From Candidatus Cloacimonadales bacterium (GTDB lineage Bacteria > Cloacimonadota > Cloacimonadia > Cloacimonadales > DAONDQ01): 64,000 nucleotides of DNA. Position 1 is the first letter of the stretch; every line of letters starts with the position of its first letter. Of this stretch, positions 1 through 64,000 are shown piece after piece. The translations under genes and the position numbers were made by a program. The notes under the pieces were generated by a model. That model was not told the DNA's origin and did no database searches. It saw nothing but the letters and a program-made list of their open reading frames with translations. The stretch covers positions 4,288,001-4,352,000 of the forward strand of contig OY759316.1 of NCBI GenBank assembly GCA_963662275.1, read 5' to 3'.

Positions 1-1
1 A

Positions 2-1462
2 ACTCTCTCAGGAACACCTCATTACACTTATAGCGGTAGCGGTGTGCCATCAAAAACAGGGACTGCTGCCATAGTCACTGTAACAACTACAACTCCGACA
101 TCTATTCCTACTGATTTGAATACACTAATATTAGATCCAGGAGCAGGAAATACTGTTTACTTACCTAACAGCTCCACTTCAGTAACCGTAGACTTCAGCA
201 GTGGATCACTTACTTTGGGTGATTATCAAATGGTAGTGACAGATGTTACATCAGGAACTTCTTCATTCATCTTTAATGGTTCAGGCGGATTATCAGGCGA
301 AGGTGCCAATTATACAAATGTTATTTTGGAAGTAAATACTTCAGATACGATTCCTCCTATACTAAATGATATTACTGTCAATCCTGGAGAGAATATTGAA
401 GCCTCTTTACCTGGTGATGTTACAACAACAACACTTACTTTTATTGATGGTTCCTTAGGTTGGAACAGACATATTCTGACCCTGGCTGATAAAGATTTCG
501 GACTCACTGGTTCAGATACAATTTCAGCCTTGTGGGTGTTTATGGAACCTGTAGCATATACGTGGTATGGTTATACAAGTATAGAACATACTTGGCATAC
601 AACTGGAACATTTGTCGGTACTGTGGATCTGATTTTCTCCTATCCTGCCTATATGTCCATGTCGCTTGAAATGAGAGCCTATACGCGTAATCACTTTGAT
701 GGAGATTCTCCATGGAAGTGGATCGCTGTATTGAATACTGTTGATAATGGAGACTACCGCTCTGTTACACTGCCGGGAGTTAATGATTTGAACGGAGACG
801 TTACTGATCGGGACTGGACACTAACAGATAATGATCAGGAGTTGCCGGTAGAATTGACTTCTTTTTCAGCGGAACTTAGTCAGCAAATCTATATCACACT
901 GAAATGGGTGACACAATCCGAGACCAATTCAGTCGGTTATAACATTTACCGTAACAGTACGAGTAATTTAGCATCTGCCATCAAGGTCAATGCGAATTTA
1001 ATCAGTTCCACTAATACATCTATTGAGCATACCTATTATTTCCGTGATGTTGTTGTTACCAATGATGATGCCTATTATTATTGGCTACAGGATGTTTCGA
1101 GCAACGGAATTGAGACATTACATGGTCCGATAATTGCTACCTTAGGTAACAATGGTCAGACCACACCTACACCAAATATTCCTTTAGTAACTTCTGTGAA
1201 GAACATCTTTCCAAATCCCTTTACACCCAGTACAACTATCAACTATGGAGTTGCAACGAAAGGTGTTGTGAGTATCAACGTTTATAATGCAAAGGGACAG
1301 ATGGTCAGAAACTTGCAGTCAGGTGTAAAGGAAGCCAATAATTATCGTGTTGTATGGGATGGAAAGGATTTAAGTGGGCGCTCTTGTGCATCGGGCGTTT
1401 ATATCATCGAATTGGTTTCAGGTAGAATCCGCTCTACAACTAAAGCTATTTTATTAAAATAA
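2..1462 (+). CDS. Secreted/surface protein with C-terminal FlgD-Ig/T9SS-like sorting domain, 5'-partial
   Basis: Frame is open from base 2, upstream of the GTG at 44. Contains LPVELTSF linker, WVTQSETN..GYNIYR Ig-like domain and IFPNPF...VYNAKGQMVRNL...WDGKD...SGVY...KAILLK C-terminus. Confidence 0.8.
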   Translation, partial: TLSGTPHYTYSGSGVPSKTGTAAIVTVTTTTPTSIPTDLNTLILDPGAGNTVYLPNSSTSVTVDFSSGSLTLGDYQMVVTDVTSGTSSFIFNGSGGLSGEGANYTNVILEVNTSDTIPPILNDITVNPGENIEASLPGDVTTTTLTFIDGSLGWNRHILTLADKDFGLTGSDTISALWVFMEPVAYTWYGYTSIEHTWHTTGTFVGTVDLIFSYPAYMSMSLEMRAYTRNHFDGDSPWKWIAVLNTVDNGDYRSVTLPGVNDLNGDVTDRDWTLTDNDQELPVELTSFSAELSQQIYITLKWVTQSETNSVGYNIYRNSTSNLASAIKVNANLISSTNTSIEHTYYFRDVVVTNDDAYYYWLQDVSSNGIETLHGPIIATLGNNGQTTPTPNIPLVTSVKNIFPNPFTPSTTINYGVATKGVVSINVYNAKGQMVRNLQSGVKEANNYRVVWDGKDLSGRSCASGVYIIELVSGRIRSTTKAILLK

Positions 1463-1478
1463 AATTAAGAGCATAAAT

Positions 1479-1512
1479 AAAAAGGGATGTTGAAAAACAT
1501 CCCTTTTTTTTT
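1479..1512. terminator. Bidirectional intrinsic terminator
   Basis: AAAAAGGGATGTT-loop-AACATCCCTTTTTTTTT between convergent genes. Confidence 0.8.
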
Positions 1513-1525
1513 AATGTTTATGTAC

Positions 1526-2236
1526 TTAATTATATCCTTTTCCTTTGCCATGAAATGCTACATGAATCCGATTGAATATTTGTTTGATACGATGAGCCAT
1601 CTGTCGTGTCGGATTCATTCGAGCCAGCATATGATCTATGATATGAGCCCAATTATAGGGTTCATCTTGATTGAAAAAACCAATAGATTGAAGAACCTCC
1701 ATAATATATGATTTAGTATCCAGATATTGTTCTCTATCAGCAATTACTTCTCCATCATGCTTGATAAGATTACTTCTATAGATTTCATAAGTTAGAATTG
1801 CAACCGCTTGGGCTAAATTCAAAGAAGGAAAATTTGGATTGGCAGGGATGTAACAGCGCATTTGACAAAGTGAAGCTTCTTCATCTGTTAAACCCCATGT
1901 TTCACGTCCAAAGATCAAACCTGTTTTTAATGCTTTATTCTCTCTTGTATACGTCCCAGCCATTTCAGGTGTTAGATCTACAGGTTTTAATTTTCCTTTT
2001 CTTCGAGATACTGCTATCGTTCGGTCTAAATCTACAAGAGCGGATTTAAGATCAGGGAAGATTTCTGCATTTTCCAGCAACTCTTCTGAATGAACAGCAA
2101 GATAAAAATCATTTTTTTCAGGTATGGAACCAACGATTCTAAGATGGGTAATTTCGAAATTGTTCATGATCCGAGCTACAGCACCTACATTTCCCTGGTA
2201 TATAGGTTCGACCAATACAATATAAATATGGTTCAT
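1526..2236 (-). CDS. trmJ: SPOUT tRNA/rRNA methyltransferase, TrmJ/TrmH family
   Basis: IVLVEP..GNVGAVARIMNNF, FGRETWGL and SLNLAQAV motifs. Confidence 0.8.
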   Translation of the reverse strand: MNHIYIVLVEPIYQGNVGAVARIMNNFEITHLRIVGSIPEKNDFYLAVHSEELLENAEIFPDLKSALVDLDRTIAVSRRKGKLKPVDLTPEMAGTYTRENKALKTGLIFGRETWGLTDEEASLCQMRCYIPANPNFPSLNLAQAVAILTYEIYRSNLIKHDGEVIADREQYLDTKSYIMEVLQSIGFFNQDEPYNWAHIIDHMLARMNPTRQMAHRIKQIFNRIHVAFHGKGKGYN

Positions 2237-2275
2237 ATAAATGTAATAAAAAGAAAACTAACTGACGGAGAGGGA

Positions 2276-3100
2276 TCAGTTACGACCAATAATCTGCTGT
2301 AGTCGAAGTCCCATTTGAGCCACATTTTGATTCGTATCCGCTTTCCATTCTTTAACAGTTTTCTGAGTGACAACGATGAATTCCTGAGATTTATCTCTTC
2401 TGCTGCGTTGAACGAGAATATTGGCTAATTTCTTCATTGAGACCCAGATTGTCTTTACTCTTTTTTCATCAGCATCAATAAGCCACTGGCGAATAAAAGG
2501 ATAGCATTGATTAGGACGTAATCTTCCCACCTGTGTCAAAATATGCGTAATTTTCTTTTGTACTTCCAAGCTGTTATCATCGATCAGGTTTCCCACAAAG
2601 TTCATAACGAATTGGGGATCCTGTCCAGCAATATTTTCCATTCCATGCATGGAGAGCGCTCTTTTTTTCTCATTTTCGGAAGATGTCCAAGAAGGCATGA
2701 TTTCTTTCATAACATCCGCATTTCTTTTCCACATTTCGAAAGCAATACTTTCTGCTTCCCATGGAATTGTTTCGAATGATTTTTCTAAGATATCGAGAAT
2801 CTTGCGCGGATTCTGTAAATTCTTATAGTAGAAATAAAACAAGGCAGTTGCTCTTATACCATAGACTCGATGATCTAACATTTCCATACAGATTTGATCC
2901 ATCGTATCTACATCTTCATAAGAGGCAAGCAGTTTACCCAATGTATCCCGAATGAAATAATTGGCTGTGTTAGCAAGAGAGTGTATTTTCTTTTTCGCCA
3001 AATCGCTTTTCCCATTTTGTAGCTGTTTGAGTATTTTTTCTACTATGGAATCAAGCTCTTTGAAATCGTCTGAATCTAGACGTCCAACTTCTTTTAGCAT
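2276..3100 (-). CDS. HEAT/ARM-repeat protein (DNA alkylation repair enzyme-like)
   Basis: 274-aa helical protein with HEAT-like units (LIDDNSLEVQKKITHILTQVGR; WTSSENEKKRA). Confidence 0.55.
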   Translation of the reverse strand: MLKEVGRLDSDDFKELDSIVEKILKQLQNGKSDLAKKKIHSLANTANYFIRDTLGKLLASYEDVDTMDQICMEMLDHRVYGIRATALFYFYYKNLQNPRKILDILEKSFETIPWEAESIAFEMWKRNADVMKEIMPSWTSSENEKKRALSMHGMENIAGQDPQFVMNFVGNLIDDNSLEVQKKITHILTQVGRLRPNQCYPFIRQWLIDADEKRVKTIWVSMKKLANILVQRSRRDKSQEFIVVTQKTVKEWKADTNQNVAQMGLRLQQIIGRN

Positions 3101-3421
3101 ATTATGTCTCCAACATCAATATATCATCAACTAGATAAATATGAATTTTCTCAATAGTAAGTGCCTTCAGGCATTATAAGAAATCTTATGCGAAAACCAT
3201 CGCGTAATTAACATGCAAAATCGCATCCATAAGCACAGATTTGAATCGTTGATTTATAAATAACTTAAATACGACTTACTAAATTCCGTCAAGTAGAAAC
3301 TATAAAAATTCCTATATTTGCTGAAAATATAAATGACGGAAGATTAAAAAAGATTGACATTAGATGTTTTTCTTAATTCTGGTATATAAATTGTCGCTTT
3401 TGTTTCTGAAAAGGAGTCTCT

Positions 3422-4096
3422 ATGCTATCTTTCGGTTCAAATGATTTCTTTCAAACCTTTTTTCAATACAATAATACTGTTTGGCCAATGCCGATGGTAG
3501 GATATGCCTTTGGACTTATTGTTGTTTTCAGCTTATGTTACGAAAATCAATTGGCTGACAGGATGATTTCACTGGTTCTCGGGTTTTTCTGGATGTGGAT
3601 TGGTTTAATACAACAATTGGCATTTTTTAGTAAAATTGATCGATGGGCTAATGTCTTCGGGATTTTATTTATGATCCAGAGCATCCTATTTCTGTGGTTA
3701 GGAGTAATTAAAAATCGGTTGATCTTCAGGATTCCTTTTTCAGGTTTTGATTTAGTTGGAACCATTTTTATTGTATATGCTTTAATAGCTTATCCCATCA
3801 TTGGTTTTTTTGTAGGTCATTCTTATCCAACATCTGCTGTCTTTGGTATTGCTGCTAGTCCTACCACAATATTTACTTTTGGAGTATTTCTATTTGCTGT
3901 AGGAAAATTCCCGATATATATGATGATCATTCCTTTAATCTGGTCTCTCATCGGTTTTGCCTCATCTATGATCATGGGAATCAATGAGGATTTTGTACTT
4001 TTTGTGGCAGGTGTCAGTTGTTTTATTCTGACAATTATCAGGAATAAATCCGAGAAAAACAAAGATCTGCTCGTATATTTTAAACCCAAGCAATAA
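3422..4096 (+). CDS. Integral membrane protein (DUF6064-like)
   Basis: About 7 hydrophobic segments; FFQTFFQYNNTVWP start and FGIAASPTTIFTFG motif; AAGGAG RBS. Confidence 0.6.
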   Translation: MLSFGSNDFFQTFFQYNNTVWPMPMVGYAFGLIVVFSLCYENQLADRMISLVLGFFWMWIGLIQQLAFFSKIDRWANVFGILFMIQSILFLWLGVIKNRLIFRIPFSGFDLVGTIFIVYALIAYPIIGFFVGHSYPTSAVFGIAASPTTIFTFGVFLFAVGKFPIYMMIIPLIWSLIGFASSMIMGINEDFVLFVAGVSCFILTIIRNKSEKNKDLLVYFKPKQ

Positions 4097-4116
4097 ATGG
4101 GGATAAGGTTGAAAAC

Positions 4117-4485
4117 ATGCAAAATAAAATCTTAATTGTTGATGATGAAAAGAATATACGCCTGACTCTCAGGAGAAGCTTGGAAACTTACCCCTATGAT
4201 ATTTTAGATGCTATTAGTGGTGAAGAAGCCTTAGAAATAATGAACAAAGTACATGTAGATTTAGTCCTGTTGGATTTGAAGTTACCAGGGATGAGTGGAC
4301 TTGATGTGATTCACAAAATGAGAGAAAAAGAAATAAAGGCAAAGATAATCATTATTTCTGCTCATGGAACAATCGAGGCAGCAGTGGAATCCATGAAGCT
4401 TGGTGCTTCCGATTTTATTGAAAAGCCCTTTACTCCTGATGATATCCGTCAACTTGTACATAAACACATCGTGGATATTCAATGA
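4117..4485 (+). CDS. Stand-alone response regulator receiver protein
   Basis: ILIVDDE, LLDLKLPGMSG, KPF motifs; 122 aa with no output domain. Confidence 0.9.
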   Translation: MQNKILIVDDEKNIRLTLRRSLETYPYDILDAISGEEALEIMNKVHVDLVLLDLKLPGMSGLDVIHKMREKEIKAKIIIISAHGTIEAAVESMKLGASDFIEKPFTPDDIRQLVHKHIVDIQ

Positions 4486-6350
4486 CTTTTCGTATATACA
4501 AGGGGAAGTTACGGAATAAAATCCTAAGTGGCTTTTTTTTATCTCTTGTCTTAACACTCATCGTTTTAATTACTTCCTTCCTGAATCTCCGTCATCTTGG
4601 AAAAGCCAGTGAAGCAATTCTTCAACGCAATTACAATAGTATTCTTGCCGTTCAGAAAATGATAGATGCCTTAGACCAACAAAATAACACTCTTCTATTT
4701 TACCTTTCGGGGAATCACAAGCAAGGCTATGAATCATTTATTCAGAATCAGCGTACGTTTGAACATTGGCTCAGTAATGCCAGTACAAACATCACCGAAA
4801 TCGGCGAGAAAGAAACGATTATCAACTTGGGAAAAGCATACACCAGTTATCTCGTGCAAATAGAGAAAATGAGGGACTCTTCTTTTGAAAAACAAGCAAA
4901 TGAGGTTCTTTACTTTCAAAAGCAAGTTCTGCCATATTCAGAAAATGTAAAAACTCAATGTAATAGACTTCGGGATCTTAACCAAGAAGCGATGTTTCGC
5001 TTAAGTGAAAAAGCAAGAACGATTTCTCAACGTGCCATCTTTTCTCTTTGGTTTATTGGGCTGATCAGTATCATGATAGGCGTAATGTTTAGCTTCAAAG
5101 TTGCCAATCTTCTCATGAAACCGATCAATCTAATGCTTTCTGCCACACATGAGATTTCTGAAGGTCATTATGATGTGCAGATTCCATTCAGTTCAGAAGA
5201 TGAATTTGGCAAGCTGACGGATCAGTTTAATAAAATGACATCCAAGTTAAAGATGTTCAATGATCTGAATATTAAGACAATCATGCAGGAAAAACAGAAG
5301 AATGAAGCGATCATCCAAAATATCGATGATGGTATCATGGTCGTTGACGAGGAATTTAAGCTCATTAATATCAATCAAAAAGCAGCTCATGTTTTTCACA
5401 TAGATGCCGTTAATTCACTGAATAAGCATTTCCTGGAAATCATCAATAATCAATATCTGTTTCAACTTCTTAAAACTACATTTGAAACTGGTAAAATACC
5501 CGACTTTGCAGAAAATGAGAACATTCTGGCACTAGAAAACAATGGGAATAAAAAATACTTCCAATTCCTTATCAACCCGGTCTTTAGCAGTTCCAACAGT
5601 TGGTATGGACTTCTGTTATTATTACGAGATGTCACGAAATTGAAAGAAATTGATCAATTGAAAAGCGAATTTGTAATGATCGTCTCTCACGAATTGAAAA
5701 CACCGCTGACGAGCATCGGGATGAGCGTTGATCTTTTACTGGAATCAAAGGAATTACAAACGCATAAAGATCAAATGGAACTTCTGACCATTGCTCATGA
5801 AGAAGTCCTGCGTTTAAAAGCACTGATTAATGATATTCTTGATCTTTCTAAAATGGAAGCAGGTAAAATTGAATTGGAATTCCAATCTGTTGCAGTAGAT
5901 TCATTAATTGAGAATTCGTTTCATATTTTTGAGAGACAAGCTGAAGACAAGGGTGTTCAACTGCTTGTACATCTGCAGGACGAATTACCCAATATCCGTG
6001 CTGACGTGAATAAAATAAACTGGGTGATTTCCAATCTTGTCGGCAATGCCTTGCGCTATGTTAAGACTGACGATAAAATCACAATCAGTGCTGAAAAAAC
6101 AGGTAAATTTGTAACGTTCTCAGTTTCAGATACAGGCATTGGAATCCCTGCTGAATATCAAAACAAGATATTTGATAAATTTGTTCGAATCAAAAACACA
6201 CAGGAAGGTGGCGGTACCGGTCTGGGATTAGCCATCTGCAAGGAAATAGTGAGAGCCCATGCTGGTACGATATGGGTGGAGTCTGAAATTGGTAAGGGGA
6301 GCGATTTTCTCTTCACTGTCCCTATCTATGAATCATATATTAAGTTGTAA
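4482..6350 (+). CDS. Sensor histidine kinase (KinB-like periplasmic sensor, HAMP, PAS, HisKA, HATPase)
   Basis: Two TM helices, HAMP DEFGKLTDQFNKM, H-box SHELKTPLT, N-box NLVGNALRY, DTGIGIP and GGGTGLGLAI G-boxes. Confidence 0.92.
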   Translation: MTFRIYKGKLRNKILSGFFLSLVLTLIVLITSFLNLRHLGKASEAILQRNYNSILAVQKMIDALDQQNNTLLFYLSGNHKQGYESFIQNQRTFEHWLSNASTNITEIGEKETIINLGKAYTSYLVQIEKMRDSSFEKQANEVLYFQKQVLPYSENVKTQCNRLRDLNQEAMFRLSEKARTISQRAIFSLWFIGLISIMIGVMFSFKVANLLMKPINLMLSATHEISEGHYDVQIPFSSEDEFGKLTDQFNKMTSKLKMFNDLNIKTIMQEKQKNEAIIQNIDDGIMVVDEEFKLININQKAAHVFHIDAVNSLNKHFLEIINNQYLFQLLKTTFETGKIPDFAENENILALENNGNKKYFQFLINPVFSSSNSWYGLLLLLRDVTKLKEIDQLKSEFVMIVSHELKTPLTSIGMSVDLLLESKELQTHKDQMELLTIAHEEVLRLKALINDILDLSKMEAGKIELEFQSVAVDSLIENSFHIFERQAEDKGVQLLVHLQDELPNIRADVNKINWVISNLVGNALRYVKTDDKITISAEKTGKFVTFSVSDTGIGIPAEYQNKIFDKFVRIKNTQEGGGTGLGLAICKEIVRAHAGTIWVESEIGKGSDFLFTVPIYESYIKL

Positions 6351-6370
6351 TATGTGTAAGGAAGGATGAT

Positions 6371-7054
6371 ATGTCTAAAAGCCCAAAGATACTCATCGTC
6401 GATGATGAAAAGAATATTCTCATTCTGTTGAAAAAGGTTTTAGATGATATGCACTACGCTGTGGAAACATGCGCAGAAGGCATTAAAGCCCTCAGTATTC
6501 TGAATAAGCAAAATATCGATGTTGTATTACTCGATTTGAATCTCCCTGACCTTGGAGGCATTGAAATTTTAAAAAGCATATCACAAATGCCACAGAAACC
6601 TGATGTGATTATCATCACAGCCTTCGGGAATATCGAGAATGCCGTGGAAGCCATGAAACTCGGTGCAGTCGATTTTATGCAGAAGCCATTCACTCCGGAA
6701 CAGGTACGTAACACTGTGATGAAAGTGATAGAAAGGCGTAGCTTTGCTTTGAATGATGCTGTGAACTATGACCAGAGCATCGAAATGGCAAAGAAGTTAA
6801 TCAAGGATGGTCTCTACAAACAGGCAGCCGAATATGCCCAAAAAGCAATCGATTTTCTGCCTTCCAATCCGGAAGGTTACAATTTCCTGGGTGCTATCCT
6901 CGAAATTAAGGGTGATTTGAAAAATGCCATTGAAGCCTATCAGACTGCATGTCATATCGACCCCATGTATGAACCTGCCAGGAAGAACCTGGAGCGGATT
7001 ACAAAACTGCATCGAAATCGTAATATTGAATTGGATATGAGTAAACTCAAATAG
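6371..7054 (+). CDS. Response regulator with C-terminal TPR domain
   Basis: REC domain (ILIVDDE, LLDLNLPD, KPF) followed by TPR (PEGYNFLGAILEIKGDLKNAIEAYQTA..IDP.YEPARKNL). Confidence 0.85.
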   Translation: MSKSPKILIVDDEKNILILLKKVLDDMHYAVETCAEGIKALSILNKQNIDVVLLDLNLPDLGGIEILKSISQMPQKPDVIIITAFGNIENAVEAMKLGAVDFMQKPFTPEQVRNTVMKVIERRSFALNDAVNYDQSIEMAKKLIKDGLYKQAAEYAQKAIDFLPSNPEGYNFLGAILEIKGDLKNAIEAYQTACHIDPMYEPARKNLERITKLHRNRNIELDMSKLK

Positions 7055-7063
7055 AAGGCAATT

Positions 7064-7477
7064 ATGAAAGATAAACAATACATCATTATCGTTGGCTGTG
7101 GACGACTAGGTTCTTCCATGGCTAATTTTCTAAGCACACAGGGGCACAGTATCGTTATGATCGATTTGAATGGAAGCGCATTTCATCGGCTAAACACTGA
7201 ATTCAGCGGTTTTAAGATGGAAGGAGATGCCACTGAATTCAGCTTATTAAAACAGGCAAAAATTGATAAGGCTGATGTCCTCCTGGCTTTGACAGATGAT
7301 GATAATATCAACATCATGGTCACTCAGATTGCCCGTGAATTCTTTGGAACGAAAAAGGTCATTGCCCGTGTTATCGACCCTTTGAAACAAACTATCTTCA
7401 ACGATCTCGGTTTAGAGACATTAAGCCCAACCTTATTGACTCAGGATTTCCTTAGAACATGGATTTCGAAGGTTTAG
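7064..7477 (+). CDS. trkA: TrkA-family potassium uptake protein, RCK_N domain only
   Basis: IIIVGCGRLG Rossmann motif, GDATE, ALTDDDNINI. Confidence 0.85.
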   Translation: MKDKQYIIIVGCGRLGSSMANFLSTQGHSIVMIDLNGSAFHRLNTEFSGFKMEGDATEFSLLKQAKIDKADVLLALTDDDNINIMVTQIAREFFGTKKVIARVIDPLKQTIFNDLGLETLSPTLLTQDFLRTWISKV

Positions 7478-7486
7478 GTAAGAATT

Positions 7487-8143
7487 ATGAACATTATCAT
7501 TATTGGTGACGATAGATTAAGTTATCATTTGGGGAAGCTCTTTCTCGGGAAAGGTCATACGCTCCATATTGTGAACAGAAATGCAGAGCATTGTTCCTAT
7601 CTGGCAAAGAATCTGAAAGCCGTTATTATCAATGGCGATGGCAGTGAACCCGATATGCTCTACCAGGCAGGTGCACATACTGCGGATGTCATTATTGCAG
7701 CAACACCCCATGACCAGGACAATCTTGTCATTTGCCAGTTAAGCTCTTCCTACTTCCAAATTCCCCAGACACTGGCAATGGTCAACGATCCGGATAACAT
7801 TGTAGTTTTTGAAAAGCTTGGTTTCAAAGCGATTTCACCAACGCAAATCATGGGAGATGTGATTGACCAGCTTGCTTCCTTCGATACCATTACCCGGCTC
7901 TTGCCTATTGGTGAAGGAAAGATCAATATTACGGAAATCAAGATACTAGCTGATAGCCCAGTCGTTGACAAACAACTAAAAGATTTGAATCTACCTGCTG
8001 ACGCTTTGATTTCCTGCATTTTCAGAAAAGATGAAGCCATCATTCCCAGGGGACTTACGACTCTTGAATTGAATGATCGGATTTTAGTTATATCCAAACC
8101 TGATATGCAGAGCAAAGTCCTACATTTATTTACAGCAGATTAA
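7487..8143 (+). CDS. trkA: TrkA-family potassium uptake protein, RCK_N plus RCK_C
   Basis: GDGSEPDML, AATPHDQDNL, and C-terminal IFRKDEAIIPRG..L..NDRI. Confidence 0.85.
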   Translation: MNIIIIGDDRLSYHLGKLFLGKGHTLHIVNRNAEHCSYLAKNLKAVIINGDGSEPDMLYQAGAHTADVIIAATPHDQDNLVICQLSSSYFQIPQTLAMVNDPDNIVVFEKLGFKAISPTQIMGDVIDQLASFDTITRLLPIGEGKINITEIKILADSPVVDKQLKDLNLPADALISCIFRKDEAIIPRGLTTLELNDRILVISKPDMQSKVLHLFTAD

Positions 8144-8146
8144 AAA

Positions 8147-9634
8147 ATGAGAAGAATCAATTACTTTTTAGCTGCACGCTATTCCTCAATTGCATCTCAT
8201 CTGGGTATCATCCTGTATTGTGGTGCATTCCTGTTATTGACACCTCTTCTAGTCATTCCCTTCTATCCGAAGGAATTGGTCTATGCAGGAAGATTTATTG
8301 TACCTGCTATTATTTTAGGAGCAATTGCCTTTATTTTGCAGAAGATCAGGGGCAAGAAAAAGCTGGAACCTCTCGATTTTGATGAAAGCGGCATCGTCGT
8401 CACACTTGGCTGGATGCTTGTCAGTGTTTTTGCTGCGATTCCTTTAATGACGATATGCAAGATGAACTTTACTCAAGCTGTGTTTGAATCTGTGAGTGGT
8501 TGGACAACGACAGGCTTAAGTATTGTTAATTATACTAGCACCCCTCAAGTCATCTATATGTGGCGAGCTATCATGCAGCTTGCCGGGGGAGCTGGATTAG
8601 CGATTATTATGATTGCAGCTCTCACCGGTGTCAATGGTACAGGCTTGTATTCTGCTGAAGGAAAAGGCTTGCAGATGAAACCGCATGTGAAAGATTCAGC
8701 CCGTATCGTGATGGCGCTCTATTCAGGTTACGCAATCATTGGTACAATCGCTTATATGTTTGCCGGTATGAATCTATTCGATGCGATCATTCACTGCTTT
8801 GCTGCCATTTCCACAGGTGGTTTTTCTAACTATGTGGATAATATTGGACATTGGGATAGCATTCCTGTTGAAATCGTTTCCATAGTGCTGATGATTCTAG
8901 GAAATATCAACTTTGTCACTGCCTACCTGCTTGTTCATGGAAAATGGAAATCTGTTTTGAAGAATGGTGAAATCAAAGTCATGCTGGTTCTCATACCCTT
9001 ATGTTCCTTCCTCGTTTTCATGACGACAACGTCTTTAATTTATCCAACCCTATCCAAACAGATCAGGGTCGCTGTCTTTGAAGTTGTCACAGCCCTGACA
9101 ACAACTGGATTTTCCACAGTTAGCTATATTCATTGGGCAGAACCGGGAGTGTTTATTCTCATCGTTCTTATGCTCATTGGTGGTGGAACCTGTTCAACGG
9201 CTGGTGGTCTCAAGCAAATACGTGTCTATTTACTCTACAAATCTGTTTTATGGCAGATTAAGAGAGCTTTGTTCCCTGCCAATGCAGTACGCGAAAACCA
9301 TATCTGGGATGCAGAACAAAAAGAGTACATCACAGATGAACGGATGAAACTGATTGGCAATTTCACAGCTCTATATCTGTTTCTTTTCTTTGTTGGCTCT
9401 TTCATTCTGATGGCATATGGTTACAATATCAAGGAATCCCTGTTTGAGTTTGCTTCTTCCATTGGAACAGTAGGACTTAGTATAGGAGTTACTTCACCTA
9501 CGACACCCAAAGTTCCAATGTGGACGATGACAGCGGGTATGTTCATGGGCAGACTGGAATTCTTCGTCATCTTCTCCGGTTTTCTGAAGATTGGCAAAGA
9601 CCTGGTGTTAATTTGTAGGGGTTTTCGGAAGTAA
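8147..9634 (+). CDS. trkH: TrkH potassium uptake membrane protein
   Basis: Four pore-loop motifs (WTTTGLS, ISTGGFS, LTTTGFS, IGTVGLS), GGGTCSTAGGLK and MFMGRLE. Confidence 0.93.
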   Translation: MRRINYFLAARYSSIASHLGIILYCGAFLLLTPLLVIPFYPKELVYAGRFIVPAIILGAIAFILQKIRGKKKLEPLDFDESGIVVTLGWMLVSVFAAIPLMTICKMNFTQAVFESVSGWTTTGLSIVNYTSTPQVIYMWRAIMQLAGGAGLAIIMIAALTGVNGTGLYSAEGKGLQMKPHVKDSARIVMALYSGYAIIGTIAYMFAGMNLFDAIIHCFAAISTGGFSNYVDNIGHWDSIPVEIVSIVLMILGNINFVTAYLLVHGKWKSVLKNGEIKVMLVLIPLCSFLVFMTTTSLIYPTLSKQIRVAVFEVVTALTTTGFSTVSYIHWAEPGVFILIVLMLIGGGTCSTAGGLKQIRVYLLYKSVLWQIKRALFPANAVRENHIWDAEQKEYITDERMKLIGNFTALYLFLFFVGSFILMAYGYNIKESLFEFASSIGTVGLSIGVTSPTTPKVPMWTMTAGMFMGRLEFFVIFSGFLKIGKDLVLICRGFRK

Positions 9635-9782
9635 CCCTTTTGCTGTAAAATGTTATTCATAACATTTACGGAAATTTGGGAAGAAAGATCAAAACGAGCT
9701 CTCCCTTGAAGAAGGTTCCAGGTGTTAGGTTTTAGGTGCTAGTCAGAGAAGATACAGAACTAGCTCTCCCCTAAATTGAACA

Positions 9783-9910
9783 ACCCCCCTTAATCCCCCC
9801 TCGGCTAGGGGGGTAAATGGGAGGGGAATCAGACTCTTCTTTCCTTTTGCCCTTCTTCTCTCTTCTGCTCTTCCCCTGTCCGCTGTACCCTGTACGCTGT
9901 ACGCTGTAAC
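9783..9910. repeat. C6/G6 hairpin plus heptamer tandem repeats
   Basis: TAATCCCCCCTCGGCTAGGGGGGTA (related to the 12.9-kb element), then about four GCTGTAC-like heptamers at 9882-9908. Confidence 0.55.
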
Positions 9911-9994
9911 CTTCTGCCAGAATCCCATTGACAAAAACATTCTGCTTTTTTATCTCACCAAATGAATCTGTTAACAAGAAATTGAGGTATAAAT

Positions 9995-10783
9995 ATGAGA
10001 TGCAGACATTGTAATGAAAAAGTGAAAGATCATGATTTCTGGTGTATATATTGCGGTCACCAAACCGGTGTTATTAAAACTTATTTAAGAGCCAAAATGG
10101 CACTCAATGAAGAATGGGAAGCCTTCACAACCTCCACTATTAAGAGTTATGGCTTTGCTATTCTGAACACCCTGGTATTCCTGATACTCGGTGGCGGAGC
10201 TTATTGGTTCAGCTTAAACGACAGCTTACTGCCAATTTCACATTTTTCTAAATACTTACTGAATAACCTTGTTTTCCTGATCGTGATTCCTTTCTTCCTA
10301 ACTCCTTTCGAAATGGCTTCTCACCTGGCTGCACAGCCTTGGAGTATGAAGGATTATTTCATTTCCCTGAAAGAGTATCCACGTTATTTCGTATTCGTCT
10401 TCTTCAATATCGTCTATTTCTTTGCCTTAAAATATATCTGCACCGGCGACCCTATCTTGCATCTCGTCAGATTTGTCATGGTACTCTACTGGATATCCAT
10501 TGTGCTACCCGCACCTGTGATTATGCAGGAACTGAAACTCAATCCCTTTCAGGTGATCGTCAAATCCTACCAGGTTGGCAGGGAAACACGCTGGCAGCTT
10601 TTCTTCCTTTGGTTCATGCTATTTGTCATCAACTTTGTTGCTCTTCTGCCCGTTGGTCTGGGTCTATTAGTCACATTGCCTCTCACTTATCGTGTGATTT
10701 ATCGTTACTATAAGAAACTGGATGAGTTTGAACTAGTTACCGAACCTGAACAAGTTTTAAATCTGAAGTCGAAACAAGCGTAG
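9995..10783 (+). CDS. Membrane protein with N-terminal zinc ribbon
   Basis: CRHC...CIYCG N-terminus, several TM helices, GLGLLVTLP near the C-terminus; GAGG RBS. Confidence 0.7.
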   Translation: MRCRHCNEKVKDHDFWCIYCGHQTGVIKTYLRAKMALNEEWEAFTTSTIKSYGFAILNTLVFLILGGGAYWFSLNDSLLPISHFSKYLLNNLVFLIVIPFFLTPFEMASHLAAQPWSMKDYFISLKEYPRYFVFVFFNIVYFFALKYICTGDPILHLVRFVMVLYWISIVLPAPVIMQELKLNPFQVIVKSYQVGRETRWQLFFLWFMLFVINFVALLPVGLGLLVTLPLTYRVIYRYYKKLDEFELVTEPEQVLNLKSKQA

Positions 10784-10939
10784 AAAAAATTAAGAATTAA
10801 TAATTGGCTGATAAGAAGTAGTTTGGAACGCTGATACCTCATCGGTGGATAGTCGAATTCTTTTCGACCTGTAACTTCAGAAGAACCAGTTAGAGTTTAC
10901 ATGAAAGCTAACCAATAAAATAGTAAGTAAATAGCAGAG

Positions 10940-11220
10940 CCGGTACATTGAGTGATTTCGACGAAGGAGAAATCGTATCGAAATAAACTGGTATGACACT
11001 GAATGATAGTGTACTGTCGTCTTCTCAATACTAACAGATGCATTTCGACTTTGTTCAATAACCATCTATTCACTCGTAGAACTCAACTTTCATCCTCGGC
11101 AGCGAAAACCTGTTTTAGGTAAGTTCAAATCTGGATTGCAGCTAACATTGGGGTTGAACTCCAAATCTCCAATAACATGGATATACACATAAGATGGTTT
11201 GGAGATTTGAAGTCCAACGA
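10940..11220. repeat. Cluster of REP/REPIN-like repeats
   Basis: 11087-11131 is the reverse complement of a module also found at about 33315-33358, 42722-42765 and 15876-15914. 11153-11218 is an imperfect inverted pair, GTTGAACTCCAAATCTCCAA ... TTGGAGATTTGAAGTCCAAC. Confidence 0.6.
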
Positions 11221-11330
11221 GTAAAGTATGGTCAGGATGGATGAAGACATATAGGTTTTCTCATTGTTTGAATATTTATCTTGACATTGAAACATCTGTT
11301 CTTAACCTATTATTAATTAAGAAGGTCATT

Positions 11331-12887
11331 ATGAAAACATCACATGTAATAGTTTTACTAATTCTATGCCTTTCTTTTTCTTTCCTCTACGGTGTGCATA
11401 CAATTTACGTAGATGGGACTACCACCTTCAATCAACAGGATGGTTCCTTTTGTTATCCCTTTAAAACAATTGGGCAGGCAGTTATATTCGATTCTCCTGT
11501 TAGAGAAAATCAACTGGTTGAAGTCAGAGATAGCATTTATTCGGAGAATGCAGATCAGAACATTCCTCCTTATGTGCATAAAACCAGAGATTATTTCGTG
11601 CTAAATCCAGATGGAAGCAACAGTATTATCTGGTGCAGCTTCCCGGTTCTGGATGATAGAACTTATGTAAATAATCAGTATCAGAATGAGATTCAAGTAA
11701 TCTTGGATAAATATTGGGCTCTTTCACCAATTACTCTCGTCTCGGCACAGTCGAAATATGGACTTGAATCAAATGATTTTAGATTTTATAATGGCCAGTG
11801 GCAATCCGGCAATTATCGGGCTTTTGCCCCTGTTGGTTTTAAAGTTCAATTTAATACTCCCTATATTGATAGTCTCCATATCAGCGGGTTATATCCTGAT
11901 GCTCATACCACTCCTCTGGCATTGACAATTCCAAGCAATCCCAATACAGTCAGAGAATATTGGCTGGGCTGGTTCCCGGAGCAGACACAAAATCTGATGG
12001 ATGCCTTTAAGAGACATATTCCCGGGGATTTGACCCATACTTATCTTGATTATCTGTATGAGATTAAGACCAGGAACTGGGCAACCCGCAGAATCATGCC
12101 CAAACCCGGCGCTGCCTGGGGAATTCCGGTCGGTCATCCCACATTATCCTGTGGTGAAATGGTGGCTGTGAAAGCTTTCAGCAATGCACCTGCTCAAATG
12201 TACTGGAATATTCCGCCAACAAGCCGTCCGCCTGTAATACGAGAGAAAGCTGAGATTTTCACTTATAAGGAGAAGCTGGATTATCTTCCTGTGTTTGTGG
12301 AGTTAGATCCGCAGGATATACCTGTAGAAGTTGGAATAATGGTGGATGGTATATGTAAAGGGGCTGCAAAAGTGGATAGTGATACCCTTGAAATAAATGC
12401 ATATTTACTGGATGAAACAAAGTCTGATCCGGAAGCGGATATAGAAATCGTATTCTCTTATGGAGATCGTGGTACAAAGTTGCAGAATAGCTGGACAGTC
12501 TTTAATCCGAATAAAATGGTCTTTGAAAAAAGGAAAATTCATCTCAGGGATATTGATTCTTATCTCTATTTCTCTTTTAAAGCGGGCGAAGGAACTCCTT
12601 TAATTCCATTAGAGACTGAATTAGATGCAAACTATCCAAATCCTTTCAATCCGGATACTCATATCTCCTTCACACTCGCCAAAGACATGCATGCCAATTT
12701 ATCCATATATAACTGTAGAGGTCAGAAGGTACGTACTCTTGTCAATGGTATCACAACGACCGGCAGGCATGATACAGCCTGGAATGGCAAAGATGATTCA
12801 GGAAGGAAAGCTGCCTCCGGTATTTACCTGTATCGTCTGGATACACCTGCATGCAAACTGACGAAGAAGATTGTATTGCTGAAGTAG
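11331..12887 (+). CDS. Secreted protein with C-terminal FlgD-Ig/T9SS-like domain
   Basis: Start moved from 11241 to ATG 11331, which gives a clean signal peptide (MKTSHVIVLLILCLSFSFLYG). Ends NYPNPFNPDT...YNCRGQKVRTL...WNGKD...SGIY...KKIVLLK. Confidence 0.8.
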   Translation: MKTSHVIVLLILCLSFSFLYGVHTIYVDGTTTFNQQDGSFCYPFKTIGQAVIFDSPVRENQLVEVRDSIYSENADQNIPPYVHKTRDYFVLNPDGSNSIIWCSFPVLDDRTYVNNQYQNEIQVILDKYWALSPITLVSAQSKYGLESNDFRFYNGQWQSGNYRAFAPVGFKVQFNTPYIDSLHISGLYPDAHTTPLALTIPSNPNTVREYWLGWFPEQTQNLMDAFKRHIPGDLTHTYLDYLYEIKTRNWATRRIMPKPGAAWGIPVGHPTLSCGEMVAVKAFSNAPAQMYWNIPPTSRPPVIREKAEIFTYKEKLDYLPVFVELDPQDIPVEVGIMVDGICKGAAKVDSDTLEINAYLLDETKSDPEADIEIVFSYGDRGTKLQNSWTVFNPNKMVFEKRKIHLRDIDSYLYFSFKAGEGTPLIPLETELDANYPNPFNPDTHISFTLAKDMHANLSIYNCRGQKVRTLVNGITTTGRHDTAWNGKDDSGRKAASGIYLYRLDTPACKLTKKIVLLK

Positions 12888-12909
12888 GGATAGACCCGTG
12901 TGTCTATCC
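12884..12909 (+). repeat. GTAG-type REP-like palindrome
   Basis: GTAG + GGATAGAC-CCGTGT-GTCTATCC, overlapping the stop codon of the upstream gene. Confidence 0.6.
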
Positions 12910-12935
12910 ATTCAAATATTGCACAGATTCAGAAA

Positions 12936-13166
12936 TAGACCCCCCTACCCCCCTTCTCAAGGGGGGATTAGAAAGTGGAGACTAAAATTAAGTTCAGATA
13001 AGGCTTAACCCCCCTTCTCAAGGGGGGATTAGAAAGGGTACTAAAATTAAGTTCAGATAAGGCTCCTTAACCCCCCTTCTCAAGGGGGGATTAGAAAGGT
13101 GAGACTAAAATTAAGTTCAGACAAGGCTCCTTAATCCCCCCTTGAGAAGGGGGGTAGGGGGGTCTA
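12936..13166. repeat. 231-bp MITE/BIME-like element with perfect 35-bp terminal inverted repeats and about 60-bp internal tandem units
   Basis: TAGACCCCCCTACCCCCCTTCTCAAGGGGGGATTA (12936-12970) is the exact reverse complement of 13132-13166. Three CCCCCCTTCTCAAGGGGGGATTAGAAAG...ACTAAAATTAAGTTCAGA units lie within. Confidence 0.9.
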
Positions 13167-13200
13167 AAGATAGCGTTCCAATTAGAATCTTGGAGAAGAT

Positions 13201-15771
13201 ATGTCAAAGACTATGTTATTGATAATACTTGCATTCTCAACAGGAATACTCTACGCTCTTACTCATACCGTAAACCTGGATGGCTCTGCCCAGTTTACTG
13301 CTGTCCAATCAGCGATCAATGCCTCTGCTACAGGAGATACTGTACTGGTATATCCGGGAAGATACTTGGAGAATATCAATTTCAATGGGCATAGCCTGAC
13401 CCTTGCGAGTTTGGAACTGACAACCGGGAATCCTGCTTATATTGATTCCACGATCATTGACGGTAATCAGCAAAGCAGTTGCATATACATAAACAGTAAT
13501 GAATCATTTGTTATCATAAGAGGTCTATTAATTACAAATGGGATAGGTTATTTATTTTCCAACAGTATTCTCCGTTATGGGGGAGGAATTTTTTGCCAAC
13601 TTGCAACAGAGTTTTCGATTATTAATTGTAATATTATTGGTAATCGAGCTGATGATGGAGGAGGAATACATTGTACTCGATCTAACATTACTTTGAAAGG
13701 AACTACTATACGTAATAACAGTGCAGCAAATGGTGGTGGCGGATTATTGTTCAACAACAATTACTTGCATCCCAATTCACTAATTTTCGATGCCCAGGAT
13801 AAATGCTCGATCTATAATAATGATGCATCTTACGGATTGGATTGCCAATTTAATTTATACAACTCTGTCCATGTGATTTTAGATACCTGCACGGTGATAA
13901 GTCCCTTGAATTATTTTATTACCGGATACGCATCCGATCCCCATATTGAGAATCCCATCACTTGTGAAGTTGAACATGCCTATATGACAGAAATCAATCA
14001 TGATCTGTATGTTGCTCCTAATGGAAATAATGCAAATGATGGCTTGTCGGAAGCATCTCCGCTTCGCTCCATATATTATGCCATGTATCATATAGCAGCA
14101 GACAGTTTAAATCCTAAGATGATTCATCTCGCACCAGGTAACTATTCATTTCCCGAAAACTATCAGCAATACGGAATACCTGTAAAAAGCTGGACAACCC
14201 TTACTGGAGAAACAAGAGAAACCACTGTACTTGATGGGAGTGGGACACAAATTCTAATCAGACCCGCAACTGGCAGCCGAAATGTTACAATAACCAATCT
14301 CACATGCAGAAATTCGAATATCAGTATTGCCCCCGATAAATCCATGAATTTGTTAATTAATAACGTCATAGTTGAAAATGCTTCAAGCGATATTGGATCG
14401 GGAATCGGTATTACCCGATGTAAGGACTTTCGAATAAAGAATACTACTGCAAGAAACAATTTTGCTTCATATGTTTATCCTGGCTTTTATTTTGGTGAAA
14501 ACAGAGGCACTAATTATCTGATTAATTGTATTTCTGAAAATAATACGAGTTTACAGGGAGATGGAAATGGCTTGAAGTATACCGATAAAGGAACGATTAT
14601 CATAGATGGCTGCACTTTCAAGGGGAATTTCAGTTCAGCAGAAGGTATGCCAACTATTTTTTCTATTGGGCGTAATACAGATGATGATACACTCAAAGTA
14701 ATAATAACGAATTCAAATATCATAGAGAATACTCAAACAGCATATACTTTTATGGCTCTAGTATCAGCCAATAACGGTATTGAAATCAGTAACTGCACTT
14801 TTGCCAATAATTCAGGAGGAAGCGCTGTGTTGGGAATAGTGGGTGATGCTGTCCTGAAGAACAATATCTTTTGGAATCCGGGTTTAACCCAGGAAGTACA
14901 GTTTCTCTATTCTCCTGATGATCCGAATAATTATGATGAGTATCTATCCAATAATATCATTCGGAATGGCATGGATGGTGTATTTTGTGATCCTTCCGAT
15001 TTCCTGCACTGGCAGGAGGGAAATATTGATGAAGAGCCGATATTCTTTGGGTGGGGAGATAACTCCTATATGATAACTTCCCTATCCTCGGGGATAGATG
15101 CCGGAACAACTGATACCACAGGATTATCGCTCTCTCCTTTTGACTTATTTGGAAATCCGAGAATAATGAATGGTTTGGGGATACAGAGCCGGATAGATAT
15201 TGGTGCTTATGAATACCAGGGTCAGATTCATGCTGGTTTTGCTGTCTCTGATACCAGTGGTGCAGCTCCTCTTGCCGTCCATTTTACAGATATGAGTATT
15301 GGTGATACCGATCATTGGGCGTGGGATTTCAATGGTGATGGTGTCCTAGATTCTGAAGAGCAGAATCCCACTTATGTTTATACAGAAGGCGGTACTTTTT
15401 CTCCCTCACTCATCGTCAGTTACGCAAATCGCTATGATAGCATTCGCAGGATGTCAATCATTACACCCGTTGCCAACCAAGACAATACAGCAGCAGCGAG
15501 GGAAGGATTATCAATATATCCGAATCCCTTTCAAAGCAGCACAACGCTGTCTTTTCATCTGAAATCACCGCAAAAAGTGAAACTGGAGATATTCAATATC
15601 AGGGGACAGAAAGTCAAGACCTTGATCAATACTTTTTTAGAATCCGGCAAGCATGACCTGGATTGGAACGGGACAGATGAAAGCAACCACCAGCTAGCTT
15701 CCGGTATCTACTTCTGTTCTTCTTACCTCGGGAATAAACATAGGATTCAGAAGCTAATCCTGGTTAAATAA
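13201..15771 (+). CDS. Secreted right-handed beta-helix protein with DUF1565-like, PKD and FlgD-Ig/T9SS-like C-terminal domains
   Basis: Signal peptide; GDTVLVYPGRYLENI; GGGI repeats; LYVAPNGNNANDGLS..PL.SI; RIDIGAYE; PKD WAWDFNGDG...NPTYVY; IYPNPF...QKLILVK. Confidence 0.85.
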   Translation: MSKTMLLIILAFSTGILYALTHTVNLDGSAQFTAVQSAINASATGDTVLVYPGRYLENINFNGHSLTLASLELTTGNPAYIDSTIIDGNQQSSCIYINSNESFVIIRGLLITNGIGYLFSNSILRYGGGIFCQLATEFSIINCNIIGNRADDGGGIHCTRSNITLKGTTIRNNSAANGGGGLLFNNNYLHPNSLIFDAQDKCSIYNNDASYGLDCQFNLYNSVHVILDTCTVISPLNYFITGYASDPHIENPITCEVEHAYMTEINHDLYVAPNGNNANDGLSEASPLRSIYYAMYHIAADSLNPKMIHLAPGNYSFPENYQQYGIPVKSWTTLTGETRETTVLDGSGTQILIRPATGSRNVTITNLTCRNSNISIAPDKSMNLLINNVIVENASSDIGSGIGITRCKDFRIKNTTARNNFASYVYPGFYFGENRGTNYLINCISENNTSLQGDGNGLKYTDKGTIIIDGCTFKGNFSSAEGMPTIFSIGRNTDDDTLKVIITNSNIIENTQTAYTFMALVSANNGIEISNCTFANNSGGSAVLGIVGDAVLKNNIFWNPGLTQEVQFLYSPDDPNNYDEYLSNNIIRNGMDGVFCDPSDFLHWQEGNIDEEPIFFGWGDNSYMITSLSSGIDAGTTDTTGLSLSPFDLFGNPRIMNGLGIQSRIDIGAYEYQGQIHAGFAVSDTSGAAPLAVHFTDMSIGDTDHWAWDFNGDGVLDSEEQNPTYVYTEGGTFSPSLIVSYANRYDSIRRMSIITPVANQDNTAAAREGLSIYPNPFQSSTTLSFHLKSPQKVKLEIFNIRGQKVKTLINTFLESGKHDLDWNGTDESNHQLASGIYFCSSYLGNKHRIQKLILVK

Positions 15772-16027
15772 CTGATTAGGGCAGTTCTTCGGATAATGGT
15801 TGATTCTGGTTAAACTGATTGTAATCTTTGGAAGTCAACTTGCCTAGATGACTATTAAGTATTAGGAAATTTTAACTTTCATTCTTGGTACCAAAAAACC
15901 TGTTTTCAGTAAGATTAAAAAGCCAAGATCGATAACTGCTATGTATGATGAAGCTACATCATTGCTGGAGATATCAAAATCAGTAACAGAAACTTTACGG
16001 TGTTACTTTGGACACTATTACTCCCCC

Positions 16028-16145
16028 AAGATACTACCAATCTAAATCCAATCCCATACAAATTCCATACCAATCTCAAACCTGTTTGCCGAAACAGGAA
16101 TGAAACAGGAATGAAACTGGTATCAAACAGGATTGAAACAGGTAT
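16028..16145. repeat. Head-to-head arrays of 11-bp repeats
   Basis: Five AATCYCATACC-like units at 16028-16082, then GAAACAGGAAT, GAAACAGGAAT, GAAACTGGTAT, CAAACAGGATT, GAAACAGGTAT at 16091-16145. Confidence 0.75.
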
Positions 16146-16365
16146 AAATATAGGGGTTCTATTGTGGTTCCCTGGAGCTAAGAAGGAGCGGAGAGTGGGG
16201 GAATTGTTCGTATCATGGCTTGTTAAGCCGTTAAAGGAAGGACTGTTAGTCTGGATCTCTTCATAGCTGATTAATGGGATAATATTCAATTTCAGATAAG
16301 AAACTGGGGATAACATCCCCTCGTTTAACAGTTTAACAAGCTGTGATACGGTTTTGAACTTTCCT

Positions 16366-16414
16366 GGGGTGCGAATACCGATTCTCCACATGCCAAATCG
16401 GAGTTTAGCATCCC
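16366..16414. repeat. REP doublet (inverted pair), also present at 42574-42623
   Basis: GGGGTGCGAATACCGATTCTCCACATGCCAAATCGGAGTTTAGCATCCC versus GGGGTGGCGAACTCCGATTCGCCACATGCCAAATCTGAGTTTAGTATCCT. Confidence 0.75.
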
Positions 16415-16653
16415 AGTTTTCATGTAAACTCTAGAAATGAAGAAGCCCCGTTATTTCTTTTTTTGGATAAGAGAAGGGGCAAGTGATTTACGGCAGTAAT
16501 CCAGATGAGTTTTCCGCTCTATACTTAAGTGAGACAAGAATTCCATGAATAGATTTCAAGCAGGTGATACAAAAATGATACAGTCTTTGTTTACATCGTT
16601 GACAGTCAAATTATGCAAACAATTGTCCGATGAAATATATTCCTGGCAGAAAT

Positions 16654-16681
16654 AAAAAAACCGCATCTGAAGATGCGGTTT
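16654..16681 (-). terminator. Intrinsic terminator of the PPIase gene
   Basis: AAACCGCATCT/AGATGCGGTTT stem with a T7 tail on the minus strand, about 20 nt after the stop. Confidence 0.75.
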
Positions 16682-16702
16682 ATCACGATTATCTAAGAGA
16701 GA

Positions 16703-18841
16703 TTATTCTTTTTCTTTTGCGGGTTTAAACTCAATATTCTTCGAAGGATTGTCTTCCTCAGGTGAATCTTTCTTGAGTTCTTCCAACATGAACTTCGCAG
16801 ATTCGTTCAATTCACCTTCCTTGAATTTATTGAGGAAGATAGTAAATTCTTTGATTGCATCATCTTTTTGCTTCAATTCTTCAGCAAGCAGAAACCCCGT
16901 CATAAACATCGCTTTGTAATCATCAGTATTATTAGGATAGCGCTTAATTATCTCATCATAATTTGAAACAGCTTCCATGAACTTGCCATTTCTTGCTGCT
17001 GTATCAGCGAGATCGAAATACTCCTTTGCGGTACGTGTGATATCTAATTTATCCGGGTATTTCTTAAAATTGAACTCGATGAGCAATTCATCAGTCACAC
17101 TCTCTCTCTTTTCTTTTTCTTTTTCTTTTTTGAGTGAAACTTGAATGCGTGATTCAACTTCAGTTAAAGTGCGATATGTGATGGGACTATCCTTGATAAC
17201 AGTAAAAAAGACCCAATCATTCTTGCTGTTTTTGAACAATGGGCTTGTTTCATTTACATTTGTATTCCACACTATGCGATTGTAGGTGGAATCTGTGCCG
17301 ATGCCAGGGATGATGTTATTCTTATAGATATTATCAATGATACCATCTTGCTCTGGTCTGATAGAAGATTTTCTAATCATGTCTAGGATGGCATCCTGTT
17401 TATTCTTCTTTATAAGAGCAAGATATTTGGGGCGCATTTTTTTCGCAGTTGCTTCGTTTTTAAAAGTCAGTTGCTGTATTTTACGTATCGGTTGAATAGC
17501 AAAACTGTCTTTATTCTTTTCATAGTATGCCTTCACATCATTATCAGTAATTTGAATCTTGTCGATGACAAGTTCGGTATAAATCTGTTGAAGAAGGACA
17601 TAGCGCTTCGTTTGAGAGTATGAATCAGCTTTGGAAACATATTGTTCGTAATTCAGCTTTTTTGCTTCCGAAGTAAATAGGTTTTTTGTCAAAACTTGAT
17701 CCAGGAATTGTGTTTTACCATTCCCTTTCATGAACATTTGCTGTTCTTGAGGAGACACCGTTTTAAAAGCATCCAGGAAGTCTTTTGCTGTCATATCAAG
17801 AGAAGGATTACTAGAAGTTATTAGCTTCTGATTCATCAGTTCAATGCTGATGTTATTATTCTTTTGATTTAATGAATCAAGAAGAACATCATTGATTTTA
17901 ACCTTATATGCTATTTTAAGGCTGTCCACGACTTGCTTGGTTAAATCACTTTCCTTCTGAGGACGTACTTTATTTTCGATATCAGCAGATACTTCATTAT
18001 ACGTCTTTTGTCTTCCGGGGACGCGAGAGATGACTTTGAAGATATGGAACCCCGTCTTTGTTTGTACCGGACCGTTTACAACCATCGAGTCAACAGGTGT
18101 TGCCATGATCAGTGAATCGAGTTGAGCATCACTTCCGACTCCGGGGACATATCCATTAAAGCGGATATTTTTTATTTTTCCTTGAAGATCCTTCGAGTAT
18201 TTGTTTGATGAATACGTTTTTACAGCATCTGTGAACGACATCCCTTTATTCAGGGAGGTGATAACTTTATCTGCTTCATTTTTATCAGCAGTTTGCACAT
18301 AAAGAATGGTGGTATTTGGATTTTCGTAGAATTTTACTTTGTTCGTGTTGTAATAATTATTTTTATCAGCTTCAGTTACGTTGATTCTGTTTTGAATATT
18401 CCGCTTGTAAAATTCTTGCATATAAAGAGGTTTGAGAGCGTCATCCATTTTTTTCATAATATCAGGATTTTTATCCAAACCTTCTTTTAATGCTTTCTGA
18501 TAGAAAACTACTTCAGTTGACATCATATCAAGAATTTGTTTTCTTCCCTGAGTCGTTTGGTATTGTGGTTGGTATTGGGCGGGGATTTTAGAAATTCTTT
18601 CTTCGACATCAGCCTTCGTTATCACACCGCCGGTATATTCAGCGACAATCGGGCTTGCAGGTTTTGTGGCAGTAGTATCTGGCGCATTTTTTTGCACAGT
18701 TGCTTTTTTTACATTGACGGTTTTTGTCCTTGCATTTTTTTCTTTTCCATTGATTTTTTGTTTTGCTGTTTGTACGGCAAAGAGGAATGATGCAGTACAA
18801 ATAAGGAAGGTCAGCAACAGGGTAATTTCTTTTTTGAACAT
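16703..18841 (-). CDS. SurA/PpiD/PrsA-like peptidyl-prolyl isomerase (two rotamase modules) with C-terminal TPR
   Basis: Signal peptide; VTEAD..YY..NK..F and ITDNDVKAYYEKNKDSF; GPVQTKTGFHIFKV; C-terminal TPR (IIKRYP...AMFMTGF). Confidence 0.8.
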   Translation of the reverse strand: MFKKEITLLLTFLICTASFLFAVQTAKQKINGKEKNARTKTVNVKKATVQKNAPDTTATKPASPIVAEYTGGVITKADVEERISKIPAQYQPQYQTTQGRKQILDMMSTEVVFYQKALKEGLDKNPDIMKKMDDALKPLYMQEFYKRNIQNRINVTEADKNNYYNTNKVKFYENPNTTILYVQTADKNEADKVITSLNKGMSFTDAVKTYSSNKYSKDLQGKIKNIRFNGYVPGVGSDAQLDSLIMATPVDSMVVNGPVQTKTGFHIFKVISRVPGRQKTYNEVSADIENKVRPQKESDLTKQVVDSLKIAYKVKINDVLLDSLNQKNNNISIELMNQKLITSSNPSLDMTAKDFLDAFKTVSPQEQQMFMKGNGKTQFLDQVLTKNLFTSEAKKLNYEQYVSKADSYSQTKRYVLLQQIYTELVIDKIQITDNDVKAYYEKNKDSFAIQPIRKIQQLTFKNEATAKKMRPKYLALIKKNKQDAILDMIRKSSIRPEQDGIIDNIYKNNIIPGIGTDSTYNRIVWNTNVNETSPLFKNSKNDWVFFTVIKDSPITYRTLTEVESRIQVSLKKEKEKEKRESVTDELLIEFNFKKYPDKLDITRTAKEYFDLADTAARNGKFMEAVSNYDEIIKRYPNNTDDYKAMFMTGFLLAEELKQKDDAIKEFTIFLNKFKEGELNESAKFMLEELKKDSPEEDNPSKNIEFKPAKEKE

Positions 18842-18966
18842 CCTTTAACTCCTTTCAGGCAAAAGTAGAGACATAGTTTTCTTTGTCTTGAAGATGGATA
18901 AAACAGTCAAGGAATTTCATAGTAAAGATAAAATACCGAAGCGAAGAAAAAAAAATGATTGACCGA

Positions 18967-18983
18967 TTGGCACACAATGTGCA
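18967..18983 (+). promoter_or_regulatory. Sigma54 (-24/-12) promoter of pilA
   Basis: TTGGCACACAATGTGCA has exact GG-N10-GC spacing and the TGGCAC core, ending 37 nt before the pilA ATG; AGGAGG RBS follows. Confidence 0.75.
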
Positions 18984-19020
18984 TTAACAAATAAGAGTAA
19001 AAAAACCCAGGAGGAACATA

Positions 19021-19452
19021 ATGTTCAGAAACATGAAAAATCAAAAGGGCTTTACGTTGATCGAAATTTTGGTGGTTGTTATTATCGTGGCGATACTAGC
19101 AGCATTTGCAGTACCAAGATATCTCCGCTATGTGGAGAAATCTCGTTCTACGGAAGCGCAGACAGCACTTCGTTCAATTCGTACAGCTTATGATGTCTAT
19201 CAGCAGACTTATGGCAGCACAGAGAACTATTCTATCGATGAAGCCTTGAAAGATTCTAAGATTGGAACAGCAACAGCGAAGAATTGGACTTTTGAAGTTG
19301 TCGGCAATCCACCTACCAAATATATTGCAACCTCCTCCGCTGATTTTGCAGCCGGTGAAGGTAAACAAGTCTATTATGATGAAAATGAAGCAAAATTCCA
19401 CGGTTATGGCATTGATGAATGGACTGATATCAATACCGGAGGAAAAGAATAA
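19021..19452 (+). CDS. pilA: Type IVa major pilin
   Basis: Class III signal KG|FTLIEILVVVIIVAILAAFAVP with E5 and P22; first gene of the cluster. Confidence 0.88.
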   Translation: MFRNMKNQKGFTLIEILVVVIIVAILAAFAVPRYLRYVEKSRSTEAQTALRSIRTAYDVYQQTYGSTENYSIDEALKDSKIGTATAKNWTFEVVGNPPTKYIATSSADFAAGEGKQVYYDENEAKFHGYGIDEWTDINTGGKE

Positions 19453-19467
19453 CCTTGGGAGGTTGTT

Positions 19468-20523
19468 TTGACCATTCAAGAATTGTTAAAATTTACATCT
19501 GATGCAGGAGCCTCGGATCTACACATAAGCACCGGATCTTATCCGATGGTACGTGTCAATGGACGAATGAAACGGTTGAATCTGCCGATTTTATCTGCTG
19601 AAGAGATAGAAAATCTGATCTTTGGGGTAATGAATGATTCCCAAAAAGAGATTTTCAAAAAGAATTTGGAATTGGACTTTTCCACAAAATTGTCCAATGA
19701 TGTTCGTTTCCGTGTGAATGCATTCCATCAGATTAATGGGTTAGCCGCTGCGTTTCGTGTAATTCCAAACGAAATAAAAACTTTCGATGAACTCCATCTA
19801 CCTGATTCGTTAAAGAAATTAACGACAAAAGAAAAGGGCTTGATCCTCGTGACAGGACCTACCGGTAGTGGAAAATCAACGACACTTGCGACGATGATTG
19901 ACCAAGTCAATGAAAGCCGTTATTGTCATATAATTACAATTGAAGACCCCATCGAATTTGTTCATCGCAGTAAGAATTCTCTGATCAATCAGCGTGAACT
20001 AGGTCATGATACCTGGTCGTTTACGGCTGCTTTAAAATCAGCATTACGTGAAGACCCTGATGTGATCCTGGTTGGTGAAATGCGAGATTTGGCAACCGTG
20101 CAACTGGCTCTAACAGCTGCTGAAACGGGTCACTTGGTTTTAGCCACACTGCATACAAGTAGTGCTACAAAATCTATTGATCGTGTGATTGATATGTTTC
20201 CCAAGGAGCAGCAGCAACAGGTTCGTTCTATGTTGTCTGAATCCCTGGAAGCTGTTGTCGCTCAGACTTTGCTTCCCACTAAGGATGGCAAGGGCAGAGT
20301 ACCGGCACTTGAGATCATGATTGCCAATGCAGCCGTTCGTAACCTGATCCGTGAAGAGAAGACCTATCAGATTCCTTCTGTCATCCAAGCTGGAACAAAA
20401 GAAGGTATGCAAACAAAGGATCAATCATTATACAATCATGTGATGAATAATCTGGTTGACCGTAATCTTGCAGAACAGGTTGCTGATAATCCAAAATTAT
20501 TTGCAACAGGTGTTGGTTTCTAA
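19468..20523 (+). CDS. pilT: Type IV pilus retraction ATPase
   Basis: GPTGSGKST, TIEDPIE, LREDPDVILVGEMRD, AETGHLV and AVRNLIRE; TTG start with GGAGG RBS. Confidence 0.95.
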   Translation: MTIQELLKFTSDAGASDLHISTGSYPMVRVNGRMKRLNLPILSAEEIENLIFGVMNDSQKEIFKKNLELDFSTKLSNDVRFRVNAFHQINGLAAAFRVIPNEIKTFDELHLPDSLKKLTTKEKGLILVTGPTGSGKSTTLATMIDQVNESRYCHIITIEDPIEFVHRSKNSLINQRELGHDTWSFTAALKSALREDPDVILVGEMRDLATVQLALTAAETGHLVLATLHTSSATKSIDRVIDMFPKEQQQQVRSMLSESLEAVVAQTLLPTKDGKGRVPALEIMIANAAVRNLIREEKTYQIPSVIQAGTKEGMQTKDQSLYNHVMNNLVDRNLAEQVADNPKLFATGVGF

Positions 20524-20526
20524 ATA

Positions 20527-20967
20527 ATGCATATAGGGCGTAGCATGAACAACGAAAAAGGGTTTACCTTGTTGGATGTTGTGATATCCGCTGTCATTAT
20601 AGCGGCTTCGTTTGCTGCGTTATATATCGCCATCGTTTATTGTCAGAAAACACTGGTGCGAAATTCTCATGATAGAATAGCTAGCCTCTTAGCTTCAGGT
20701 GAATTGGAATGGCAATTTTATCAATTCACCGCACTAAAGGATTTCGATTCATTTGTGACGAAGCCCGTGGTTATAGACACATATCCGAATGGTGATCAAT
20801 TAACGGGAACGATGATTTTCGGTAAACCAGCCCTGGAAGCAGATAATGCTTTAGGACAGCTCATGTATCATCAACCGATCATTATCACAGTAGAGTGGAT
20901 GGAACCGGGTGATAGACGAATACGAAGTGTTGCTTTACGCGAAGATTTCGCGATTACAGTACAATAG
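20527..20967 (+). CDS. Minor pilin (PilV-like)
   Basis: KG|FTLLDVVISAVII prepilin motif with Asp at +5. Confidence 0.7.
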   Translation: MHIGRSMNNEKGFTLLDVVISAVIIAASFAALYIAIVYCQKTLVRNSHDRIASLLASGELEWQFYQFTALKDFDSFVTKPVVIDTYPNGDQLTGTMIFGKPALEADNALGQLMYHQPIIITVEWMEPGDRRIRSVALREDFAITVQ

Positions 20968-20978
20968 GAAACGCAAAA

Positions 20979-21581
20979 ATGATAAAAATTCGTAATTCAC
21001 AAGCCGGTTTTACATTAATAGAAATCATTGCTGCTTTAGCTATCACAGGTTTGCTTTTTGGGGCAGCTACGACAGCTTTTTCGGCATTTTTCTCTAAATA
21101 TGAAGAATTGAATAAGGTATCTGATTTGGAAACTCAAGCTTATGATTGCCTTCAAAAAGGCATTAAATATGGCTTGATTAATGACAGAGACCCCCATAAC
21201 ATTGTATGGTCGGGTGTTGCGAATGCAGATTCGGTTGCTTTCTTAAATGGTAGTGCTGCGGGTTCTACTGGAATCATATTGACTTCTCAGGCGCAATCTG
21301 TTGAACACGCCAATGATTATGTGAAGTTCTGGTTTGATGGAAGAGCTGTTCGCGGAACATATTTGTTCGGCTCAAGTCAGCCATCATCGCCTATTTACAT
21401 ATTTCCGAAACCGTCACGAAACAATAAAATAACCGTGACGAATCTTCGCTTTTCGAAGGTTAATACTTCGACTCCCACGATTAAAGTTCTACGAGTCGAT
21501 TTATCAGCGAAAGTCGAGATACGTAAGAATATCTTTAGATATGTGAATTATTCGACAAAAATGGCTATCAATAAGATATAG
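20979..21581 (+). CDS. Minor pilin (PilW-like)
   Basis: AG|FTLIEIIAALAITGLL prepilin motif. Confidence 0.75.
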   Translation: MIKIRNSQAGFTLIEIIAALAITGLLFGAATTAFSAFFSKYEELNKVSDLETQAYDCLQKGIKYGLINDRDPHNIVWSGVANADSVAFLNGSAAGSTGIILTSQAQSVEHANDYVKFWFDGRAVRGTYLFGSSQPSSPIYIFPKPSRNNKITVTNLRFSKVNTSTPTIKVLRVDLSAKVEIRKNIFRYVNYSTKMAINKI

Positions 21582-21639
21582 GTAGTTTCGTTTGCCGAGA
21601 AACTCATTTGATATCTGACAGTGTAAGAAAGGATTAATT

Positions 21640-23487
21640 ATGTGCTTATTCAATATGAATGAGAAAGGTAACCTAGGGTTAGCCATGGCTGTGGTTATTA
21701 TTGCTTTCCTGTCAAGTGTTACAATGACTGGAATTGCCTTGAAAGATGCTGTTGCTTCCCGGATGCAGTTTGATGCCTTACAGGAAACACATATGCTTCG
21801 TTACCAGGCATTCCGAGGTTTAATGGCATGTAGGGCAATAGATTACTCAGGAGAAGGTTTTTCTTTGCAACTTCAGAAATTTGAAGTGATGACTACCGAT
21901 GCCCGGACTACTTATTTTATGCAAACAAAAATTCTTAAATCTAATGTCTCCACAGGTGGTGGTTTATATACAACAAATGGCTATACGGTTCAGTCGCTTG
22001 TCACGGCAAAACGTGGAGGTGGCTCTGGAATCTACTGGTCCAGGAATTACTCCCCAGTTAGGAAGTATGCCGAAAAAGACATTCGGCGTTCTACTTTTGC
22101 CGGATATCATTATTTCTCCGATATAGACCAGTCTGAAAATGCCGACCTAGGTGCTGATGCAGGAAAAGTTTATTTCTATGGACCTGACGTCATCTACGGA
22201 AGAGTACATAGTAATACCGATATTTGGGTAGAGCAATTAGGTGGTGGAAATAATGATGGTTGGCCCACTTTTTTTGGTGATGTTTCTACTTCCGGTCAAA
22301 TTCGTTGTCTTAGTGGCACCGTTCCTTATGAAACTATATTTAAATCCCATTATTATGAACATGTACCACAGTTAGAGTTTGATTCACATGCCACAGCGAT
22401 CGAGGCAGGACCTCTTTTTCCTTATCCTGAAGATCCTACAGGTAAAACAATTATGCTTGTACGTGTTAACGGAGGCGGATTCAGTTCCTGGATTGGAACT
22501 ATCCAACAAGCTGCAAGTCCTGAATCGATAGATTGCTATGCTCCCCCATATCCACCAGCGCAGGGAGATGAACTATTCTGGTATTGGTTAAACAGAGAAG
22601 ATACACTTTGGACTCAAGGACCTACAGGTGCGGTAATCAATTCATCCATCTATTGTAAAAATAAAACCTGGATTGAAGGAACTTTTAGTGGGAAACAGAC
22701 TTGGGGTTGTAAGGATACATTATCTTTGATTGGTGATATCAAATTAACCGGAACGGGAATTGGTATTAATCCTGATGGTGGTACAACTCCCGGTGCAGGT
22801 AACACGTCTGATTTTGTTGGATTGGTATCGGAAGAAAGGATCAATATTAAATATGGTTATCGAGACCCTGAAGATTCATTGCGCTATCATAGAACAATTG
22901 GTCCGGACGGATATGGACCTGGTACAGGAATCTGGATTTATGCAGCGGTATGCGCCTTAGGAGATGGAAACGGAGATTGCCATAAGGATGGTGTTTTTAC
23001 TTTTGAATATCAGCATCCTCATCCCTCAACACCGGATATTCGAATTGGCAACAGGGTATATACAAAAGTCGATCTGCATGTGCGACCATATCCGCAGACG
23101 ACAGCTGCACCTTGGCCTGGTAACCTTGATTATCCCTGGTTCAATCCTTTATGGCCTGAGTTTGCTCCTTATTTGGAACGTGGTTATATTCATCTTTATG
23201 GATCAGTAGCTCAAAGACGGCGTGGTTTTGTACATCGCAGTACTGGTGATCCAGCGAACCATGATGGAACATGGAACTTTGCCAACTATAAATATGGTGC
23301 TGGGAGCCAGGGGATAAATTATCCTGGTACTTCTGGAGCGGGTGTTGGTTATAAAAAAGACTATCATTTTGATAATCGTTTTTCTTTTACACAACCACCC
23401 AATTTTCCGGAAACGCATACAAGGGCTGGTTTAACACCTTTCGATTCTGAATCTTGGAAATTCAAGAAACCACCAATAAACTTTTAG
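21640..23487 (+). CDS. Large PilX-like minor pilin with extended C-terminal domain
   Basis: NEKG|NLGLAMAVVIIAFL pilin-like N-terminus lacking E5, as is typical of PilX/GspK; 615 aa; GRVHSN and GYKKDYHFDNRF motifs. Confidence 0.65.
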   Translation: MCLFNMNEKGNLGLAMAVVIIAFLSSVTMTGIALKDAVASRMQFDALQETHMLRYQAFRGLMACRAIDYSGEGFSLQLQKFEVMTTDARTTYFMQTKILKSNVSTGGGLYTTNGYTVQSLVTAKRGGGSGIYWSRNYSPVRKYAEKDIRRSTFAGYHYFSDIDQSENADLGADAGKVYFYGPDVIYGRVHSNTDIWVEQLGGGNNDGWPTFFGDVSTSGQIRCLSGTVPYETIFKSHYYEHVPQLEFDSHATAIEAGPLFPYPEDPTGKTIMLVRVNGGGFSSWIGTIQQAASPESIDCYAPPYPPAQGDELFWYWLNREDTLWTQGPTGAVINSSIYCKNKTWIEGTFSGKQTWGCKDTLSLIGDIKLTGTGIGINPDGGTTPGAGNTSDFVGLVSEERINIKYGYRDPEDSLRYHRTIGPDGYGPGTGIWIYAAVCALGDGNGDCHKDGVFTFEYQHPHPSTPDIRIGNRVYTKVDLHVRPYPQTTAAPWPGNLDYPWFNPLWPEFAPYLERGYIHLYGSVAQRRRGFVHRSTGDPANHDGTWNFANYKYGAGSQGINYPGTSGAGVGYKKDYHFDNRFSFTQPPNFPETHTRAGLTPFDSESWKFKKPPINF

Positions 23488-23517
23488 AGTCAGAAAATAA
23501 TATAAAGAAGAGGCTGT

Positions 23518-24588
23518 ATGAATAAGAAAAAAACCCTCAAATTCAAGGAATCTGTTGGGATTGATATCGGAACTCACAGCATCAAAGCTGTGCATCTGAG
23601 AAAAGCCCACGATGGATTCAAATTGCTTAGCTGTGAGGTTCGACAGACAGTTCCTTCCGGAATTGAATACGTACCTTCTGATCTGCGGAAAGATAGATTT
23701 GCTCCCGTACTCACAGAAATGCTGAAAAGCATGAGATTGAGTCCAAAGCACATCAAACATCTTGTCACATCAATAGGTGGTGAAGATACAAGCATCAAGC
23801 AGATCAAGACGATCTTTTTACCGGATGAAGAACTGGAGTCTGCTTTGTTTTTTGAAGCAAAGAAGCATATCCCGATTAGCAGTAATGAAATGGTTTTGGA
23901 TTACCAGGTTTTAAGTATTGAAGAGAAGACAAATAATATGAATATCTTACTCGCTGCTGCGAATAAAGATCTTCTCAACGAACATACTGACATTCTAACC
24001 CAAAGCGGATTAACAGCCAATATCGTGGATATTGACTCCTTAGCAATAGCCAATAGTTTTGTCCTAAATACTCAAGTCGAGGAAGGAACATATGTGCTGC
24101 TGAATTTGGGTGGACATTCCACCAATATGGTCATCTATGGACCACAAGCCAAATTCTTTGCACGGGATATTTCTTATGGTGGCTATAACTTTACAAGAGA
24201 TTTTATGCGGCGATTCAATTTGACTTTTGAAGAAGCGGAGAAACATAAAATGGAACATGGGCTGCTGAAGCCAGCAATCGCAGGTCAAACAGAAGCTCTT
24301 TCCATGTTAGATATCTCGGAAAAAACAATTGAAGATCAATTGGTTGATGAAATTCGTCGATCTCTACGTTTCTATGTTAAAGAAGCCAATAACAGTGATT
24401 TCAGGAAAGTATATCTCCTGGGAGGGACGGCAAATTTAAAAGGTTTGGCTGAATATATACAGGAACGGATCAATATCTCTACTGAATTATATAATCCCTT
24501 TGTCAATTTGGAGGTTTCTGATCGTTTAGCCGATAAGCGTGATCCTCAATTAGCTTTGGCAATTGGCTTAGCAATGCGTGAAGAGTAA
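23518..24588 (+). CDS. pilM: Type IV pilus assembly protein PilM
   Basis: VGIDIGTHSIK actin-like start, LNLGGHST, LLGGTANLKGL, ALAIGLAMR. Confidence 0.92.
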   Translation: MNKKKTLKFKESVGIDIGTHSIKAVHLRKAHDGFKLLSCEVRQTVPSGIEYVPSDLRKDRFAPVLTEMLKSMRLSPKHIKHLVTSIGGEDTSIKQIKTIFLPDEELESALFFEAKKHIPISSNEMVLDYQVLSIEEKTNNMNILLAAANKDLLNEHTDILTQSGLTANIVDIDSLAIANSFVLNTQVEEGTYVLLNLGGHSTNMVIYGPQAKFFARDISYGGYNFTRDFMRRFNLTFEEAEKHKMEHGLLKPAIAGQTEALSMLDISEKTIEDQLVDEIRRSLRFYVKEANNSDFRKVYLLGGTANLKGLAEYIQERINISTELYNPFVNLEVSDRLADKRDPQLALAIGLAMREE

Positions 24589-24594
24589 GGAGAG

Positions 24595-25200
24595 ATGATG
24601 ACGAACTTTTATTTTAAAATTAATCTTAATAAATTCGGAGAGCTTCGCCTTCAGCAGGAAGCAGAGCGCAAAGCATTCCAAACATTTCTCAGTTTGTTTA
24701 TCTTAGGGACTTTACTACTTTTTGCATTTGTTGTTTATTTGGATAATCAGCTATCAAATAAGCTTCAATCACGGCAGAAATTCTTGAAGCAAATCGAGGA
24801 ACAGGTCGCTTCATATGAAGTCAGCGGTGATTTCTTATCTAAGTCAGATCTTGATCGGCTTTCGACTGCTTTCACAGATCGAATATTCTGGGCAAAGAAA
24901 TTAGTAGCTCTGTCTGAAAGAACACAAAGTCAGATAGCGATTACTCATTTTTCCTATAAACGCGGTATCTTGAGTTTATATGGAATTACGAAAGTTGACA
25001 AAGACACGAGAGAATTCGATTTGATCAATAATTTTATTGAAAGCTTGAAAGCAAATCCTCAAATCAACTTGGATTTCAAGGAAATTGTATTTGTACGTTC
25101 AAATCGTGATCGGGAAAAAGACACTGATATTATTCGATTCCAGGTAGATTGTATAGGAAAGGATAGTACAGTCGGTAAGCCAAAGGCAGGTAAAAAATGA
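24595..25200 (+). CDS. pilN: PilN-like protein
   Basis: INL motif (KINLN), one TM helix, coiled coil; follows pilM. Confidence 0.7.
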   Translation: MMTNFYFKINLNKFGELRLQQEAERKAFQTFLSLFILGTLLLFAFVVYLDNQLSNKLQSRQKFLKQIEEQVASYEVSGDFLSKSDLDRLSTAFTDRIFWAKKLVALSERTQSQIAITHFSYKRGILSLYGITKVDKDTREFDLINNFIESLKANPQINLDFKEIVFVRSNRDREKDTDIIRFQVDCIGKDSTVGKPKAGKK

Positions 25201-25754
25201 GAAAACAATATATTATCTTCCTGCTCGTTATTGCCCTGTTAAGTGTATCCTTTTTTGTAATTAGCGGATCGATGATCAATTCCAAGGTTAGGAAGATCGC
25301 CTCCGTTGATAAAAAAATCAAAAAAGCACAAGAAAGGCTGAACAGTGCAAAGATCATGAATGAACAACTAAGTCAATTTACCATGATCATCAGGAACAGC
25401 TTAACTACTCAAAGACAATTTAATCCTATCGAAGTGAATGGCTTTGTCAAGCAATTAGCAGATATGTGTGATCAATATAAGATTGCCATTGTATCCGTTT
25501 ATCCGAAAGCAGTATTTGCTGACGCTTCTATGCTTGAGCAACAATATATATTAGAATTAAACTGTACCTATATTCAAACAGGTCAATTTCTTTCTGAGCT
25601 CGAAGGAATGGATAATATCATCAAGATTAATACTCTTGATGTAACTCCTATTCAAGTACAAAATGCAAAGACAGGTAAAAGCGATGTAAGTCAAGCTACA
25701 CGTTATAAGGTTACCTTGGAACTGTCTGTATTCAAGGTCGTGAAGGAGGCATAA
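25197..25754 (+). CDS. pilO: PilO-like protein
   Basis: TM helix plus coiled coil; CTYIQTGQFLSELEGMDNIIKI matches the PilO core; synteny. Confidence 0.75.
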   Translation: MRKQYIIFLLVIALLSVSFFVISGSMINSKVRKIASVDKKIKKAQERLNSAKIMNEQLSQFTMIIRNSLTTQRQFNPIEVNGFVKQLADMCDQYKIAIVSVYPKAVFADASMLEQQYILELNCTYIQTGQFLSELEGMDNIIKINTLDVTPIQVQNAKTGKSDVSQATRYKVTLELSVFKVVKEA

Positions 25755-26305
25755 TGGATTACAAATACCTAAAAGACTTCGCGATCAGTTTGACAATCAT
25801 CATGCTAATTGTCTTTCTACTTCGTGATGCATCCCTGTACAAAAAGGAAATGAATGTACCAGTAAAATCAGTATATTCCAAATTATCAGTTAATGATAGC
25901 CTGATGGCAACGATTCAGAATATTGAAAAATCAATTCAAGATCGTAAAAGCTTTATCTTCACTGTAACGAAAGACCCACTGAAGCAGGATCTGATTGTAC
26001 AGGATAGAATAGACTTACTTCAACAGTGGCAGAACATGGTCAAGAATATGGTTCGTCTTGCAGGAACTTTTATTGATGCAGATGGGAAAAGAACAGCTAT
26101 TATTTCCTATCAAGGTAAAGATACTCGATATTATGTCGGAGATTATGTTGCCGGTAGAAAAATTGAAGAAATTCAGAATGGTAAAATTGTCTTCATTGCC
26201 AATGGTCAAAAAGGCACCATGATACTTGAACCCATTCCACCAAAGCCAGTGGAATTGGAAATGAATAAGTCGAATCAAGCCACTCAGCAGGAATTGAACT
26301 ACTAA
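25754..26305 (+). CDS. pilP: PilP-like protein
   Basis: KDPL motif, RLAGTF...AII...YYVGDYVAGRKIEEI HR-like domain; lies between pilO and pilQ. Confidence 0.6.
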   Translation: MDYKYLKDFAISLTIIMLIVFLLRDASLYKKEMNVPVKSVYSKLSVNDSLMATIQNIEKSIQDRKSFIFTVTKDPLKQDLIVQDRIDLLQQWQNMVKNMVRLAGTFIDADGKRTAIISYQGKDTRYYVGDYVAGRKIEEIQNGKIVFIANGQKGTMILEPIPPKPVELEMNKSNQATQQELNY

Positions 26306-26322
26306 AAAATAAATCAAAATCA

Positions 26323-27741
26323 ATGGGAGAAAATATGAAAATTTCGCATTTTTCACAGAAGAAGTGGGTGTTCTTCGTTTTTATTCTGTTGTTAGCCATC
26401 GCTTTGCCGATGTATGCTATAGCCGTCGATCAATTATCGAATCAGAAAGTGTCTTTAGATGCTGATGATGCTAATTTATCTGCGGTGCTGACAACCTTAT
26501 CTAAATTGAGTAACACCAATATCGTCCTGGCAATTGATACAAGCACTGGGGCAACGGATAAAGACAAAAACGCAGAAAAACGAATCACCGTACATTTAAA
26601 GGATGTGCCGATAGAAAATGCTATTTCACTAGTCGCAAAATCCGTTGGTTTATCTTATCGTTTAGTAGGTGAAAACACATTTATCGTAGGTGATAAAGCC
26701 AGGATTGCTGAAGAAACAGGCGAACGCAGTTATACTCTTTATCTGAATAACATCAATGCCGATAAGCTTTCCAAGGCATTTTCCCTAATGCCTGGAAAGA
26801 TAGTTCCCCTTGCGGAACAGAATGCAGTCATTATTCGGGCAAATCCAGAAACTTTCAATGAAATCGTTTCCCGAATTCAGGAATTAGATGTTCCTCAAAA
26901 ACAAATTGAAATACGTGCTCGTGTGATCGAAGTGTCACTTCAATCATCAAAGCAATTTGGTATCGATTGGTCAAAGCTTAACCATTTGACTACGATTTTG
27001 GCAGAAGATCCTGTTAATCAAACGGGGACAGGTTTACCTTATAACTATAATACATCCTATATTGATGGAACACTACCTCATGGTGATCCATTAGAATTTG
27101 AATTATTGCCCAAGACACAGTATTTTCAAAAAATGACAGGTTGGGATGATGTTGGTCATTTCAGTCGTCAGCTTACAGCCTTTGATATTACGATGGATTG
27201 GCTTTTAGAAAATAATGCTGCAAAATTACTTACAGATACTCGTCTCACAGCCATGAATGGTGAAGTTGCTGATATTCTAATTGGTGAGACAATACCATTC
27301 GTTGTTACCAACAATGTGAACCAAGTTCAAGTCGAAAGACAAGATGTGGGTATCAAACTGAAAGTCAAAGCTACGGTAAATAAAGACGGACAGATTACAA
27401 CAACAATTAGTCCAGAAGTTAGCTCGGTAATCGAATTAGTTGGAGGATATGTTCCTCGCACGAAAGTTCGCAGAGTAAATTCAACGGTGACAGTACCGGA
27501 TGGTAAGAAAATTATCGTAGGTGGTTTATTAAATTCTAGTTTAACCCAGAAAACAAGCAAATTACCACTTCTTGGCGATATTCCATTTATCGGTAAATTA
27601 TTCCAACATCGTTATGAAGTATTAGATAATACAGATTTAATCATCGAAATTACACCACGTCTAGTGGATATGAATGAAAAGCAAAAAGAAGCTGATGTAG
27701 ATTCAAGATTAGATAATCACCTAATCAAATACAAAGATTAG
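26323..27741 (+). CDS. pilQ: Type IV pilus secretin
   Basis: LDVPQKQIEIRARVIEV, IIVGGL...SKLPLLGDIPFIGKLF...LIIEITPR secretin signature. Confidence 0.9.
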   Translation: MGENMKISHFSQKKWVFFVFILLLAIALPMYAIAVDQLSNQKVSLDADDANLSAVLTTLSKLSNTNIVLAIDTSTGATDKDKNAEKRITVHLKDVPIENAISLVAKSVGLSYRLVGENTFIVGDKARIAEETGERSYTLYLNNINADKLSKAFSLMPGKIVPLAEQNAVIIRANPETFNEIVSRIQELDVPQKQIEIRARVIEVSLQSSKQFGIDWSKLNHLTTILAEDPVNQTGTGLPYNYNTSYIDGTLPHGDPLEFELLPKTQYFQKMTGWDDVGHFSRQLTAFDITMDWLLENNAAKLLTDTRLTAMNGEVADILIGETIPFVVTNNVNQVQVERQDVGIKLKVKATVNKDGQITTTISPEVSSVIELVGGYVPRTKVRRVNSTVTVPDGKKIIVGGLLNSSLTQKTSKLPLLGDIPFIGKLFQHRYEVLDNTDLIIEITPRLVDMNEKQKEADVDSRLDNHLIKYKD

Positions 27742-27754
27742 GAAGGAAAAGAAA

Positions 27755-30073
27755 ATGAAGATTAGAAGTATTTTCACAATAACTTGTTTACTACTTTTTG
27801 TTTCTCTAGTTTTTTTAACAGGTTGCGACAAACGTAATGCTCCTATCGTGAAACCTGTCGTTCCTGCCAGTGAATTACTGCATATCGTAAATATTGCAGC
27901 TTCAGCAGATACAATCTATGCAGATAATGGAATTACTTTTTCCAATATTGCGGTTCTTGTTAAGGATCAGCAGAATTTTGCTGCCTCCGGAGTTGCTGTT
28001 TTATTTCGGACAAATCTTGGTGGTATTATCAGACAAGTCACTACAGATAGTTCAGGAATAGCAAAAACTACGTTCTATTCTCGTGCAGTAGCTGATACCG
28101 GTGTTGCAAGAGTTGAAGCCATTATTAAGAGTGCTACAACCGGTGCAACGATTGACTCAGTTTCAACTCTAATTCACATTATTCCAATTCCGCCAGTAAC
28201 AAATCTGACTTTAGAAATGAATTCTCATACAATGGTAGTTGATCAAACTGTCACACTTCGTTCTAAAGCTAAGAATATGCTTGGTGCGGACGTACCTGAT
28301 AACACTTATCTCACTTTTAGTGCTACGAGAGGTTACTTCCTCAATCTTGATGATACAATTAATGGTGATTCCATTATGGTAAAAACTTCGAATGGTACAG
28401 CGACTGTTCGCTATAATGCCGGTCCACTTTCGGGTCCAGGTGTCATCAAAGTTAGGATTGGTACGAAAATTACCACTCAGACTATCACGGTTAATCCTGG
28501 CAGACCTTCTAGTTTGTTTATGTCTTCTTATACCGTACATAATGGTATTCACACAGTCACAGATGAAAGCACAGTCAACAGCCCTGATTCTATTTTTGTC
28601 AGTGCCTTGGTATCTGATGTACATAACAATGTATGTCCAAATGCGCTTGTCCGTTTTGAAACATCACTAGGGACTTTTGTGAATACTAATAGCATTATGA
28701 GCAAGAATACGAATTCCTATGGTTTAGCTGATGTTCACTTCACACCTGGGCTGAGTTCAGGAAGTGCCACGATCAAAGGCTTTGCTAATGGTGATACTCT
28801 TACAACCCAGATTCTTTTTACAGTTACTTCAAACGAGATCTATTCTATTCAATTTGAAAATTCAGGACAGATCGATTTGAATGTGGCGCATACTGGTGGT
28901 ACTGAATCCGCAATTCTAAGAGTCAGGCTCTTCGATATTAATGGAAATCTAATTGATCGTCCAACTTGGGTTTATTTTGATCTTGTTGGAGATTCTCCTG
29001 AAGGAGCCAACCTGAATGGAGCGGCAACGGATTCTACCATTTCCAGTGGTGGTGTTGCCCAAGTTTCAGTGAATAGTGGTACAGAATCTGGTATTCTGAC
29101 AATTAAAGCTTATACAAAAAAAGCAGATGGTACCATAGGTGTTAATGCCACGAAAGCTAATATCGTTATTCACGCAGGACCGCCTTATCGAGTGATATTA
29201 AACATCGGTGCCTTTAATTCAGGAACTGCTGTAGGTGGTGGTTTATGGAAAATTATTGCAGAAGCAGTCGTAAAGGATTTCTATGGTAATCCTGTTGATT
29301 ATGGAACCAGCGTTTTCTTCTCATTACCTGATGCGCAGCCCAACCCGAATATCCTAGCTAGCTGCACAATCAAAGGTAATACTTATGTTGGGAATGTAAA
29401 TGCAGAAGGTGATTCAACAGCAGGTGTTGCTTATACGACCATTATATATAATGGTGTATTCACTTTTGAATTGGTTCGGATCATGGCAACGACACAGGCA
29501 AACGGTATTCCTGTAACTGGAACCGGTGATATGATTTTGCCTTTAAATCAACCGAATATTGAAACTTTGGTTACCCCGGCACATCTGGATTTCTTTACTC
29601 CACAAACTGCTGGAGATCAATATGTAACCGTCAGGATGGCACTTACAGATGGACAGGGCAATCCAATTCATCATGCGATTCTAACGCTATCTTCCACACG
29701 TGGATCATTCGTTTATGATCCAGGTACAAGTTTACAGTGGCCCAATCCGGGTGGACCCAATGATACACTTCATCCCAATGATCCTGAATATTGGAATAAA
29801 GTCGTAACGGATTGGTATGATGCCACCTGGCATGGAGTAGATGGTACAGGACACAATATTCCGGATAACAATTCAGATGGCTCCACAAACGGTTATGCGC
29901 AAGGGAAAATTAAGTTCAGGGCTTACGAAATTCCTAATGGTGATGTTCAAACGGGTACACCTGGTACTGTAGCGGTTACTGTAACAGCTACCTTATTGGG
30001 AACACAGGTTTCCGGTCAAACTACTTGTATTCTCCTGAAATATCCCTTCCCTCAACCAATACTTAGAATGTAA
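27755..30073 (+). CDS. Lipoprotein with tandem invasin/intimin-type (Big_1-like) Ig domains
   Basis: Lipobox LTGC; repeated V.D..GN.V....V.F....G...T...G.A units. Confidence 0.7.
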   Translation: MKIRSIFTITCLLLFVSLVFLTGCDKRNAPIVKPVVPASELLHIVNIAASADTIYADNGITFSNIAVLVKDQQNFAASGVAVLFRTNLGGIIRQVTTDSSGIAKTTFYSRAVADTGVARVEAIIKSATTGATIDSVSTLIHIIPIPPVTNLTLEMNSHTMVVDQTVTLRSKAKNMLGADVPDNTYLTFSATRGYFLNLDDTINGDSIMVKTSNGTATVRYNAGPLSGPGVIKVRIGTKITTQTITVNPGRPSSLFMSSYTVHNGIHTVTDESTVNSPDSIFVSALVSDVHNNVCPNALVRFETSLGTFVNTNSIMSKNTNSYGLADVHFTPGLSSGSATIKGFANGDTLTTQILFTVTSNEIYSIQFENSGQIDLNVAHTGGTESAILRVRLFDINGNLIDRPTWVYFDLVGDSPEGANLNGAATDSTISSGGVAQVSVNSGTESGILTIKAYTKKADGTIGVNATKANIVIHAGPPYRVILNIGAFNSGTAVGGGLWKIIAEAVVKDFYGNPVDYGTSVFFSLPDAQPNPNILASCTIKGNTYVGNVNAEGDSTAGVAYTTIIYNGVFTFELVRIMATTQANGIPVTGTGDMILPLNQPNIETLVTPAHLDFFTPQTAGDQYVTVRMALTDGQGNPIHHAILTLSSTRGSFVYDPGTSLQWPNPGGPNDTLHPNDPEYWNKVVTDWYDATWHGVDGTGHNIPDNNSDGSTNGYAQGKIKFRAYEIPNGDVQTGTPGTVAVTVTATLLGTQVSGQTTCILLKYPFPQPILRM

Positions 30074-30089
30074 GTATAAAGATTTGGGT

Positions 30090-30121
30090 AGTCCCGTATT
30101 ATTTGTAAATACGGGACTTTT
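30090..30121 (+). terminator. Intrinsic terminator or stabilising hairpin upstream of pilB
   Basis: AGTCCCGTATT...AATACGGGACT followed by Ts. Confidence 0.6.
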
Positions 30122-30154
30122 CCCCAAAATTTAATTTAAAAAAGGATCTATTCT

Positions 30155-31849
30155 ATGACATTTAAACGTTTAGGTCAGATTCTGATTGATAAGAAGATTA
30201 TTGCCGAAGAGCAGCTTCGGGATGGATTGGCAAAGCAATCTAATTTTCGTATTAAAATCGGTGAAACGCTGATAAAATTAGGCTATCTGAATGAGAACGA
30301 TTTACTACTAGCCCTTAGTGAACAACTTGGGTATGAAATTGTTGATATGCAGGAATTGAGAGACTTGAATGTCAGTACCGTCGGATTAATTCCAGAGATG
30401 TTTGCAGTTGAAAACCGTGTTATCGCTGTTCGTGAAGGGAAAGATGGGTTGGTCGTTGCAATGACTGATCCGGAAAACATCGAAATTCTTGATAGTTTAA
30501 AAAAACTTCTTCAGAAGAATGTAAAACCCATTCTTATCGGTGAAAGCGCTTTAACAGATACAATGGAGAAATATTACAAGAGTATTCGTACAACTTCTCA
30601 AGTTGAAGATGCTGTTGGAAATTTTGATTTCGTTGCTATGGATGATGATGAGAATGAAATCAACATAGGTACCCAAGGTTCTGCTGATGCACCCGTCGTA
30701 AAACTGATCAACCTGATCATCACGGAAGCAATCAAAGCCGGAGCAACCGATATTCATATAGAACCTCTAACAAAGAATACTCGGATTAGATTCCGTGTTG
30801 ACGGCGCATTACGCGAAGTCATGAATCCACCAATTGGATTACACGCGGGATTGATTTCTATTGTAAAAGTTATGTCCAAATTGAATATTGCAGAAAGGCG
30901 TCTTCCCCAGGATGGTCACATTTCTCTAAAAACTCAAATGAAGAGCGTTGATGTTCGTGTATCTATTACACCGACAGTATTAGGGGAAAAGATAGTAATG
31001 CGTCTCTTGGATAAAGGCGATTTCGGATTCAAACTTCAGACACTTGGTTTTGAAGATGATGATATGGAAATCTTCAAACGTGTAATTCGCCGTCCCTATG
31101 GTATTATTATCGTTTCAGGACCTACCGGTAGTGGTAAATCAACCACTTTACATGCTGCTTTAAAAACGATCCAGGATATTGAAACGAATATCATTACTGT
31201 TGAAGACCCTGTTGAATATCGTCTCGATGGTATAACCCAGATTGAAACTAAAGAACAGATAGGTTTAACCTTTGGTTCAGCATTGCGCTCAGTCTTACGT
31301 CAAGATCCGGATATTGTTCTTATCGGTGAAATCCGCGACGAAGAAACCGCTGATATAGCGACCAAATTCTCTTTGACCGGTCATTTAGTTTTTAGTACGC
31401 TGCATGCTAATGATGCCCCTTCCACTGTTACTCGTCTGATTGATATTGGGATCAAGCCCTATTTGGTGGGATCTTCACTAAGTTTAGTGATGGCTCAAAG
31501 ACTGGTACGTAAAATATGTTCACATTGCAAGACAGACTATAAACCTTCGGCGGATGAACTGAGAGATGCCGGTATTTCTGCTGAGGATGCAAGCAAAATT
31601 CAATTCAAACATGGCATTGGCTGTGTTCATTGTGATAATACCGGTTATTCCGGAAGAACAGGTATCTTTGAAGTACTCATGGTTGATGCAGAAATTCGTA
31701 AGATCATCTATGATGGCGGAAACCAGGATCTTGTTCGGGAAGCCGCATTACGCAAAGGTATGCGTACATTGCACGATAGCGCTATTGTTAAGATGAAAAA
31801 GGGAATGACAACCTTAAGAGAAGTCATCAAGTTAACGATCGTGGAATAG
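30155..31849 (+). CDS. pilB: Type IV pilus assembly ATPase PilB with N-terminal MshEN-like domain
   Basis: RLGQIL...L...L..Q, AERRLPQDG, GPTGSGKST, LRQDPD, tetracysteine CSHC...CVHC. Confidence 0.93.
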   Translation: MTFKRLGQILIDKKIIAEEQLRDGLAKQSNFRIKIGETLIKLGYLNENDLLLALSEQLGYEIVDMQELRDLNVSTVGLIPEMFAVENRVIAVREGKDGLVVAMTDPENIEILDSLKKLLQKNVKPILIGESALTDTMEKYYKSIRTTSQVEDAVGNFDFVAMDDDENEINIGTQGSADAPVVKLINLIITEAIKAGATDIHIEPLTKNTRIRFRVDGALREVMNPPIGLHAGLISIVKVMSKLNIAERRLPQDGHISLKTQMKSVDVRVSITPTVLGEKIVMRLLDKGDFGFKLQTLGFEDDDMEIFKRVIRRPYGIIIVSGPTGSGKSTTLHAALKTIQDIETNIITVEDPVEYRLDGITQIETKEQIGLTFGSALRSVLRQDPDIVLIGEIRDEETADIATKFSLTGHLVFSTLHANDAPSTVTRLIDIGIKPYLVGSSLSLVMAQRLVRKICSHCKTDYKPSADELRDAGISAEDASKIQFKHGIGCVHCDNTGYSGRTGIFEVLMVDAEIRKIIYDGGNQDLVREAALRKGMRTLHDSAIVKMKKGMTTLREVIKLTIVE

Positions 31850-31885
31850 TCCGTTTCATTTCATAATAAAGTTAAAGGAAAGTAT

Positions 31886-33139
31886 ATGGCAGCATTTTCG
31901 TATATCATTCATGATGCGAAAGGAGCACGAGTCGAGGGGATGATGAAAGCTTCTTCACTCGATGAAGTGATTGATAAACTATCGAAAGATGGCGGTACGA
32001 TCATTTCTGTAAAGAGTATTTCAGAAGCCGCAATGCGGACAAGTATGTCCCTCTTCGATAAGGTCGTTTTTGCTATCTACAAAATCAGGACCAGTGTTTC
32101 ACTTCGAACTCTCGTGTTTTTTACCCGCCAATTATCCACGATGTTTTCTGCGGGTTTGACAATCGAGAAAGCTATATCAGATTTGGCGAAAGAAGAGAGA
32201 AACGGTCGCTTTCAAAAAGTATTGCATAGACTAAGTGATGATATTAAAAAAGGATTTTCGCTTTCGGAAGCAATGGAACAGCATCCGGGTGTTTTTAATC
32301 CCTTATATATTGCCCTGGTCAAAGCAGGTGAAGTTTCCGGAACTCTACATACAGTCCTGGGAGAACTATCAGATTACCTGGAAAAAATGGAAGATACACG
32401 CAGAAAAGTTGTTTCTGCCATGTCTTACCCCGTATTCATCCTAATTTTCCTGATTTTGGTTGTCTGGGGTTTGTTTTATTTCATTATTCCTAAATTCCAG
32501 GAAGTGTATAGTAATTTCGGAGCTGATCTGCCAGTACCAACCCTTGTTGCCATCGCCATTAGTAATTTTATTGTTCATAACCTGATCTTCAGCGTTCTGA
32601 TCATGCTTATTATTCTTTGTGCTGGTTTTCTGATTTACCTGACTGAAAGAGGACGCTACATATTTGATGTAGTGAAACTGAAATTACCCGTTATCGGTGC
32701 ATTAATTAATAACTCGATCATGAGTAAATTTGCACGTACATTCTCTATCCTGACTGCTGCAGGTGTCCCCATTATGGACACTTTGGAGTTGGTTGAGGGT
32801 GTTGTTCAGAATGCCCCGATTGAGGAAGCCATCAATAAAGCACGTGCTTGGGTCAAAGAAGGTTATGGGGTGGCGAATGCCTTCCGTAAAACAGGTCTTT
32901 TCCCTTCCACATTGCTGCAATTGATGAGTACAGGTGAAGAAACAGGTGATATGGATCAGTTATTGAAAAAAGCCGGTGAATTTTATGAAAAACTGGTTGA
33001 TTCCGTGATTGATCGTTTAACAGTTCTGATTGAACCAAGCTTGATCATTATCATGGGTGTCGTTGTAGGATCGATTATTATCGTTATCTACTTACCGATT
33101 TTCGACCTTGGTCAAGCGATGAGTCAAGGTTACAAATAA
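31886..33139 (+). CDS. pilC: Type IV pilus inner-membrane platform protein
   Basis: FTRQLSTMFSAGL, AGEVSGTL, GEETGDMD, IEP..I; two T2SSF domains. Confidence 0.93.
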   Translation: MAAFSYIIHDAKGARVEGMMKASSLDEVIDKLSKDGGTIISVKSISEAAMRTSMSLFDKVVFAIYKIRTSVSLRTLVFFTRQLSTMFSAGLTIEKAISDLAKEERNGRFQKVLHRLSDDIKKGFSLSEAMEQHPGVFNPLYIALVKAGEVSGTLHTVLGELSDYLEKMEDTRRKVVSAMSYPVFILIFLILVVWGLFYFIIPKFQEVYSNFGADLPVPTLVAIAISNFIVHNLIFSVLIMLIILCAGFLIYLTERGRYIFDVVKLKLPVIGALINNSIMSKFARTFSILTAAGVPIMDTLELVEGVVQNAPIEEAINKARAWVKEGYGVANAFRKTGLFPSTLLQLMSTGEETGDMDQLLKKAGEFYEKLVDSVIDRLTVLIEPSLIIIMGVVVGSIIIVIYLPIFDLGQAMSQGYK

Positions 33140-33164
33140 GAAAATATAAAAATAATATTCTTTG

Positions 33165-33189
33165 ACCCCGTTGAAAGACGGGGTTTTTT
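33165..33189 (+). terminator. Intrinsic terminator after pilC
   Basis: ACCCCGTT-GAAA-GACGGGGT followed by TTTTT. Confidence 0.8.
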
Positions 33190-33190
33190 G

Positions 33191-33544
33191 TTGTGTGGAG
33201 TAGGATTCCGATCCTACTGAAAAGTAGTCTATTGTGTGGAGTAGGATTCCGATCCTACTGAAAAGTAGTCTATTGTGTGGAGTAAGATTCCAATCTTACA
33301 AAAAAGCTATGTCAGTTTTGAACTTCCAGAAAACAGGCTTTTACTACCGAGGATGAAAGGTCGGGTTTGAAGTCCGAATGCCCTTTTAGTTAAGTATTCA
33401 ATGATAATTTGTTTAGGGCATTTGAACTCCAAAAGCCTTAGCTTTTATGTAAAGTCCATATTTCCTATTATTTGAGAAGTCATAGTAGATTCGATGGAAA
33501 TTTGAACTCCAAAACTTCATAGTAGGATCGGCATCCTACTCCAC
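33191..33544. repeat. Composite REP/REPIN-like element
   Basis: 41-bp unit TTGTGTGGAGTAGGATTCCGATCCTACTGAAAAGTAGTCTA twice plus a partial third copy with a compensatory stem change; inverted copy at 33521-33544; internal modules shared with 42625-42860. Confidence 0.85.
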
Positions 33545-33560
33545 GAATAAGGAGATAAAT

Positions 33561-34877
33561 ATGAAAACAGCGGATATTCTCATTCAAAATGTATTGATCC
33601 TCTGCTTTGACCAGCAAATGACGATGATTGAAAATGGCTTTATCGCTATTGAAGGTAAATACATATCTGAACTTGGCTTGATGAAAGACATTAGAGACTG
33701 GCAGGGTAAAGAAGTCATTGATGGCAGTGGTATAATCGCTTTACCAGGTTTTATTAACGGTCATACACATGCCGGGATGAGCTATTTTAAAGGTATGGCA
33801 GACGACATGCCCGTTATCAAGTGGCTGCAGGAAAAGATATGGCCAGCAGAAGCTCAGTTCATGAATGCAGAATTCGTAAAGTTAGGTGTGGAACATGCCA
33901 TAGCCGAAATGATAAAAAGTGGTATCACGTCCTTCAATGATATGTATTTTTACAGTAAGGAAGCAGCAGAATCCAGTGAAAAAGCCGGAATACGTGCTGT
34001 GTTGGGAGAAGGAGTGCTTAATTATCCTGTTGCCATGCATCCGACTGCTGAACATAGCATCCAATATTCAGTAAAGCTCCAAGAAGAGAATAGAAGCGAT
34101 TTGGTGAAGTTTACGATTGCACCCCATGCAATCTATACATGTAATCGCGAAAACCTTTCAAATGCTGCAGAAATGGCTGTAAATAAGAAAATGAGTCTAC
34201 ACATTCATGTTTCAGAAACTCAGCAGGAAGTTGATAATTGTGTGATGGAACATGGAAAAAGACCTGTAGAATACTTGGACGAAATAGGTTTCTTCAAACC
34301 AAATACTGTAATTGCTCATGGAATATATCTCAATGACCATGAACTAGAAATTTTATCTGCTCGAAAAGTGTCGGTTGCCGTCAATACAATCAGCAACTTG
34401 AAACTTGCATCAGGTTTCGCTCCGATTCAAAGATATGAAGCATTTGGCGTAAATTGGTTCCTTGGTACAGATGGGGTTGCCAGCAATAATAGGCTGGATA
34501 TGTTTAATGAAATTGCCACTACTGCAAGATTACATAAAGCGCTGACTTGTGATGCAGCTTTTCTTCCTGCGGAACAGATATTATGCGCCTGTATTATCAA
34601 TGGAGCTAAAGCCCTGAATCTCCAGGAATGTATAGGCTCCCTGGAAAAAGGAAAATTCGCAGATCTGATCCTGGTGGATATCAATACTATTGAAACACAG
34701 CCAATGTATGATCCTTATTCTCAACTGGTTTACAGCACATCTTCAGAACAGTTGAAGCATGTGATTATCAATGGTAAGTTCGTTATGCGTAACAGGAAAC
34801 TCCTTACACTGAATGAAGAGGAACTCATTGCCAGGGCGAAAGAGTATCAGAAACGAATCAATTCAATTAAAAAGTAG
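33561..34877 (+). CDS. mtaD: Amidohydrolase, 5-methylthioadenosine/S-adenosylhomocysteine deaminase family
   Basis: PGFINGHTH, APHAIYT, HIHVSET, SNLKLASG, LGTDGVASNN, GSLEKGKFAD. Confidence 0.8.
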   Translation: MKTADILIQNVLILCFDQQMTMIENGFIAIEGKYISELGLMKDIRDWQGKEVIDGSGIIALPGFINGHTHAGMSYFKGMADDMPVIKWLQEKIWPAEAQFMNAEFVKLGVEHAIAEMIKSGITSFNDMYFYSKEAAESSEKAGIRAVLGEGVLNYPVAMHPTAEHSIQYSVKLQEENRSDLVKFTIAPHAIYTCNRENLSNAAEMAVNKKMSLHIHVSETQQEVDNCVMEHGKRPVEYLDEIGFFKPNTVIAHGIYLNDHELEILSARKVSVAVNTISNLKLASGFAPIQRYEAFGVNWFLGTDGVASNNRLDMFNEIATTARLHKALTCDAAFLPAEQILCACIINGAKALNLQECIGSLEKGKFADLILVDINTIETQPMYDPYSQLVYSTSSEQLKHVIINGKFVMRNRKLLTLNEEELIARAKEYQKRINSIKK

Positions 34878-35021
34878 AAATTACAGAGAAGATGTTTCTT
34901 TGAATGATAACACGTTGTAGAACATGATACCGATCATGCTGAAAACCAGCCAGTTCATTGATAAGTGCCATGGAAAATGTAAAAAAAAGGACAAAATCTG
35001 TACCCAAAAACAACCAAAACA

Positions 35022-35084
35022 CAATCGCTCCTAGGAGCGGTTGTCCTGCGGTTCTGCTGCGGTAGTGCTGCGGTTCTGTTCTGC
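35022..35084. repeat. Central palindrome followed by an 11-bp tandem array
   Basis: CAATCGCTCCTAGGAGCGGTTG, continuing as GCGGTTGTCCT GCGGTTCTGCT GCGGTAGTGCT GCGGTTCTGTT. Confidence 0.65.
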
Positions 35085-35127
35085 TTGTAATAATTGTGAG
35101 TTATACGTGCTAATGCTATCGTACTGC

Positions 35128-36988
35128 GAGACTGTTCATGAAGTTATTCATAATATTCAATAAGTTAGAAAGTAGCAAGTTGAAAAAAGTGGTCGAAACG
35201 GTCATAATTTAACATACCTTCCAGAATTGACAGATAAGCTCTGCTAAGGACACCAAATCACAAGTTAAGCTTTTTGACTAAAATTGAAAAACACGCGATT
35301 ATAAGTAATGTTTCGAAGCCGTTTCTGACTAAATGTGTAGTTAAAATCATATAAAATAGTTCTTTACAAGTTTTTTGCTATAGCTTCAATGGCATTTGTT
35401 ACCTGGTAACAAAAGGGAGGATATTATGACAAAAAAACACTCCAATTCAAGAAGCGGTAAGTGTTAGTCATGAAAGTAACCAATACCATGTAAGTATTAA
35501 CGTACCATTTTCATTCACTTTGCCTGAGACAACATCAAACCACAAGTTCTTAATAGCGTTTCTACGCTTATTAGTAGGAATAGGCGGAGACAACCTCCTT
35601 ACACTTCAGCAAATAGCTGATCTGTTTAACTACGCAGACCGCAGGAATGTACATAATTTCTGGCAAGAGTTTGAGCAGCATGGTCATGATATCCTGGCAT
35701 ATTTAAGCCGGAAAGTTGACCTGCTGGAGTGTATTCCTCAGATCGAGAATTTTGTTATCAATAACCTGCTTTTACCTTTAAATGTCATGTATCAGGAGTT
35801 CATCAGCCATCATGATTTTAAAATGTCCTATACCACTTTCTGCAAATATGCTTCTCAGGTCAATTCTCTGTCTGTAGTTAAGCAAGCTCAGAAGCTTCTT
35901 CTGAAAAAGACAGTAGGCGGTGATGCTGTACATCTGCTGAAACTGCTTGCCGGTCAGCAGAATACACCTGTTATCTGTGACAGACTCCTGGAACAAATGA
36001 AGACTGCTAAAGGCAATACATCCCATAGAACCGCCGATGCAAAGCCGTTCCATAGTCTGGAACGCAAGAACCTGTGTCTGCTGGTACATTACCTGGTTGG
36101 AAGCGGTATGAACTTCGAGACGATAGCTTTGCTGCTCAACACCTGTAAAGCTACAGTCTCAAATCTCTGGCATGAAATCGCTGACCTGCAGAGCCTGATT
36201 CTGAACTCAATCGGTAAGTGGAGCGGAAAGATCAGCATTGATGAGAAATATGTGAAGATCAAAGGTATTCCGTACTATGTCATCAGTATTGTTGATTTTG
36301 TGACTCACATCCCTCTGTTTTGTGAGTTGTATCCTGACACAAAGAAAGAATCATTCGAAGCATGTTTCAGAACCTTCAGACAGCTCTACAGGAAAGATCC
36401 AACCCTGATTGTCAGTGATGGCAGTAAATCGTTAGCAGTTGCAAGAAAAACAGTGTTTCCAAAAGTCCATTACCAACTCTGTAAGTTCCATAAGATACGA
36501 AATCTCTTCAAAAGAATCAGTCAATGTCATCTCCCTGAAGACAGGGACAAGTTCTTTAAGAAGAGGATTATGAAAGCTTTCCGAAGAGAAACGGCGGGCG
36601 GAAGGAAAAAGGGTATCGCAAGCCTGACAGCTATTACTCCCCCAACCGCCGCCGAATACATCAAAAGCAATATCATTAGTGATTGGAGACACCTCAGCAA
36701 AGGTTTGACTTCCAATGTCTCTGAACGCTGGAACCGCAAAATCAAGAAGGTGACATCCGGTAGATTTGGACTAAAATCTGAAGAAACCACCCGCAACCTT
36801 GTGTTTTCGCTTTGGTTCAAAGAACTGGTCGATAAAGGTCAACCAATCATGCGTCAGGAATCACTTTTAGCAAGTTTAAATATCTCCCGCATATGTCAAG
36901 AAAATGTGGATTGGTCGCACTTAGACCACTTTTTCTCTGTCACTACCAATAAGGCTGCGTAAAATGGAGGTTAATTTTGAACAGTCTC
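35128..36988 (+). mobile_element. Insertion sequence, Mutator-like/IS256 superfamily, 1861 bp
   Basis: TIR GAGACTGTTCA (35128-35138) and TGAACAGTCTC (36978-36988); 8-bp target duplication CGTACTGC at 35120-35127 and 36989-36996; contains a DDE transposase. Confidence 0.92.
35520..36962 (+). CDS. DDE transposase (Mutator-like, CxxH motif); true start probably ATG 35426 across a 1-nt frameshift
   Basis: SIDEKYV (D), IVSDG (D), QLCKFH (CxxH), TSNVSERWN (E). The frame is open back to 35430. Confidence 0.85.
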   Translation: MPETTSNHKFLIAFLRLLVGIGGDNLLTLQQIADLFNYADRRNVHNFWQEFEQHGHDILAYLSRKVDLLECIPQIENFVINNLLLPLNVMYQEFISHHDFKMSYTTFCKYASQVNSLSVVKQAQKLLLKKTVGGDAVHLLKLLAGQQNTPVICDRLLEQMKTAKGNTSHRTADAKPFHSLERKNLCLLVHYLVGSGMNFETIALLLNTCKATVSNLWHEIADLQSLILNSIGKWSGKISIDEKYVKIKGIPYYVISIVDFVTHIPLFCELYPDTKKESFEACFRTFRQLYRKDPTLIVSDGSKSLAVARKTVFPKVHYQLCKFHKIRNLFKRISQCHLPEDRDKFFKKRIMKAFRRETAGGRKKGIASLTAITPPTAAEYIKSNIISDWRHLSKGLTSNVSERWNRKIKKVTSGRFGLKSEETTRNLVFSLWFKELVDKGQPIMRQESLLASLNISRICQENVDWSHLDHFFSVTTNKAA

Positions 36989-37102
36989 CGTACTGCTAAA
37001 GTGCTGTAAATAATATAAAAACTTGACTGAATAACTTCAAATAATTTAAATCTCAATTATCAGTTAGCTTAAAAAGAATAATCCAAAAATCAGGGAGGAA
37101 TC

Positions 37103-37552
37103 GTGAAATTTATCTTTCTTGTCTGCCTCTTTTTTGTTCCGTTTCTGCTGTACTGTGATGTCATGTATGTTCATTTGACCAATGGAACAACAGCGGAATT
37201 CCAGGTACAGGATATTCAGCAGATCAATTTCAGCAATGTCTCCAATGATGATTGGGTCGCATTCATGCCCAAAGTACCTATTAAGTTTTTAACCAATTAT
37301 CCTAATCCTTTTAATCCCTCAACCATCATCAAGTTTGAATTGTCAGAACCGTATCAGACAGAGGTCTCAATTTTTAATATCAAGGGACAACTGGTGAAGG
37401 TTCTGGCAAAAGAGAACATGACAAAAGGTGTTCATGAATTGACTTGGAATGGTTTGAATGAATCCGGCAATACCTGTGCCTCGGGAACTTATATTTATAA
37501 GGTGAAATGCAATGACCAAATCAAAGTCAGCAAGATGCTGATGTTAAAATAG
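37103..37552 (+). CDS. Small secreted protein: signal peptide, short beta-module and FlgD-Ig/T9SS-like CTD
   Basis: GGGAGG RBS with GTG start; NYPNPFNPST...FNIKGQLVK.L...WNG...SGTY...KMLMLK; no catalytic domain. Confidence 0.85.
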   Translation: MKFIFLVCLFFVPFLLYCDVMYVHLTNGTTAEFQVQDIQQINFSNVSNDDWVAFMPKVPIKFLTNYPNPFNPSTIIKFELSEPYQTEVSIFNIKGQLVKVLAKENMTKGVHELTWNGLNESGNTCASGTYIYKVKCNDQIKVSKMLMLK

Positions 37553-37561
37553 GAGTATGTT

Positions 37562-38449
37562 ATGTATAAAATATTACTTATTAGCTGCCTTATCCTGCTG
37601 ACTTCTTTTCTTTTTGCCCAAGCTCAAATGAATGTGCACACAACAACCGGAACCAGCAACTTTAACCTGAATGAAATCACGGATATTACTTTTACCCAGG
37701 GAACAACTCCTGACCAGATGATACTTGTGCCGGGTGGAACTTTCAACAATTACACTTCAGATGTAACGGTATCATCTTTTTATATGGATAAATATGAGCT
37801 GACACAAACTGCCTACCAGGTAGTGATGGGAACAAATCCGTCTTATTATCCCAATGTTACCAATGGTCCAGTCGAACAGGTATCCTGGTTCAATGCCATC
37901 GAGTATTGCAACAGACGGAGCATCAATGAAGGACTGACTCCCTGCTATAGTTACAGCACGTATGGGACGAATCCAGCGACTTGGCCTGCCGGCTGGAACA
38001 CAGACTACCTCAATCATACCAATGTTTCCTGTAATTGGACTGCGAATGGCTACCGTCTGCCAACCGAAGCAGAATGGGAATTTGCCGCGCGGGGTGGTAA
38101 TCAGACACATAATTATACCTATAGCGGGAGTAATACGATAGGTGATGTGGCTTGGTATTGGGATAACTCCGGTAGTACTACTCACACCGTGGGTACCAAG
38201 ACAGCCAATGAATTAGGCTTGTTTGATATGAGTGGCAACGTCTGGGAGTGGAATTGGGACATCTATGGCTCTTACCCAAGTAGTGCACAGACCAACCCGC
38301 ATGGTGCTGTCAGCGGGCCTACCCGTATACTACGCGGTGGTTGCTGGAACAACGATGTCGACGGCTGCCCCGTTTTCGGTCGGGGCGGCAACTCTGCGAC
38401 TAGCAGCTACAATAATTTTGGCTTCCGTGTGTGTAGAAATTCCCTTTGA
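37562..38449 (+). CDS. Secreted FGE-sulfatase (C-type lectin fold) protein, probable DGR target
   Basis: MILVPGGTF, FYMDKYELTQ, PVEQVSW, YRLPTEAEWEFAARGG, NELGLFDMSGNVWEW, RGGCW...GFR at the C-terminus. Confidence 0.9.
   Translation: MYKILLISCLILLTSFLFAQAQMNVHTTTGTSNFNLNEITDITFTQGTTPDQMILVPGGTFNNYTSDVTVSSFYMDKYELTQTAYQVVMGTNPSYYPNVTNGPVEQVSWFNAIEYCNRRSINEGLTPCYSYSTYGTNPATWPAGWNTDYLNHTNVSCNWTANGYRLPTEAEWEFAARGGNQTHNYTYSGSNTIGDVAWYWDNSGSTTHTVGTKTANELGLFDMSGNVWEWNWDIYGSYPSSAQTNPHGAVSGPTRILRGGCWNNDVDGCPVFGRGGNSATSSYNNFGFRVCRNSL
38315..38449 (+). other. Candidate DGR variable region (VR)
   Basis: Last about 45 codons of the FGE gene; the 29 codons from 38342 have no A in third position and many NNC/NNT codons at positions that are AAC/AAT in DGR templates. 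Confidence 0.6.
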
Positions 38450-38490
38450 TTTTTGTTTTTTTCCCTTTTTGCAAAATGCTTGTAGCTTGC

Positions 38491-38585
38491 ATTGGTAATG
38501 TGTTGTAACTGACAATGGTATTGTCAGATTCCAGTTCGTAACATAAATTGGTAATTTGTTGTATTCGACAATGGTATTGTCGAAT
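38491..38585. repeat. Two 38-bp direct repeats, each ending in a hairpin
   Basis: ATTGGTAATGTGTTGTAACTGACAATGGTATTGTCAGA and ATTGGTAATTTGTTGTATTCGACAATGGTATTGTCGAA; the stems covary. Confidence 0.8.
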
Positions 38586-39014
38586 GTGCTTTTCTCAGTG
38601 ATTACCGTATAACAATATAGGACGATGTTAGGTGACGACTGCTTGAGCTGATAGGTTATGTTCTTTAGATCATGGTCTACTCACAAAAAAGCAACGTAAA
38701 CGAGGCTGCCACGATTCCTGAAGTAATCACCACCGGTGTGTAACATATGATTGTATCATGTTTTCCCCGATGGTTTGTAACCTCGGGGTCTTCCGGAGTT
38801 GCAGGGATACAATCCCAACAACAAAACAGCTTACAAAGCTATGTAACAGCAAAACAAAATTTACTATTCAAGATTAAGGTTGACACAGAATTGTCGTGGT
38901 AGGTTTATATAAAAAATGCGTTAGTAAGGTGAATAACCTATATTGCAATAAATTCATTGACGCTAATTGGTTTAACGAAATTATGTAATGTTAGATTTAA
39001 TACGAGGGAAGCGA

Positions 39015-39494
39015 ATGGCAATATTTTCTGAAGATCTGATGTCTATAGGTGTCAAAACTGACACAAAAACGGAACTCTTAATGTTAATGGTGAATATGAT
39101 GCATACCAGTCAGGCGATTGATTCAATCGAACGCTTTAAAAATGCTATCTTCGGAAGAGAAGAAATCATGAGTACGGGTATCGGAAGGGGCATAGCCTTA
39201 CCGCATGGTCGGGATATTTGTGTCAGGGAACTTAAAGTTGCAGTTTGTATACTTGATCAACCCCTTGATTTTGATGCATTAGACCAGGAACCAGTGCGAA
39301 TTGTCTTTATGATTGCAGTACCTCAATCAGCCGGTAAACAATATATGCGTGTATTAAGCAGCATTTCGCATTTCACTCGGGAGGAGGAGCATCGGCAAAT
39401 GATGCTTTCTTGCCTAACGACCCAAGAATTAAGCAACATGTTAAAAGAGATCGAAAATGCAATTCAAAAAGATTTGGCTACTTCTACTTCTTAG
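39015..39494 (+). CDS. PTS sugar/nitrogen EIIA component (PtsN-like)
   Basis: REEIMSTGIGRGIALPHGR phospho-His motif, DFDALDQEPV; start at ATG 39015 after GAGGG. Confidence 0.85.
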   Translation: MAIFSEDLMSIGVKTDTKTELLMLMVNMMHTSQAIDSIERFKNAIFGREEIMSTGIGRGIALPHGRDICVRELKVAVCILDQPLDFDALDQEPVRIVFMIAVPQSAGKQYMRVLSSISHFTREEEHRQMMLSCLTTQELSNMLKEIENAIQKDLATSTS

Positions 39495-40410
39495 TGTCCT
39501 CTTCATCTGCTCACTTCCTGCGGCAAATCAGAAAGCCGGAACAACCGGATTCAATTTTCTAAAAATCATCTATTCTGCTCGAGCTTCAGCTCTTGGCTCA
39601 GCATTTTCGGCAATGGACAAAGATGCTGACGGAATGTTTTATAACCCCGGCAGTTTAGTGACATTACAGGAACGACAGTTTAAAACTACTTTTATGAATT
39701 ATCTATCTGGATATCAAGGTGGTTCTGTCGTCTATGGTACGAAAGTAAATGCGCAAACAGCTTATGGTTTCTATATCTCATATCTGCAAAGTGATGACAT
39801 CGAAAAAACATTAGTTACTTCAACGGGTGATTTTGCCGGTACCGATGGTACTTTCGGTTCATCGGATATGGTTGCGGGAGCAGTGGTTTCAAAGCATCTT
39901 AGTGATATGGTGCAGGCAGGTTTTGCCTTAAAGTATGTACGGGAGAGTATTGATACTTATTCAGCCTCCGGGGTAGCATTAGATATTGGCTTTCAGCACC
40001 AGCCTGTTAATCCCAAAGTTAGAGTTGGCATAGCGATTCGTAATCTCGGTGCCCAATTGACTTACTTTACGGATAGCAAGTATCATGAAAAATTACCTGT
40101 AGTGATAAATGGTGGCATTAAATATGCTTTTAAACCTAACTTCCAGGGGATGTTTGAGATCGTTAGTCCTGTAAGTCAGAATTTATCAGCCCTACTCGGT
40201 GCAGAATATCAATATAATGATCAGTTTACCGGTCGGATAGGTTATAAGACAAATGCCTCTGATTGGAAGAACGGAGGTTCTTTGGAAATCCTTTCAGGTA
40301 TATCAGCCGGAGTTGGATTTAATTGGCATTATTTGGGATTAGATTATGCCTATATTTCTTATGGAGATTTAGGATCGGTAAACCAAATATCTCTTCGTTA
40401 TCGCTTCTAA
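39457..40410 (+). CDS. PorV/PorQ (UPF0164)-family outer-membrane beta-barrel
   Basis: Signal peptide; FLKI..SARASALGSAF...FYNPGSL; DYAY...GDLG...SLRYRF with terminal Phe. Confidence 0.8.
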   Translation: MQFKKIWLLLLLSVLFICSLPAANQKAGTTGFNFLKIIYSARASALGSAFSAMDKDADGMFYNPGSLVTLQERQFKTTFMNYLSGYQGGSVVYGTKVNAQTAYGFYISYLQSDDIEKTLVTSTGDFAGTDGTFGSSDMVAGAVVSKHLSDMVQAGFALKYVRESIDTYSASGVALDIGFQHQPVNPKVRVGIAIRNLGAQLTYFTDSKYHEKLPVVINGGIKYAFKPNFQGMFEIVSPVSQNLSALLGAEYQYNDQFTGRIGYKTNASDWKNGGSLEILSGISAGVGFNWHYLGLDYAYISYGDLGSVNQISLRYRF

Positions 40411-40419
40411 AGCAAAGAC

Positions 40420-40449
40420 AGACCGAATCGTGAAGGGTTCGGTCTTTTT
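40420..40449 (+). terminator. Intrinsic terminator
   Basis: AGACCGAAT...GTTCGGTCT followed by TTTT. Confidence 0.65.
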
Positions 40450-40473
40450 ATTTTTCATAAATATGAGGTAAAT

Positions 40474-42567
40474 GTGGAATACAAAGATATTCTCTTGGAA
40501 ATTGGTCTTGAGGAATTGCCTGCTTCTTATATCATACCTGCCATAGAAAAATTGACTTATTTTTTCAAACAACAGCTTTCTGATGCGCATTTGGTATATT
40601 CAGAAATCGTTCATTTTTCAACTCCACGCCGTTTAGCAATGATCATTCGTAACTTACAAACTCAGCAAGCAGATGAACAAATTGAAAAAATCGGACCTGC
40701 TGTTCATGTAGCCTACAAACAAGAAGGAGTATTGTCTCCGGCTGGAGAAGGTTTTGTTCGAAATAGTGGTGTAGGTAAAGAAAATATTACGATTAAAACT
40801 ACTCCCAAAGGTGACTATATTGCAGTAGTCATAGAGAAGAAAGGTCTTTCTGCAAGTGAAATTCTTCAAGATCTTATTCCCAAATCTATTTTCCAAATTC
40901 AATTTCCAAAACAGATGCGCTGGGGTTCCCAGGAAACTTCCTACGCCCGTGCAGTTCGATGGATCATAGCTTTGTCCGGAGAAGAGATTATTCCTGTTCA
41001 CATTTTTGATTTGTCTTCAAACCGCATTACTTATGGTAATCGGTTTCAAAAACTGGAAAATAGAATCGAAATATCATCCCCTTCTCATTATGAAGAATCC
41101 TTAGAAAAGGTTTTCGTGATTGCTGATAGAGAGAAGCGGAAGCAGTCTATTCAATCTCAACTTGACAGTATGTTTGTGGGAACTGATTTGCATGTTGTTC
41201 CCGATCATAAATTATTGGATATTGTTGTTGACCTGGTTGAATATCCTACCGCGGTTAGTGCGACATTTGATGTTAAATACCTGGCATTACCGGAAAAAAT
41301 CATTACTTCCACGATCAGTGAAAACCAGAAGTACTTCGCAGTTGAATCAGCGAACGGAAAACTGCAAAATACTTTTGTCTTTATCTCAAACGGGAATCCG
41401 CTTTATTCAGATGTAATACGTAGGGGAAATGAAAAAGTAATCATTCCGCGTCTCGAAGATGCTCAATTCTATTTCCATGAAGATACTAAAGAATTACTTG
41501 AATTCTATGTACCCAAACTGAAAGAAGTTACATTCCAGGCGCAATTGGGTAGTTTATTTGAGAAAACTGAACGCATGATGGCATTAGGTTTATATATTAG
41601 CCAAGAATTGAATTTCAATGAAGATCTTACTCGAAAAATCAAACGTTCGATTGAATTATCAAAAGCTGACCTGGTAACTCTCATGCTTGGAGAAAAGGAA
41701 TTTACGAAACTCCAAGGTTATATCGGGATGAAATATGCCTTGCTGCAAGGTGAAGATCATGAAGTAGCAACAGGTATCTTTGAACATTACCAACCTCGAG
41801 GACAAAATGATACTCTTCCCACAACAATTTGTGGGGCAGTAGCTGCCATTTCTGATAAGTTAGACACCGTTTGCGGTATTATTGGTGTTGGTATGTTGCC
41901 GACAGGTTCGAACGATCCTTTCGCTTTGAGACGTGCCGCTAATGGCATTGTTCAGATCCTGGATCAGTTCGGGTGGCAGTTGAATTTGCATGGATTAATA
42001 GATAAATCTTACCAGTTATTACAGGACAAATTGATGACACCTGGTAAAAACAAGGAATTTACCTATGATTTCTTTCATCAGCGAGTCAATTGGCTTTTAC
42101 AACAGGATGAAATTGATTATGACATTATTTCCAGCGTCATGCATATATCTTATCAATCTATTGCAGAAATCAAGCAACGTGCTCTTGATATCAGGTCATT
42201 TCGTAAACGTGATGATTTTATTCGCTTAGTCATTGGTTTCAAAAGAGTATCTAACATCCTGGTCTCCGAGAAAGTTGAAGGCGAAATTGATAAAGAAATC
42301 TTATGTGAAGTCGCAGAAAAGAATCTCTGCCGGGAATATGAAATATTATCCAGTAAAGTACACGAATACCTGGGGAAGAAAGAATTCCACAAAATCATGG
42401 AAGCTTTAGTGGAATTCGGACCATATATTGATCATTTCTTTGAGGATGTTCTGGTAAATGATTCAGATGTAAATATTCGCAGGAATCGTTTCAGGCTTTT
42501 AGCCAGGATCAGGATATTGTTTATGACCGTGTGTGATCTGACGAAAATTGTTGTGGAAGGTGAATAG
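40474..42567 (+). CDS. glyS: Glycine--tRNA ligase beta subunit
   Basis: LLEIGLEELP, TPRRLA, FPKQMRWG, KADLVT, EF..LQG, GSNDPFALRRAA. Confidence 0.96.
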   Translation: MEYKDILLEIGLEELPASYIIPAIEKLTYFFKQQLSDAHLVYSEIVHFSTPRRLAMIIRNLQTQQADEQIEKIGPAVHVAYKQEGVLSPAGEGFVRNSGVGKENITIKTTPKGDYIAVVIEKKGLSASEILQDLIPKSIFQIQFPKQMRWGSQETSYARAVRWIIALSGEEIIPVHIFDLSSNRITYGNRFQKLENRIEISSPSHYEESLEKVFVIADREKRKQSIQSQLDSMFVGTDLHVVPDHKLLDIVVDLVEYPTAVSATFDVKYLALPEKIITSTISENQKYFAVESANGKLQNTFVFISNGNPLYSDVIRRGNEKVIIPRLEDAQFYFHEDTKELLEFYVPKLKEVTFQAQLGSLFEKTERMMALGLYISQELNFNEDLTRKIKRSIELSKADLVTLMLGEKEFTKLQGYIGMKYALLQGEDHEVATGIFEHYQPRGQNDTLPTTICGAVAAISDKLDTVCGIIGVGMLPTGSNDPFALRRAANGIVQILDQFGWQLNLHGLIDKSYQLLQDKLMTPGKNKEFTYDFFHQRVNWLLQQDEIDYDIISSVMHISYQSIAEIKQRALDIRSFRKRDDFIRLVIGFKRVSNILVSEKVEGEIDKEILCEVAEKNLCREYEILSSKVHEYLGKKEFHKIMEALVEFGPYIDHFFEDVLVNDSDVNIRRNRFRLLARIRILFMTVCDLTKIVVEGE

Positions 42568-42573
42568 AAAATA

Positions 42574-42862
42574 GGGGTGGCGAACTCCGATTCGCCACAT
42601 GCCAAATCTGAGTTTAGTATCCTAGAAAGGTCGATTTTGAAGTCCGAATTTCCTATTACTTGAGAAGCTGTAGTAGATTCGATGGAAATTTGAACTCCAA
42701 ACTCTTAGTGATAAAATGTCGGTTTGAACTTCTCTGAAAAGGATTTTCGCTACCGATGATGAAAGATCGGTTTGAAGTCCAATTTCCCTTTTAGCCGGGT
42801 GGTAATTGATAGTTTTACTTGGGAAATTGAACTCCAAACTCTTAGTTCATGTAAAGTCCAGA
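42574..42862. repeat. Composite REP/REPIN-like element
   Basis: REP doublet shared with 16366-16414, followed by two TTGAAGTCC...TTGAACTCCAAA modules shared with 33310-33515 in swapped order. Confidence 0.8.
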
Positions 42863-42888
42863 ATATTATATAAATAAAGTTAGGAGGA

Positions 42889-44091
42889 ATGATGGCAATC
42901 AAACTCTCAAATCGGATAAGGATGATTCAACCTTCACCTACATTAGGCATAGCAACCAAGGCAAAGGAGATGACAGCCGAAGGAATCAATGTAATTAACT
43001 TTGGTGTTGGCGAACCGGATTTTAATACTCCTGAATATATTAAAGAAGCCGGTAAACAAGCGATAGATTCAAATTTTACACGTTATACAGCTAATGCCGG
43101 AATTCCAGAGTTACGGCAAGCAATTTGTCAGAAACTACAGATTGATAATGGGCTTGTATATCAGCCAAAGAACATCCTTGTTTCACCTGGAGCAAAGGCT
43201 TCTATCCTGAATGTTTTAATTGCCCTGTGTGATATGGGTGATCAAGTCATTATTCCTGTTCCATATTGGGTCAGTTATCCTGCCCAAGTTGAGCTTGCAA
43301 ATGGAAAACCTCTCTATCTTCAAACGGAAGAAGCAAATGATTTTAAAATCGATCCAATTCAATTGGAAATTTTGATCAAAAAGAATCCTAATGCCAAGGT
43401 CATGATATTAAACTCTCCAAGTAATCCTACCGGAACAGTTTATAACCGTTCGGAATTGGAGAAGATAGCTAAGATATGTTTGGATTATAATATATTCGTA
43501 ATTTCTGATGAAATCTATGAAAAGCTAGTTTACGATGGTGAAATCCATTATTCGATTGCCTCTGTCAGTAAAGAAATGCAAGAAATGACAGCAGTCATAA
43601 ATGGAGTATCCAAAGCCTATGCAATGACAGGCTGGAGATTAGGTTATGCTGCCGGTCCGGTTGCAGTCATTGCCGCAGCAGGTCGAGTCCAGGAACATGC
43701 AACTTCCTGTGTGAATTCAATTGCCCAGAAGGCGGTTTTAACAGCGTTAACTGAAGAAGATGGGTCGGTTGAAAGAATGAGGCAAGAATTCTCAAAACGG
43801 AGAGTCTTTCTGCGTGATGAATTATGCAAAATACCACATATCACCTGCACAAATCCCAAAGGCGCTTTTTATTTAATGCCGAATGTTTCCTGGTATTTGC
43901 ATAACAATGTGATGAGAATAAAGGATACAGATGCACTAAGTACCTTTATGCTGGAAGAATTCCATGTAGCCCTTGTGGCTGGCAGCTCTTTTGGTGATGA
44001 TCGTTTTATGCGTTTTTCCTATGCGAATAGTCTGGATAATCTGAAAGAAGGTGTGAATCGTTTTGCAGCAGGTTTGCGGAGTTTACTCTAA
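42889..44091 (+). CDS. aspC: PLP-dependent aminotransferase class I (aspartate aminotransferase-like)
   Basis: GEPDF, NSPSNPTG, SDEIYE, SKAYAMTGWRLGY, GAFY, RFSYA. Confidence 0.85.
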   Translation: MMAIKLSNRIRMIQPSPTLGIATKAKEMTAEGINVINFGVGEPDFNTPEYIKEAGKQAIDSNFTRYTANAGIPELRQAICQKLQIDNGLVYQPKNILVSPGAKASILNVLIALCDMGDQVIIPVPYWVSYPAQVELANGKPLYLQTEEANDFKIDPIQLEILIKKNPNAKVMILNSPSNPTGTVYNRSELEKIAKICLDYNIFVISDEIYEKLVYDGEIHYSIASVSKEMQEMTAVINGVSKAYAMTGWRLGYAAGPVAVIAAAGRVQEHATSCVNSIAQKAVLTALTEEDGSVERMRQEFSKRRVFLRDELCKIPHITCTNPKGAFYLMPNVSWYLHNNVMRIKDTDALSTFMLEEFHVALVAGSSFGDDRFMRFSYANSLDNLKEGVNRFAAGLRSLL

Positions 44092-44110
44092 ATCAAGATC
44101 AAGGTTGGAT

Positions 44111-44317
44111 ATGAAATACTTAAAAGATGAAATACAAAATAGGTGGAAGGATCATAGGCAGAATAGTTCTGGAACCTGGTCAGGTATGATTATTAAAATT
44201 GCTCTCCTGGTCTTGGTAGTTTGGTTAATAAGCAATATGCAACCTGGGAAAGGGTACTTTTTAAAGAATTTCTTAAAATCTAACCAGGTAACTCAACCAT
44301 CGAAGGGGACAAAATGA
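44111..44317 (+). CDS. Small single-TM hypothetical protein
   Basis: ATG at 44111, one hydrophobic helix, stop overlaps the next start (ATGA). Confidence 0.55.
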   Translation: MKYLKDEIQNRWKDHRQNSSGTWSGMIIKIALLVLVVWLISNMQPGKGYFLKNFLKSNQVTQPSKGTK

Positions 44318-45210
44318 GTCTCGTGATTGTTGGTTCCATTGCCTTAGATTCAATAACTACACCAAATGGTTCAATAACAGATGCCCTTGGTGGTTCAGCA
44401 ATTTATGCCTCATTGGCTGCAAGACACTTTTGTGAGCCTCATCTCGTTGGTGTAGTGGGTAATGATTTTCCGATCAGTTCCTTACAAATGTTGAAAAAAA
44501 GGGGCATCAATATAGATGGTTTAGAAATTAAGACGGGTAAAACATTTCGTTGGAAAGGTGAATATCAGCAATGGAATTATGCCTTAACCCAAGAGACTCA
44601 ACTGAATGTTTTTGCAGATTTTGATCCGCAGTTACCTTCTAGTTGCATTGCGGGTGATTTTCTTCTCCTGGGAAATATCCATCCTGCTTTACAATTAAGT
44701 GTTTTGAACCAGATCGGGACTCATAAACTTTCTTCCTGTGATACCATGAATTATTGGATCGATCGAACCTATATTCAACTGCTGGAAGTTATAAAAAGAG
44801 TAGATATTGTCTTTATTAATGAAGAAGAAATACGCACACTGACAACTCTTCAGAATGTTTATTCTGCGGGGCAAAAAGTACTTGAATTAGGACCTCGGAT
44901 CGTCGTAATCAAAAGAGGCGAGTATGGATCAGTGGTAATGGGCAGAAATTTCCTTTTCTTTGCACCCGGTTATCCTGTGAAGGAAATCATTGATCCAACA
45001 GGTGCAGGTGATAGTTTTGCCGGGGGCTTCATGGGCTATCTTACCAAAGTCGGGAAATTTGATGAACAAACAATTAAAGAAGCCACAATTTATGGAACAG
45101 TAATGGCTTCATATAATGTCTCGTCATTCAGCACTCAAGTGCTTGAATCTGTAGAAAAATATGAGATTGATAAAAGGAAAAAAGAATTACATGAGTGGGT
45201 TGAATTTTAG
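44314..45210 (+). CDS. PfkB-family carbohydrate/nucleoside kinase
   Basis: GSIALD, LGGSA, KRGEYGS, DPTGAGDSFAGGF. Confidence 0.9.
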   Translation: MSLVIVGSIALDSITTPNGSITDALGGSAIYASLAARHFCEPHLVGVVGNDFPISSLQMLKKRGINIDGLEIKTGKTFRWKGEYQQWNYALTQETQLNVFADFDPQLPSSCIAGDFLLLGNIHPALQLSVLNQIGTHKLSSCDTMNYWIDRTYIQLLEVIKRVDIVFINEEEIRTLTTLQNVYSAGQKVLELGPRIVVIKRGEYGSVVMGRNFLFFAPGYPVKEIIDPTGAGDSFAGGFMGYLTKVGKFDEQTIKEATIYGTVMASYNVSSFSTQVLESVEKYEIDKRKKELHEWVEF

Positions 45211-45218
45211 GTATTGGC

Positions 45219-46238
45219 ATGGATTATAAAAATTCAGGTGTCGATATTGAAGCTGGTGAAAAGGCAGTATCTCAAATAAAACCTCTTGTCCGATCTACGT
45301 TTAATAAAAATGTAATGACCGATATTGGTGGTTTTGGTGGATTATATGCCTTGGACCTGGTAAAATGGAAAGAGCCAGTTCTTGTTTCCAGCATGGATGG
45401 AGTCGGCACAAAGCTTATGATTGCACAGAAGGCTAGTATATATAATACAATAGGTCAAGACTTAGTGAATCATTGCGTCAATGACATTTTCGTACAGGGA
45501 GCAATTCCGCAGTACTTTCTTGATTATATTGGTGTCGGGAAACTGTCCACGGATGTTGTCTATCAAATAATTACAGGATTAAGCAAGGCATGTAAGGAAA
45601 ATGAAATATCCTTAATTGGTGGAGAGATGGCTGAAATGCCTTGTATATATGCTGAAAATGATTTTGATCTTGCTGGAACGATTGTTGGTTTAGTGGAGAA
45701 AAAGAATCTGATTGATGGTCAGAAGATACAACCAGGTGATATTATCCTGGGTTATCCATCAAATGGTCTTCATACAAATGGATATTCACTAGCGAGAGAT
45801 ATTATTTTTCAGAAATTGAATTTGGAAATAGACTCATATGTATCGGATTTATGTGAAACAGTAGGAGATATCTTGTTAAAAATACATCGCTCCTATTTTC
45901 CGTATTTACGTAATTATATTGTTCCGGAAATGAATCATGGTATGGCTCATATTACGGGTGGTGGTTTACCGGGGAATATTAAGCGGATTATCCCGGATAA
46001 TTTACAGGCAGTTATTGAGACAGCAACCTGGCAAATACCAGATGTGTTCCGCTATTTACAGGATGCCGGAAATATTGAGATCATGGAAATGTTCAGAGTT
46101 TTCAATATGGGGATTGGTTTTGTAGTTGTCATACCTCCCAGTGTTGAAACAGAATTTATGCAAAACACAGCAGCTATTAAAATTGGGATCATTCAGAAAT
46201 CTGTTGATCAACGGTCAAAAGTGATTTTACATAGATGA
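45219..46238 (+). CDS. purM: Phosphoribosylformylglycinamidine cyclo-ligase
   Basis: YKNSGVDIEAG, DGVGTK, GGEMAEMP, SNGLHTNGYSL, AHITGGG, FNMGIG. Confidence 0.96.
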   Translation: MDYKNSGVDIEAGEKAVSQIKPLVRSTFNKNVMTDIGGFGGLYALDLVKWKEPVLVSSMDGVGTKLMIAQKASIYNTIGQDLVNHCVNDIFVQGAIPQYFLDYIGVGKLSTDVVYQIITGLSKACKENEISLIGGEMAEMPCIYAENDFDLAGTIVGLVEKKNLIDGQKIQPGDIILGYPSNGLHTNGYSLARDIIFQKLNLEIDSYVSDLCETVGDILLKIHRSYFPYLRNYIVPEMNHGMAHITGGGLPGNIKRIIPDNLQAVIETATWQIPDVFRYLQDAGNIEIMEMFRVFNMGIGFVVVIPPSVETEFMQNTAAIKIGIIQKSVDQRSKVILHR

Positions 46239-47086
46239 TAAAATGGCGTATTTTAACTAACGGGAAGATGTCAGCATCCGAAAATATGGCTATTGATGAA
46301 GCCATAATGAATGGTTTGGAAAGTGGTATTTCTGAACCAACAATCCGTTTTTATGATTGGAATCCACCTACGGTATCCTTTGGCTTCCACCAGGATATCG
46401 AAAAAGAGGCGGATTTAGAGAGAATTAATGCCAAAGGGTTTGGATTGATTAGACGTCCAACAGGTGGTAGATTAGTTCTACATAAAAATGAAATCACATA
46501 TGCGGTGATTGCACCTCTCTCAGATCACCTTGCTGGAAGTATCATAGATGTCTATGCAGAAATTAGTCTTGCGCTGGCAGAAGGTCTGCGGATGATGGGA
46601 ATCAATGTGCAGTTTGAAAAGGGCTCATTAACATCACAGGAACAGCGTGAAGTTAGTAATCCCTGTTTTTCAAGCAGCTCAAAGTATGAGTTAACCTATC
46701 AGCGAAAAAAGATAGTAGGCAGTGCTCAATTACGAAGGAATAATGTATTTCTTCAACATGGATCGATCCTATTGGAAAAAAATCAGGAAGAAGTAGCTGA
46801 TTTATTACCCGGTTTAACGGATGAACAACGGAAAAAATTGGGTCAATATTTACAAAAAAAAACAATCTCAATTAATGAAATAAGAGATATGCCTATTGCC
46901 TTTTCAGAAGCTGTAACTTATCTGATAACAGGATTTAAGAGCATTTGGACAATGGACTCGTTTTATGAGGTTAATCATCTTAATAACTTAGAAATAAAAG
47001 AAGTTAACGAATTGATCACAAAAAAATACGGTCAAGAGCATTGGACTTATGCCTTTAGTGATAATGGGAATAAGCGACAAAAATAA
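46235..47086 (+). CDS. Lipoate-protein ligase A / octanoyltransferase (LipM-like) family
   Basis: NMAIDEA, RRPTGGR.VLH, KIVGSAQ.R, LQHGSI. Confidence 0.85.
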   Translation: MIKWRILTNGKMSASENMAIDEAIMNGLESGISEPTIRFYDWNPPTVSFGFHQDIEKEADLERINAKGFGLIRRPTGGRLVLHKNEITYAVIAPLSDHLAGSIIDVYAEISLALAEGLRMMGINVQFEKGSLTSQEQREVSNPCFSSSSKYELTYQRKKIVGSAQLRRNNVFLQHGSILLEKNQEEVADLLPGLTDEQRKKLGQYLQKKTISINEIRDMPIAFSEAVTYLITGFKSIWTMDSFYEVNHLNNLEIKEVNELITKKYGQEHWTYAFSDNGNKRQK

Positions 47087-47168
47087 TTTGACATAAAGAT
47101 ATATAGAATTTGTTTTGATAGAAAGGTAGAATTTAAGAAATGGTTAGGATATAAGGGAGGATTCAGTA

Positions 47169-50100
47169 ATGCGAAAGCTATTTTTTGCAGTGATGATCTT
47201 ATGTTTATTTTGCAGTATGGCTTTGTTTGCTGCAACTACCGGTAAATTAGCTGGTAGAGTGACAGACTCAATGGGCCGACCTCTAGCTTATGCGAATGTC
47301 ATATTGCAAGGGACACAAATTGGAGCACAAACAAAGGAAAATGGTTCATTTATCATTATTAATGTTCCACCAGGAACATATAATGTGATATTTACTGCCA
47401 TAGGCTATGATAAATACACTGTTAATGGTGTTCGTATTAACGTGGACGGAACAGCTACGGTAAATGCAAAGTTGCCCATCAAAGGTGTTGCCATTGAAGG
47501 CGTGACTGTAAATGCCGTGCAAGAAAAGATACAGAAGGGAAAGGTTGGTTCCGGTAGAAATATCCAGATGGAACAAAGTGGAGACGTAGCAGTGAAAAGT
47601 GTTGAAGGTTTGATTGCACTTGAAGCTGGTGTTACACAGAGCGGTGGTGAAATTCATGTTCGTGGTGGTCGCGGTAATGAAGTAGTTTATTCTATCGATG
47701 GCATGTCTGTATCTGATCCTGTAGACGGTGGTGCAGCATTATCTGTGGATACTGATGCAATACAAGACATGTCAATCATGACTGGCAGTTTTTCAGCAGA
47801 ATATGGAAATGCACAATCTGGAGTCGTAAATATCGTGACTAAAGACGGAGATGAATTTTATTCTGGTAAAATTGAATTTGATACAGATCATATAATTAGT
47901 GAAGGAAGGAATTCAGACCTGGTTAAATTTGCTTTGGGAGGACCGATTCTAGGTAATATAGCACCTGCTTTGAAGAAAAGTCTGACTTTCTATATAAATG
48001 GTGCTGCTGCTTGGGACGATGGTTATTATCGTGCTCTTTATAAGAATTCTCCCAATAATGATTTTATTTATCGTTATCCAGTGTATGAAAACACAGATTC
48101 TATGCATGTAATCACTTCACGGTTACTCGAGAATGAATATTCAGCTAACGATCCATATAAGAATCGGAAGAACTTCATGGGATTTGATCTTGGAAATCGA
48201 AATTTCGATTCCTATAATTTAAATGCGAAAACAAAGTACGTTATTGATGCACTTCAGAATGTAACTTTTGGTATTCGTGGCGACCGCGTAACGAATAATC
48301 CTTTCAGTCATACTTGGAAATATGCTCTTGATCATTATTGGTCTGATCGGACTGATCAACGTCAGTATATCGTAACATATGATAAATCCTTCAGCCCTAA
48401 ACAAATGAACTTGAAGGTTAAAGCGAGTTATTATGATAAAGTTCATGACCTTGGACCAAAAGGAGTGGACAGAAATAATTACATGAGTCTATATATCAAT
48501 CCAGATTCATTGGCGAATCCTGTTAATCTTGCAGCTTATATCCGAAGAATAATGAATAGTTCAGATTATGGCTATATGAGCATTGACCAGATTGCCGATG
48601 GAGTGATGGATGATGGTTATTTACCTGCCAGTTTCTGGACATATCGTACACAGGGCTTAGAGAATGCCCAAAACGTGGAAGGATTTACCGCACCCGGCAC
48701 GATTTTTGATACATTCATTAATGATAAAACCTCTACTTTTAATTTTCGTGCTGATTTAGAATATCAGTTAAATTCAATTCACTTGGCAAAGACGGGATTT
48801 GAAGTTTATAAACACCATATTGTTAAAGATCAGTTGAGTGGTTTCTTAAGCATATATGAAGATCGTCGCCAGAAATACCTTGATCAAATTATTGATATTA
48901 CAGATACCTTGCAATATGTTGATACTGACTCAACTGAAACAGGTGCATTTGTACCTCCCCAATTATTGGGTGTGATACAAAACGGTGAAAATAACTATAT
49001 ACCAATCTATAAACCCCAGGATTATCTTGCCGCTGCTTACGCTGCATCCGGAAAACATGATAGTTATATAGCGGATCCGTGGCAGGGGGCTTATTATATC
49101 CAAGACAAGATGGAATGGGAAGGAATGATTGTAAACTTAGGTGTCAGGACAGATTTTTGGTATCTGGGAACAAAGTACCAGGTCAAGAATGATGATGGCA
49201 CATATCGTTATGAAGATTTCAAACCTGAAGAGAGATTACAATTAATGGTTTCACCAAGATTGGGTGTTTCTCATCCGATTTCTGAAAGAGATGTATTACG
49301 TTTCGCATATAATTATCAGAATCAATTACCGCAAATGCAATACATTTTTACAAGTAAGACTCCAGCAGATGCTCAGGTTTCTGATGAGATAATAACCGTA
49401 GGTAATCCCAAATTACAGCCACAGATAACGGTTACCTATGAAGTTGGTCTTCAGCACCAGATATCTGAAGATTATGTAGCGGATATCACTGCTTACTATA
49501 AGAATATATACAACTACGTCAGCACGAAGAAAGTAAGCCAGCCTGGACAAGAGCAGGTTTACTGGTATGAATATACTTCGGAAGATTATGGTAGTGCTCG
49601 AGGATTAGATTTGTCGGTGGAAAAGTATATGTCGAATTTCTTTTCTGCTAATCTAGCTTATTCTTTATCATGGGCTCAAGGTAATAATTCTGATGTTGTC
49701 ATCCAGGATGTGATGACTTCTCTCCGTGAATTTCCCTTGGATTGGGATATTCGTCACAATCTCAATGCAAGCTTCTCATTTAGAATAGATCGAGGAGAAG
49801 AATTCTTTATTCCCTTTACTTCCCTTATTTTACCCATAGATGATTTCTCAGCTAACGTAACTTATAACGTTGCTTCCGGAAGTCCATATACACCGCAGAC
49901 TTTGTTAGGTAGTACAGCACTGGATACAAACAGTAAGCGGAAGGATTTCACTCAAAACACGAATCTGAAGTTGACGAAAACGATTGCCATGAATAAAAAG
50001 ATGTCTGTCAGATTATTTATCGATGTCCAGAATCTATTTAAGAATATGAATGTCCTGACAGTCTATCCTAAGACAGGTTCGCCTTATGTTGATGGCACAG

Positions 50101-50228
50101 ATATTAGCGATGCCAGCACAGGCTTTGTTTATCCTGAACGGCAAGTTGTGCACCAATTGTACATTCAGAACCCGAGTTATGTTGATAATGAACGCAACAT
50201 CACTCTAGGTGTTTCATATAATTTCTAA
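47169..50228 (+). CDS. TonB-dependent receptor with N-terminal carboxypeptidase-regulatory-like domain
   Basis: Signal peptide; TTGKLAGRVTD; plug HVRGGRGNE...IDG; FSAEYGNAQSGVVNIVTK; SPRLGVSHPIS; C-terminal LGVSYNF. Confidence 0.9.
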   Translation: MRKLFFAVMILCLFCSMALFAATTGKLAGRVTDSMGRPLAYANVILQGTQIGAQTKENGSFIIINVPPGTYNVIFTAIGYDKYTVNGVRINVDGTATVNAKLPIKGVAIEGVTVNAVQEKIQKGKVGSGRNIQMEQSGDVAVKSVEGLIALEAGVTQSGGEIHVRGGRGNEVVYSIDGMSVSDPVDGGAALSVDTDAIQDMSIMTGSFSAEYGNAQSGVVNIVTKDGDEFYSGKIEFDTDHIISEGRNSDLVKFALGGPILGNIAPALKKSLTFYINGAAAWDDGYYRALYKNSPNNDFIYRYPVYENTDSMHVITSRLLENEYSANDPYKNRKNFMGFDLGNRNFDSYNLNAKTKYVIDALQNVTFGIRGDRVTNNPFSHTWKYALDHYWSDRTDQRQYIVTYDKSFSPKQMNLKVKASYYDKVHDLGPKGVDRNNYMSLYINPDSLANPVNLAAYIRRIMNSSDYGYMSIDQIADGVMDDGYLPASFWTYRTQGLENAQNVEGFTAPGTIFDTFINDKTSTFNFRADLEYQLNSIHLAKTGFEVYKHHIVKDQLSGFLSIYEDRRQKYLDQIIDITDTLQYVDTDSTETGAFVPPQLLGVIQNGENNYIPIYKPQDYLAAAYAASGKHDSYIADPWQGAYYIQDKMEWEGMIVNLGVRTDFWYLGTKYQVKNDDGTYRYEDFKPEERLQLMVSPRLGVSHPISERDVLRFAYNYQNQLPQMQYIFTSKTPADAQVSDEIITVGNPKLQPQITVTYEVGLQHQISEDYVADITAYYKNIYNYVSTKKVSQPGQEQVYWYEYTSEDYGSARGLDLSVEKYMSNFFSANLAYSLSWAQGNNSDVVIQDVMTSLREFPLDWDIRHNLNASFSFRIDRGEEFFIPFTSLILPIDDFSANVTYNVASGSPYTPQTLLGSTALDTNSKRKDFTQNTNLKLTKTIAMNKKMSVRLFIDVQNLFKNMNVLTVYPKTGSPYVDGTDISDASTGFVYPERQVVHQLYIQNPSYVDNERNITLGVSYNF

Positions 50229-50249
50229 AAAAAGTAGGAGGAATAATAA

Positions 50250-50991
50250 AATGAGAAAGAAAATCACAATGACATTAATAATGGCCTGCAGTTTTATGAT
50301 GACGGCTATTGTATATGCTGCCGATACAGCGGCACCGCAGATCAGTGGTTTTGAAACATTAGCCCGTAAAGTTCTGGGAAGTGGTTTTGTGCAATTTTTC
50401 ATCGAGGGTGGATGGGCTATGTGGCCTATCCTGTTTATTGCTATTTATGGTATTGCTTACGCAATCTGGAAATTCATCTCCTTGAATTATGCAAAGATTA
50501 ATGTTACAAATTTTCTTGATACTTTCATACCTCTAATTGAAAAGAAGAATTTCAAAGAAGCTCTTGAAATGGCTAAGAAAACACGTGGTCCCATTGGGGC
50601 AACATTAGTTGCTGCTATGCTAAAAATTGATAAGGGACAAGCGGCCGTGGAGAAGGCGGTCGAAAATGCCGGTATAATAGAAATGTCTTTCCTCGAAAAA
50701 GGTTTTACTGAACTAGGTACCGCCATCACACTAGCTCCTATGTTAGGATTTCTAGGTACTGTTGCTGGTATGGTCCAGGCATTTGACGCTATTGCAAGAG
50801 CTGGATCTGTTGAACCAACGATCGTTGCATCAGGTATCAAGGTTGCATTGATCACCACAGTATCAGGCTTGGTTGTTGCCATTCCTATACAGATGCTGAG
50901 TAATATCTATATGGTTATGGTCGATGGTTTAGTTCTTGATCTTCAAAGAGTTACAGAGAAGGTTATGGAAACCCTCGTTGAACAGCAATAA
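50250..50991 (+). CDS. exbB: MotA/TolQ/ExbB proton channel
   Basis: APMLGFLGTVAGM..AF, GIKVALITTVSGL.VAIP. Likely start is the ATG near 50251 after AGGAGG; the ORF track starts at 50209. Confidence 0.88.
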
Positions 50992-51006
50992 CAGGGAGAA
51001 TATCAA

Positions 51007-51420
51007 ATGATTAAAAGAAAAAGGAAAGCTGGTCTTACAATACCAACAGCCTCTACTGGTGATATTGCTTTCCTGTTGATCATATTCTTCATGTCTACTA
51101 CTAAATTTGATACAAAGATCGGATTGGGTTTGACATTACCCCCCGCTGCTGTTGAAGGTGCGGAGAAGGTTAAAATAGCCGAAAAGAATATGACTAGAAT
51201 TTTCATTAGTAAAGATGGTCAGTTCTTGGTTAATGATCAGCTAATGGCAAGGCAAGATTTACCCAAACTTGAAGATATGATTCGGAAAAGTGTTTCTGAA
51301 AATCCAAAAATGGTGATCTCTTTGAAAACAGATCGCGAAGCAAGTTATGATGATATGATTATGGTTTTAGATCGTCTGCAGAAAGCAGGTGCTGCCAAAA
51401 TTGCATTATCGACGAATTAG
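51007..51420 (+). CDS. exbD: ExbD/TolR biopolymer transport protein
   Basis: STGDIAFLLIIFFM, KTDREASY. Confidence 0.88.
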   Translation: MIKRKRKAGLTIPTASTGDIAFLLIIFFMSTTKFDTKIGLGLTLPPAAVEGAEKVKIAEKNMTRIFISKDGQFLVNDQLMARQDLPKLEDMIRKSVSENPKMVISLKTDREASYDDMIMVLDRLQKAGAAKIALSTN

Positions 51421-51428
51421 GGGGAGAT

Positions 51429-51845
51429 ATGGCAAAATTCCTGAGAAAAAGAAAAAAATTCCTTATCCCCGATTGCTCAACATCAGACATTGCATTCCTG
51501 CTCTTACTTTTTTTCATGGTGACAACGGTGTTCGTGAAGGAAAAGAAATTTTGGGTAGCTATGGATCGTTTACCAAATGCGGAATCTATGACTAAAATAC
51601 CTCGTCAACATGCGGCTACTATATATGTAACAGCGAATGGAGATATTTTTATTGATGACTTTATGGTTCCCTTAGAACAAGTTGGAGTTGTTGAACAACA
51701 GAAGCTTGCCTTAGATTATAATCTGGTAACAAGCTTTCGTACAGATCGTAATTCTCGATATGGTGTCATGTCCGATATTCTTAAGCAAATGCAAGATGTC
51801 GGTGCATATAAAGTATCATTTGAAGCAAAAAGAAAGAGGTTATGA
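51429..51845 (+). CDS. exbD: ExbD/TolR biopolymer transport protein (second copy)
   Basis: STSDIAFLLLLFFMV, RTDRNSRYG. Confidence 0.85.
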   Translation: MAKFLRKRKKFLIPDCSTSDIAFLLLLFFMVTTVFVKEKKFWVAMDRLPNAESMTKIPRQHAATIYVTANGDIFIDDFMVPLEQVGVVEQQKLALDYNLVTSFRTDRNSRYGVMSDILKQMQDVGAYKVSFEAKRKRL

Positions 51846-52495
51846 CCATGGCTAAAATAAGGATGCATGATTGGAAAGATATAGCACTGTCATATCTGGA
51901 TAAATCTTTCAGTTTATCAATTTTGTTCTTTCTATTTGTTGTGATGGTTTCACCTAAACTAAAAATTCAACCCTATCAATATCAAAGCAAAGATGTTCAA
52001 TCCATAGATATTCCTGCAGAAATGCGAGAAAAGATCAAACCTCCTGAAAACATAACCAAACCGGTTTTCAATGTTGTTATTGATGAAAATCTTAGTGGAA
52101 GAGATGTTGGTGGAGAAATCAAAGAGATAGAATCAATAGATCCTACGACTCTTGATCTGAAATCAAAGGTGGAAGGAGTTCGCAAAATAGGTGAAACGCC
52201 TAAATTCGTGGCATACGAAGATCCACCTGTTGTCGTTAGCAAAGTCGTTCCTGAATATACACAGTTTGCGAGAAGAGCAAATATTCAAGGTACTGTATGG
52301 CTGGATGTGGAAATACTCGTTGATGGACGTGTTGGAGCTGTTGTAGTTAAGAAAACTCTTGATAGTAGCCCTGGTGGTTTAGATGAGGCTGCAATTGCAG
52401 CAGTCAAGAAGTGGAAATTCCAACCAGCAAAAAGTAGTGGTAGACCTGTTGCATGTTGGGCGGCAATCCCTGTAGTATTTTCGCTTAGCCAATAA
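51842..52495 (+). CDS. tonB: Energy transducer TonB
   Basis: N-terminal TM helix; PEY..FARRANIQGTV...DG.V...LDEAAIAAVKKWKFQPA. Confidence 0.9.
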   Translation: MTMAKIRMHDWKDIALSYLDKSFSLSILFFLFVVMVSPKLKIQPYQYQSKDVQSIDIPAEMREKIKPPENITKPVFNVVIDENLSGRDVGGEIKEIESIDPTTLDLKSKVEGVRKIGETPKFVAYEDPPVVVSKVVPEYTQFARRANIQGTVWLDVEILVDGRVGAVVVKKTLDSSPGGLDEAAIAAVKKWKFQPAKSSGRPVACWAAIPVVFSLSQ

Positions 52496-52613
52496 GACTT
52501 AAGTAAGTGAAATGGATTTTATCTTAATTATCTAGAAAAAAATAAATTAAGTAATTGTGTATTGACGAAGTTATCAATGCAACAGAAGGATATTATAAAG
52601 TGGAGGATTATAC

Positions 52614-55600
52614 ATGAGATTATCCTTGAAATTCATTTGTATTTTGATGGTATTTCTGATCGCCTGTACAATGTTAATGGCTAGGGCAGTCACACCTCAA
52701 GAGCAATCAAAAAAATTCGATTTATCTAAATGGCACAATGTCGGAAACATCTGGTTACGAGTTAGTAACTATGGATTTTTCGGAGCTGGTGATGCAACCG
52801 ATCCTTCCTGGCCATCTTTAGAATATCCGGGTGGATCAGGTATTGATTATCTGTATCAAGGTGCATTGTGGTTTGGCGCTAAAAAGGCTCGGAGAAGTTT
52901 AGATGGAAAAAAACTGTATTGGTTCGCTAACAAGCCAACTAATACTCCAGCTGATAGCGCAAGAACTATTACCGTTGATGATACCTTATGGAATCCGAAT
53001 AAAAAAGCTGTTTTAGATACTTTAGTAACTGTTGGTTTTGATGGAGATTTAGGATTAAATGAATTTTTACCTGCGTATAATCCTCTCGAAAGCAGCAATG
53101 GAAATATTGCTTCAGACTTCAATTTATATCAGAACTCGGATGATATTATGTCAGCCTCAACTCGTACTCAAAAAAGAGGGACTGATGATGACGGAGATAA
53201 TAGCATCGATGAAGATTTTGCAGGATATACATTTCCATTTCGACCTAGTAGCGAATTACCTTCTCAGTTTTCAGGATTTGGTGCTTTATTCCCACACGAA
53301 TTAACTCTAATACAAACTGATATTATCAAAAAAGGAAACAATCTGGATATTTGGTTTCCACTAGGATTCATGGATTTGGGAACTGCCATTGATGGGATTA
53401 ATCCCCGTTTTAATTTTACATCTCCAAATGATGATGACGGAGATGGACTTATTGATGAAGATGGTGCTCCAGTTTCAGAACAGGATTTTGTATCTTATTA
53501 CTACGATTATAGTCCTTTTGGAACGAGAGGAGATAGGGACTGGGGACGAGATAAGTCACAAACAACGCATGTGCCTTTAAATGTTATGGTGCGTCAGATG
53601 AGCTACCAGTGGAGTTATGATTATATTAAAAATCTTTGTTATGTGGAATTTGATATCACGAATATGAATGCTCAGGATACGCTTTATGACTGTGCTATGG
53701 GTATTTATATGGATAGTGATTGTGGCCCGCAGACTTGGACTGGTGACCAGAGATCACTTGACGATATTTCTGGTTACGTGAGTGGTTCTGGTTATGAATT
53801 TGCCTATACTAGGGATGACAATGGCGATGGTGGTTTAACTACAGGTATTATTGGTTCCAGAGTATGTTCACCTGATCCTTCAGACTTGCAGTTTGCATGT
53901 TGGTATTGGGAACGTGGAGACGGACCAGATGATTCAGATGCCTTAAACTTGAACCCTACTAAAAAAACTGCCAACGAAAAATACAGGCTTTTAACCAATG
54001 ATCCTAAAAATCCCGATATAAACAAATATACTTCCTTGAAACCGCCTGAAAACTCTTCTTCAACTGAATATCATCAACCATCACCTTCAGATACACGGTA
54101 TTTATTTGCCTTTTACGGTTCTCAACAAGGATACACAAATCCCAGTGATCTTACAGCATGGAATCTAAAACCAGGCAATACGATGAAAATAGTAATTGCG
54201 GTATTTCCCGGTAAAGATCTCGAAGATTTAAAAGCTTCAGCAAACTGGGCTGCAACTATTTATGGTAAAGCTCAAACCTTAAACACTGTGGTTTTACCTG
54301 ATACTTTTCCACACTATAATCCACCTGAACCGCCGACGATACCTAAAATGGGTGCAATTATTGTTGGTAGCGGAAACGGTATAGATGTATATTGGGATAA
54401 TCGGTCTGAGTATTCTTATGATTCGAAAACTGTGACTGATGCTGTTACAGGATGGCAGGATTCTCTTCATGTGGTAAATCATGGTTTTAACAGCGATCCA
54501 ACTTCTCTCAGTGTCCCACATGCTGATTATCCTCCTCAATTTGCAAATCTTCCAGGTATTGTTGTACCTAATAGCAACGCAACTGTAAATCCATTTACAT
54601 CCTATAGACTTAGGCATGATTTCCAAGGTTATACACTTTGGGGAAGATCTGGAAGTGGTTCGCAAGAAGATTGGGTTCTGCAGGAAAAATGGGATAAAAT
54701 TGATACTCCTCAAGATGTTCTAGATTATTCGATCAATCCAACAGATAGTGTAGATTATGGTGGATATCTTGGAAGTAATAAAGGTCTGCCTAATGAAATG
54801 GAAGCAACAAATGCAGATACACTATTTTATAAATATGATGAAAATTACTTTTTAAAGAAGATTGTTCCCCATGATAAATTCTATGGAATTCATCTCTATA
54901 ATCCGCATGTCGAATGGTCTGATTCTTTACAAACAGTTGCTAATGCCATGGCGAATAATTCCTCATATCCAACACAAGAAGAGAAAAATATGCAGGCTTT
55001 AATGTTTAAAAACCAAAATGTTCCTGCTTATATTTTCCTTGAATTGTATGATGATGCTTTAATACCGCTACTTAAGCATGGAGGACAGACGAGTTTACCT
55101 CTTGCTGAGTTTGAAAATGCTAATGATTACACAAAGCTCATAAAACTCAAACAATCTCGTTTAGCAAGGCGTTATTACACATCACATATTTATAATCCAC
55201 CGAAAGGTATTGAATATTATGTAGCAGTTACTGCTTATGATCGAGGTATTCCTAGTCAAAATCTGAATTACTTGGAAACAGGTCGTGATGCGAGTGCAAA
55301 TATGAAAACACTATTCCCTGGACCTTTAGCGAATGAAAGTATGAATAACATTTATGTCGTTCCAAATCCGTATTTAGGATTAAGTAAATTTGATGGACGA
55401 CGTGAAAATGATATGAAAGGTGATAGAAGTAAGAGAATATGGTTTGTGAATATTCCTGAAAGATGTCAAATTCGAATTTATACACTTGCCGGTGACTTAG
55501 TTGACGAAATATCGCATAATGGAGCATATAATGAAGATGTGATTACAATTAGTAAAGCTTCTGCATTAGGTATTGCTGCCAGTGGTATTCAGTCCTGGGA

Positions 55601-55718
55601 CTTATTAGCAAAACATGGTCAAGTTAGTCAAATTACTGCCAGTGGTATCTACCTGTTTTCTGTAGAGAACAAGAAGAATGGGGAAAGAAAAACCGGCAAA
55701 TTTGTATTACTTAAATAA
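52614..55718 (+). CDS. Large secreted protein with DxDGDGxxDED repeats and CTD-like C-terminus
   Basis: Signal peptide; SNYGFFG...EYP.GSG..YLYQGALWFG; DDDGDNSIDED and DDDGDGLIDED; IYVVPNPY...IRIYTLAGDLV...WDL...ASGIY...GKFVLLK. Confidence 0.8.
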   Translation: MRLSLKFICILMVFLIACTMLMARAVTPQEQSKKFDLSKWHNVGNIWLRVSNYGFFGAGDATDPSWPSLEYPGGSGIDYLYQGALWFGAKKARRSLDGKKLYWFANKPTNTPADSARTITVDDTLWNPNKKAVLDTLVTVGFDGDLGLNEFLPAYNPLESSNGNIASDFNLYQNSDDIMSASTRTQKRGTDDDGDNSIDEDFAGYTFPFRPSSELPSQFSGFGALFPHELTLIQTDIIKKGNNLDIWFPLGFMDLGTAIDGINPRFNFTSPNDDDGDGLIDEDGAPVSEQDFVSYYYDYSPFGTRGDRDWGRDKSQTTHVPLNVMVRQMSYQWSYDYIKNLCYVEFDITNMNAQDTLYDCAMGIYMDSDCGPQTWTGDQRSLDDISGYVSGSGYEFAYTRDDNGDGGLTTGIIGSRVCSPDPSDLQFACWYWERGDGPDDSDALNLNPTKKTANEKYRLLTNDPKNPDINKYTSLKPPENSSSTEYHQPSPSDTRYLFAFYGSQQGYTNPSDLTAWNLKPGNTMKIVIAVFPGKDLEDLKASANWAATIYGKAQTLNTVVLPDTFPHYNPPEPPTIPKMGAIIVGSGNGIDVYWDNRSEYSYDSKTVTDAVTGWQDSLHVVNHGFNSDPTSLSVPHADYPPQFANLPGIVVPNSNATVNPFTSYRLRHDFQGYTLWGRSGSGSQEDWVLQEKWDKIDTPQDVLDYSINPTDSVDYGGYLGSNKGLPNEMEATNADTLFYKYDENYFLKKIVPHDKFYGIHLYNPHVEWSDSLQTVANAMANNSSYPTQEEKNMQALMFKNQNVPAYIFLELYDDALIPLLKHGGQTSLPLAEFENANDYTKLIKLKQSRLARRYYTSHIYNPPKGIEYYVAVTAYDRGIPSQNLNYLETGRDASANMKTLFPGPLANESMNNIYVVPNPYLGLSKFDGRRENDMKGDRSKRIWFVNIPERCQIRIYTLAGDLVDEISHNGAYNEDVITISKASALGIAASGIQSWDLLAKHGQVSQITASGIYLFSVENKKNGERKTGKFVLLK

Positions 55719-55727
55719 GGAGGAACT

Positions 55728-56759
55728 GTGAAAAAGATCATCCTATTATTAACCCTGGTTGTTCTGACTGCAGCTCCTGCTTTTTTGAATGCTGGAATTT
55801 TTCCTAAAACAGGTACTGCATCATTACAGTTTTTAAAACTTGGTATTGATGCTCGTGCCACAGGTATGGGAGAAGCGTATACAGCAGTTACAAATGATAT
55901 TTCATCTGTTTACTGGAATCCTGCAGGTCTGGCTTTGATACCTCAACAACAGGCATTTTTTTCTCACACCAACTGGCCTGGTGAAATCATGCATGATTAT
56001 GCGGCTGTTTCTCGTTCGACAGGTGTTTCCGCTTATGCTTTTAGTGCTTCTGTTCTACATATGGCACCCATGGATGTGACAACTGCTGATGCTTTTGGAC
56101 CAACTGGAGAAAAATTCAATTACATGGATATGGCACTGGGTCTTACGTATTCCAGTGCTTTTACAGATAAATTCTCATTTGGTTTTACGGGTAAGTACTT
56201 AAGAGAATCTACTGCTGGTTATAGTATAGACAGTTATTCACTCGACTTGGGTTCTCTCTACAATACAAAGTGGAAAAATCTTACGATTGGAATGGCATTA
56301 CGAAATTTTGGACCTGATGTAAAGTATACAATTGATAATGATGAAGATAACCACATGGATGAAGATCCGGTTGATTTGTTGGATAATGATGGGGATGGAC
56401 TCATTGATGAGGATCCACCTGAATTAGGTGCAAAGATACCAATGGATTTTTCAATGGGTGCTTCCGTTGATTTATATCGCACAGATACTGAATATTGTAT
56501 AGCTTCTGCACAACTAGATAACTGTATTGACAGGCAGGAAACGTGGAATCTTGGAAGTGAATATAAATTTGGTTCATTATTTGCTCGTATAGGTTATCAG
56601 TTGAATTATGATACCTATGGTCCAAGTGCTGGGTTAGGGTGGGAATTAGCAACCCGTATTGCTGTTTTTAACATCGATTATGCTTATACGAATATGGGTA
56701 AGATGGCGGAAGATTTTATCGGGAGTGCACACCGTTTATCCATAAAAATGAAGTTCTAA
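55728..56759 (+). CDS. PorV/PorQ (UPF0164)-family outer-membrane beta-barrel with acidic Ca-binding-like insertion
   Basis: GTASLQFLKLGIDARATGMGEA, YWNPAGL, IDYAY...HRLSIKMKF; insertion DNDEDNHMDED...DNDGDGLIDED. Confidence 0.82.
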   Translation: MKKIILLLTLVVLTAAPAFLNAGIFPKTGTASLQFLKLGIDARATGMGEAYTAVTNDISSVYWNPAGLALIPQQQAFFSHTNWPGEIMHDYAAVSRSTGVSAYAFSASVLHMAPMDVTTADAFGPTGEKFNYMDMALGLTYSSAFTDKFSFGFTGKYLRESTAGYSIDSYSLDLGSLYNTKWKNLTIGMALRNFGPDVKYTIDNDEDNHMDEDPVDLLDNDGDGLIDEDPPELGAKIPMDFSMGASVDLYRTDTEYCIASAQLDNCIDRQETWNLGSEYKFGSLFARIGYQLNYDTYGPSAGLGWELATRIAVFNIDYAYTNMGKMAEDFIGSAHRLSIKMKF

Positions 56760-56825
56760 CAGAATATAAGCAAAATGTAATTGAAACAAGCGTTTCGATT
56801 ACGCTTATTTATATAAGGAGGAAAG

Positions 56826-59072
56826 ATGAAGCGTCTAATAATAATACTTTCATTACTTGTTTTATTGATCGGTTGCTTGTCAGCCCAAGAGATGAAAGCA
56901 TTGTCAAAATCTAACATACCGGTAAAGCTAGCACCCTCTCCCTTGAGATTACCGACTCGTGAGGCACCTGCATATGAATTTTCAACTCTACCTTTTTCAC
57001 TACGCTCATCGTATTGGGATTATATGATCGGTGGTTATACTACCCTTCCAGTACGTGTGCAATCTGCTGCTACTGGTGGCGGAATTTATTTGACTTATAT
57101 GGGTCAAACAGATCCAACTACCAATGCTGGGCTGAGACGTGTTTTTTACACATATATTGGAGCTGATGGTGTAGTTGGTTCTAATAATGAGCTTACAGAT
57201 GATACGATTAGAGAAGGTTACAGTTCTGTTGATATTGATCGTCTCAGTGGTAAACCTATTTTTGCCTGGCATACTAGTGCTAATCCCCCCACTGATACTC
57301 ATTATAATGTTGCTTTTGCCTGGGATGCATATCTGGAAGGGATTCCAGGTTTGATCAGTGAACCCATTAAAATTATTAATTATCCAGACACAATGATTGT
57401 CAACGATGTTTCTATAAATGATAATGAATTTATATGGCCCAATGTTCAAATTGGTCCATCTCCGCTTGCAGATTATCGTCGTGTTTATATTTCTACGACT
57501 AACGTCAAAGGTCATACCGTACTAGGTGATGATGGCGAATCGCTTCCTTCAGAAAATCAGAAGATCGCATATGCGGATTTTACACCTGCTATGATGGAAA
57601 ATGGTGACACATTGATTTGGCATTATACAACAATTCCGTTATTAGATATATGGAATAATACCGATACATCATTTCGTCGTCCTTACTATTCAAACCTGGT
57701 TGGAGAAGATGGAAAATATTACATCGTTGGGTGGCATGATTCAGCAGAAGAAAACGTAGATATCGCTATCCATGAACCTTATTTAGATGTTTGGATTAAT
57801 AGCAATTATGGTGAAGGTGAATGGACAAAGTATTCTATGAATCCAGATGTAGAAATTCCCAATCCAATTGATCCCACGGACACTCTTGGCTATTTTAGAG
57901 ATGATAATGGTACTCCATTTCCCTCTTTGAGATATGTAGTAAAAGAAGGTTGTCATATGAATGCATCTCTCGATAACAATGGATTACTCCATTTCCCATT
58001 AATTTCATTTTTAAAATCTGACAGTACACATTGGTATCCTACTACTTCTTATATGAAGGATGTTCAATTCAACACTAGATACAATACTTTCAAGGTGTGT
58101 GATGTATATCCGCAGTCTGTAAATCCGAATGATGGTAATCCAGCAATTCCTTGGGATCTTGATGGTCTTGGACCACAATTCGTACTTAGCTCAGCGGATT
58201 CTACAACCTACATTTTACAGTCAACTTCTGATATGCCATATGTATACTGGGATTCAGAAGCTGTTGATAATGGCATGGCGTTTAATTATAATTACTGTCA
58301 TTTATCAAAAATGAACGATAATGATCAAATGGTCATGGTATGGGCTGATTCTTATCGTGCTTATTTACGTAACACATATCCGACTGCTTATCCAGAACTT
58401 GCACCATTTCAGCAAGTACCGGAAACTTATATTTCCATCTATCCAACAACTTACGTTGATTCACTCGGCACTTCACATCCTGAATATGGTGCAGTGTGGA
58501 GTGAGCCGATTGTCTTAAATTCAGTTGAAACACCTCAACTCACTGTCGCGGGAGATCCGATGATTCCTGAGTGGGTATATCCTGGTGATTATGTTGAATA
58601 CCTGGGAACAGATGCTGATAATAATAGGATTGGCAGAGTTCACCTGATGTTTTACGATGATAATTCCTGGGGTGCTGCATCAATCGATCCTGCTGTTGGT
58701 CAACCCAATGGTGGTAAAGTTATGTATACGGCGATTGATATTAAATGGCCTCCATGTGATGCGGTTGGAGCGAATGATCCTGTTGTTCCACCTTCAACAA
58801 GAATGTTGAAGCAGAACTATCCAAATCCTTTCAATCCAACTACTTCGATTTCTTTCAGTCTGCCGAAATCAGGGAAAGCATCTCTGAAGATTTATAATAT
58901 CAAGGGTCAGCTTGTAAAGACTCTTGTCAACGGTCCGACTGCAGGTGGAGATCACACAGTGGTATGGAACGGCAAGAACGATAATGATAACAGTGTTAGT
59001 TCAGGTATCTATTTCTACTCTCTCAAGAGTGGTTCACATACTGAAACTAAGAAAATGATGATGGTTAAATAA
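56826..59072 (+). CDS. Secreted protein with C-terminal FlgD-Ig/T9SS-like domain
   Basis: Signal peptide; LKQNYPNPFNPTT...IYNIKGQLVKTL...WNG...SSGIYFY...KKMMMVK. Confidence 0.85.
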   Translation: MKRLIIILSLLVLLIGCLSAQEMKALSKSNIPVKLAPSPLRLPTREAPAYEFSTLPFSLRSSYWDYMIGGYTTLPVRVQSAATGGGIYLTYMGQTDPTTNAGLRRVFYTYIGADGVVGSNNELTDDTIREGYSSVDIDRLSGKPIFAWHTSANPPTDTHYNVAFAWDAYLEGIPGLISEPIKIINYPDTMIVNDVSINDNEFIWPNVQIGPSPLADYRRVYISTTNVKGHTVLGDDGESLPSENQKIAYADFTPAMMENGDTLIWHYTTIPLLDIWNNTDTSFRRPYYSNLVGEDGKYYIVGWHDSAEENVDIAIHEPYLDVWINSNYGEGEWTKYSMNPDVEIPNPIDPTDTLGYFRDDNGTPFPSLRYVVKEGCHMNASLDNNGLLHFPLISFLKSDSTHWYPTTSYMKDVQFNTRYNTFKVCDVYPQSVNPNDGNPAIPWDLDGLGPQFVLSSADSTTYILQSTSDMPYVYWDSEAVDNGMAFNYNYCHLSKMNDNDQMVMVWADSYRAYLRNTYPTAYPELAPFQQVPETYISIYPTTYVDSLGTSHPEYGAVWSEPIVLNSVETPQLTVAGDPMIPEWVYPGDYVEYLGTDADNNRIGRVHLMFYDDNSWGAASIDPAVGQPNGGKVMYTAIDIKWPPCDAVGANDPVVPPSTRMLKQNYPNPFNPTTSISFSLPKSGKASLKIYNIKGQLVKTLVNGPTAGGDHTVVWNGKNDNDNSVSSGIYFYSLKSGSHTETKKMMMVK

Positions 59073-59089
59073 AGCATACTTAACTAAAT

Positions 59090-59121
59090 AAAAAAAGGCG
59101 GCTGTAAGACAGCCGCCTTTT
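59090..59121. terminator. Intrinsic terminator
   Basis: AAAAGGCGGCTGT-AAG-ACAGCCGCCTTTT. Confidence 0.85.
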
Positions 59122-59193
59122 CATATATCTATGAATATTGACAAATATCTTTATTGTGTAAAATGGTATTAGTAGTTTAATAAGGAGTTGTGA

Positions 59194-60720
59194 ATGGATC
59201 GCATATACCTGAAAGGAGCAGATTTGACGATAGAACAGGTCTGGAACATTTCGTATCAAATGATAGAAGTTGGATTATCGGAAGAAGCTGTACAGAAAGT
59301 AATCAAATGTCGGGAATACGTCGATAAGATAATTCAGGAAGGTAGAATTGTCTATGGACTGACAACTGGTTTCGGTAAATTCAGCACGATAAACATACCT
59401 GCAGATAAAATTGATGAACTTCAGGAAAATCTTATTCTTAGCCATGCGACAGGAGTTGGTAACTATTTTTCAATTCCTGAAACCAGAGCAATACTCCTAC
59501 TTCGTATTAATGTACTTGCTAAAGGACATTCAGGAATTCGACTTCAAACTCTACAAACCCTTATTCAAATGCTTAATCAAGGTGTTCATCCTTGCATTCC
59601 GGAAAAAGGTTCAGTGGGTGCTAGTGGTGATTTGGCACCTCTTTCTCATCTTGCCCTAGTTTTATTGGGTATGGGAAAGGCTTATTATCAAGGTGAGCTT
59701 TTAAGTGGGGAAGAAGCGATGCGACGGGCAGGAATCATCCCTGTGAAACTAGTTGCAAAAGAGGGTCTGGCTTTAAATAATGGTACTCAAGTAATGACTG
59801 CAGTTGGAGCACTTGCTTTGCATAGAGCAGAAAACTTAGTGAAAGTTGCAGACATTTGTGCAATTATGAGCTTGGAAGCTTTACTGGGAACACCGGCAGC
59901 TTATGATCCTCTTATTCACCGACTAAGACCTCATCCGGGGCAATTGGCATCTGCAGATAATCTGTTTAGGTTAGTCCAAGACAGTAAGATACGTGAATCC
60001 CATCTGACATGCAGTAATGTCCAAGATCCCTACAGCCTTAGATGCACTCCCCAAGTTCATGGGGCGATAAGAGAAGCCTTGACATATGTCCGTCACGTGA
60101 TAACAACTGAAATCAATTCTGCTACAGATAATCCTCTCATATTTCCTGACGAGGACAAAGTGATATCGGGAGGCAACTTTCATGGAGAACCAGTAGCCAT
60201 TGCATTAGATACACTTGGAATCGCAACTGCTGAATTAGCCAATATTTCCGAAAGACGTTTAGAACAAATCTTCAATCCTGCCTTAAATCGAGGCTTGCAA
60301 CCATTTCTTGCTCCTAGACCAGGGATTGATTCTGGCTTTATGATTGCACAATTGACTGCTGCGTCTCTTGTTTCCGAAAATAAAGTATTGGCTCATCCTG
60401 CATCTGTGGATTCAATTCCGACTTCTGCAAACCAGGAAGATCATGTCAGTATGGGCACGATATCAGCGGTTAAAGCCCGGACAATCATTGATAATGTATC
60501 TTATGTCTTGGGAATTGAGTTAATGTCTGGGTGTCAGGCTCTTGATGAAAGAGGAATGCAAAGTTCTCCGGCTGTTGAAGCGGTTAAGATGGAAATCCGT
60601 TCTGCGATACCCCATTTGGATAGAGATAGAATTATATGTGATGATATTCAATATATGAAAGAATTAACCGATTCGCCTACCTTACCTGATCTGGTCTCAA
60701 AATTTGTTCCATTGAATTGA
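59194..60720 (+). CDS. hutH: Histidine ammonia-lyase
   Basis: VYGLTTGFG, GSVGASGDLAPL (MIO-forming ASG), KEGLALNNGT, QDPYSLRC, SGGNFHG, NQEDHVSM. Confidence 0.96.
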   Translation: MDRIYLKGADLTIEQVWNISYQMIEVGLSEEAVQKVIKCREYVDKIIQEGRIVYGLTTGFGKFSTINIPADKIDELQENLILSHATGVGNYFSIPETRAILLLRINVLAKGHSGIRLQTLQTLIQMLNQGVHPCIPEKGSVGASGDLAPLSHLALVLLGMGKAYYQGELLSGEEAMRRAGIIPVKLVAKEGLALNNGTQVMTAVGALALHRAENLVKVADICAIMSLEALLGTPAAYDPLIHRLRPHPGQLASADNLFRLVQDSKIRESHLTCSNVQDPYSLRCTPQVHGAIREALTYVRHVITTEINSATDNPLIFPDEDKVISGGNFHGEPVAIALDTLGIATAELANISERRLEQIFNPALNRGLQPFLAPRPGIDSGFMIAQLTAASLVSENKVLAHPASVDSIPTSANQEDHVSMGTISAVKARTIIDNVSYVLGIELMSGCQALDERGMQSSPAVEAVKMEIRSAIPHLDRDRIICDDIQYMKELTDSPTLPDLVSKFVPLN

Positions 60721-60739
60721 CCTTATCAAATAGAAAGGA

Positions 60740-63448
60740 TTGACTTATATGAGAATACGCCGGACTCTCTTATTCCTTGTTCTGCTTTTTTCCCTTTTTC
60801 TGAGCGGATGTGTTTATTATAATACACTATATAATGCTAAGAAACTCTACAAATCAGCACGATCGCGTCCTTTGATTAATGGGAAGCCAAATACACAGGC
60901 AATTGATGAATATACCAGGGCAATGAAGAAATGCGGTTATATCCTTACCGAATACAAAAACAGTCCGTATGCAGACCAGGCTTTGTTTTTATTAACCCAA
61001 AGCCTGTTTTATAAAGGTAATTCAAATCTGCAAGCCTATGAAAAATGCCAGGATTTTCTGAAGTTTTATCCAAAAGATGAACTAGTACCGGAAGTCATTC
61101 TATTTGAAGCAACAATTCTGCATGAGATGAAGAAAAATGATGAGGCTGTTTCTACACTTACCAGTTTTCTACAGGAGCCAATTTTTAAGAAATATTACCC
61201 GCGTGCTTATCTACAGCTCTCCATTAGCAGCATGGATGAAAAAGCTTATGCCCAAGCCCAATATTATTTGCAGAAAATTATTGATAATTATCCTCACTCA
61301 AAAGAGTATAAAGAAGCTTTCTTTCAATTGGGTTACGCTTTCCATATTGAAAATAAATTCGCAGATTCCAACCAGGTTTTCCAGAAATTACTAAAGTCCA
61401 GATTAGAAAAAATAATCAAACTAGATGCTCGATATTACATTGCCCTGAATGATTATTATCAAAAAAATTACAAGAAAGCTGATATTGAAATTAAACCTTT
61501 GTTAAAGGCAGAATCAAGAGCAGATAAAATCCCTTTAATCAAACTACTAAAAGCTAGAAATCTACTTGGATTGAACCAGTATACAGATGCTGTTAGTTTG
61601 TACGAATCGATTAATACCGATTATCCGAAAACCATACATTCGGCAGAAGCAAATTATTATTTAGGTGAATTTAATTTGAATTATCAGCATAATTATGAAA
61701 AAGCAATTACTTTCTATAATAATGTCAAGCTGGAATCTAATCTGTCTCCTTTTGTCGAAGATGCTTTTTCAAAGAGTGCTATTGCCAGTCAAATCATTCT
61801 ATATAACAAGAAGGATAGTAACCTGGCAATTAAGGAGATGGTAAATCAACAAATGAAACTTGCAGAATATTATCTGCACAGTATGAATCTCCCTGATTCT
61901 GCATTGTCTGTTTATCGCGGAGTAGTCAATCATCGCGGTATTCTAGAAGCCCAACTTGATTCATTGGATCAAAGAATTGCACACCTTGATTCTCTCGGGG
62001 TTCCGAAAGATACTTTGAAAGTTATCAAATTAGATTCATTAGCTATTTCTGGTGATTCACTTAAGACCTCACGAACTGATACCTTAAATGTTATTAATGA
62101 TTCACTACGTGTTTCCCAACCAGATTCCTTAAATGTTGGCAAAAAACTATGGAATGATGCTAAAACCGATTCTATCGGAATACAAAAAGATACACTCAGT
62201 GTTCACAAACGCGATTCTTTCGTTAATCCTGAAGAGACTAAGTACAAACCTATAAGAGATACTCTCAATGTACCTGACAAAACTATACCTGTACCCATAA
62301 CATATTACTTACAGAAGGATTCGACAAAAGCAATTGCTGATTCCGTTGCAACTGACGATTCAAGTAAAAACCAGATGCTTGGAAAACTAGTTCAGAAACA
62401 AGAGTCGATGCAACCCGATAGTATTGATTTCAAAATCAAGGATAATATGACATCAAGTTCAGATAGTACCGGACTTAAGATCATATCTCTTGCGGATTCT
62501 ACAAAATCTGATAGTACAGGTTTCCAAGACAGCTTACAAGTAACTAAGAATAAGCATATTAAAACTCCTGAAATGCAAAGTCTGTTAGCAAAACAAAACC
62601 AGCTTTCTGTTAATTTAATGGAATATGATAGTGATTATGTTCCCTTAGCGCTATATGACCAAATTTGGATCTATAAATATAGTATACCCGATTCTGTTAA
62701 AATGGAGCAAGTCTACCAGGAAATGCAGGACAAGTATCCGTTGAATCGGTATACACATGCTGCGACACTTATGCTTCAAGGAAAAAAGGTTGAAGTTACA
62801 ACCGATGAAGAAATCGCCATTGAAAAAGAATACACGGATGCTATGGATTTATATAGTTCATCTCCAGATTCTGCAAAAACAATCTTAAAAACTCTAACAT
62901 CAAATAAGAATTCGATATTTAATGATAAATCTAAGTACTCTCTCGGTTATATTTTCTGGTTTAATGAACATGATTCTGTAAATGCTAAACCATACTTTGA
63001 TGATCTTCTTAAAAAAGACGCGAATAGCGAATATAGTACTTATATAAACCAATTTTACAATGGCAGTAATTTTGTATTTATCGATGAACTTCCTGCGATT
63101 CGAGAGATGGAAGAGAGAGAAAAGCAAAAGAAAATAACAGAACAAGCTAATGAACTAAAGAAGCAGGAGTTAAATCGTCTTGTCGATAACCCTAAACCCA
63201 AGGGTGCTGTTCTTGAATACATTCTTCCACCCCTACCTGAAAAGCCGATTATCATTGAAGATACTACAAGTGTAAAGGACACAACCAGAGCAATCGAGGA
63301 AAAACCAAAACAGGAAGAGACAAAGAATATTCCGCAAATCAGTCAACCTATGAATACTGGAGTTAATCAACCTCAAATCAAAGAGAATGACAGACCATTC
63401 GATTTCATCAAGCCTATTCCCTCAGTAAAACCTAAGGATTCAGAATAG
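60740..63448 (+). CDS. TPR-repeat lipoprotein with central D-(S/T)-rich low-complexity tract
   Basis: Lipobox LSGC followed by VYYNTLYNA; many TPR units (..YP.S....A.F.LG). Start may be ATG 60749. Confidence 0.8.
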   Translation: MTYMRIRRTLLFLVLLFSLFLSGCVYYNTLYNAKKLYKSARSRPLINGKPNTQAIDEYTRAMKKCGYILTEYKNSPYADQALFLLTQSLFYKGNSNLQAYEKCQDFLKFYPKDELVPEVILFEATILHEMKKNDEAVSTLTSFLQEPIFKKYYPRAYLQLSISSMDEKAYAQAQYYLQKIIDNYPHSKEYKEAFFQLGYAFHIENKFADSNQVFQKLLKSRLEKIIKLDARYYIALNDYYQKNYKKADIEIKPLLKAESRADKIPLIKLLKARNLLGLNQYTDAVSLYESINTDYPKTIHSAEANYYLGEFNLNYQHNYEKAITFYNNVKLESNLSPFVEDAFSKSAIASQIILYNKKDSNLAIKEMVNQQMKLAEYYLHSMNLPDSALSVYRGVVNHRGILEAQLDSLDQRIAHLDSLGVPKDTLKVIKLDSLAISGDSLKTSRTDTLNVINDSLRVSQPDSLNVGKKLWNDAKTDSIGIQKDTLSVHKRDSFVNPEETKYKPIRDTLNVPDKTIPVPITYYLQKDSTKAIADSVATDDSSKNQMLGKLVQKQESMQPDSIDFKIKDNMTSSSDSTGLKIISLADSTKSDSTGFQDSLQVTKNKHIKTPEMQSLLAKQNQLSVNLMEYDSDYVPLALYDQIWIYKYSIPDSVKMEQVYQEMQDKYPLNRYTHAATLMLQGKKVEVTTDEEIAIEKEYTDAMDLYSSSPDSAKTILKTLTSNKNSIFNDKSKYSLGYIFWFNEHDSVNAKPYFDDLLKKDANSEYSTYINQFYNGSNFVFIDELPAIREMEEREKQKKITEQANELKKQELNRLVDNPKPKGAVLEYILPPLPEKPIIIEDTTSVKDTTRAIEEKPKQEETKNIPQISQPMNTGVNQPQIKENDRPFDFIKPIPSVKPKDSE

Positions 63449-64000
63449 ATGAAATATGGATCGATATTCCATCAGCAGAATGTTTATTTAAAACTGCTCT
63501 TACTCTTGATGGGTGTTGTTCTTTCAACGGTTGTTCACTTCACATATTTTCTCCTGATATTTGGTTTAACCATACTCTACCTGATTCCCGGATATCAAAT
63601 CTTTCCTATTTGGGGCAAGATCATTCTTAGATTGCTACCATTCCTGATTTCGTATTTTCTCTTCGCTCTACTCTTAGATTTGCCTTTTCCAATCCAGGTA
63701 AGCTTCACTTGTAGGATCGTTTACTTACTGCTATTATCTCTCTATCTATTGAAATCGACGACATTATATAAATTAGTTGAAGATAGTGGACGACTCAAAG
63801 ATTCACATTTGCTGCGTCCAATATTCTTCTATTTCGTAGCAACAATGCAATTTATTCCGATATTCACCAAAGAAAATACTCTCATCATACAGAAATTTAA
63901 ATCACAAGGGAAAATAACAATCAGTAAGTCCGTCGATATCTTGCTGGAATCATTTATGAGTGCTTGGGATAAAATTCCGTACATCGAAAATAAGACAAAG
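63449..64000 (+). CDS. Membrane protein, possibly EcfT/CbiQ-like, 3'-partial
   Basis: ATG immediately after the upstream TAG; reads MKYGSIFHQQNVYLKLLLLLMGVVLSTVVHFTYFLLIFGLTILYL... and is hydrophobic. Absent from the ORF track because it runs off the window. Confidence 0.55.
   Translation, partial: MKYGSIFHQQNVYLKLLLLLMGVVLSTVVHFTYFLLIFGLTILYLIPGYQIFPIWGKIILRLLPFLISYFLFALLLDLPFPIQVSFTCRIVYLLLLSLYLLKSTTLYKLVEDSGRLKDSHLLRPIFFYFVATMQFIPIFTKENTLIIQKFKSQGKITISKSVDILLESFMSAWDKIPYIENKTK

Follow-up and report, generated by a model that had tools for sequence, protein, structure and literature searches.

The window, a 64,000-nt stretch of a complete Cloacimonadota chromosome, contains two genes separated by a 9-nt spacer, each preceded by a Shine-Dalgarno-like motif (Table 1). 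Gene 1 encodes a mini CTD protein, here called the adaptor, that consists of a signal peptide, a unit of ~25 residues, a linker and a T9SS type A C-terminal sorting domain (CTD). Gene 2 encodes a signal peptide and a ~25-residue unit as in gene 1, followed by an FGE-sulfatase domain, and lacks a CTD. The original prediction had placed two ORFs 9 nt apart here, the first described as a module plus CTD with no cargo domain and the second as the same module plus an FGE/C-type-lectin domain with no CTD. The positions and both domain compositions were confirmed.

More specifically, gene 1 matched TIGR04183 at 45 bits (cut-off 23) and PF18962 at 30.3 bits (cut-off 27), in both cases over residues 66-145 of 149. 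Between the signal peptide and the CTD lie ~45-46 residues, corresponding to the unit and linker, in which no passenger domain and no family match were found. Gene 2 matched PF03781 at 143.4 bits (cut-off 23.3) over residues 51-291. The protein ends with this domain, and no CTD family of type A, B or C matched it at E ≤ 10. The source genome also encodes SprA, which matched at 282.6 and 160.1 bits in one 2090-aa frame (456.3 bits together; cut-off 200), and PorU, at 582.4 bits (cut-off 420).

Table 1. Features of the two-gene cassette, in window coordinates.
Feature	Position	Strand	Basis
Shine-Dalgarno-like AGGGAGG, 4 nt 5' of the gene 1 GTG	37092..37098	+	From sequence
Gene 1, adaptor, 149 aa, GTG start, stop codon counted in	37103..37552	+	ORF; TIGR04183, PF18962
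Gene 1 predicted signal peptide, residues 1-18	37103..37156	+	Hydrophobic N-terminus by eye; cleavage site inferred from orthologue alignment
Gene 1 N-terminal unit, residues 19-44, DVMYVHLTNGTTAEFQVQDIQQINFS	37157..37234	+	Profiles, alignment; dN/dS 0.10
Gene 1 linker, residues 45-64	37235..37294	+	Conserved in orthologous mini CTD proteins (alignment); dN/dS 0.06
Gene 1 T9SS type A C-terminal sorting domain, residues 65-149	37295..37549	+	TIGR04183, PF18962
Gene 2, tail-less cargo, 295 aa, ATG start, stop codon counted in	37562..38449	+	ORF; PF03781, no CTD
Gene 2 N-terminal unit, residues 22-46, QMNVHTTTGTSNFNLNEITDITFTQ, right after signal peptide	37625..37699	+	Profiles, alignment
Gene 2 FGE-sulfatase (C-type-lectin-like) domain, residues 51-291	37712..38434	+	PF03781
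Gene 2 C-terminal hypervariable stretch, residues 256-288, DGR-like codon pattern	38327..38425	+	Paralogue comparison
Terminator-like hairpin with T-rich tail, 3' of gene 2	38560..38588	+	First copy of hairpin core at ~38508-38526

The source genome contains five copies of the cassette in five different neighbourhoods, with homology limited to about 37017/37137-38531/38565. Across the five gene-1 copies, which share 85-89% amino-acid identity, mean dN/dS is 0.08 (10 pairs, dS about 0.8); by region it is 0.10 (unit), 0.06 (linker) and 0.05 (CTD). These values indicate purifying selection on the adaptor. The gene pair is a conserved unit that has been duplicated as a whole. A link to an upstream insertion sequence of ~1.86 kb, present in about 40 copies, was considered and rejected, as the element lies outside the duplicated region. 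One FGE-sulfatase copy with the unit is an orphan in this genome, with no adaptor nearby.

The shared unit and its distribution

The short N-terminal module that the original prediction saw on both genes was borne out by alignment, in which 10 of 23 columns are identical. Searched against 13,930 ORFs, a profile of the five gene-2 units gave E 0.009-0.083 for four gene-1 copies, its best matches beyond its own family, and 0.76 for the remaining copy. With the reverse profile, built from the gene-1 units, the E values of gene-2 copies were 0.019, 0.084 and 7, and an unrelated ORF ranked among them at 0.022. From the source genome alone, the similarity appears borderline. Homology was settled by a profile made from this genome's ten units alone, since in related genomes it recovered the unit, directly after the signal peptide, on mini CTD proteins as well as on the cargo encoded downstream of them. 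Further apparent matches at 910150 and 4028351 of the source genome were dismissed as wrong-frame noise. The NCBIfam entry NF053582, 'MiiA motif-containing surface protein', was likewise rejected as a name for the unit: it matched one of 20 unit-bearing proteins, partially and at 16.5 bits (cut-off 24), and neither gene 1 nor gene 2 at E ≤ 10.

A world-wide profile search of 1.84 billion proteins (E ≤ 0.001) yielded 86 representatives, in 73 of which the first unit begins at residue 17-30. Eight bear a CTD; these are 151-211 aa long and have no other domains. A cargo-type Pfam domain is present in about 40 of the 86, none of which has a CTD. Indeed, a unit, cargo domain and CTD were not found in one chain among the proteins examined, the 86 representatives included. 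The number of units ranges from one to three in the adaptor and from one to three in the cargo with no fixed sum, so one-to-one complementation is too simple as a full account.

Within the same order, the unit was matched in 38 of 151 genomes, giving 93 matches in 56 clusters. At least two unit-bearing genes occur on one strand within 3 kb in 32 of these clusters, and a short gene (reading frame of 149-240 aa) comes first in 31 of the 32. Closer inspection showed that seven of the 24 single clusters are also paired. At the inspected loci, the first gene encodes a signal peptide, one or two units and a CTD, and the next a signal peptide, a unit and cargo; some loci carry two cargo genes after one adaptor. 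The cargo types of relatives include FGE-sulfatase, Laminin_G_3 (LamG), CpeT, DOMON, PD40 propeller, Big_1-like and CHB_HEX_C + FGE-sulfatase domains, as well as FISUMP. Orphan cargo genes with no nearby adaptor account for about 8-10 of some 53 true clusters and are mostly DUF4886-like and LamG proteins. No adaptor was found at the threshold used in genomes G118 (80% complete) and G131 (99% complete).

Different families of the Cloacimonadota order share this layout. In Bacteroidota, the paired layout was present in all seven places examined, of eight matched in seven of 151 genomes: in a Bacteroidaceae MAG and at six other loci of the same order, a mini CTD protein is followed by a protein with the unit and a FISUMP-like or other cargo domain. 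The predicted arrangement thus recurs in two bacterial phyla, Cloacimonadota and Bacteroidota. The original prediction had proposed profiling the module across genomes for co-occurrence on CTD-only and cargo proteins, and would have been undermined by a module found mostly on unpaired proteins. It was found on both kinds of protein, which are paired in most clusters.

In an AlphaFold2 model of a related adaptor, two tandem units form six strands with a pLDDT of about 88-92, and the linker is a short, low-confidence helix. Foldseek comparison of this fold with the PDB matched the CTD-like part only, to the C-terminal parts of PorU and PorZ and also to FlgD, and returned no match informative on the unit. 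In the model of gene 2 (mean pLDDT 83), the lone unit has a pLDDT of 46-62. This contrast may reflect alignment depth, because only about one-third of the gene 2 alignment rows carry the unit. A complex prediction of mature gene 2 (residues 22-295) with mature gene 1 (19-149), run with alignment inputs and without controls, scored 0.09 against a mark of 0.32, a value read neither as support for binding nor as evidence against it. As leads only, ESM Atlas neighbours of a two-unit region (TM 0.70-0.76 over ~55-64 residues) comprised small Por_Secre_tail proteins and FISUMP, pectate-lyase, endonuclease and Lcl_C proteins of Bacteroidota.

A candidate two-part T9SS cargo

We propose, with about even confidence, that the tail-less protein and the mini CTD protein form a two-part type IX secretion cargo. 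Both proteins would cross the inner membrane using their own signal peptides. The unit, predicted to form three short β-strands at the mature N-terminus of each protein, would pair the cargo with the mini protein, whose type A CTD would carry the pair through the SprA translocon. In the T9SS of Porphyromonas, the PorU sortase removes the CTD of ordinary type A cargo and fixes the cargo at the surface. Here, PorU would cleave the CTD of the mini protein and fix a stub of ~45 residues, consisting of the unit and linker, on the cell surface. The cargo would hang N-terminally from this stub with its C-terminal ligand-binding face free, and the same plug could serve many other binding domains. From these comparisons we infer that the adaptor unit binds the cargo unit and that export and anchoring of the cargo happen in trans. 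To our knowledge, export of a non-covalent partner through a T9SS has never been shown.

The original prediction that the adaptor supplies the export or anchoring signal was partly upheld. In its favour are the conserved and duplicated pair, the finding that no unit-bearing protein examined has both cargo and a CTD, the purifying selection and the presence of SprA and PorU. Against it stand the unit copy numbers and the orphan cargo genes. The associated idea of one adaptor for many heads would fit both these orphans and the loci with two cargo genes. More generally, we consider it a tentative possibility, at slightly under even chances, that the FCB superphylum has a 'tail in trans' branch of the T9SS in which 25-residue, three-strand units pair to export and tether tail-less binding proteins, DGR-diversified lectins included, the sortase-processed stub is a lipid-anchored socket and one socket serves several heads.

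Four other explanations were weighed. The unit might be a common address tag for a third component, such as a PorV/PorQ-type outer-membrane protein, a surface glycan or the translocon, with the genes adjoining through a shared work site. This reading is unlikely but deserves attention: it leaves the unit copy number free to vary in both partners, accommodates the orphan cargo genes and suits the position of the unit, which is always at the extreme N-terminus after the signal peptide. A gene of the PorV/PorQ family occurs 1 kb downstream of the pair in the window; however, inspection of ORF lists by eye revealed no such neighbour beside the other four cassette copies. Nor would an address tag explain why a protein of unit and CTD alone is conserved, why most clusters have the adaptor immediately 5' of the cargo or why unit-bearing cargo has no CTD. 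All of the evidence for a functional pair would also apply if the adaptor alone used the T9SS and the cargo, released by type II secretion, vesicles or lysis, then plugged onto the stub in the manner of dockerin enzymes on a scaffoldin. The orphan cargo and two-cargo loci fit such a shared surface dock. Nevertheless, docking after separate export seems improbable: the cargo has no recognizable signal for crossing the outer membrane, and the tight coupling of the genes, with their 9-nt spacer or, at locus L080, stop and start codons that overlap, suggests assembly at synthesis.

A role for the mini CTD protein as a regulator or sensor of T9SS load rather than a carrier would follow the model of PorA, a 246-aa CTD protein described in PMC12152298 as a PorXY ligand through its CTD. 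We regard such a role as very improbable in view of the five copies in the source genome, every one of which accompanies a cargo gene of its own, of the unit that the mini CTD protein and its neighbour have in common, and of the switching of partner cargo between lineages. Finally, the two genes could have no joint function, the adaptor being what is left of a unit-cargo-CTD gene after loss of its central part, or the product of a 5' duplication, and simply accompanying its neighbour. The similar 5' ends of the genes, and a sixth unit-bearing FGE-sulfatase copy in the source genome whose signal peptide begins like that of gene 1, point in this direction. The reading is already disfavoured and scarcely credible given the dN/dS of 0.08 at a dS of about 0.8, the persistence of the layout between families of the order and in Bacteroidota too, and the lack of a full-length, ancestor-like form among the 86 representatives. 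As weak evidence, a word-based protein search of low sensitivity with the gene 1 unit and linker returned no longer proteins and, at near lengths, four clusters, all close relatives. The pair is also not a broken single gene, the case that the original prediction had named as fatal to it, because both genes come with a separate signal peptide and ribosome-binding site, and a fused form was not found.

The proposed two-part cargo resembles several known systems in part. In canonical type A sorting, the TIGR04183/PF18962 CTD is removed by the PorU sortase and the cargo is linked to anionic LPS. The CTD of gene 1 scores above the curated cut-offs for these families, and SprA and PorU are encoded; by contrast, passenger and CTD would here be on two proteins rather than in one polypeptide, with the CTD protein otherwise containing ~45 residues. 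In Tat 'hitchhiker' export, a subunit that lacks a signal peptide is exported in complex with a signal-bearing partner. There too a co-encoded partner gives a folded protein its sorting signal in trans, as proposed here. The membrane, machinery and signal differ, however, and the present partner would be a docking unit that becomes a surface anchor after removal of the tag. The cohesin-dockerin system of cellulosomes displays proteins on anchored scaffoldins. It similarly has a small, conserved plug on many cargoes and, to hold these, a dedicated anchored partner, but it has no sequence relationship to the present unit, which is of the same kind on both partners and would act, through predicted binding, in a Gram-negative, T9SS-dependent setting.

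According to one review, T9SS cargoes must have a CTD (PMC11285876). T9SS proteins with type B CTDs are reported to have co-encoded PorP/SprF-like outer-membrane partners (PMC9143113); there, as would be the case here, the surface anchorage of a T9SS cargo relies on the product of a neighbouring gene. Those cargoes have their own type B CTD and a barrel partner, whereas the present cargo is tail-less and its partner a soluble mini protein with a type A CTD. PorA of Porphyromonas gingivalis is also a small secreted protein, neither enzyme nor adhesin, whose main feature is its CTD, which binds the PorY sensor kinase (PMC12152298). By that description, PorA differs in having an N-terminal part of ~144 residues and in signalling to PorXY, and neither pairing with a tail-less cargo nor a shared unit is mentioned. 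A search of the full-text literature, with subscription-only papers outside its scope, revealed no account of in-trans CTD supply, of CTD-only adaptors, of a link between DGRs and the T9SS or of a DGR protein attached by a shared N-terminal unit to a CTD-only protein, in line with the original impression that the arrangement was undescribed.

If sorting domains can be supplied in trans, the prediction of T9SS substrates would change, as tail-less proteins encoded next to mini CTD genes would then be classed as substrates. A two-part cargo would further explain how the DGR lectins of Cloacimonadota, hypervariable at their C-terminus, get to the surface. It would also establish a domain family that is new, small and apparently widespread, and would provide surface display in Bacteroidota with a compact, naturally occurring pair of tags. 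Since Bacteroidales relatives have the same layout, the hypothesis can be tested directly.

Variability at the C-terminus of the cargo

DGR variable proteins with a C-terminal C-type-lectin/FGE-sulfatase fold include TvpA of Treponema and Mtd of phage. Gene 2 belongs to the same fold family, PF03781, and its C-terminal ~33 residues carry a DGR-like pattern. Among the three closest paralogues, residues 256-288 have an amino-acid identity of 0.40, versus 0.86 in the body of the protein. Differences per site in this stretch are 0.39 at codon positions 1 and 2 and 0.18 at position 3, as compared to 0.10 and 0.36, respectively, in the body. The gene 2 C-terminus thus shows a DGR-like mutation pattern. 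Close relatives in metagenomes are genuine DGR targets, accompanied by a template repeat and a reverse transcriptase (RT). The source genome has neither a DGR RT nor a template repeat for these genes. An ungapped, genome-wide scan with six variable regions found no template repeat for the gene 2 family in this genome; it returned the query genes, FGE-sulfatase paralogues (24-25 non-adenine mismatches in 120 nt each) and one adenine-rich window at 1561927-1562046 with 25 non-adenine and 61 adenine mismatches. No DGR RT was found among 18 PF00078 matches, 17 of which belong to multi-copy sets. Eleven have frames of 412-465 aa, one of them 94-95% identical to the other ten over 2.1 kb, and six identically scoring copies with 444-aa frames were read as a putative second mobile family. 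A match in an 893-aa ORF beside a small ORF was interpreted as a putative RT-Cas1 fusion with Cas2. Contigs of four DNA runs over 36990-38600 were confounded by paralogues. A 272-nt contig over 38248-38519 had zero differences in all four runs (two studies, one possibly of the source sample), a uniformity that is compatible with diversification since contigs drop rare variants.

The DGR cassettes of metagenomic relatives consist of a CTD-only gene, an FGE-sulfatase target, HRDC, bAvd, an RT and a template repeat, the last of which was detected in 12 of 80 metagenome loci by the same kind of scan. The CTD gene is 10-12 nt upstream of the target in nine of ten assessable cassettes. No N-terminal similarity was detectable between the CTD-only partner and the FGE-sulfatase target of these cassettes, which begins with an Ig-like domain. 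The shared unit is therefore not the sole possible link between such proteins, and adjacency alone may mean otherwise.

For FGE-sulfatase proteins, whose C-terminal ~35 residues are the DGR-diversified site in relatives, a split between two proteins would remove the clash of a variable C-terminus with a sorting tag. The original prediction took this clash as the reason for the split, and part of that claim stood. FGE-sulfatase ORFs with a CTD numbered 0 of 32 in the source genome, against 243 ORFs with a C-terminal CTD, and 0 of 95 in the metagenome loci, against 40 CTD ORFs; the CTD-only gene ahead of DGR targets points the same way. The absence of a DGR RT and template repeat from the source genome counts against it. 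Moreover, the clash is not the general reason for the split, because most unit-bearing cargo, including LamG, FISUMP, CpeT, DOMON and propeller proteins, is non-DGR. The system is a more general one, with the DGR conflict as just one of its uses.

We also considered whether the hairpins 3' of gene 2 are DGR target-site hairpins, and left this reading undecided because one of them also fits an intrinsic terminator. The 15-base hairpin core occurs 14 times in the genome, and 10 of these occurrences are at most 250 nt downstream of FGE-sulfatase ORFs.

Gene pair and its copies in the host genome

In the product of gene 1, a hydrophobic leader is followed by a stretch of ∼26 residues, a linker of 20 residues and a type A C-terminal sorting domain (CTD) of type IX secretion (T9SS; TIGR04183, 45 bits, cut-off 23; PF18962, 30.3 bits, cut-off 27). 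Family-profile searches identified no other domain in it. The product of gene 2 consists of a leader, a 25-residue stretch similar to that of gene 1, and an FGE-sulfatase domain reaching the C-terminus (PF03781, 143.4 bits, residues 51-291); no sorting domain was matched, even at E <= 10. The genes are separated by 9 nt, and a separate Shine-Dalgarno-like motif precedes each. The original prediction that a common module follows both leaders was borne out, with 10 of 23 aligned columns being identical. We refer to this stretch as the unit, and to the two proteins as adaptor and cargo, respectively.

Coordinates of the features discussed (G000:C1, chromosome carrying the window; L-numbers, loci of relatives or metagenomes)
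Feature	Sequence	Positions	Strand	Remarks
Gene 1	window	37103..37552	+	GTG start, 149 aa
Gene 2	window	37562..38449	+	295 aa
PTS EIIA-like gene	window	38988-39494	+	
PorV/PorQ family outer-membrane protein gene	window	39457..40410	+	NF033709, 153.5 bits, cut-off 90
Insertion sequence, ∼1.86 kb	window	35128-36988		ORF 35520..36962, 480-aa transposase
Hairpin core	window	38508-38526, 38560-38588		
3325-aa ORF	G000:C1	2907597-2917574	+	
Multi-copy RT ORFs, examples	G000:C1	2211519-2212145, 735338-735958		families of 11 and 6 copies, 17 places
893-aa RT-containing ORF	G000:C1	3092718-3095399		adjoins 107-aa ORF
Large CTD protein directly before unit-bearing cargo	L064	2485-4500	-	>670 aa, start outside view
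Large CTD protein directly before unit-bearing cargo	L072	1-2151	+	>670 aa, start outside view
Complete DGR cassettes (metagenome contigs)	L107	6874-11050		also L106, L127, L134, L138, L145, L152, L154, L128
Second-class pair	G000:C1	3037296-3037691 with 3036192-3037280	-	
Second-class pair	G000:C1	3212718-3213122 with 3211592-3212749	-	
Second-class pair	G000:C1	4248490-4249257 with 4247351-4248478	-	

The window is part of a complete, single-contig genome of 4.38 Mb that contains five copies of the two-gene cassette. A gene-2 copy started 9-10 nt downstream of every gene-1 copy. Homology between the cassettes was confined to both genes and short flanks, and their neighbourhoods differed. The gene-1 copies, 85-89% identical with a dS of about 0.8, are old and constrained by purifying selection, dN/dS being 0.08 overall, 0.10 in the unit, 0.06 in the linker and 0.05 in the CTD. 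A sixth unit-bearing FGE-sulfatase gene, at 457565 of the genome, had no adjoining adaptor. The secretion machinery is present: the genome encodes the SprA translocon (456 bits together, cut-off 200) and the PorU sortase (582 bits, cut-off 420), and 243 ORFs bear a C-terminal CTD of the gene-1 type.

Several other features were noted. Downstream of the cassette, at a distance of 1 kb, is the PorV/PorQ gene, which overlaps the end of the PTS EIIA-like gene and was not seen beside the other four copies. The insertion sequence, present in ∼40 genome copies, most of them 98-100% identical, lies just upstream, yet outside the cassette, and was rejected as part of it; its transposase gave sub-threshold to borderline matches to the MULE, Mutator and IS256 families. 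There are 14 genome copies of the 15-base hairpin core GACAATGGTATTGTC, 10 of which follow one of seven FGE-sulfatase ORFs at a distance of <=250 nt. Candidate roles for it are those of a terminator, of a small repeat element and of the target-site hairpin of a diversity-generating retroelement (DGR). The 3325-aa ORF contains many tandem FGE-sulfatase domains without a CTD.

The unit in relatives and in a second phylum

Within this genome alone, the similarity between the units was borderline. When 13,930 ORFs were searched with a profile of the gene-2 stretch, the E-values of the five gene-1 copies were 0.009-0.083 for four and 0.76 for the other. Searching in the opposite direction recovered gene-2 copies (E 0.019, 0.084 and 7), a single unrelated ORF ranking among them. 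Once relatives were included, the similarity was solidly beyond chance: a profile built from only the ten units of this genome recovered the unit in adaptors and cargo proteins of other genomes alike, where it immediately follows the leader.

The unit was present in 38 of 151 sampled genomes of the same order, the 93 matches forming 56 clusters. In 32 clusters, at least two different unit-bearing genes lay on one strand within 3 kb, and a short gene (reading frame of 149-240 aa) came first in 31 of these. At inspected loci, the first gene encoded a leader, one or two units (three in L074), a conserved linker and a CTD, and the next encoded a leader, a unit and cargo without a CTD. The cargo type differed between lineages, comprising FGE-sulfatase, Laminin_G_3, CpeT/CpcT, DOMON, PD40 propeller, Big_1-like and CHB_HEX_C + FGE-sulfatase. 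At L019, L026 and L052, one adaptor was followed by two consecutive unit-bearing cargo genes.

Seven of the 24 single-match clusters were also paired; in six the adaptor units were sub-threshold, and in L074 the adaptor was the sole match, the cargo being just below threshold. Two others sit at contig ends, two come after a large CTD protein whose start is out of view, and three were false positives. True orphans (∼8-10 of the 24) were mostly DUF4886-like or LamG proteins. The DUF4886-like (SGNH-type) unit proteins usually had no adjoining adaptor (L048, L049, L066, L068, L070, L071).

We then searched 1.84 billion proteins with a profile from an alignment of 25 units from both kinds of protein. 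At E <= 0.001, this yielded 86 representatives, in 73 of which the first unit began at residue 17-30 (hand count). Cargo and CTD were mutually exclusive: eight representatives had a CTD, being 151-211 aa long with no further domain, and none of the ∼40 with a cargo-type Pfam domain had one. These domains included Laminin_G_3 (13), Fib_succ_major (8) and FGE-sulfatase (4), with CpeT, Kelch, LVIVD, Beta_helix, CBM96, Cthe_2159 and others as single cases. The remainder had no Pfam match, many being fragments, or were likely false positives (P0128, P0131, P0136). No Pfam or NCBIfam model covers the unit, and NF053582 ('MiiA motif') gave a sub-threshold match in one of 20 unit-bearing proteins. We regard the unit as an undescribed small domain family.

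One cargo-type match came from a Bacteroidaceae MAG, where two genes share 4 nt: the upstream gene (159 aa) encodes a leader, unit-like repeats and a CTD, and the 253-aa gene whose start it overlaps encodes a leader, a unit and a further domain, without Pfam or NCBIfam match, that we read as FISUMP-like. In the order of this MAG, seven of 151 sampled genomes were matched at eight places, and at all seven places examined a mini CTD protein preceded the unit-bearing cargo. Both Cloacimonadota and Bacteroidota thus possess the layout.

Possible role of the unit

In an AlphaFold2 model of a related two-unit adaptor, the unit region formed six strands (pLDDT about 88-92) and the CTD was confident; the linker helix was weak. 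For gene 2, confidence was high in the modelled FGE-sulfatase domain, but the lone unit had a pLDDT of 46-62. These models are only suggestive that a unit may need a second one to fold, the gene-2 alignment being thin over the unit.

Our preferred reading, to which we give about even odds, is that the sorting and anchoring tag is supplied in trans via pairing of units, whereby adaptor and cargo would bind, be exported together and be anchored. It is unlikely, in our view, that the unit is instead a common address tag with a third component as its binding partner. Docking after separate export of adaptor and cargo appears decidedly improbable. A PorA-like regulatory role for the mini CTD protein is very unlikely, and it is scarcely credible that genes 1 and 2 have no joint function. 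The proposed arrangement would be a variant of the known T9SS cargo sorting. Full-text literature searches turned up no account of in-trans supply of a T9SS sorting domain, of adaptors consisting of a CTD only, or of any connection between DGRs and T9SS.

Relation to diversity-generating retroelements

No DGR was found in the host genome. Of its 18 PF00078 matches, 11 represent one multi-copy element, one member being 94-95% identical to the other ten over 2.1 kb, and six are 444-aa frames with equal scores, taken to be a second such element. We read both reverse transcriptase (RT) families as putative group II introns. The 893-aa ORF, which holds the remaining match, and the adjoining 107-aa ORF are possibly an RT-Cas1 fusion and Cas2. 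A genome scan tolerating only adenine-linked mismatches found no template repeats for the six unit-bearing FGE-sulfatase genes. Nevertheless, identity among the three closest paralogues was 40% at residues 256-288 of gene 2 versus 86% in the body. Differences per site in this stretch were 0.39 at codon positions 1+2 versus 0.18 at position 3, the body showing the opposite bias. DGR mutagenesis of AAC-type codons leaves this pattern.

Among 80 metagenome loci of the gene-2 FGE-sulfatase family, the adenine-mismatch scan was positive at 12: the template repeats, located 2-3 kb downstream, showed 18-26 adenine mismatches per 120 nt and 2-6 that did not involve adenine. Domain by domain, L107 encodes a CTD-only protein, the FGE-sulfatase target, an HRDC protein, bAvd and a reverse transcriptase (93 bits), followed by the template repeat. 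A CTD gene ended 10-12 nt before the target in nine of the ten DGR loci in which the target start was visible. More broadly, a CTD gene lay directly upstream of 24 of 83 FGE-sulfatase ORFs in metagenome loci and 9 of 32 in the host genome; among all FGE-sulfatase ORFs, none bore its own CTD (0/95 in metagenome loci, 0/32 in the host genome). The proposal that a variable C-terminus cannot double as a sorting tag thus fits real DGR loci, but most cargo of the unit system is not DGR-like. In the DGR loci, no unit common to the CTD-only partner and the target was detectable.

The host genome also contains a second class of pairs, in which a CTD-only protein of 131, 134 or 255 aa is encoded directly upstream of an FGE-sulfatase gene. 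The latter has an N-terminal Ig-like region and no detectable unit in common with its partner. This layout is that of the true DGR cassettes in metagenome relatives.

Follow-up and report, generated by a model that had tools for sequence, protein, structure and literature searches.

A Cloacimonadota operon predicted to pair a TonB-dependent transporter with a T9SS-delivered surface partner and a PorV-family barrel

Described systems and layout of the locus

In Bacteroides, the surface partner of a TonB-dependent importer is lipid-anchored. BtuG is described as capping BtuB (bioRxiv 10.1101/2022.11.17.516869). In type IX secretion (T9SS), the C-terminal domains (CTDs) of PorZ and PorU stay uncleaved, according to PMC11285876 and PMC10947112, and a PorP/SprF carrier encoded directly downstream of type B CTD cargo anchors that cargo on the surface, as PMC12618676 has it (see also PMC9143113). 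The Oar system of Myxococcus xanthus joins a TonB-dependent transporter (TBDT) with a CarboxypepD extension, plug and TonB box to a dedicated TonB1-ExbB1-ExbD1-ExbD2 (PMC6434023); it has no T9SS parts, and its export of PopC is shown experimentally.

The locus studied here lies at 47169-59072 of the window, a 64,000-nucleotide stretch of a Cloacimonadota genome. An ORF check recovered all eight plus-strand genes that the initial annotation had called co-oriented; the genes upstream of them share this orientation too. The first (47169..50228, +) encodes a 1019-aa transporter in which Pfam models mark a CarboxypepD-like N-terminal extension (CarboxypepD_reg, residues 27-114), a plug (136-218) and then a TonB barrel. 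A TonB-box-like IEGVTVNA lies at residues 109-116, with a consensus of I-E-G-[IV]-T-V-T-A over 38 aligned rows. Its orthologues have a median identity of 48%, and the SusC/RagA model is absent from its NCBIfam matches at E <= 0.01. The motor genes are ExbB (50209..50991, +; PF01618, E 2.9e-24), 260 aa when read from GTG at 50209 but more likely starting with the ATG at 50251; two ExbDs (51007..51420 and 51429..51845, both +; PF02472), which retain membrane Asp19 and Asp20, respectively; and a 217-aa TonB (51842..52495, +; PF03544, TonB_C, E 8.4e-18). In Cloacimonadota these motor genes probably make up the main Ton system of the cell. They are followed by a secreted protein of 1034 aa whose family has no name (52614..55718, +), a 343-aa PorV/PorQ-family barrel (55728..56759, +) and a 748-aa protein (56826..59072, +) whose type A CTD matches TIGR04183/PF18962 and whose body is unclassified. 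This last protein, whose best atlas match (0.88) is itself unnamed, is a frequent but dispensable neighbor, lying 3' of the barrel in 29 of 35 phylum loci.

The strong terminator annotated at 59090 was borne out as a structure: a GC-rich hairpin at 59094..59120 folds at -22.5 kcal/mol (z -7.7, matched by 0 of 200 shuffles). The terminator scanner, however, assigned it to the minus strand, and just four U lie on the sense strand; we regard it as a likely terminator, possibly in both directions. Rfam gave no match across 46000-61000, and the promoter scan stayed at chance level (64 versus 68). A SprE-like TPR protein is encoded 1.7 kb downstream of the operon.

Like SusC/SusD, RagA/RagB and BtuB/BtuG, the module has a TBDT with extension, plug and TonB box whose gene immediately precedes that of a large predicted surface partner, and hydrolases occur near some related loci: among the matches listed, glycoside hydrolases adjoin eight, with none at the window locus. 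Unlike in those systems, the partner is neither of the SusD family nor a lipoprotein but has a supersandwich-FN3-CTD fold, the TBDT misses the SusC models, and the module is predicted to need the T9SS and a third gene, that of the PorV-family barrel. The pairing of a PorV/PorQ-family barrel with a protein of PorZ/PorU CTD fold recalls PorQ-PorZ and PorV-PorU; here, however, the pair goes with a TBDT and not with LPS attachment, the body of the protein is unrelated to PorZ or PorU, and a putatively PorU-like protein with its own barrel is encoded separately in the window genome. As with type B cargo and PorP/SprF, a dedicated carrier gene lies directly 3' of its cargo, with anchoring predicted, whereas the barrel is of the PorV family, the CTD misses the type B model, and the cargo is no repeat protein of the adhesin type. 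The CarboxypepD-bearing TBDT with its own TonB, ExbB and two ExbDs resembles Oar, but the window host has SprA. In full-text literature mostly outside subscription journals, we found no published description of this design or of its trio of TBDT, CTD protein and barrel.

Conservation within and beyond Cloacimonadota

Within the phylum, the order TBDT-ExbB-ExbD-ExbD-TonB-1034-aa protein-barrel is kept in 37 of 40 loci, and because the same seven genes recur in the same order, the locus is more than a chance arrangement. The 1034-aa protein was found in 111 of 121 Cloacimonadota genomes, mostly as a single-copy gene, with a median identity of 55% and housekeeping genes around the locus. A search of genome contigs for related loci gave 65, all from Cloacimonadota, which were left out of the counts. 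Among second copies in the phylum, three have no TBDT and two of those also have no barrel, so a protein of this type can be encoded apart from both. SprA, the trio and a CTD-bearing BtuG-like protein are all absent from one family (f12), which counts as a single event; the trio is absent from six complete genomes of that family.

The initial annotation had reported no SusD-like lipoprotein, which proved correct for the locus and for the genome. The SusD model PF07980 matched 0 of 5 complete genomes, with B. thetaiotaomicron positive as a control, and 0 of 108 trio neighbors among the matches listed; no other lid candidate was found in the loci. In the window genome, a YncE/BtuG-type propeller that carries a CTD and has no lipobox follows a BtuB-like receptor. 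A CTD-bearing BtuG-like protein was present in 107 of 121 genomes, with the receptor adjoining in 11 of 25 short loci.

Outside the phylum, homologues bear the names of Calditrichota, Ignavibacteria, WOR-3, KSB1 and Fidelibacterota/Marinimicrobia, as well as Krumholzibacteria, Eisenbacteria and Coatesbacteria. The metagenome scan used a degenerate CTD motif, and its counts describe the subset with CTDs like that of the window; it returned at least 122 stretches, of which 80 with flanks were analyzed, 2 of these without an anchor ORF. Among the matches listed from non-Cloacimonadota loci, a barrel lay within 500 nt downstream of the CTD protein in 49 of 66, and 33 of 46 had a TBDT no more than 500 nt upstream. 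Of the 40 metagenome loci with both flanks, again among the matches listed, 30 had all three side by side. The trio held together across phyla in the neighborhood check that had been proposed for it. The eight genes did not hold as one universal machine, with ExbB in 1 of 72 non-Cloacimonadota trio loci among the matches listed. The conserved unit beyond Cloacimonadota is the trio only.

The similarity of the three members correlated pairwise (rho 0.75-0.81 over 31 trios, 0 of 999 permutations, shared ancestry uncorrected). Against the phylum profiles, TBDTs from trios of other lineages scored a median of 398 bits, versus 95 for the best in-genome paralogue, and their barrels 210 versus 116. 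The trio barrels did not form one resolved clade in the barrel tree, where four changes are compatible with one origin.

The 1034-aa protein and its barrel

The 1034-aa protein contains VVPNPY and ends in GKFVLLK. It matched no family in Pfam or NCBIfam, type A and type B CTD models included, and PF18962 was weakly matched by 1 of 18 relatives; the family has 3,323 cluster representatives and no Pfam model. Models and fold searches divide the protein into a beta-supersandwich (~33-570), an FN3 region with insertions (571-903) and a PorZ/PorU-type CTD (~905-1034). The window model had a pLDDT of 69, with low confidence in the CTD region, and that of L121, a shorter family member whose alignment is homologous to that of the window family with probability 100, had a pLDDT of 90. 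The CTD of L121 has the PorZ CTD fold (5M11, Z 12.7, rmsd 2.0, 90 residues), and the sole PDB sequence match was the PorU CTD, a weak one (E 0.64). In its N-terminal domain, L121 adopts a supersandwich fold that resembles the N-terminal, non-catalytic domain found in GH15/94/116 (Z 19.9, rmsd 2.9, 235 residues). The SusD fold was not among the fold matches listed, an absence that excludes nothing. As a pattern match, a lipobox-like LIAC in the signal sets the window copy apart from the other 40 of 41 phylum orthologues, and none of 30 trios from elsewhere has such a pattern; judged by sequence, the partner is a non-lipoprotein.

The barrel gene starts 9 nt downstream and belongs to the PorV/PorQ family (NF033709, 181.6 bits against a cutoff of 90), as the annotation of a PorV-like barrel implied. 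It is not PorV proper, as it missed the equivalog cutoff (78.4 versus 250), and it also fell below that of PorQ (85.8 versus 220). It matches PorV structure 6H3I_F (E 2e-11) and PorV-type models only, none of PorP/SprF. The best PorV_fam match in the genome is another gene (C1:2052980), and the profile scores mark the window barrel as a PorV-family paralogue. The barrel carries two inserted DxDxD[GN]xxDED loops (203, 219), and two DxDxDG-type loops (191, 273) lie in the 1034-aa protein. The Asp-loop occurs in only 2 of 5,576 genome ORFs, in 38 of 39 phylum barrels and in 41 of 41 phylum partners; as a general private docking code it was rejected, with only 6 of 63 metagenome barrels among the matches listed carrying it. 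A complex prediction for the TBDT barrel (217-863) with L121 domain 19-371, each chain supplied with an alignment and L121 standing in since the window pair exceeds 1000 residues, scored 0.00 and is uninformative either way.

A predicted surface cap and its alternatives

From the genes present and their order, the conservation of the trio, the domain folds, the presence of SprA in these genomes and the lack of SusD, we favor, at a probability of about 0.6, the prediction that the module is a SusCD-like importer capped by a T9SS cargo that its own PorV-family barrel retains, with an uncleaved CTD and no lipid anchor. Sec would take the 1034-aa protein across the inner membrane and SprA across the outer one, and its PorZ/PorU-type CTD would be collected and kept by the neighboring barrel, much as PorQ holds PorZ. 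Barrel and FN3 arm might then position the supersandwich over the TBDT, where it would bind substrate, and ExbB-ExbD-ExbD-TonB would pull the TonB box so that the plug opens. The proposal of the initial annotation, a PorV-held CTD protein as a SusD equivalent, is supported in part by the conservation of the trio across phyla, the codivergence of its members, the PorZ-like CTD fold, the absence of SusD and the CTD-bearing BtuG-like lid. Counting against the importer reading, a single-copy gene with 55% identity looks more housekeeping-like than usual uptake loci, and among the matches listed the adjacent trio is missing from 10 of 40 two-flank loci, and 13 of 46 show no TBDT within 500 nt upstream. 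Elsewhere, some copies may take up glycans; for the mostly single-copy Cloacimonadota form, oligopeptides are a guess. If the reading is true, many little-studied Bacteroidota-related phyla cap TonB transporters in a third way, by placing T9SS cargo on dedicated barrels; a search for uptake loci that relies on susD would overlook trio loci; and both this large family and surplus PorV paralogues would gain a role.

Alternatively, what the barrel keeps at the surface could be an independent enzyme or binding protein that is co-expressed with the transporter, the 1034-aa protein then being a SusE/SusG-like accessory and not a lid, which we consider unlikely. At least five other PorV-like genes in the genome immediately follow one for a large protein whose tail is CTD-like, and no TBDT adjoins them; copies without a TBDT occur in the family itself, and the supersandwich also resembles catalytic GH174 domains (Z 14.0). 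However, the top fold matches are non-catalytic domains, the loci offer no other lid candidate, and the adjacency of TBDT and partner, together with codivergence, favors a cap.

It is more doubtful still that the operon motor also extracts carrier-cargo from SprA in place of GldLM, acting via the trio complex or the SprE-like protein, so that Cloacimonadota would have a Ton-powered, possibly ancestral T9SS without GldKLMN. SprA was found in 56 of 61 genomes, versus 0 of 61 over the cutoff for GldL and GldK and 0 of 5 for GldM and GldN in searches without a positive-control genome; those searches expose a gap, a phylum with SprA and more than 200 CTD proteins (the window genome has 239 ORFs whose CTD is type A-like) yet no recognizable GldLM motor. 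The energy-requiring step is release from SprA, according to PMC10994853. Only two ExbB-family genes, one of them the operon's, were found in 6 of 14 genomes, and family f12 lacks both operon and SprA. Against this stand the near absence of ExbB from trio loci outside the phylum, the ordinary client TBDT next door with three further TBDTs elsewhere in the genome, the other ExbB-type motors present, and one genome (G047, 99% complete in 80 contigs) that has SprA and no trace of the operon, although an assembly gap is possible. A second ExbB-ExbD-ExbD cluster was considered as a universal T9SS motor and rejected, its TonB-like protein occurring in 46 of 61 genomes, a query-dependent count.

The second proposal of the initial annotation has two parts, a Ton motor in place of GldLM, treated above, and an export pore. 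Export through the TBDT barrel itself, of the CTD protein or other cargo, we judge very improbable because SprA is present wherever the module occurs; plug and TonB box also disfavor it. A plugged TBDT barrel is ill suited to passing a folded CTD protein of ~115 kDa. The likeness to Oar/PopC in extension, plug, TonB box and dedicated motor (PMC6434023) and a weak match of TBDT orthologues to PF25183 speak for export, whereas CTD-PorV recognition takes place inside SprA, as stated in PMC10994853. Just as improbable is an envelope-housekeeping or signaling role, modeled on the surface canopy of the Bacteroidota BAM, where BamG, a barrel of the FadL family, keeps subunits with bound calcium anchored on the surface next to a larger barrel (PMC12611786): the mostly single-copy, near-universal, well-conserved gene in a housekeeping neighborhood would suit it, but the trio is missing from the six complete f12 genomes, and elsewhere it has hydrolase neighbors and is found more than once, in divergent copies, within a locus or genome.

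Conservation of the operon in Cloacimonadota

Checking the sequence, we recovered all eight ORFs of the initial annotation. The CTD motifs were also as it had reported, and so was the spacing of 9 nt before the barrel gene. Homologue names assign the host to Cloacimonadota. By Pfam and NCBIfam their products include a TBDT (the operon's TBDR), ExbB, two ExbD, TonB, a PorV/PorQ-family barrel (55728-56759) and a type A CTD protein of 748 aa (56826-59072); the 1,034-aa CTD protein preceding the barrel (P1034; 52614-55718, + strand) fell into no Pfam or NCBIfam class among the families scanned in the window. Two descriptions needed amending: the "PorV-like" barrel belongs to the PorV/PorQ family but scores under both the PorV and the PorQ cut-offs, and the terminator placed after the operon is a strong hairpin (59094-59120) but its long T run falls on the - strand. 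In the whole host genome (G000; a single contig, 99.97% complete) the motif D[DN]DxD[GN]xxDED occurs in two ORFs only, P1034 and its barrel (52614-56759); it is kept across the phylum and is rare among the barrels of TBDR/CTD protein/barrel trios elsewhere.

P1034 was matched in 111 of 121 phylum genomes. We fetched 40 loci, picked among full-length matches for family spread and long flanks, and the order TBDR-ExbB-ExbD-ExbD-TonB-P1034-barrel was present in 37, with median identities of 47 to 58% for operon members. The three exceptions all came from genomes with two full-length P1034 copies; one kept the barrel and none the TBDR. A protein of the 748-aa type came next after the barrel in 29 of 35 scorable loci. 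Ten genomes gave no P1034 match. In three of them a contig end truncates the TBDR, and in G047 no part of the operon was found; the other six belong to a single genus (f12) and miss P1034, TBDR and SprA, a joint absence that counts as one loss event.

The operon is flanked on one side by a TPR protein of 902 aa that matches PorW/SprE weakly (60740-63448; E 1.7e-7) and on the other by a PorQ-like barrel (39457-40410); in two f13 genomes, sprA lies ~10 kb from the operon. The window also holds a type II secretion/type IV pilus-like cluster (19021-33139), whose genes we take from sequence to encode proteins with pilin-type N-termini and PilT/PilB/PilC/PilM/secretin-like products, and a putative 480-aa transposase-like ORF (35520-36962), a copy of which, with identical ends, lies at G000:C1:2293397.

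The TBDR, CTD protein and barrel in other phyla

A profile search returned 3,323 cluster representatives related to P1034 at E ≤ 0.001, with homologue names from Calditrichota, Ignavibacteria, Coatesbacteria, WOR-3, Krumholzibacteria and Eisenbacteria. A metagenome CTD-motif scan yielded at least 80 loci with flanks; of these, 78 contained an anchor ORF (6 of Cloacimonadota type, the remaining 72 from elsewhere); the motif picks CTDs resembling that of P1034, and the metagenome counts describe that subset. Among the matches listed for non-Cloacimonadota loci, a barrel lay within 500 nt downstream of the CTD protein in 49 of the 66 with room, a TBDR within 500 nt upstream in 33 of 46, and both were adjacent in 30 of 40; ExbB was found in only 1 of 72. 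The trio is therefore the unit, and the position of the motor (ExbB-ExbD-ExbD-TonB) inside it is lineage-specific. Joint conservation across phyla extends to TBDR, CTD protein and barrel, but not to the motor genes.

Pairwise similarities of the three members correlate over 31 trios (rho 0.75-0.81, a statistic that ignores shared ancestry), and TBDRs and barrels of trios from other lineages score above in-genome paralogues on phylum profiles; in a barrel tree, the trio barrels were not resolved into a single clade. Our scan of trio neighbours, covering 108 of 116 ORFs, found no SusD among those 108; eight loci had glycoside hydrolases and four had peptidases, and further CTD proteins were numerous. 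A PF10091 neighbor (presumably GH144) is common to three loci whose trios are of similar size, hinting at substrate-specific trio subtypes. In L127, L148 and L182, TBDR and CTD protein are separated by a right-handed beta-helix protein.

Fold and predicted anchoring of P1034

The window model of P1034 had a pLDDT of 69; that of a 622-aa relative, whose homology to P1034 is established, was better (pLDDT 90). The models predict three parts: a supersandwich nearest the N-terminal domains of GH15, GH94 and GH116 (Z 19.9), with a weaker match to GH174 catalytic domains (Z 14.0); an FN3 domain (Z about 10); and a tail resembling the PorZ CTD (Z 12.7). The catalytic barrel of GH15/GH94/GH116 is absent from the P1034 family models. 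Paralogues of 650 to 1400 aa (P0127-P0159, G040:C4, G101:C210 and others) join the P1034 supersandwich to an ordinary type A-like CTD, and this domain is also used without the barrel-type tail.

A lipobox-like pattern matched in 1 of 41 P1034 copies, that of the window only. PorZ and PorU retain their CTDs (PMC11285876), PorQ-PorZ is an established subcomplex (PMC10947112) and type B cargo has its carrier gene directly downstream (PMC12618676; PMC11205867). The predicted anchoring of P1034 is like that of PorQ-PorZ and type B pairs, although the trio pair belongs to neither. In G000, at least five other PorV-like genes come directly after genes for large proteins whose tails resemble a CTD (6828, 1662, 1045, 520 and 382 aa), and pairing of cargo with a dedicated carrier looks general in this genome.

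Import, export and the client of the motor

In the design that we propose (probability roughly 0.6), the trio is a SusCD-like importer whose surface cap is T9SS cargo kept by its dedicated PorV-family barrel. It would work like SusCD or BtuBG yet stand outside that class, with no SusD, no lipid anchor and a TBDR without a SusC match; SusD was looked for and not found in five complete genomes. Bacteroidota BAM (PMC12611786) is an architectural parallel only. We found no description of the design in our full-text literature searches, nor a passage on such a module in the accessible portion of the Caldithrix genome paper (PMC5317091).

G000 encodes three TBDRs besides the operon's. A BtuB-like TBDR gene near ABC genes is directly followed by a YncE/DUF5074-type (YncE/BtuG-type) propeller (L243:3678-4961 = G000:C1:4095675-4096961, - strand), which ends in a type A CTD and lacks a lipobox. 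Its PDB matches include 8BLW, 8P97 and 8BMX, which we take to be BtuG structures; the database names of these matches are YncE or surface-layer proteins. Of 121 phylum genomes, 107 carry an orthologue, and the six f12 genomes have none; a related receptor stood alongside the propeller in 11 of 25 short loci. In Bacteroides, BtuG is a lipoprotein lid (bioRxiv 10.1101/2022.11.17.516869). A lipoprotein lid family has apparently turned T9SS cargo in Cloacimonadota, and the proposed trio design is therefore plausible.

SprA was found in 56 of 61 genomes, and 239 G000 ORFs end in a type A-like CTD. No match to GldL or GldK passed the cut-off across 61 genomes, and none to GldM or GldN across 5, with a search set lacking a known carrier, so that absence is unproven. 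Phylum-wide, SprA, PorV-family barrels and >200 CTD proteins coexist, yet with no recognisable GldK/L/M/N. Release of carrier-cargo from SprA takes energy in F. johnsoniae (PMC10994853). That the operon's motor serves SprA is improbable. In its favour, its ExbB and one other are the only ExbB-family genes found in 6 of 14 genomes, and a second ExbB-ExbD-ExbD cluster is patchier across genomes; speaking against such a role, trio loci of other phyla lack the motor, which already has an ordinary client in the operon TBDR. This second cluster (L240:4949-15411 = G000:C1:3309949-3320411, - strand) has no TBDR; it includes a putative 493-aa TonB/GltG-like protein, another protein of 1286 aa and a TPR protein of 673 aa, with a GWxTD gene nearby, and its TonB-like protein was found in 46 of 61 genomes. 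Export of CTD cargo through a TonB-ExbBD-energised TBDR-like barrel, the second suggestion of the initial annotation, is unnecessary because SprA is present, even if such export through a TBDT can occur, as for Oar (PMC6434023). At G000:C1:2039140-2043701 lies a further ExbB-family gene; after it come two genes of ExbD size and unclassified proteins of 319 and 643 aa.
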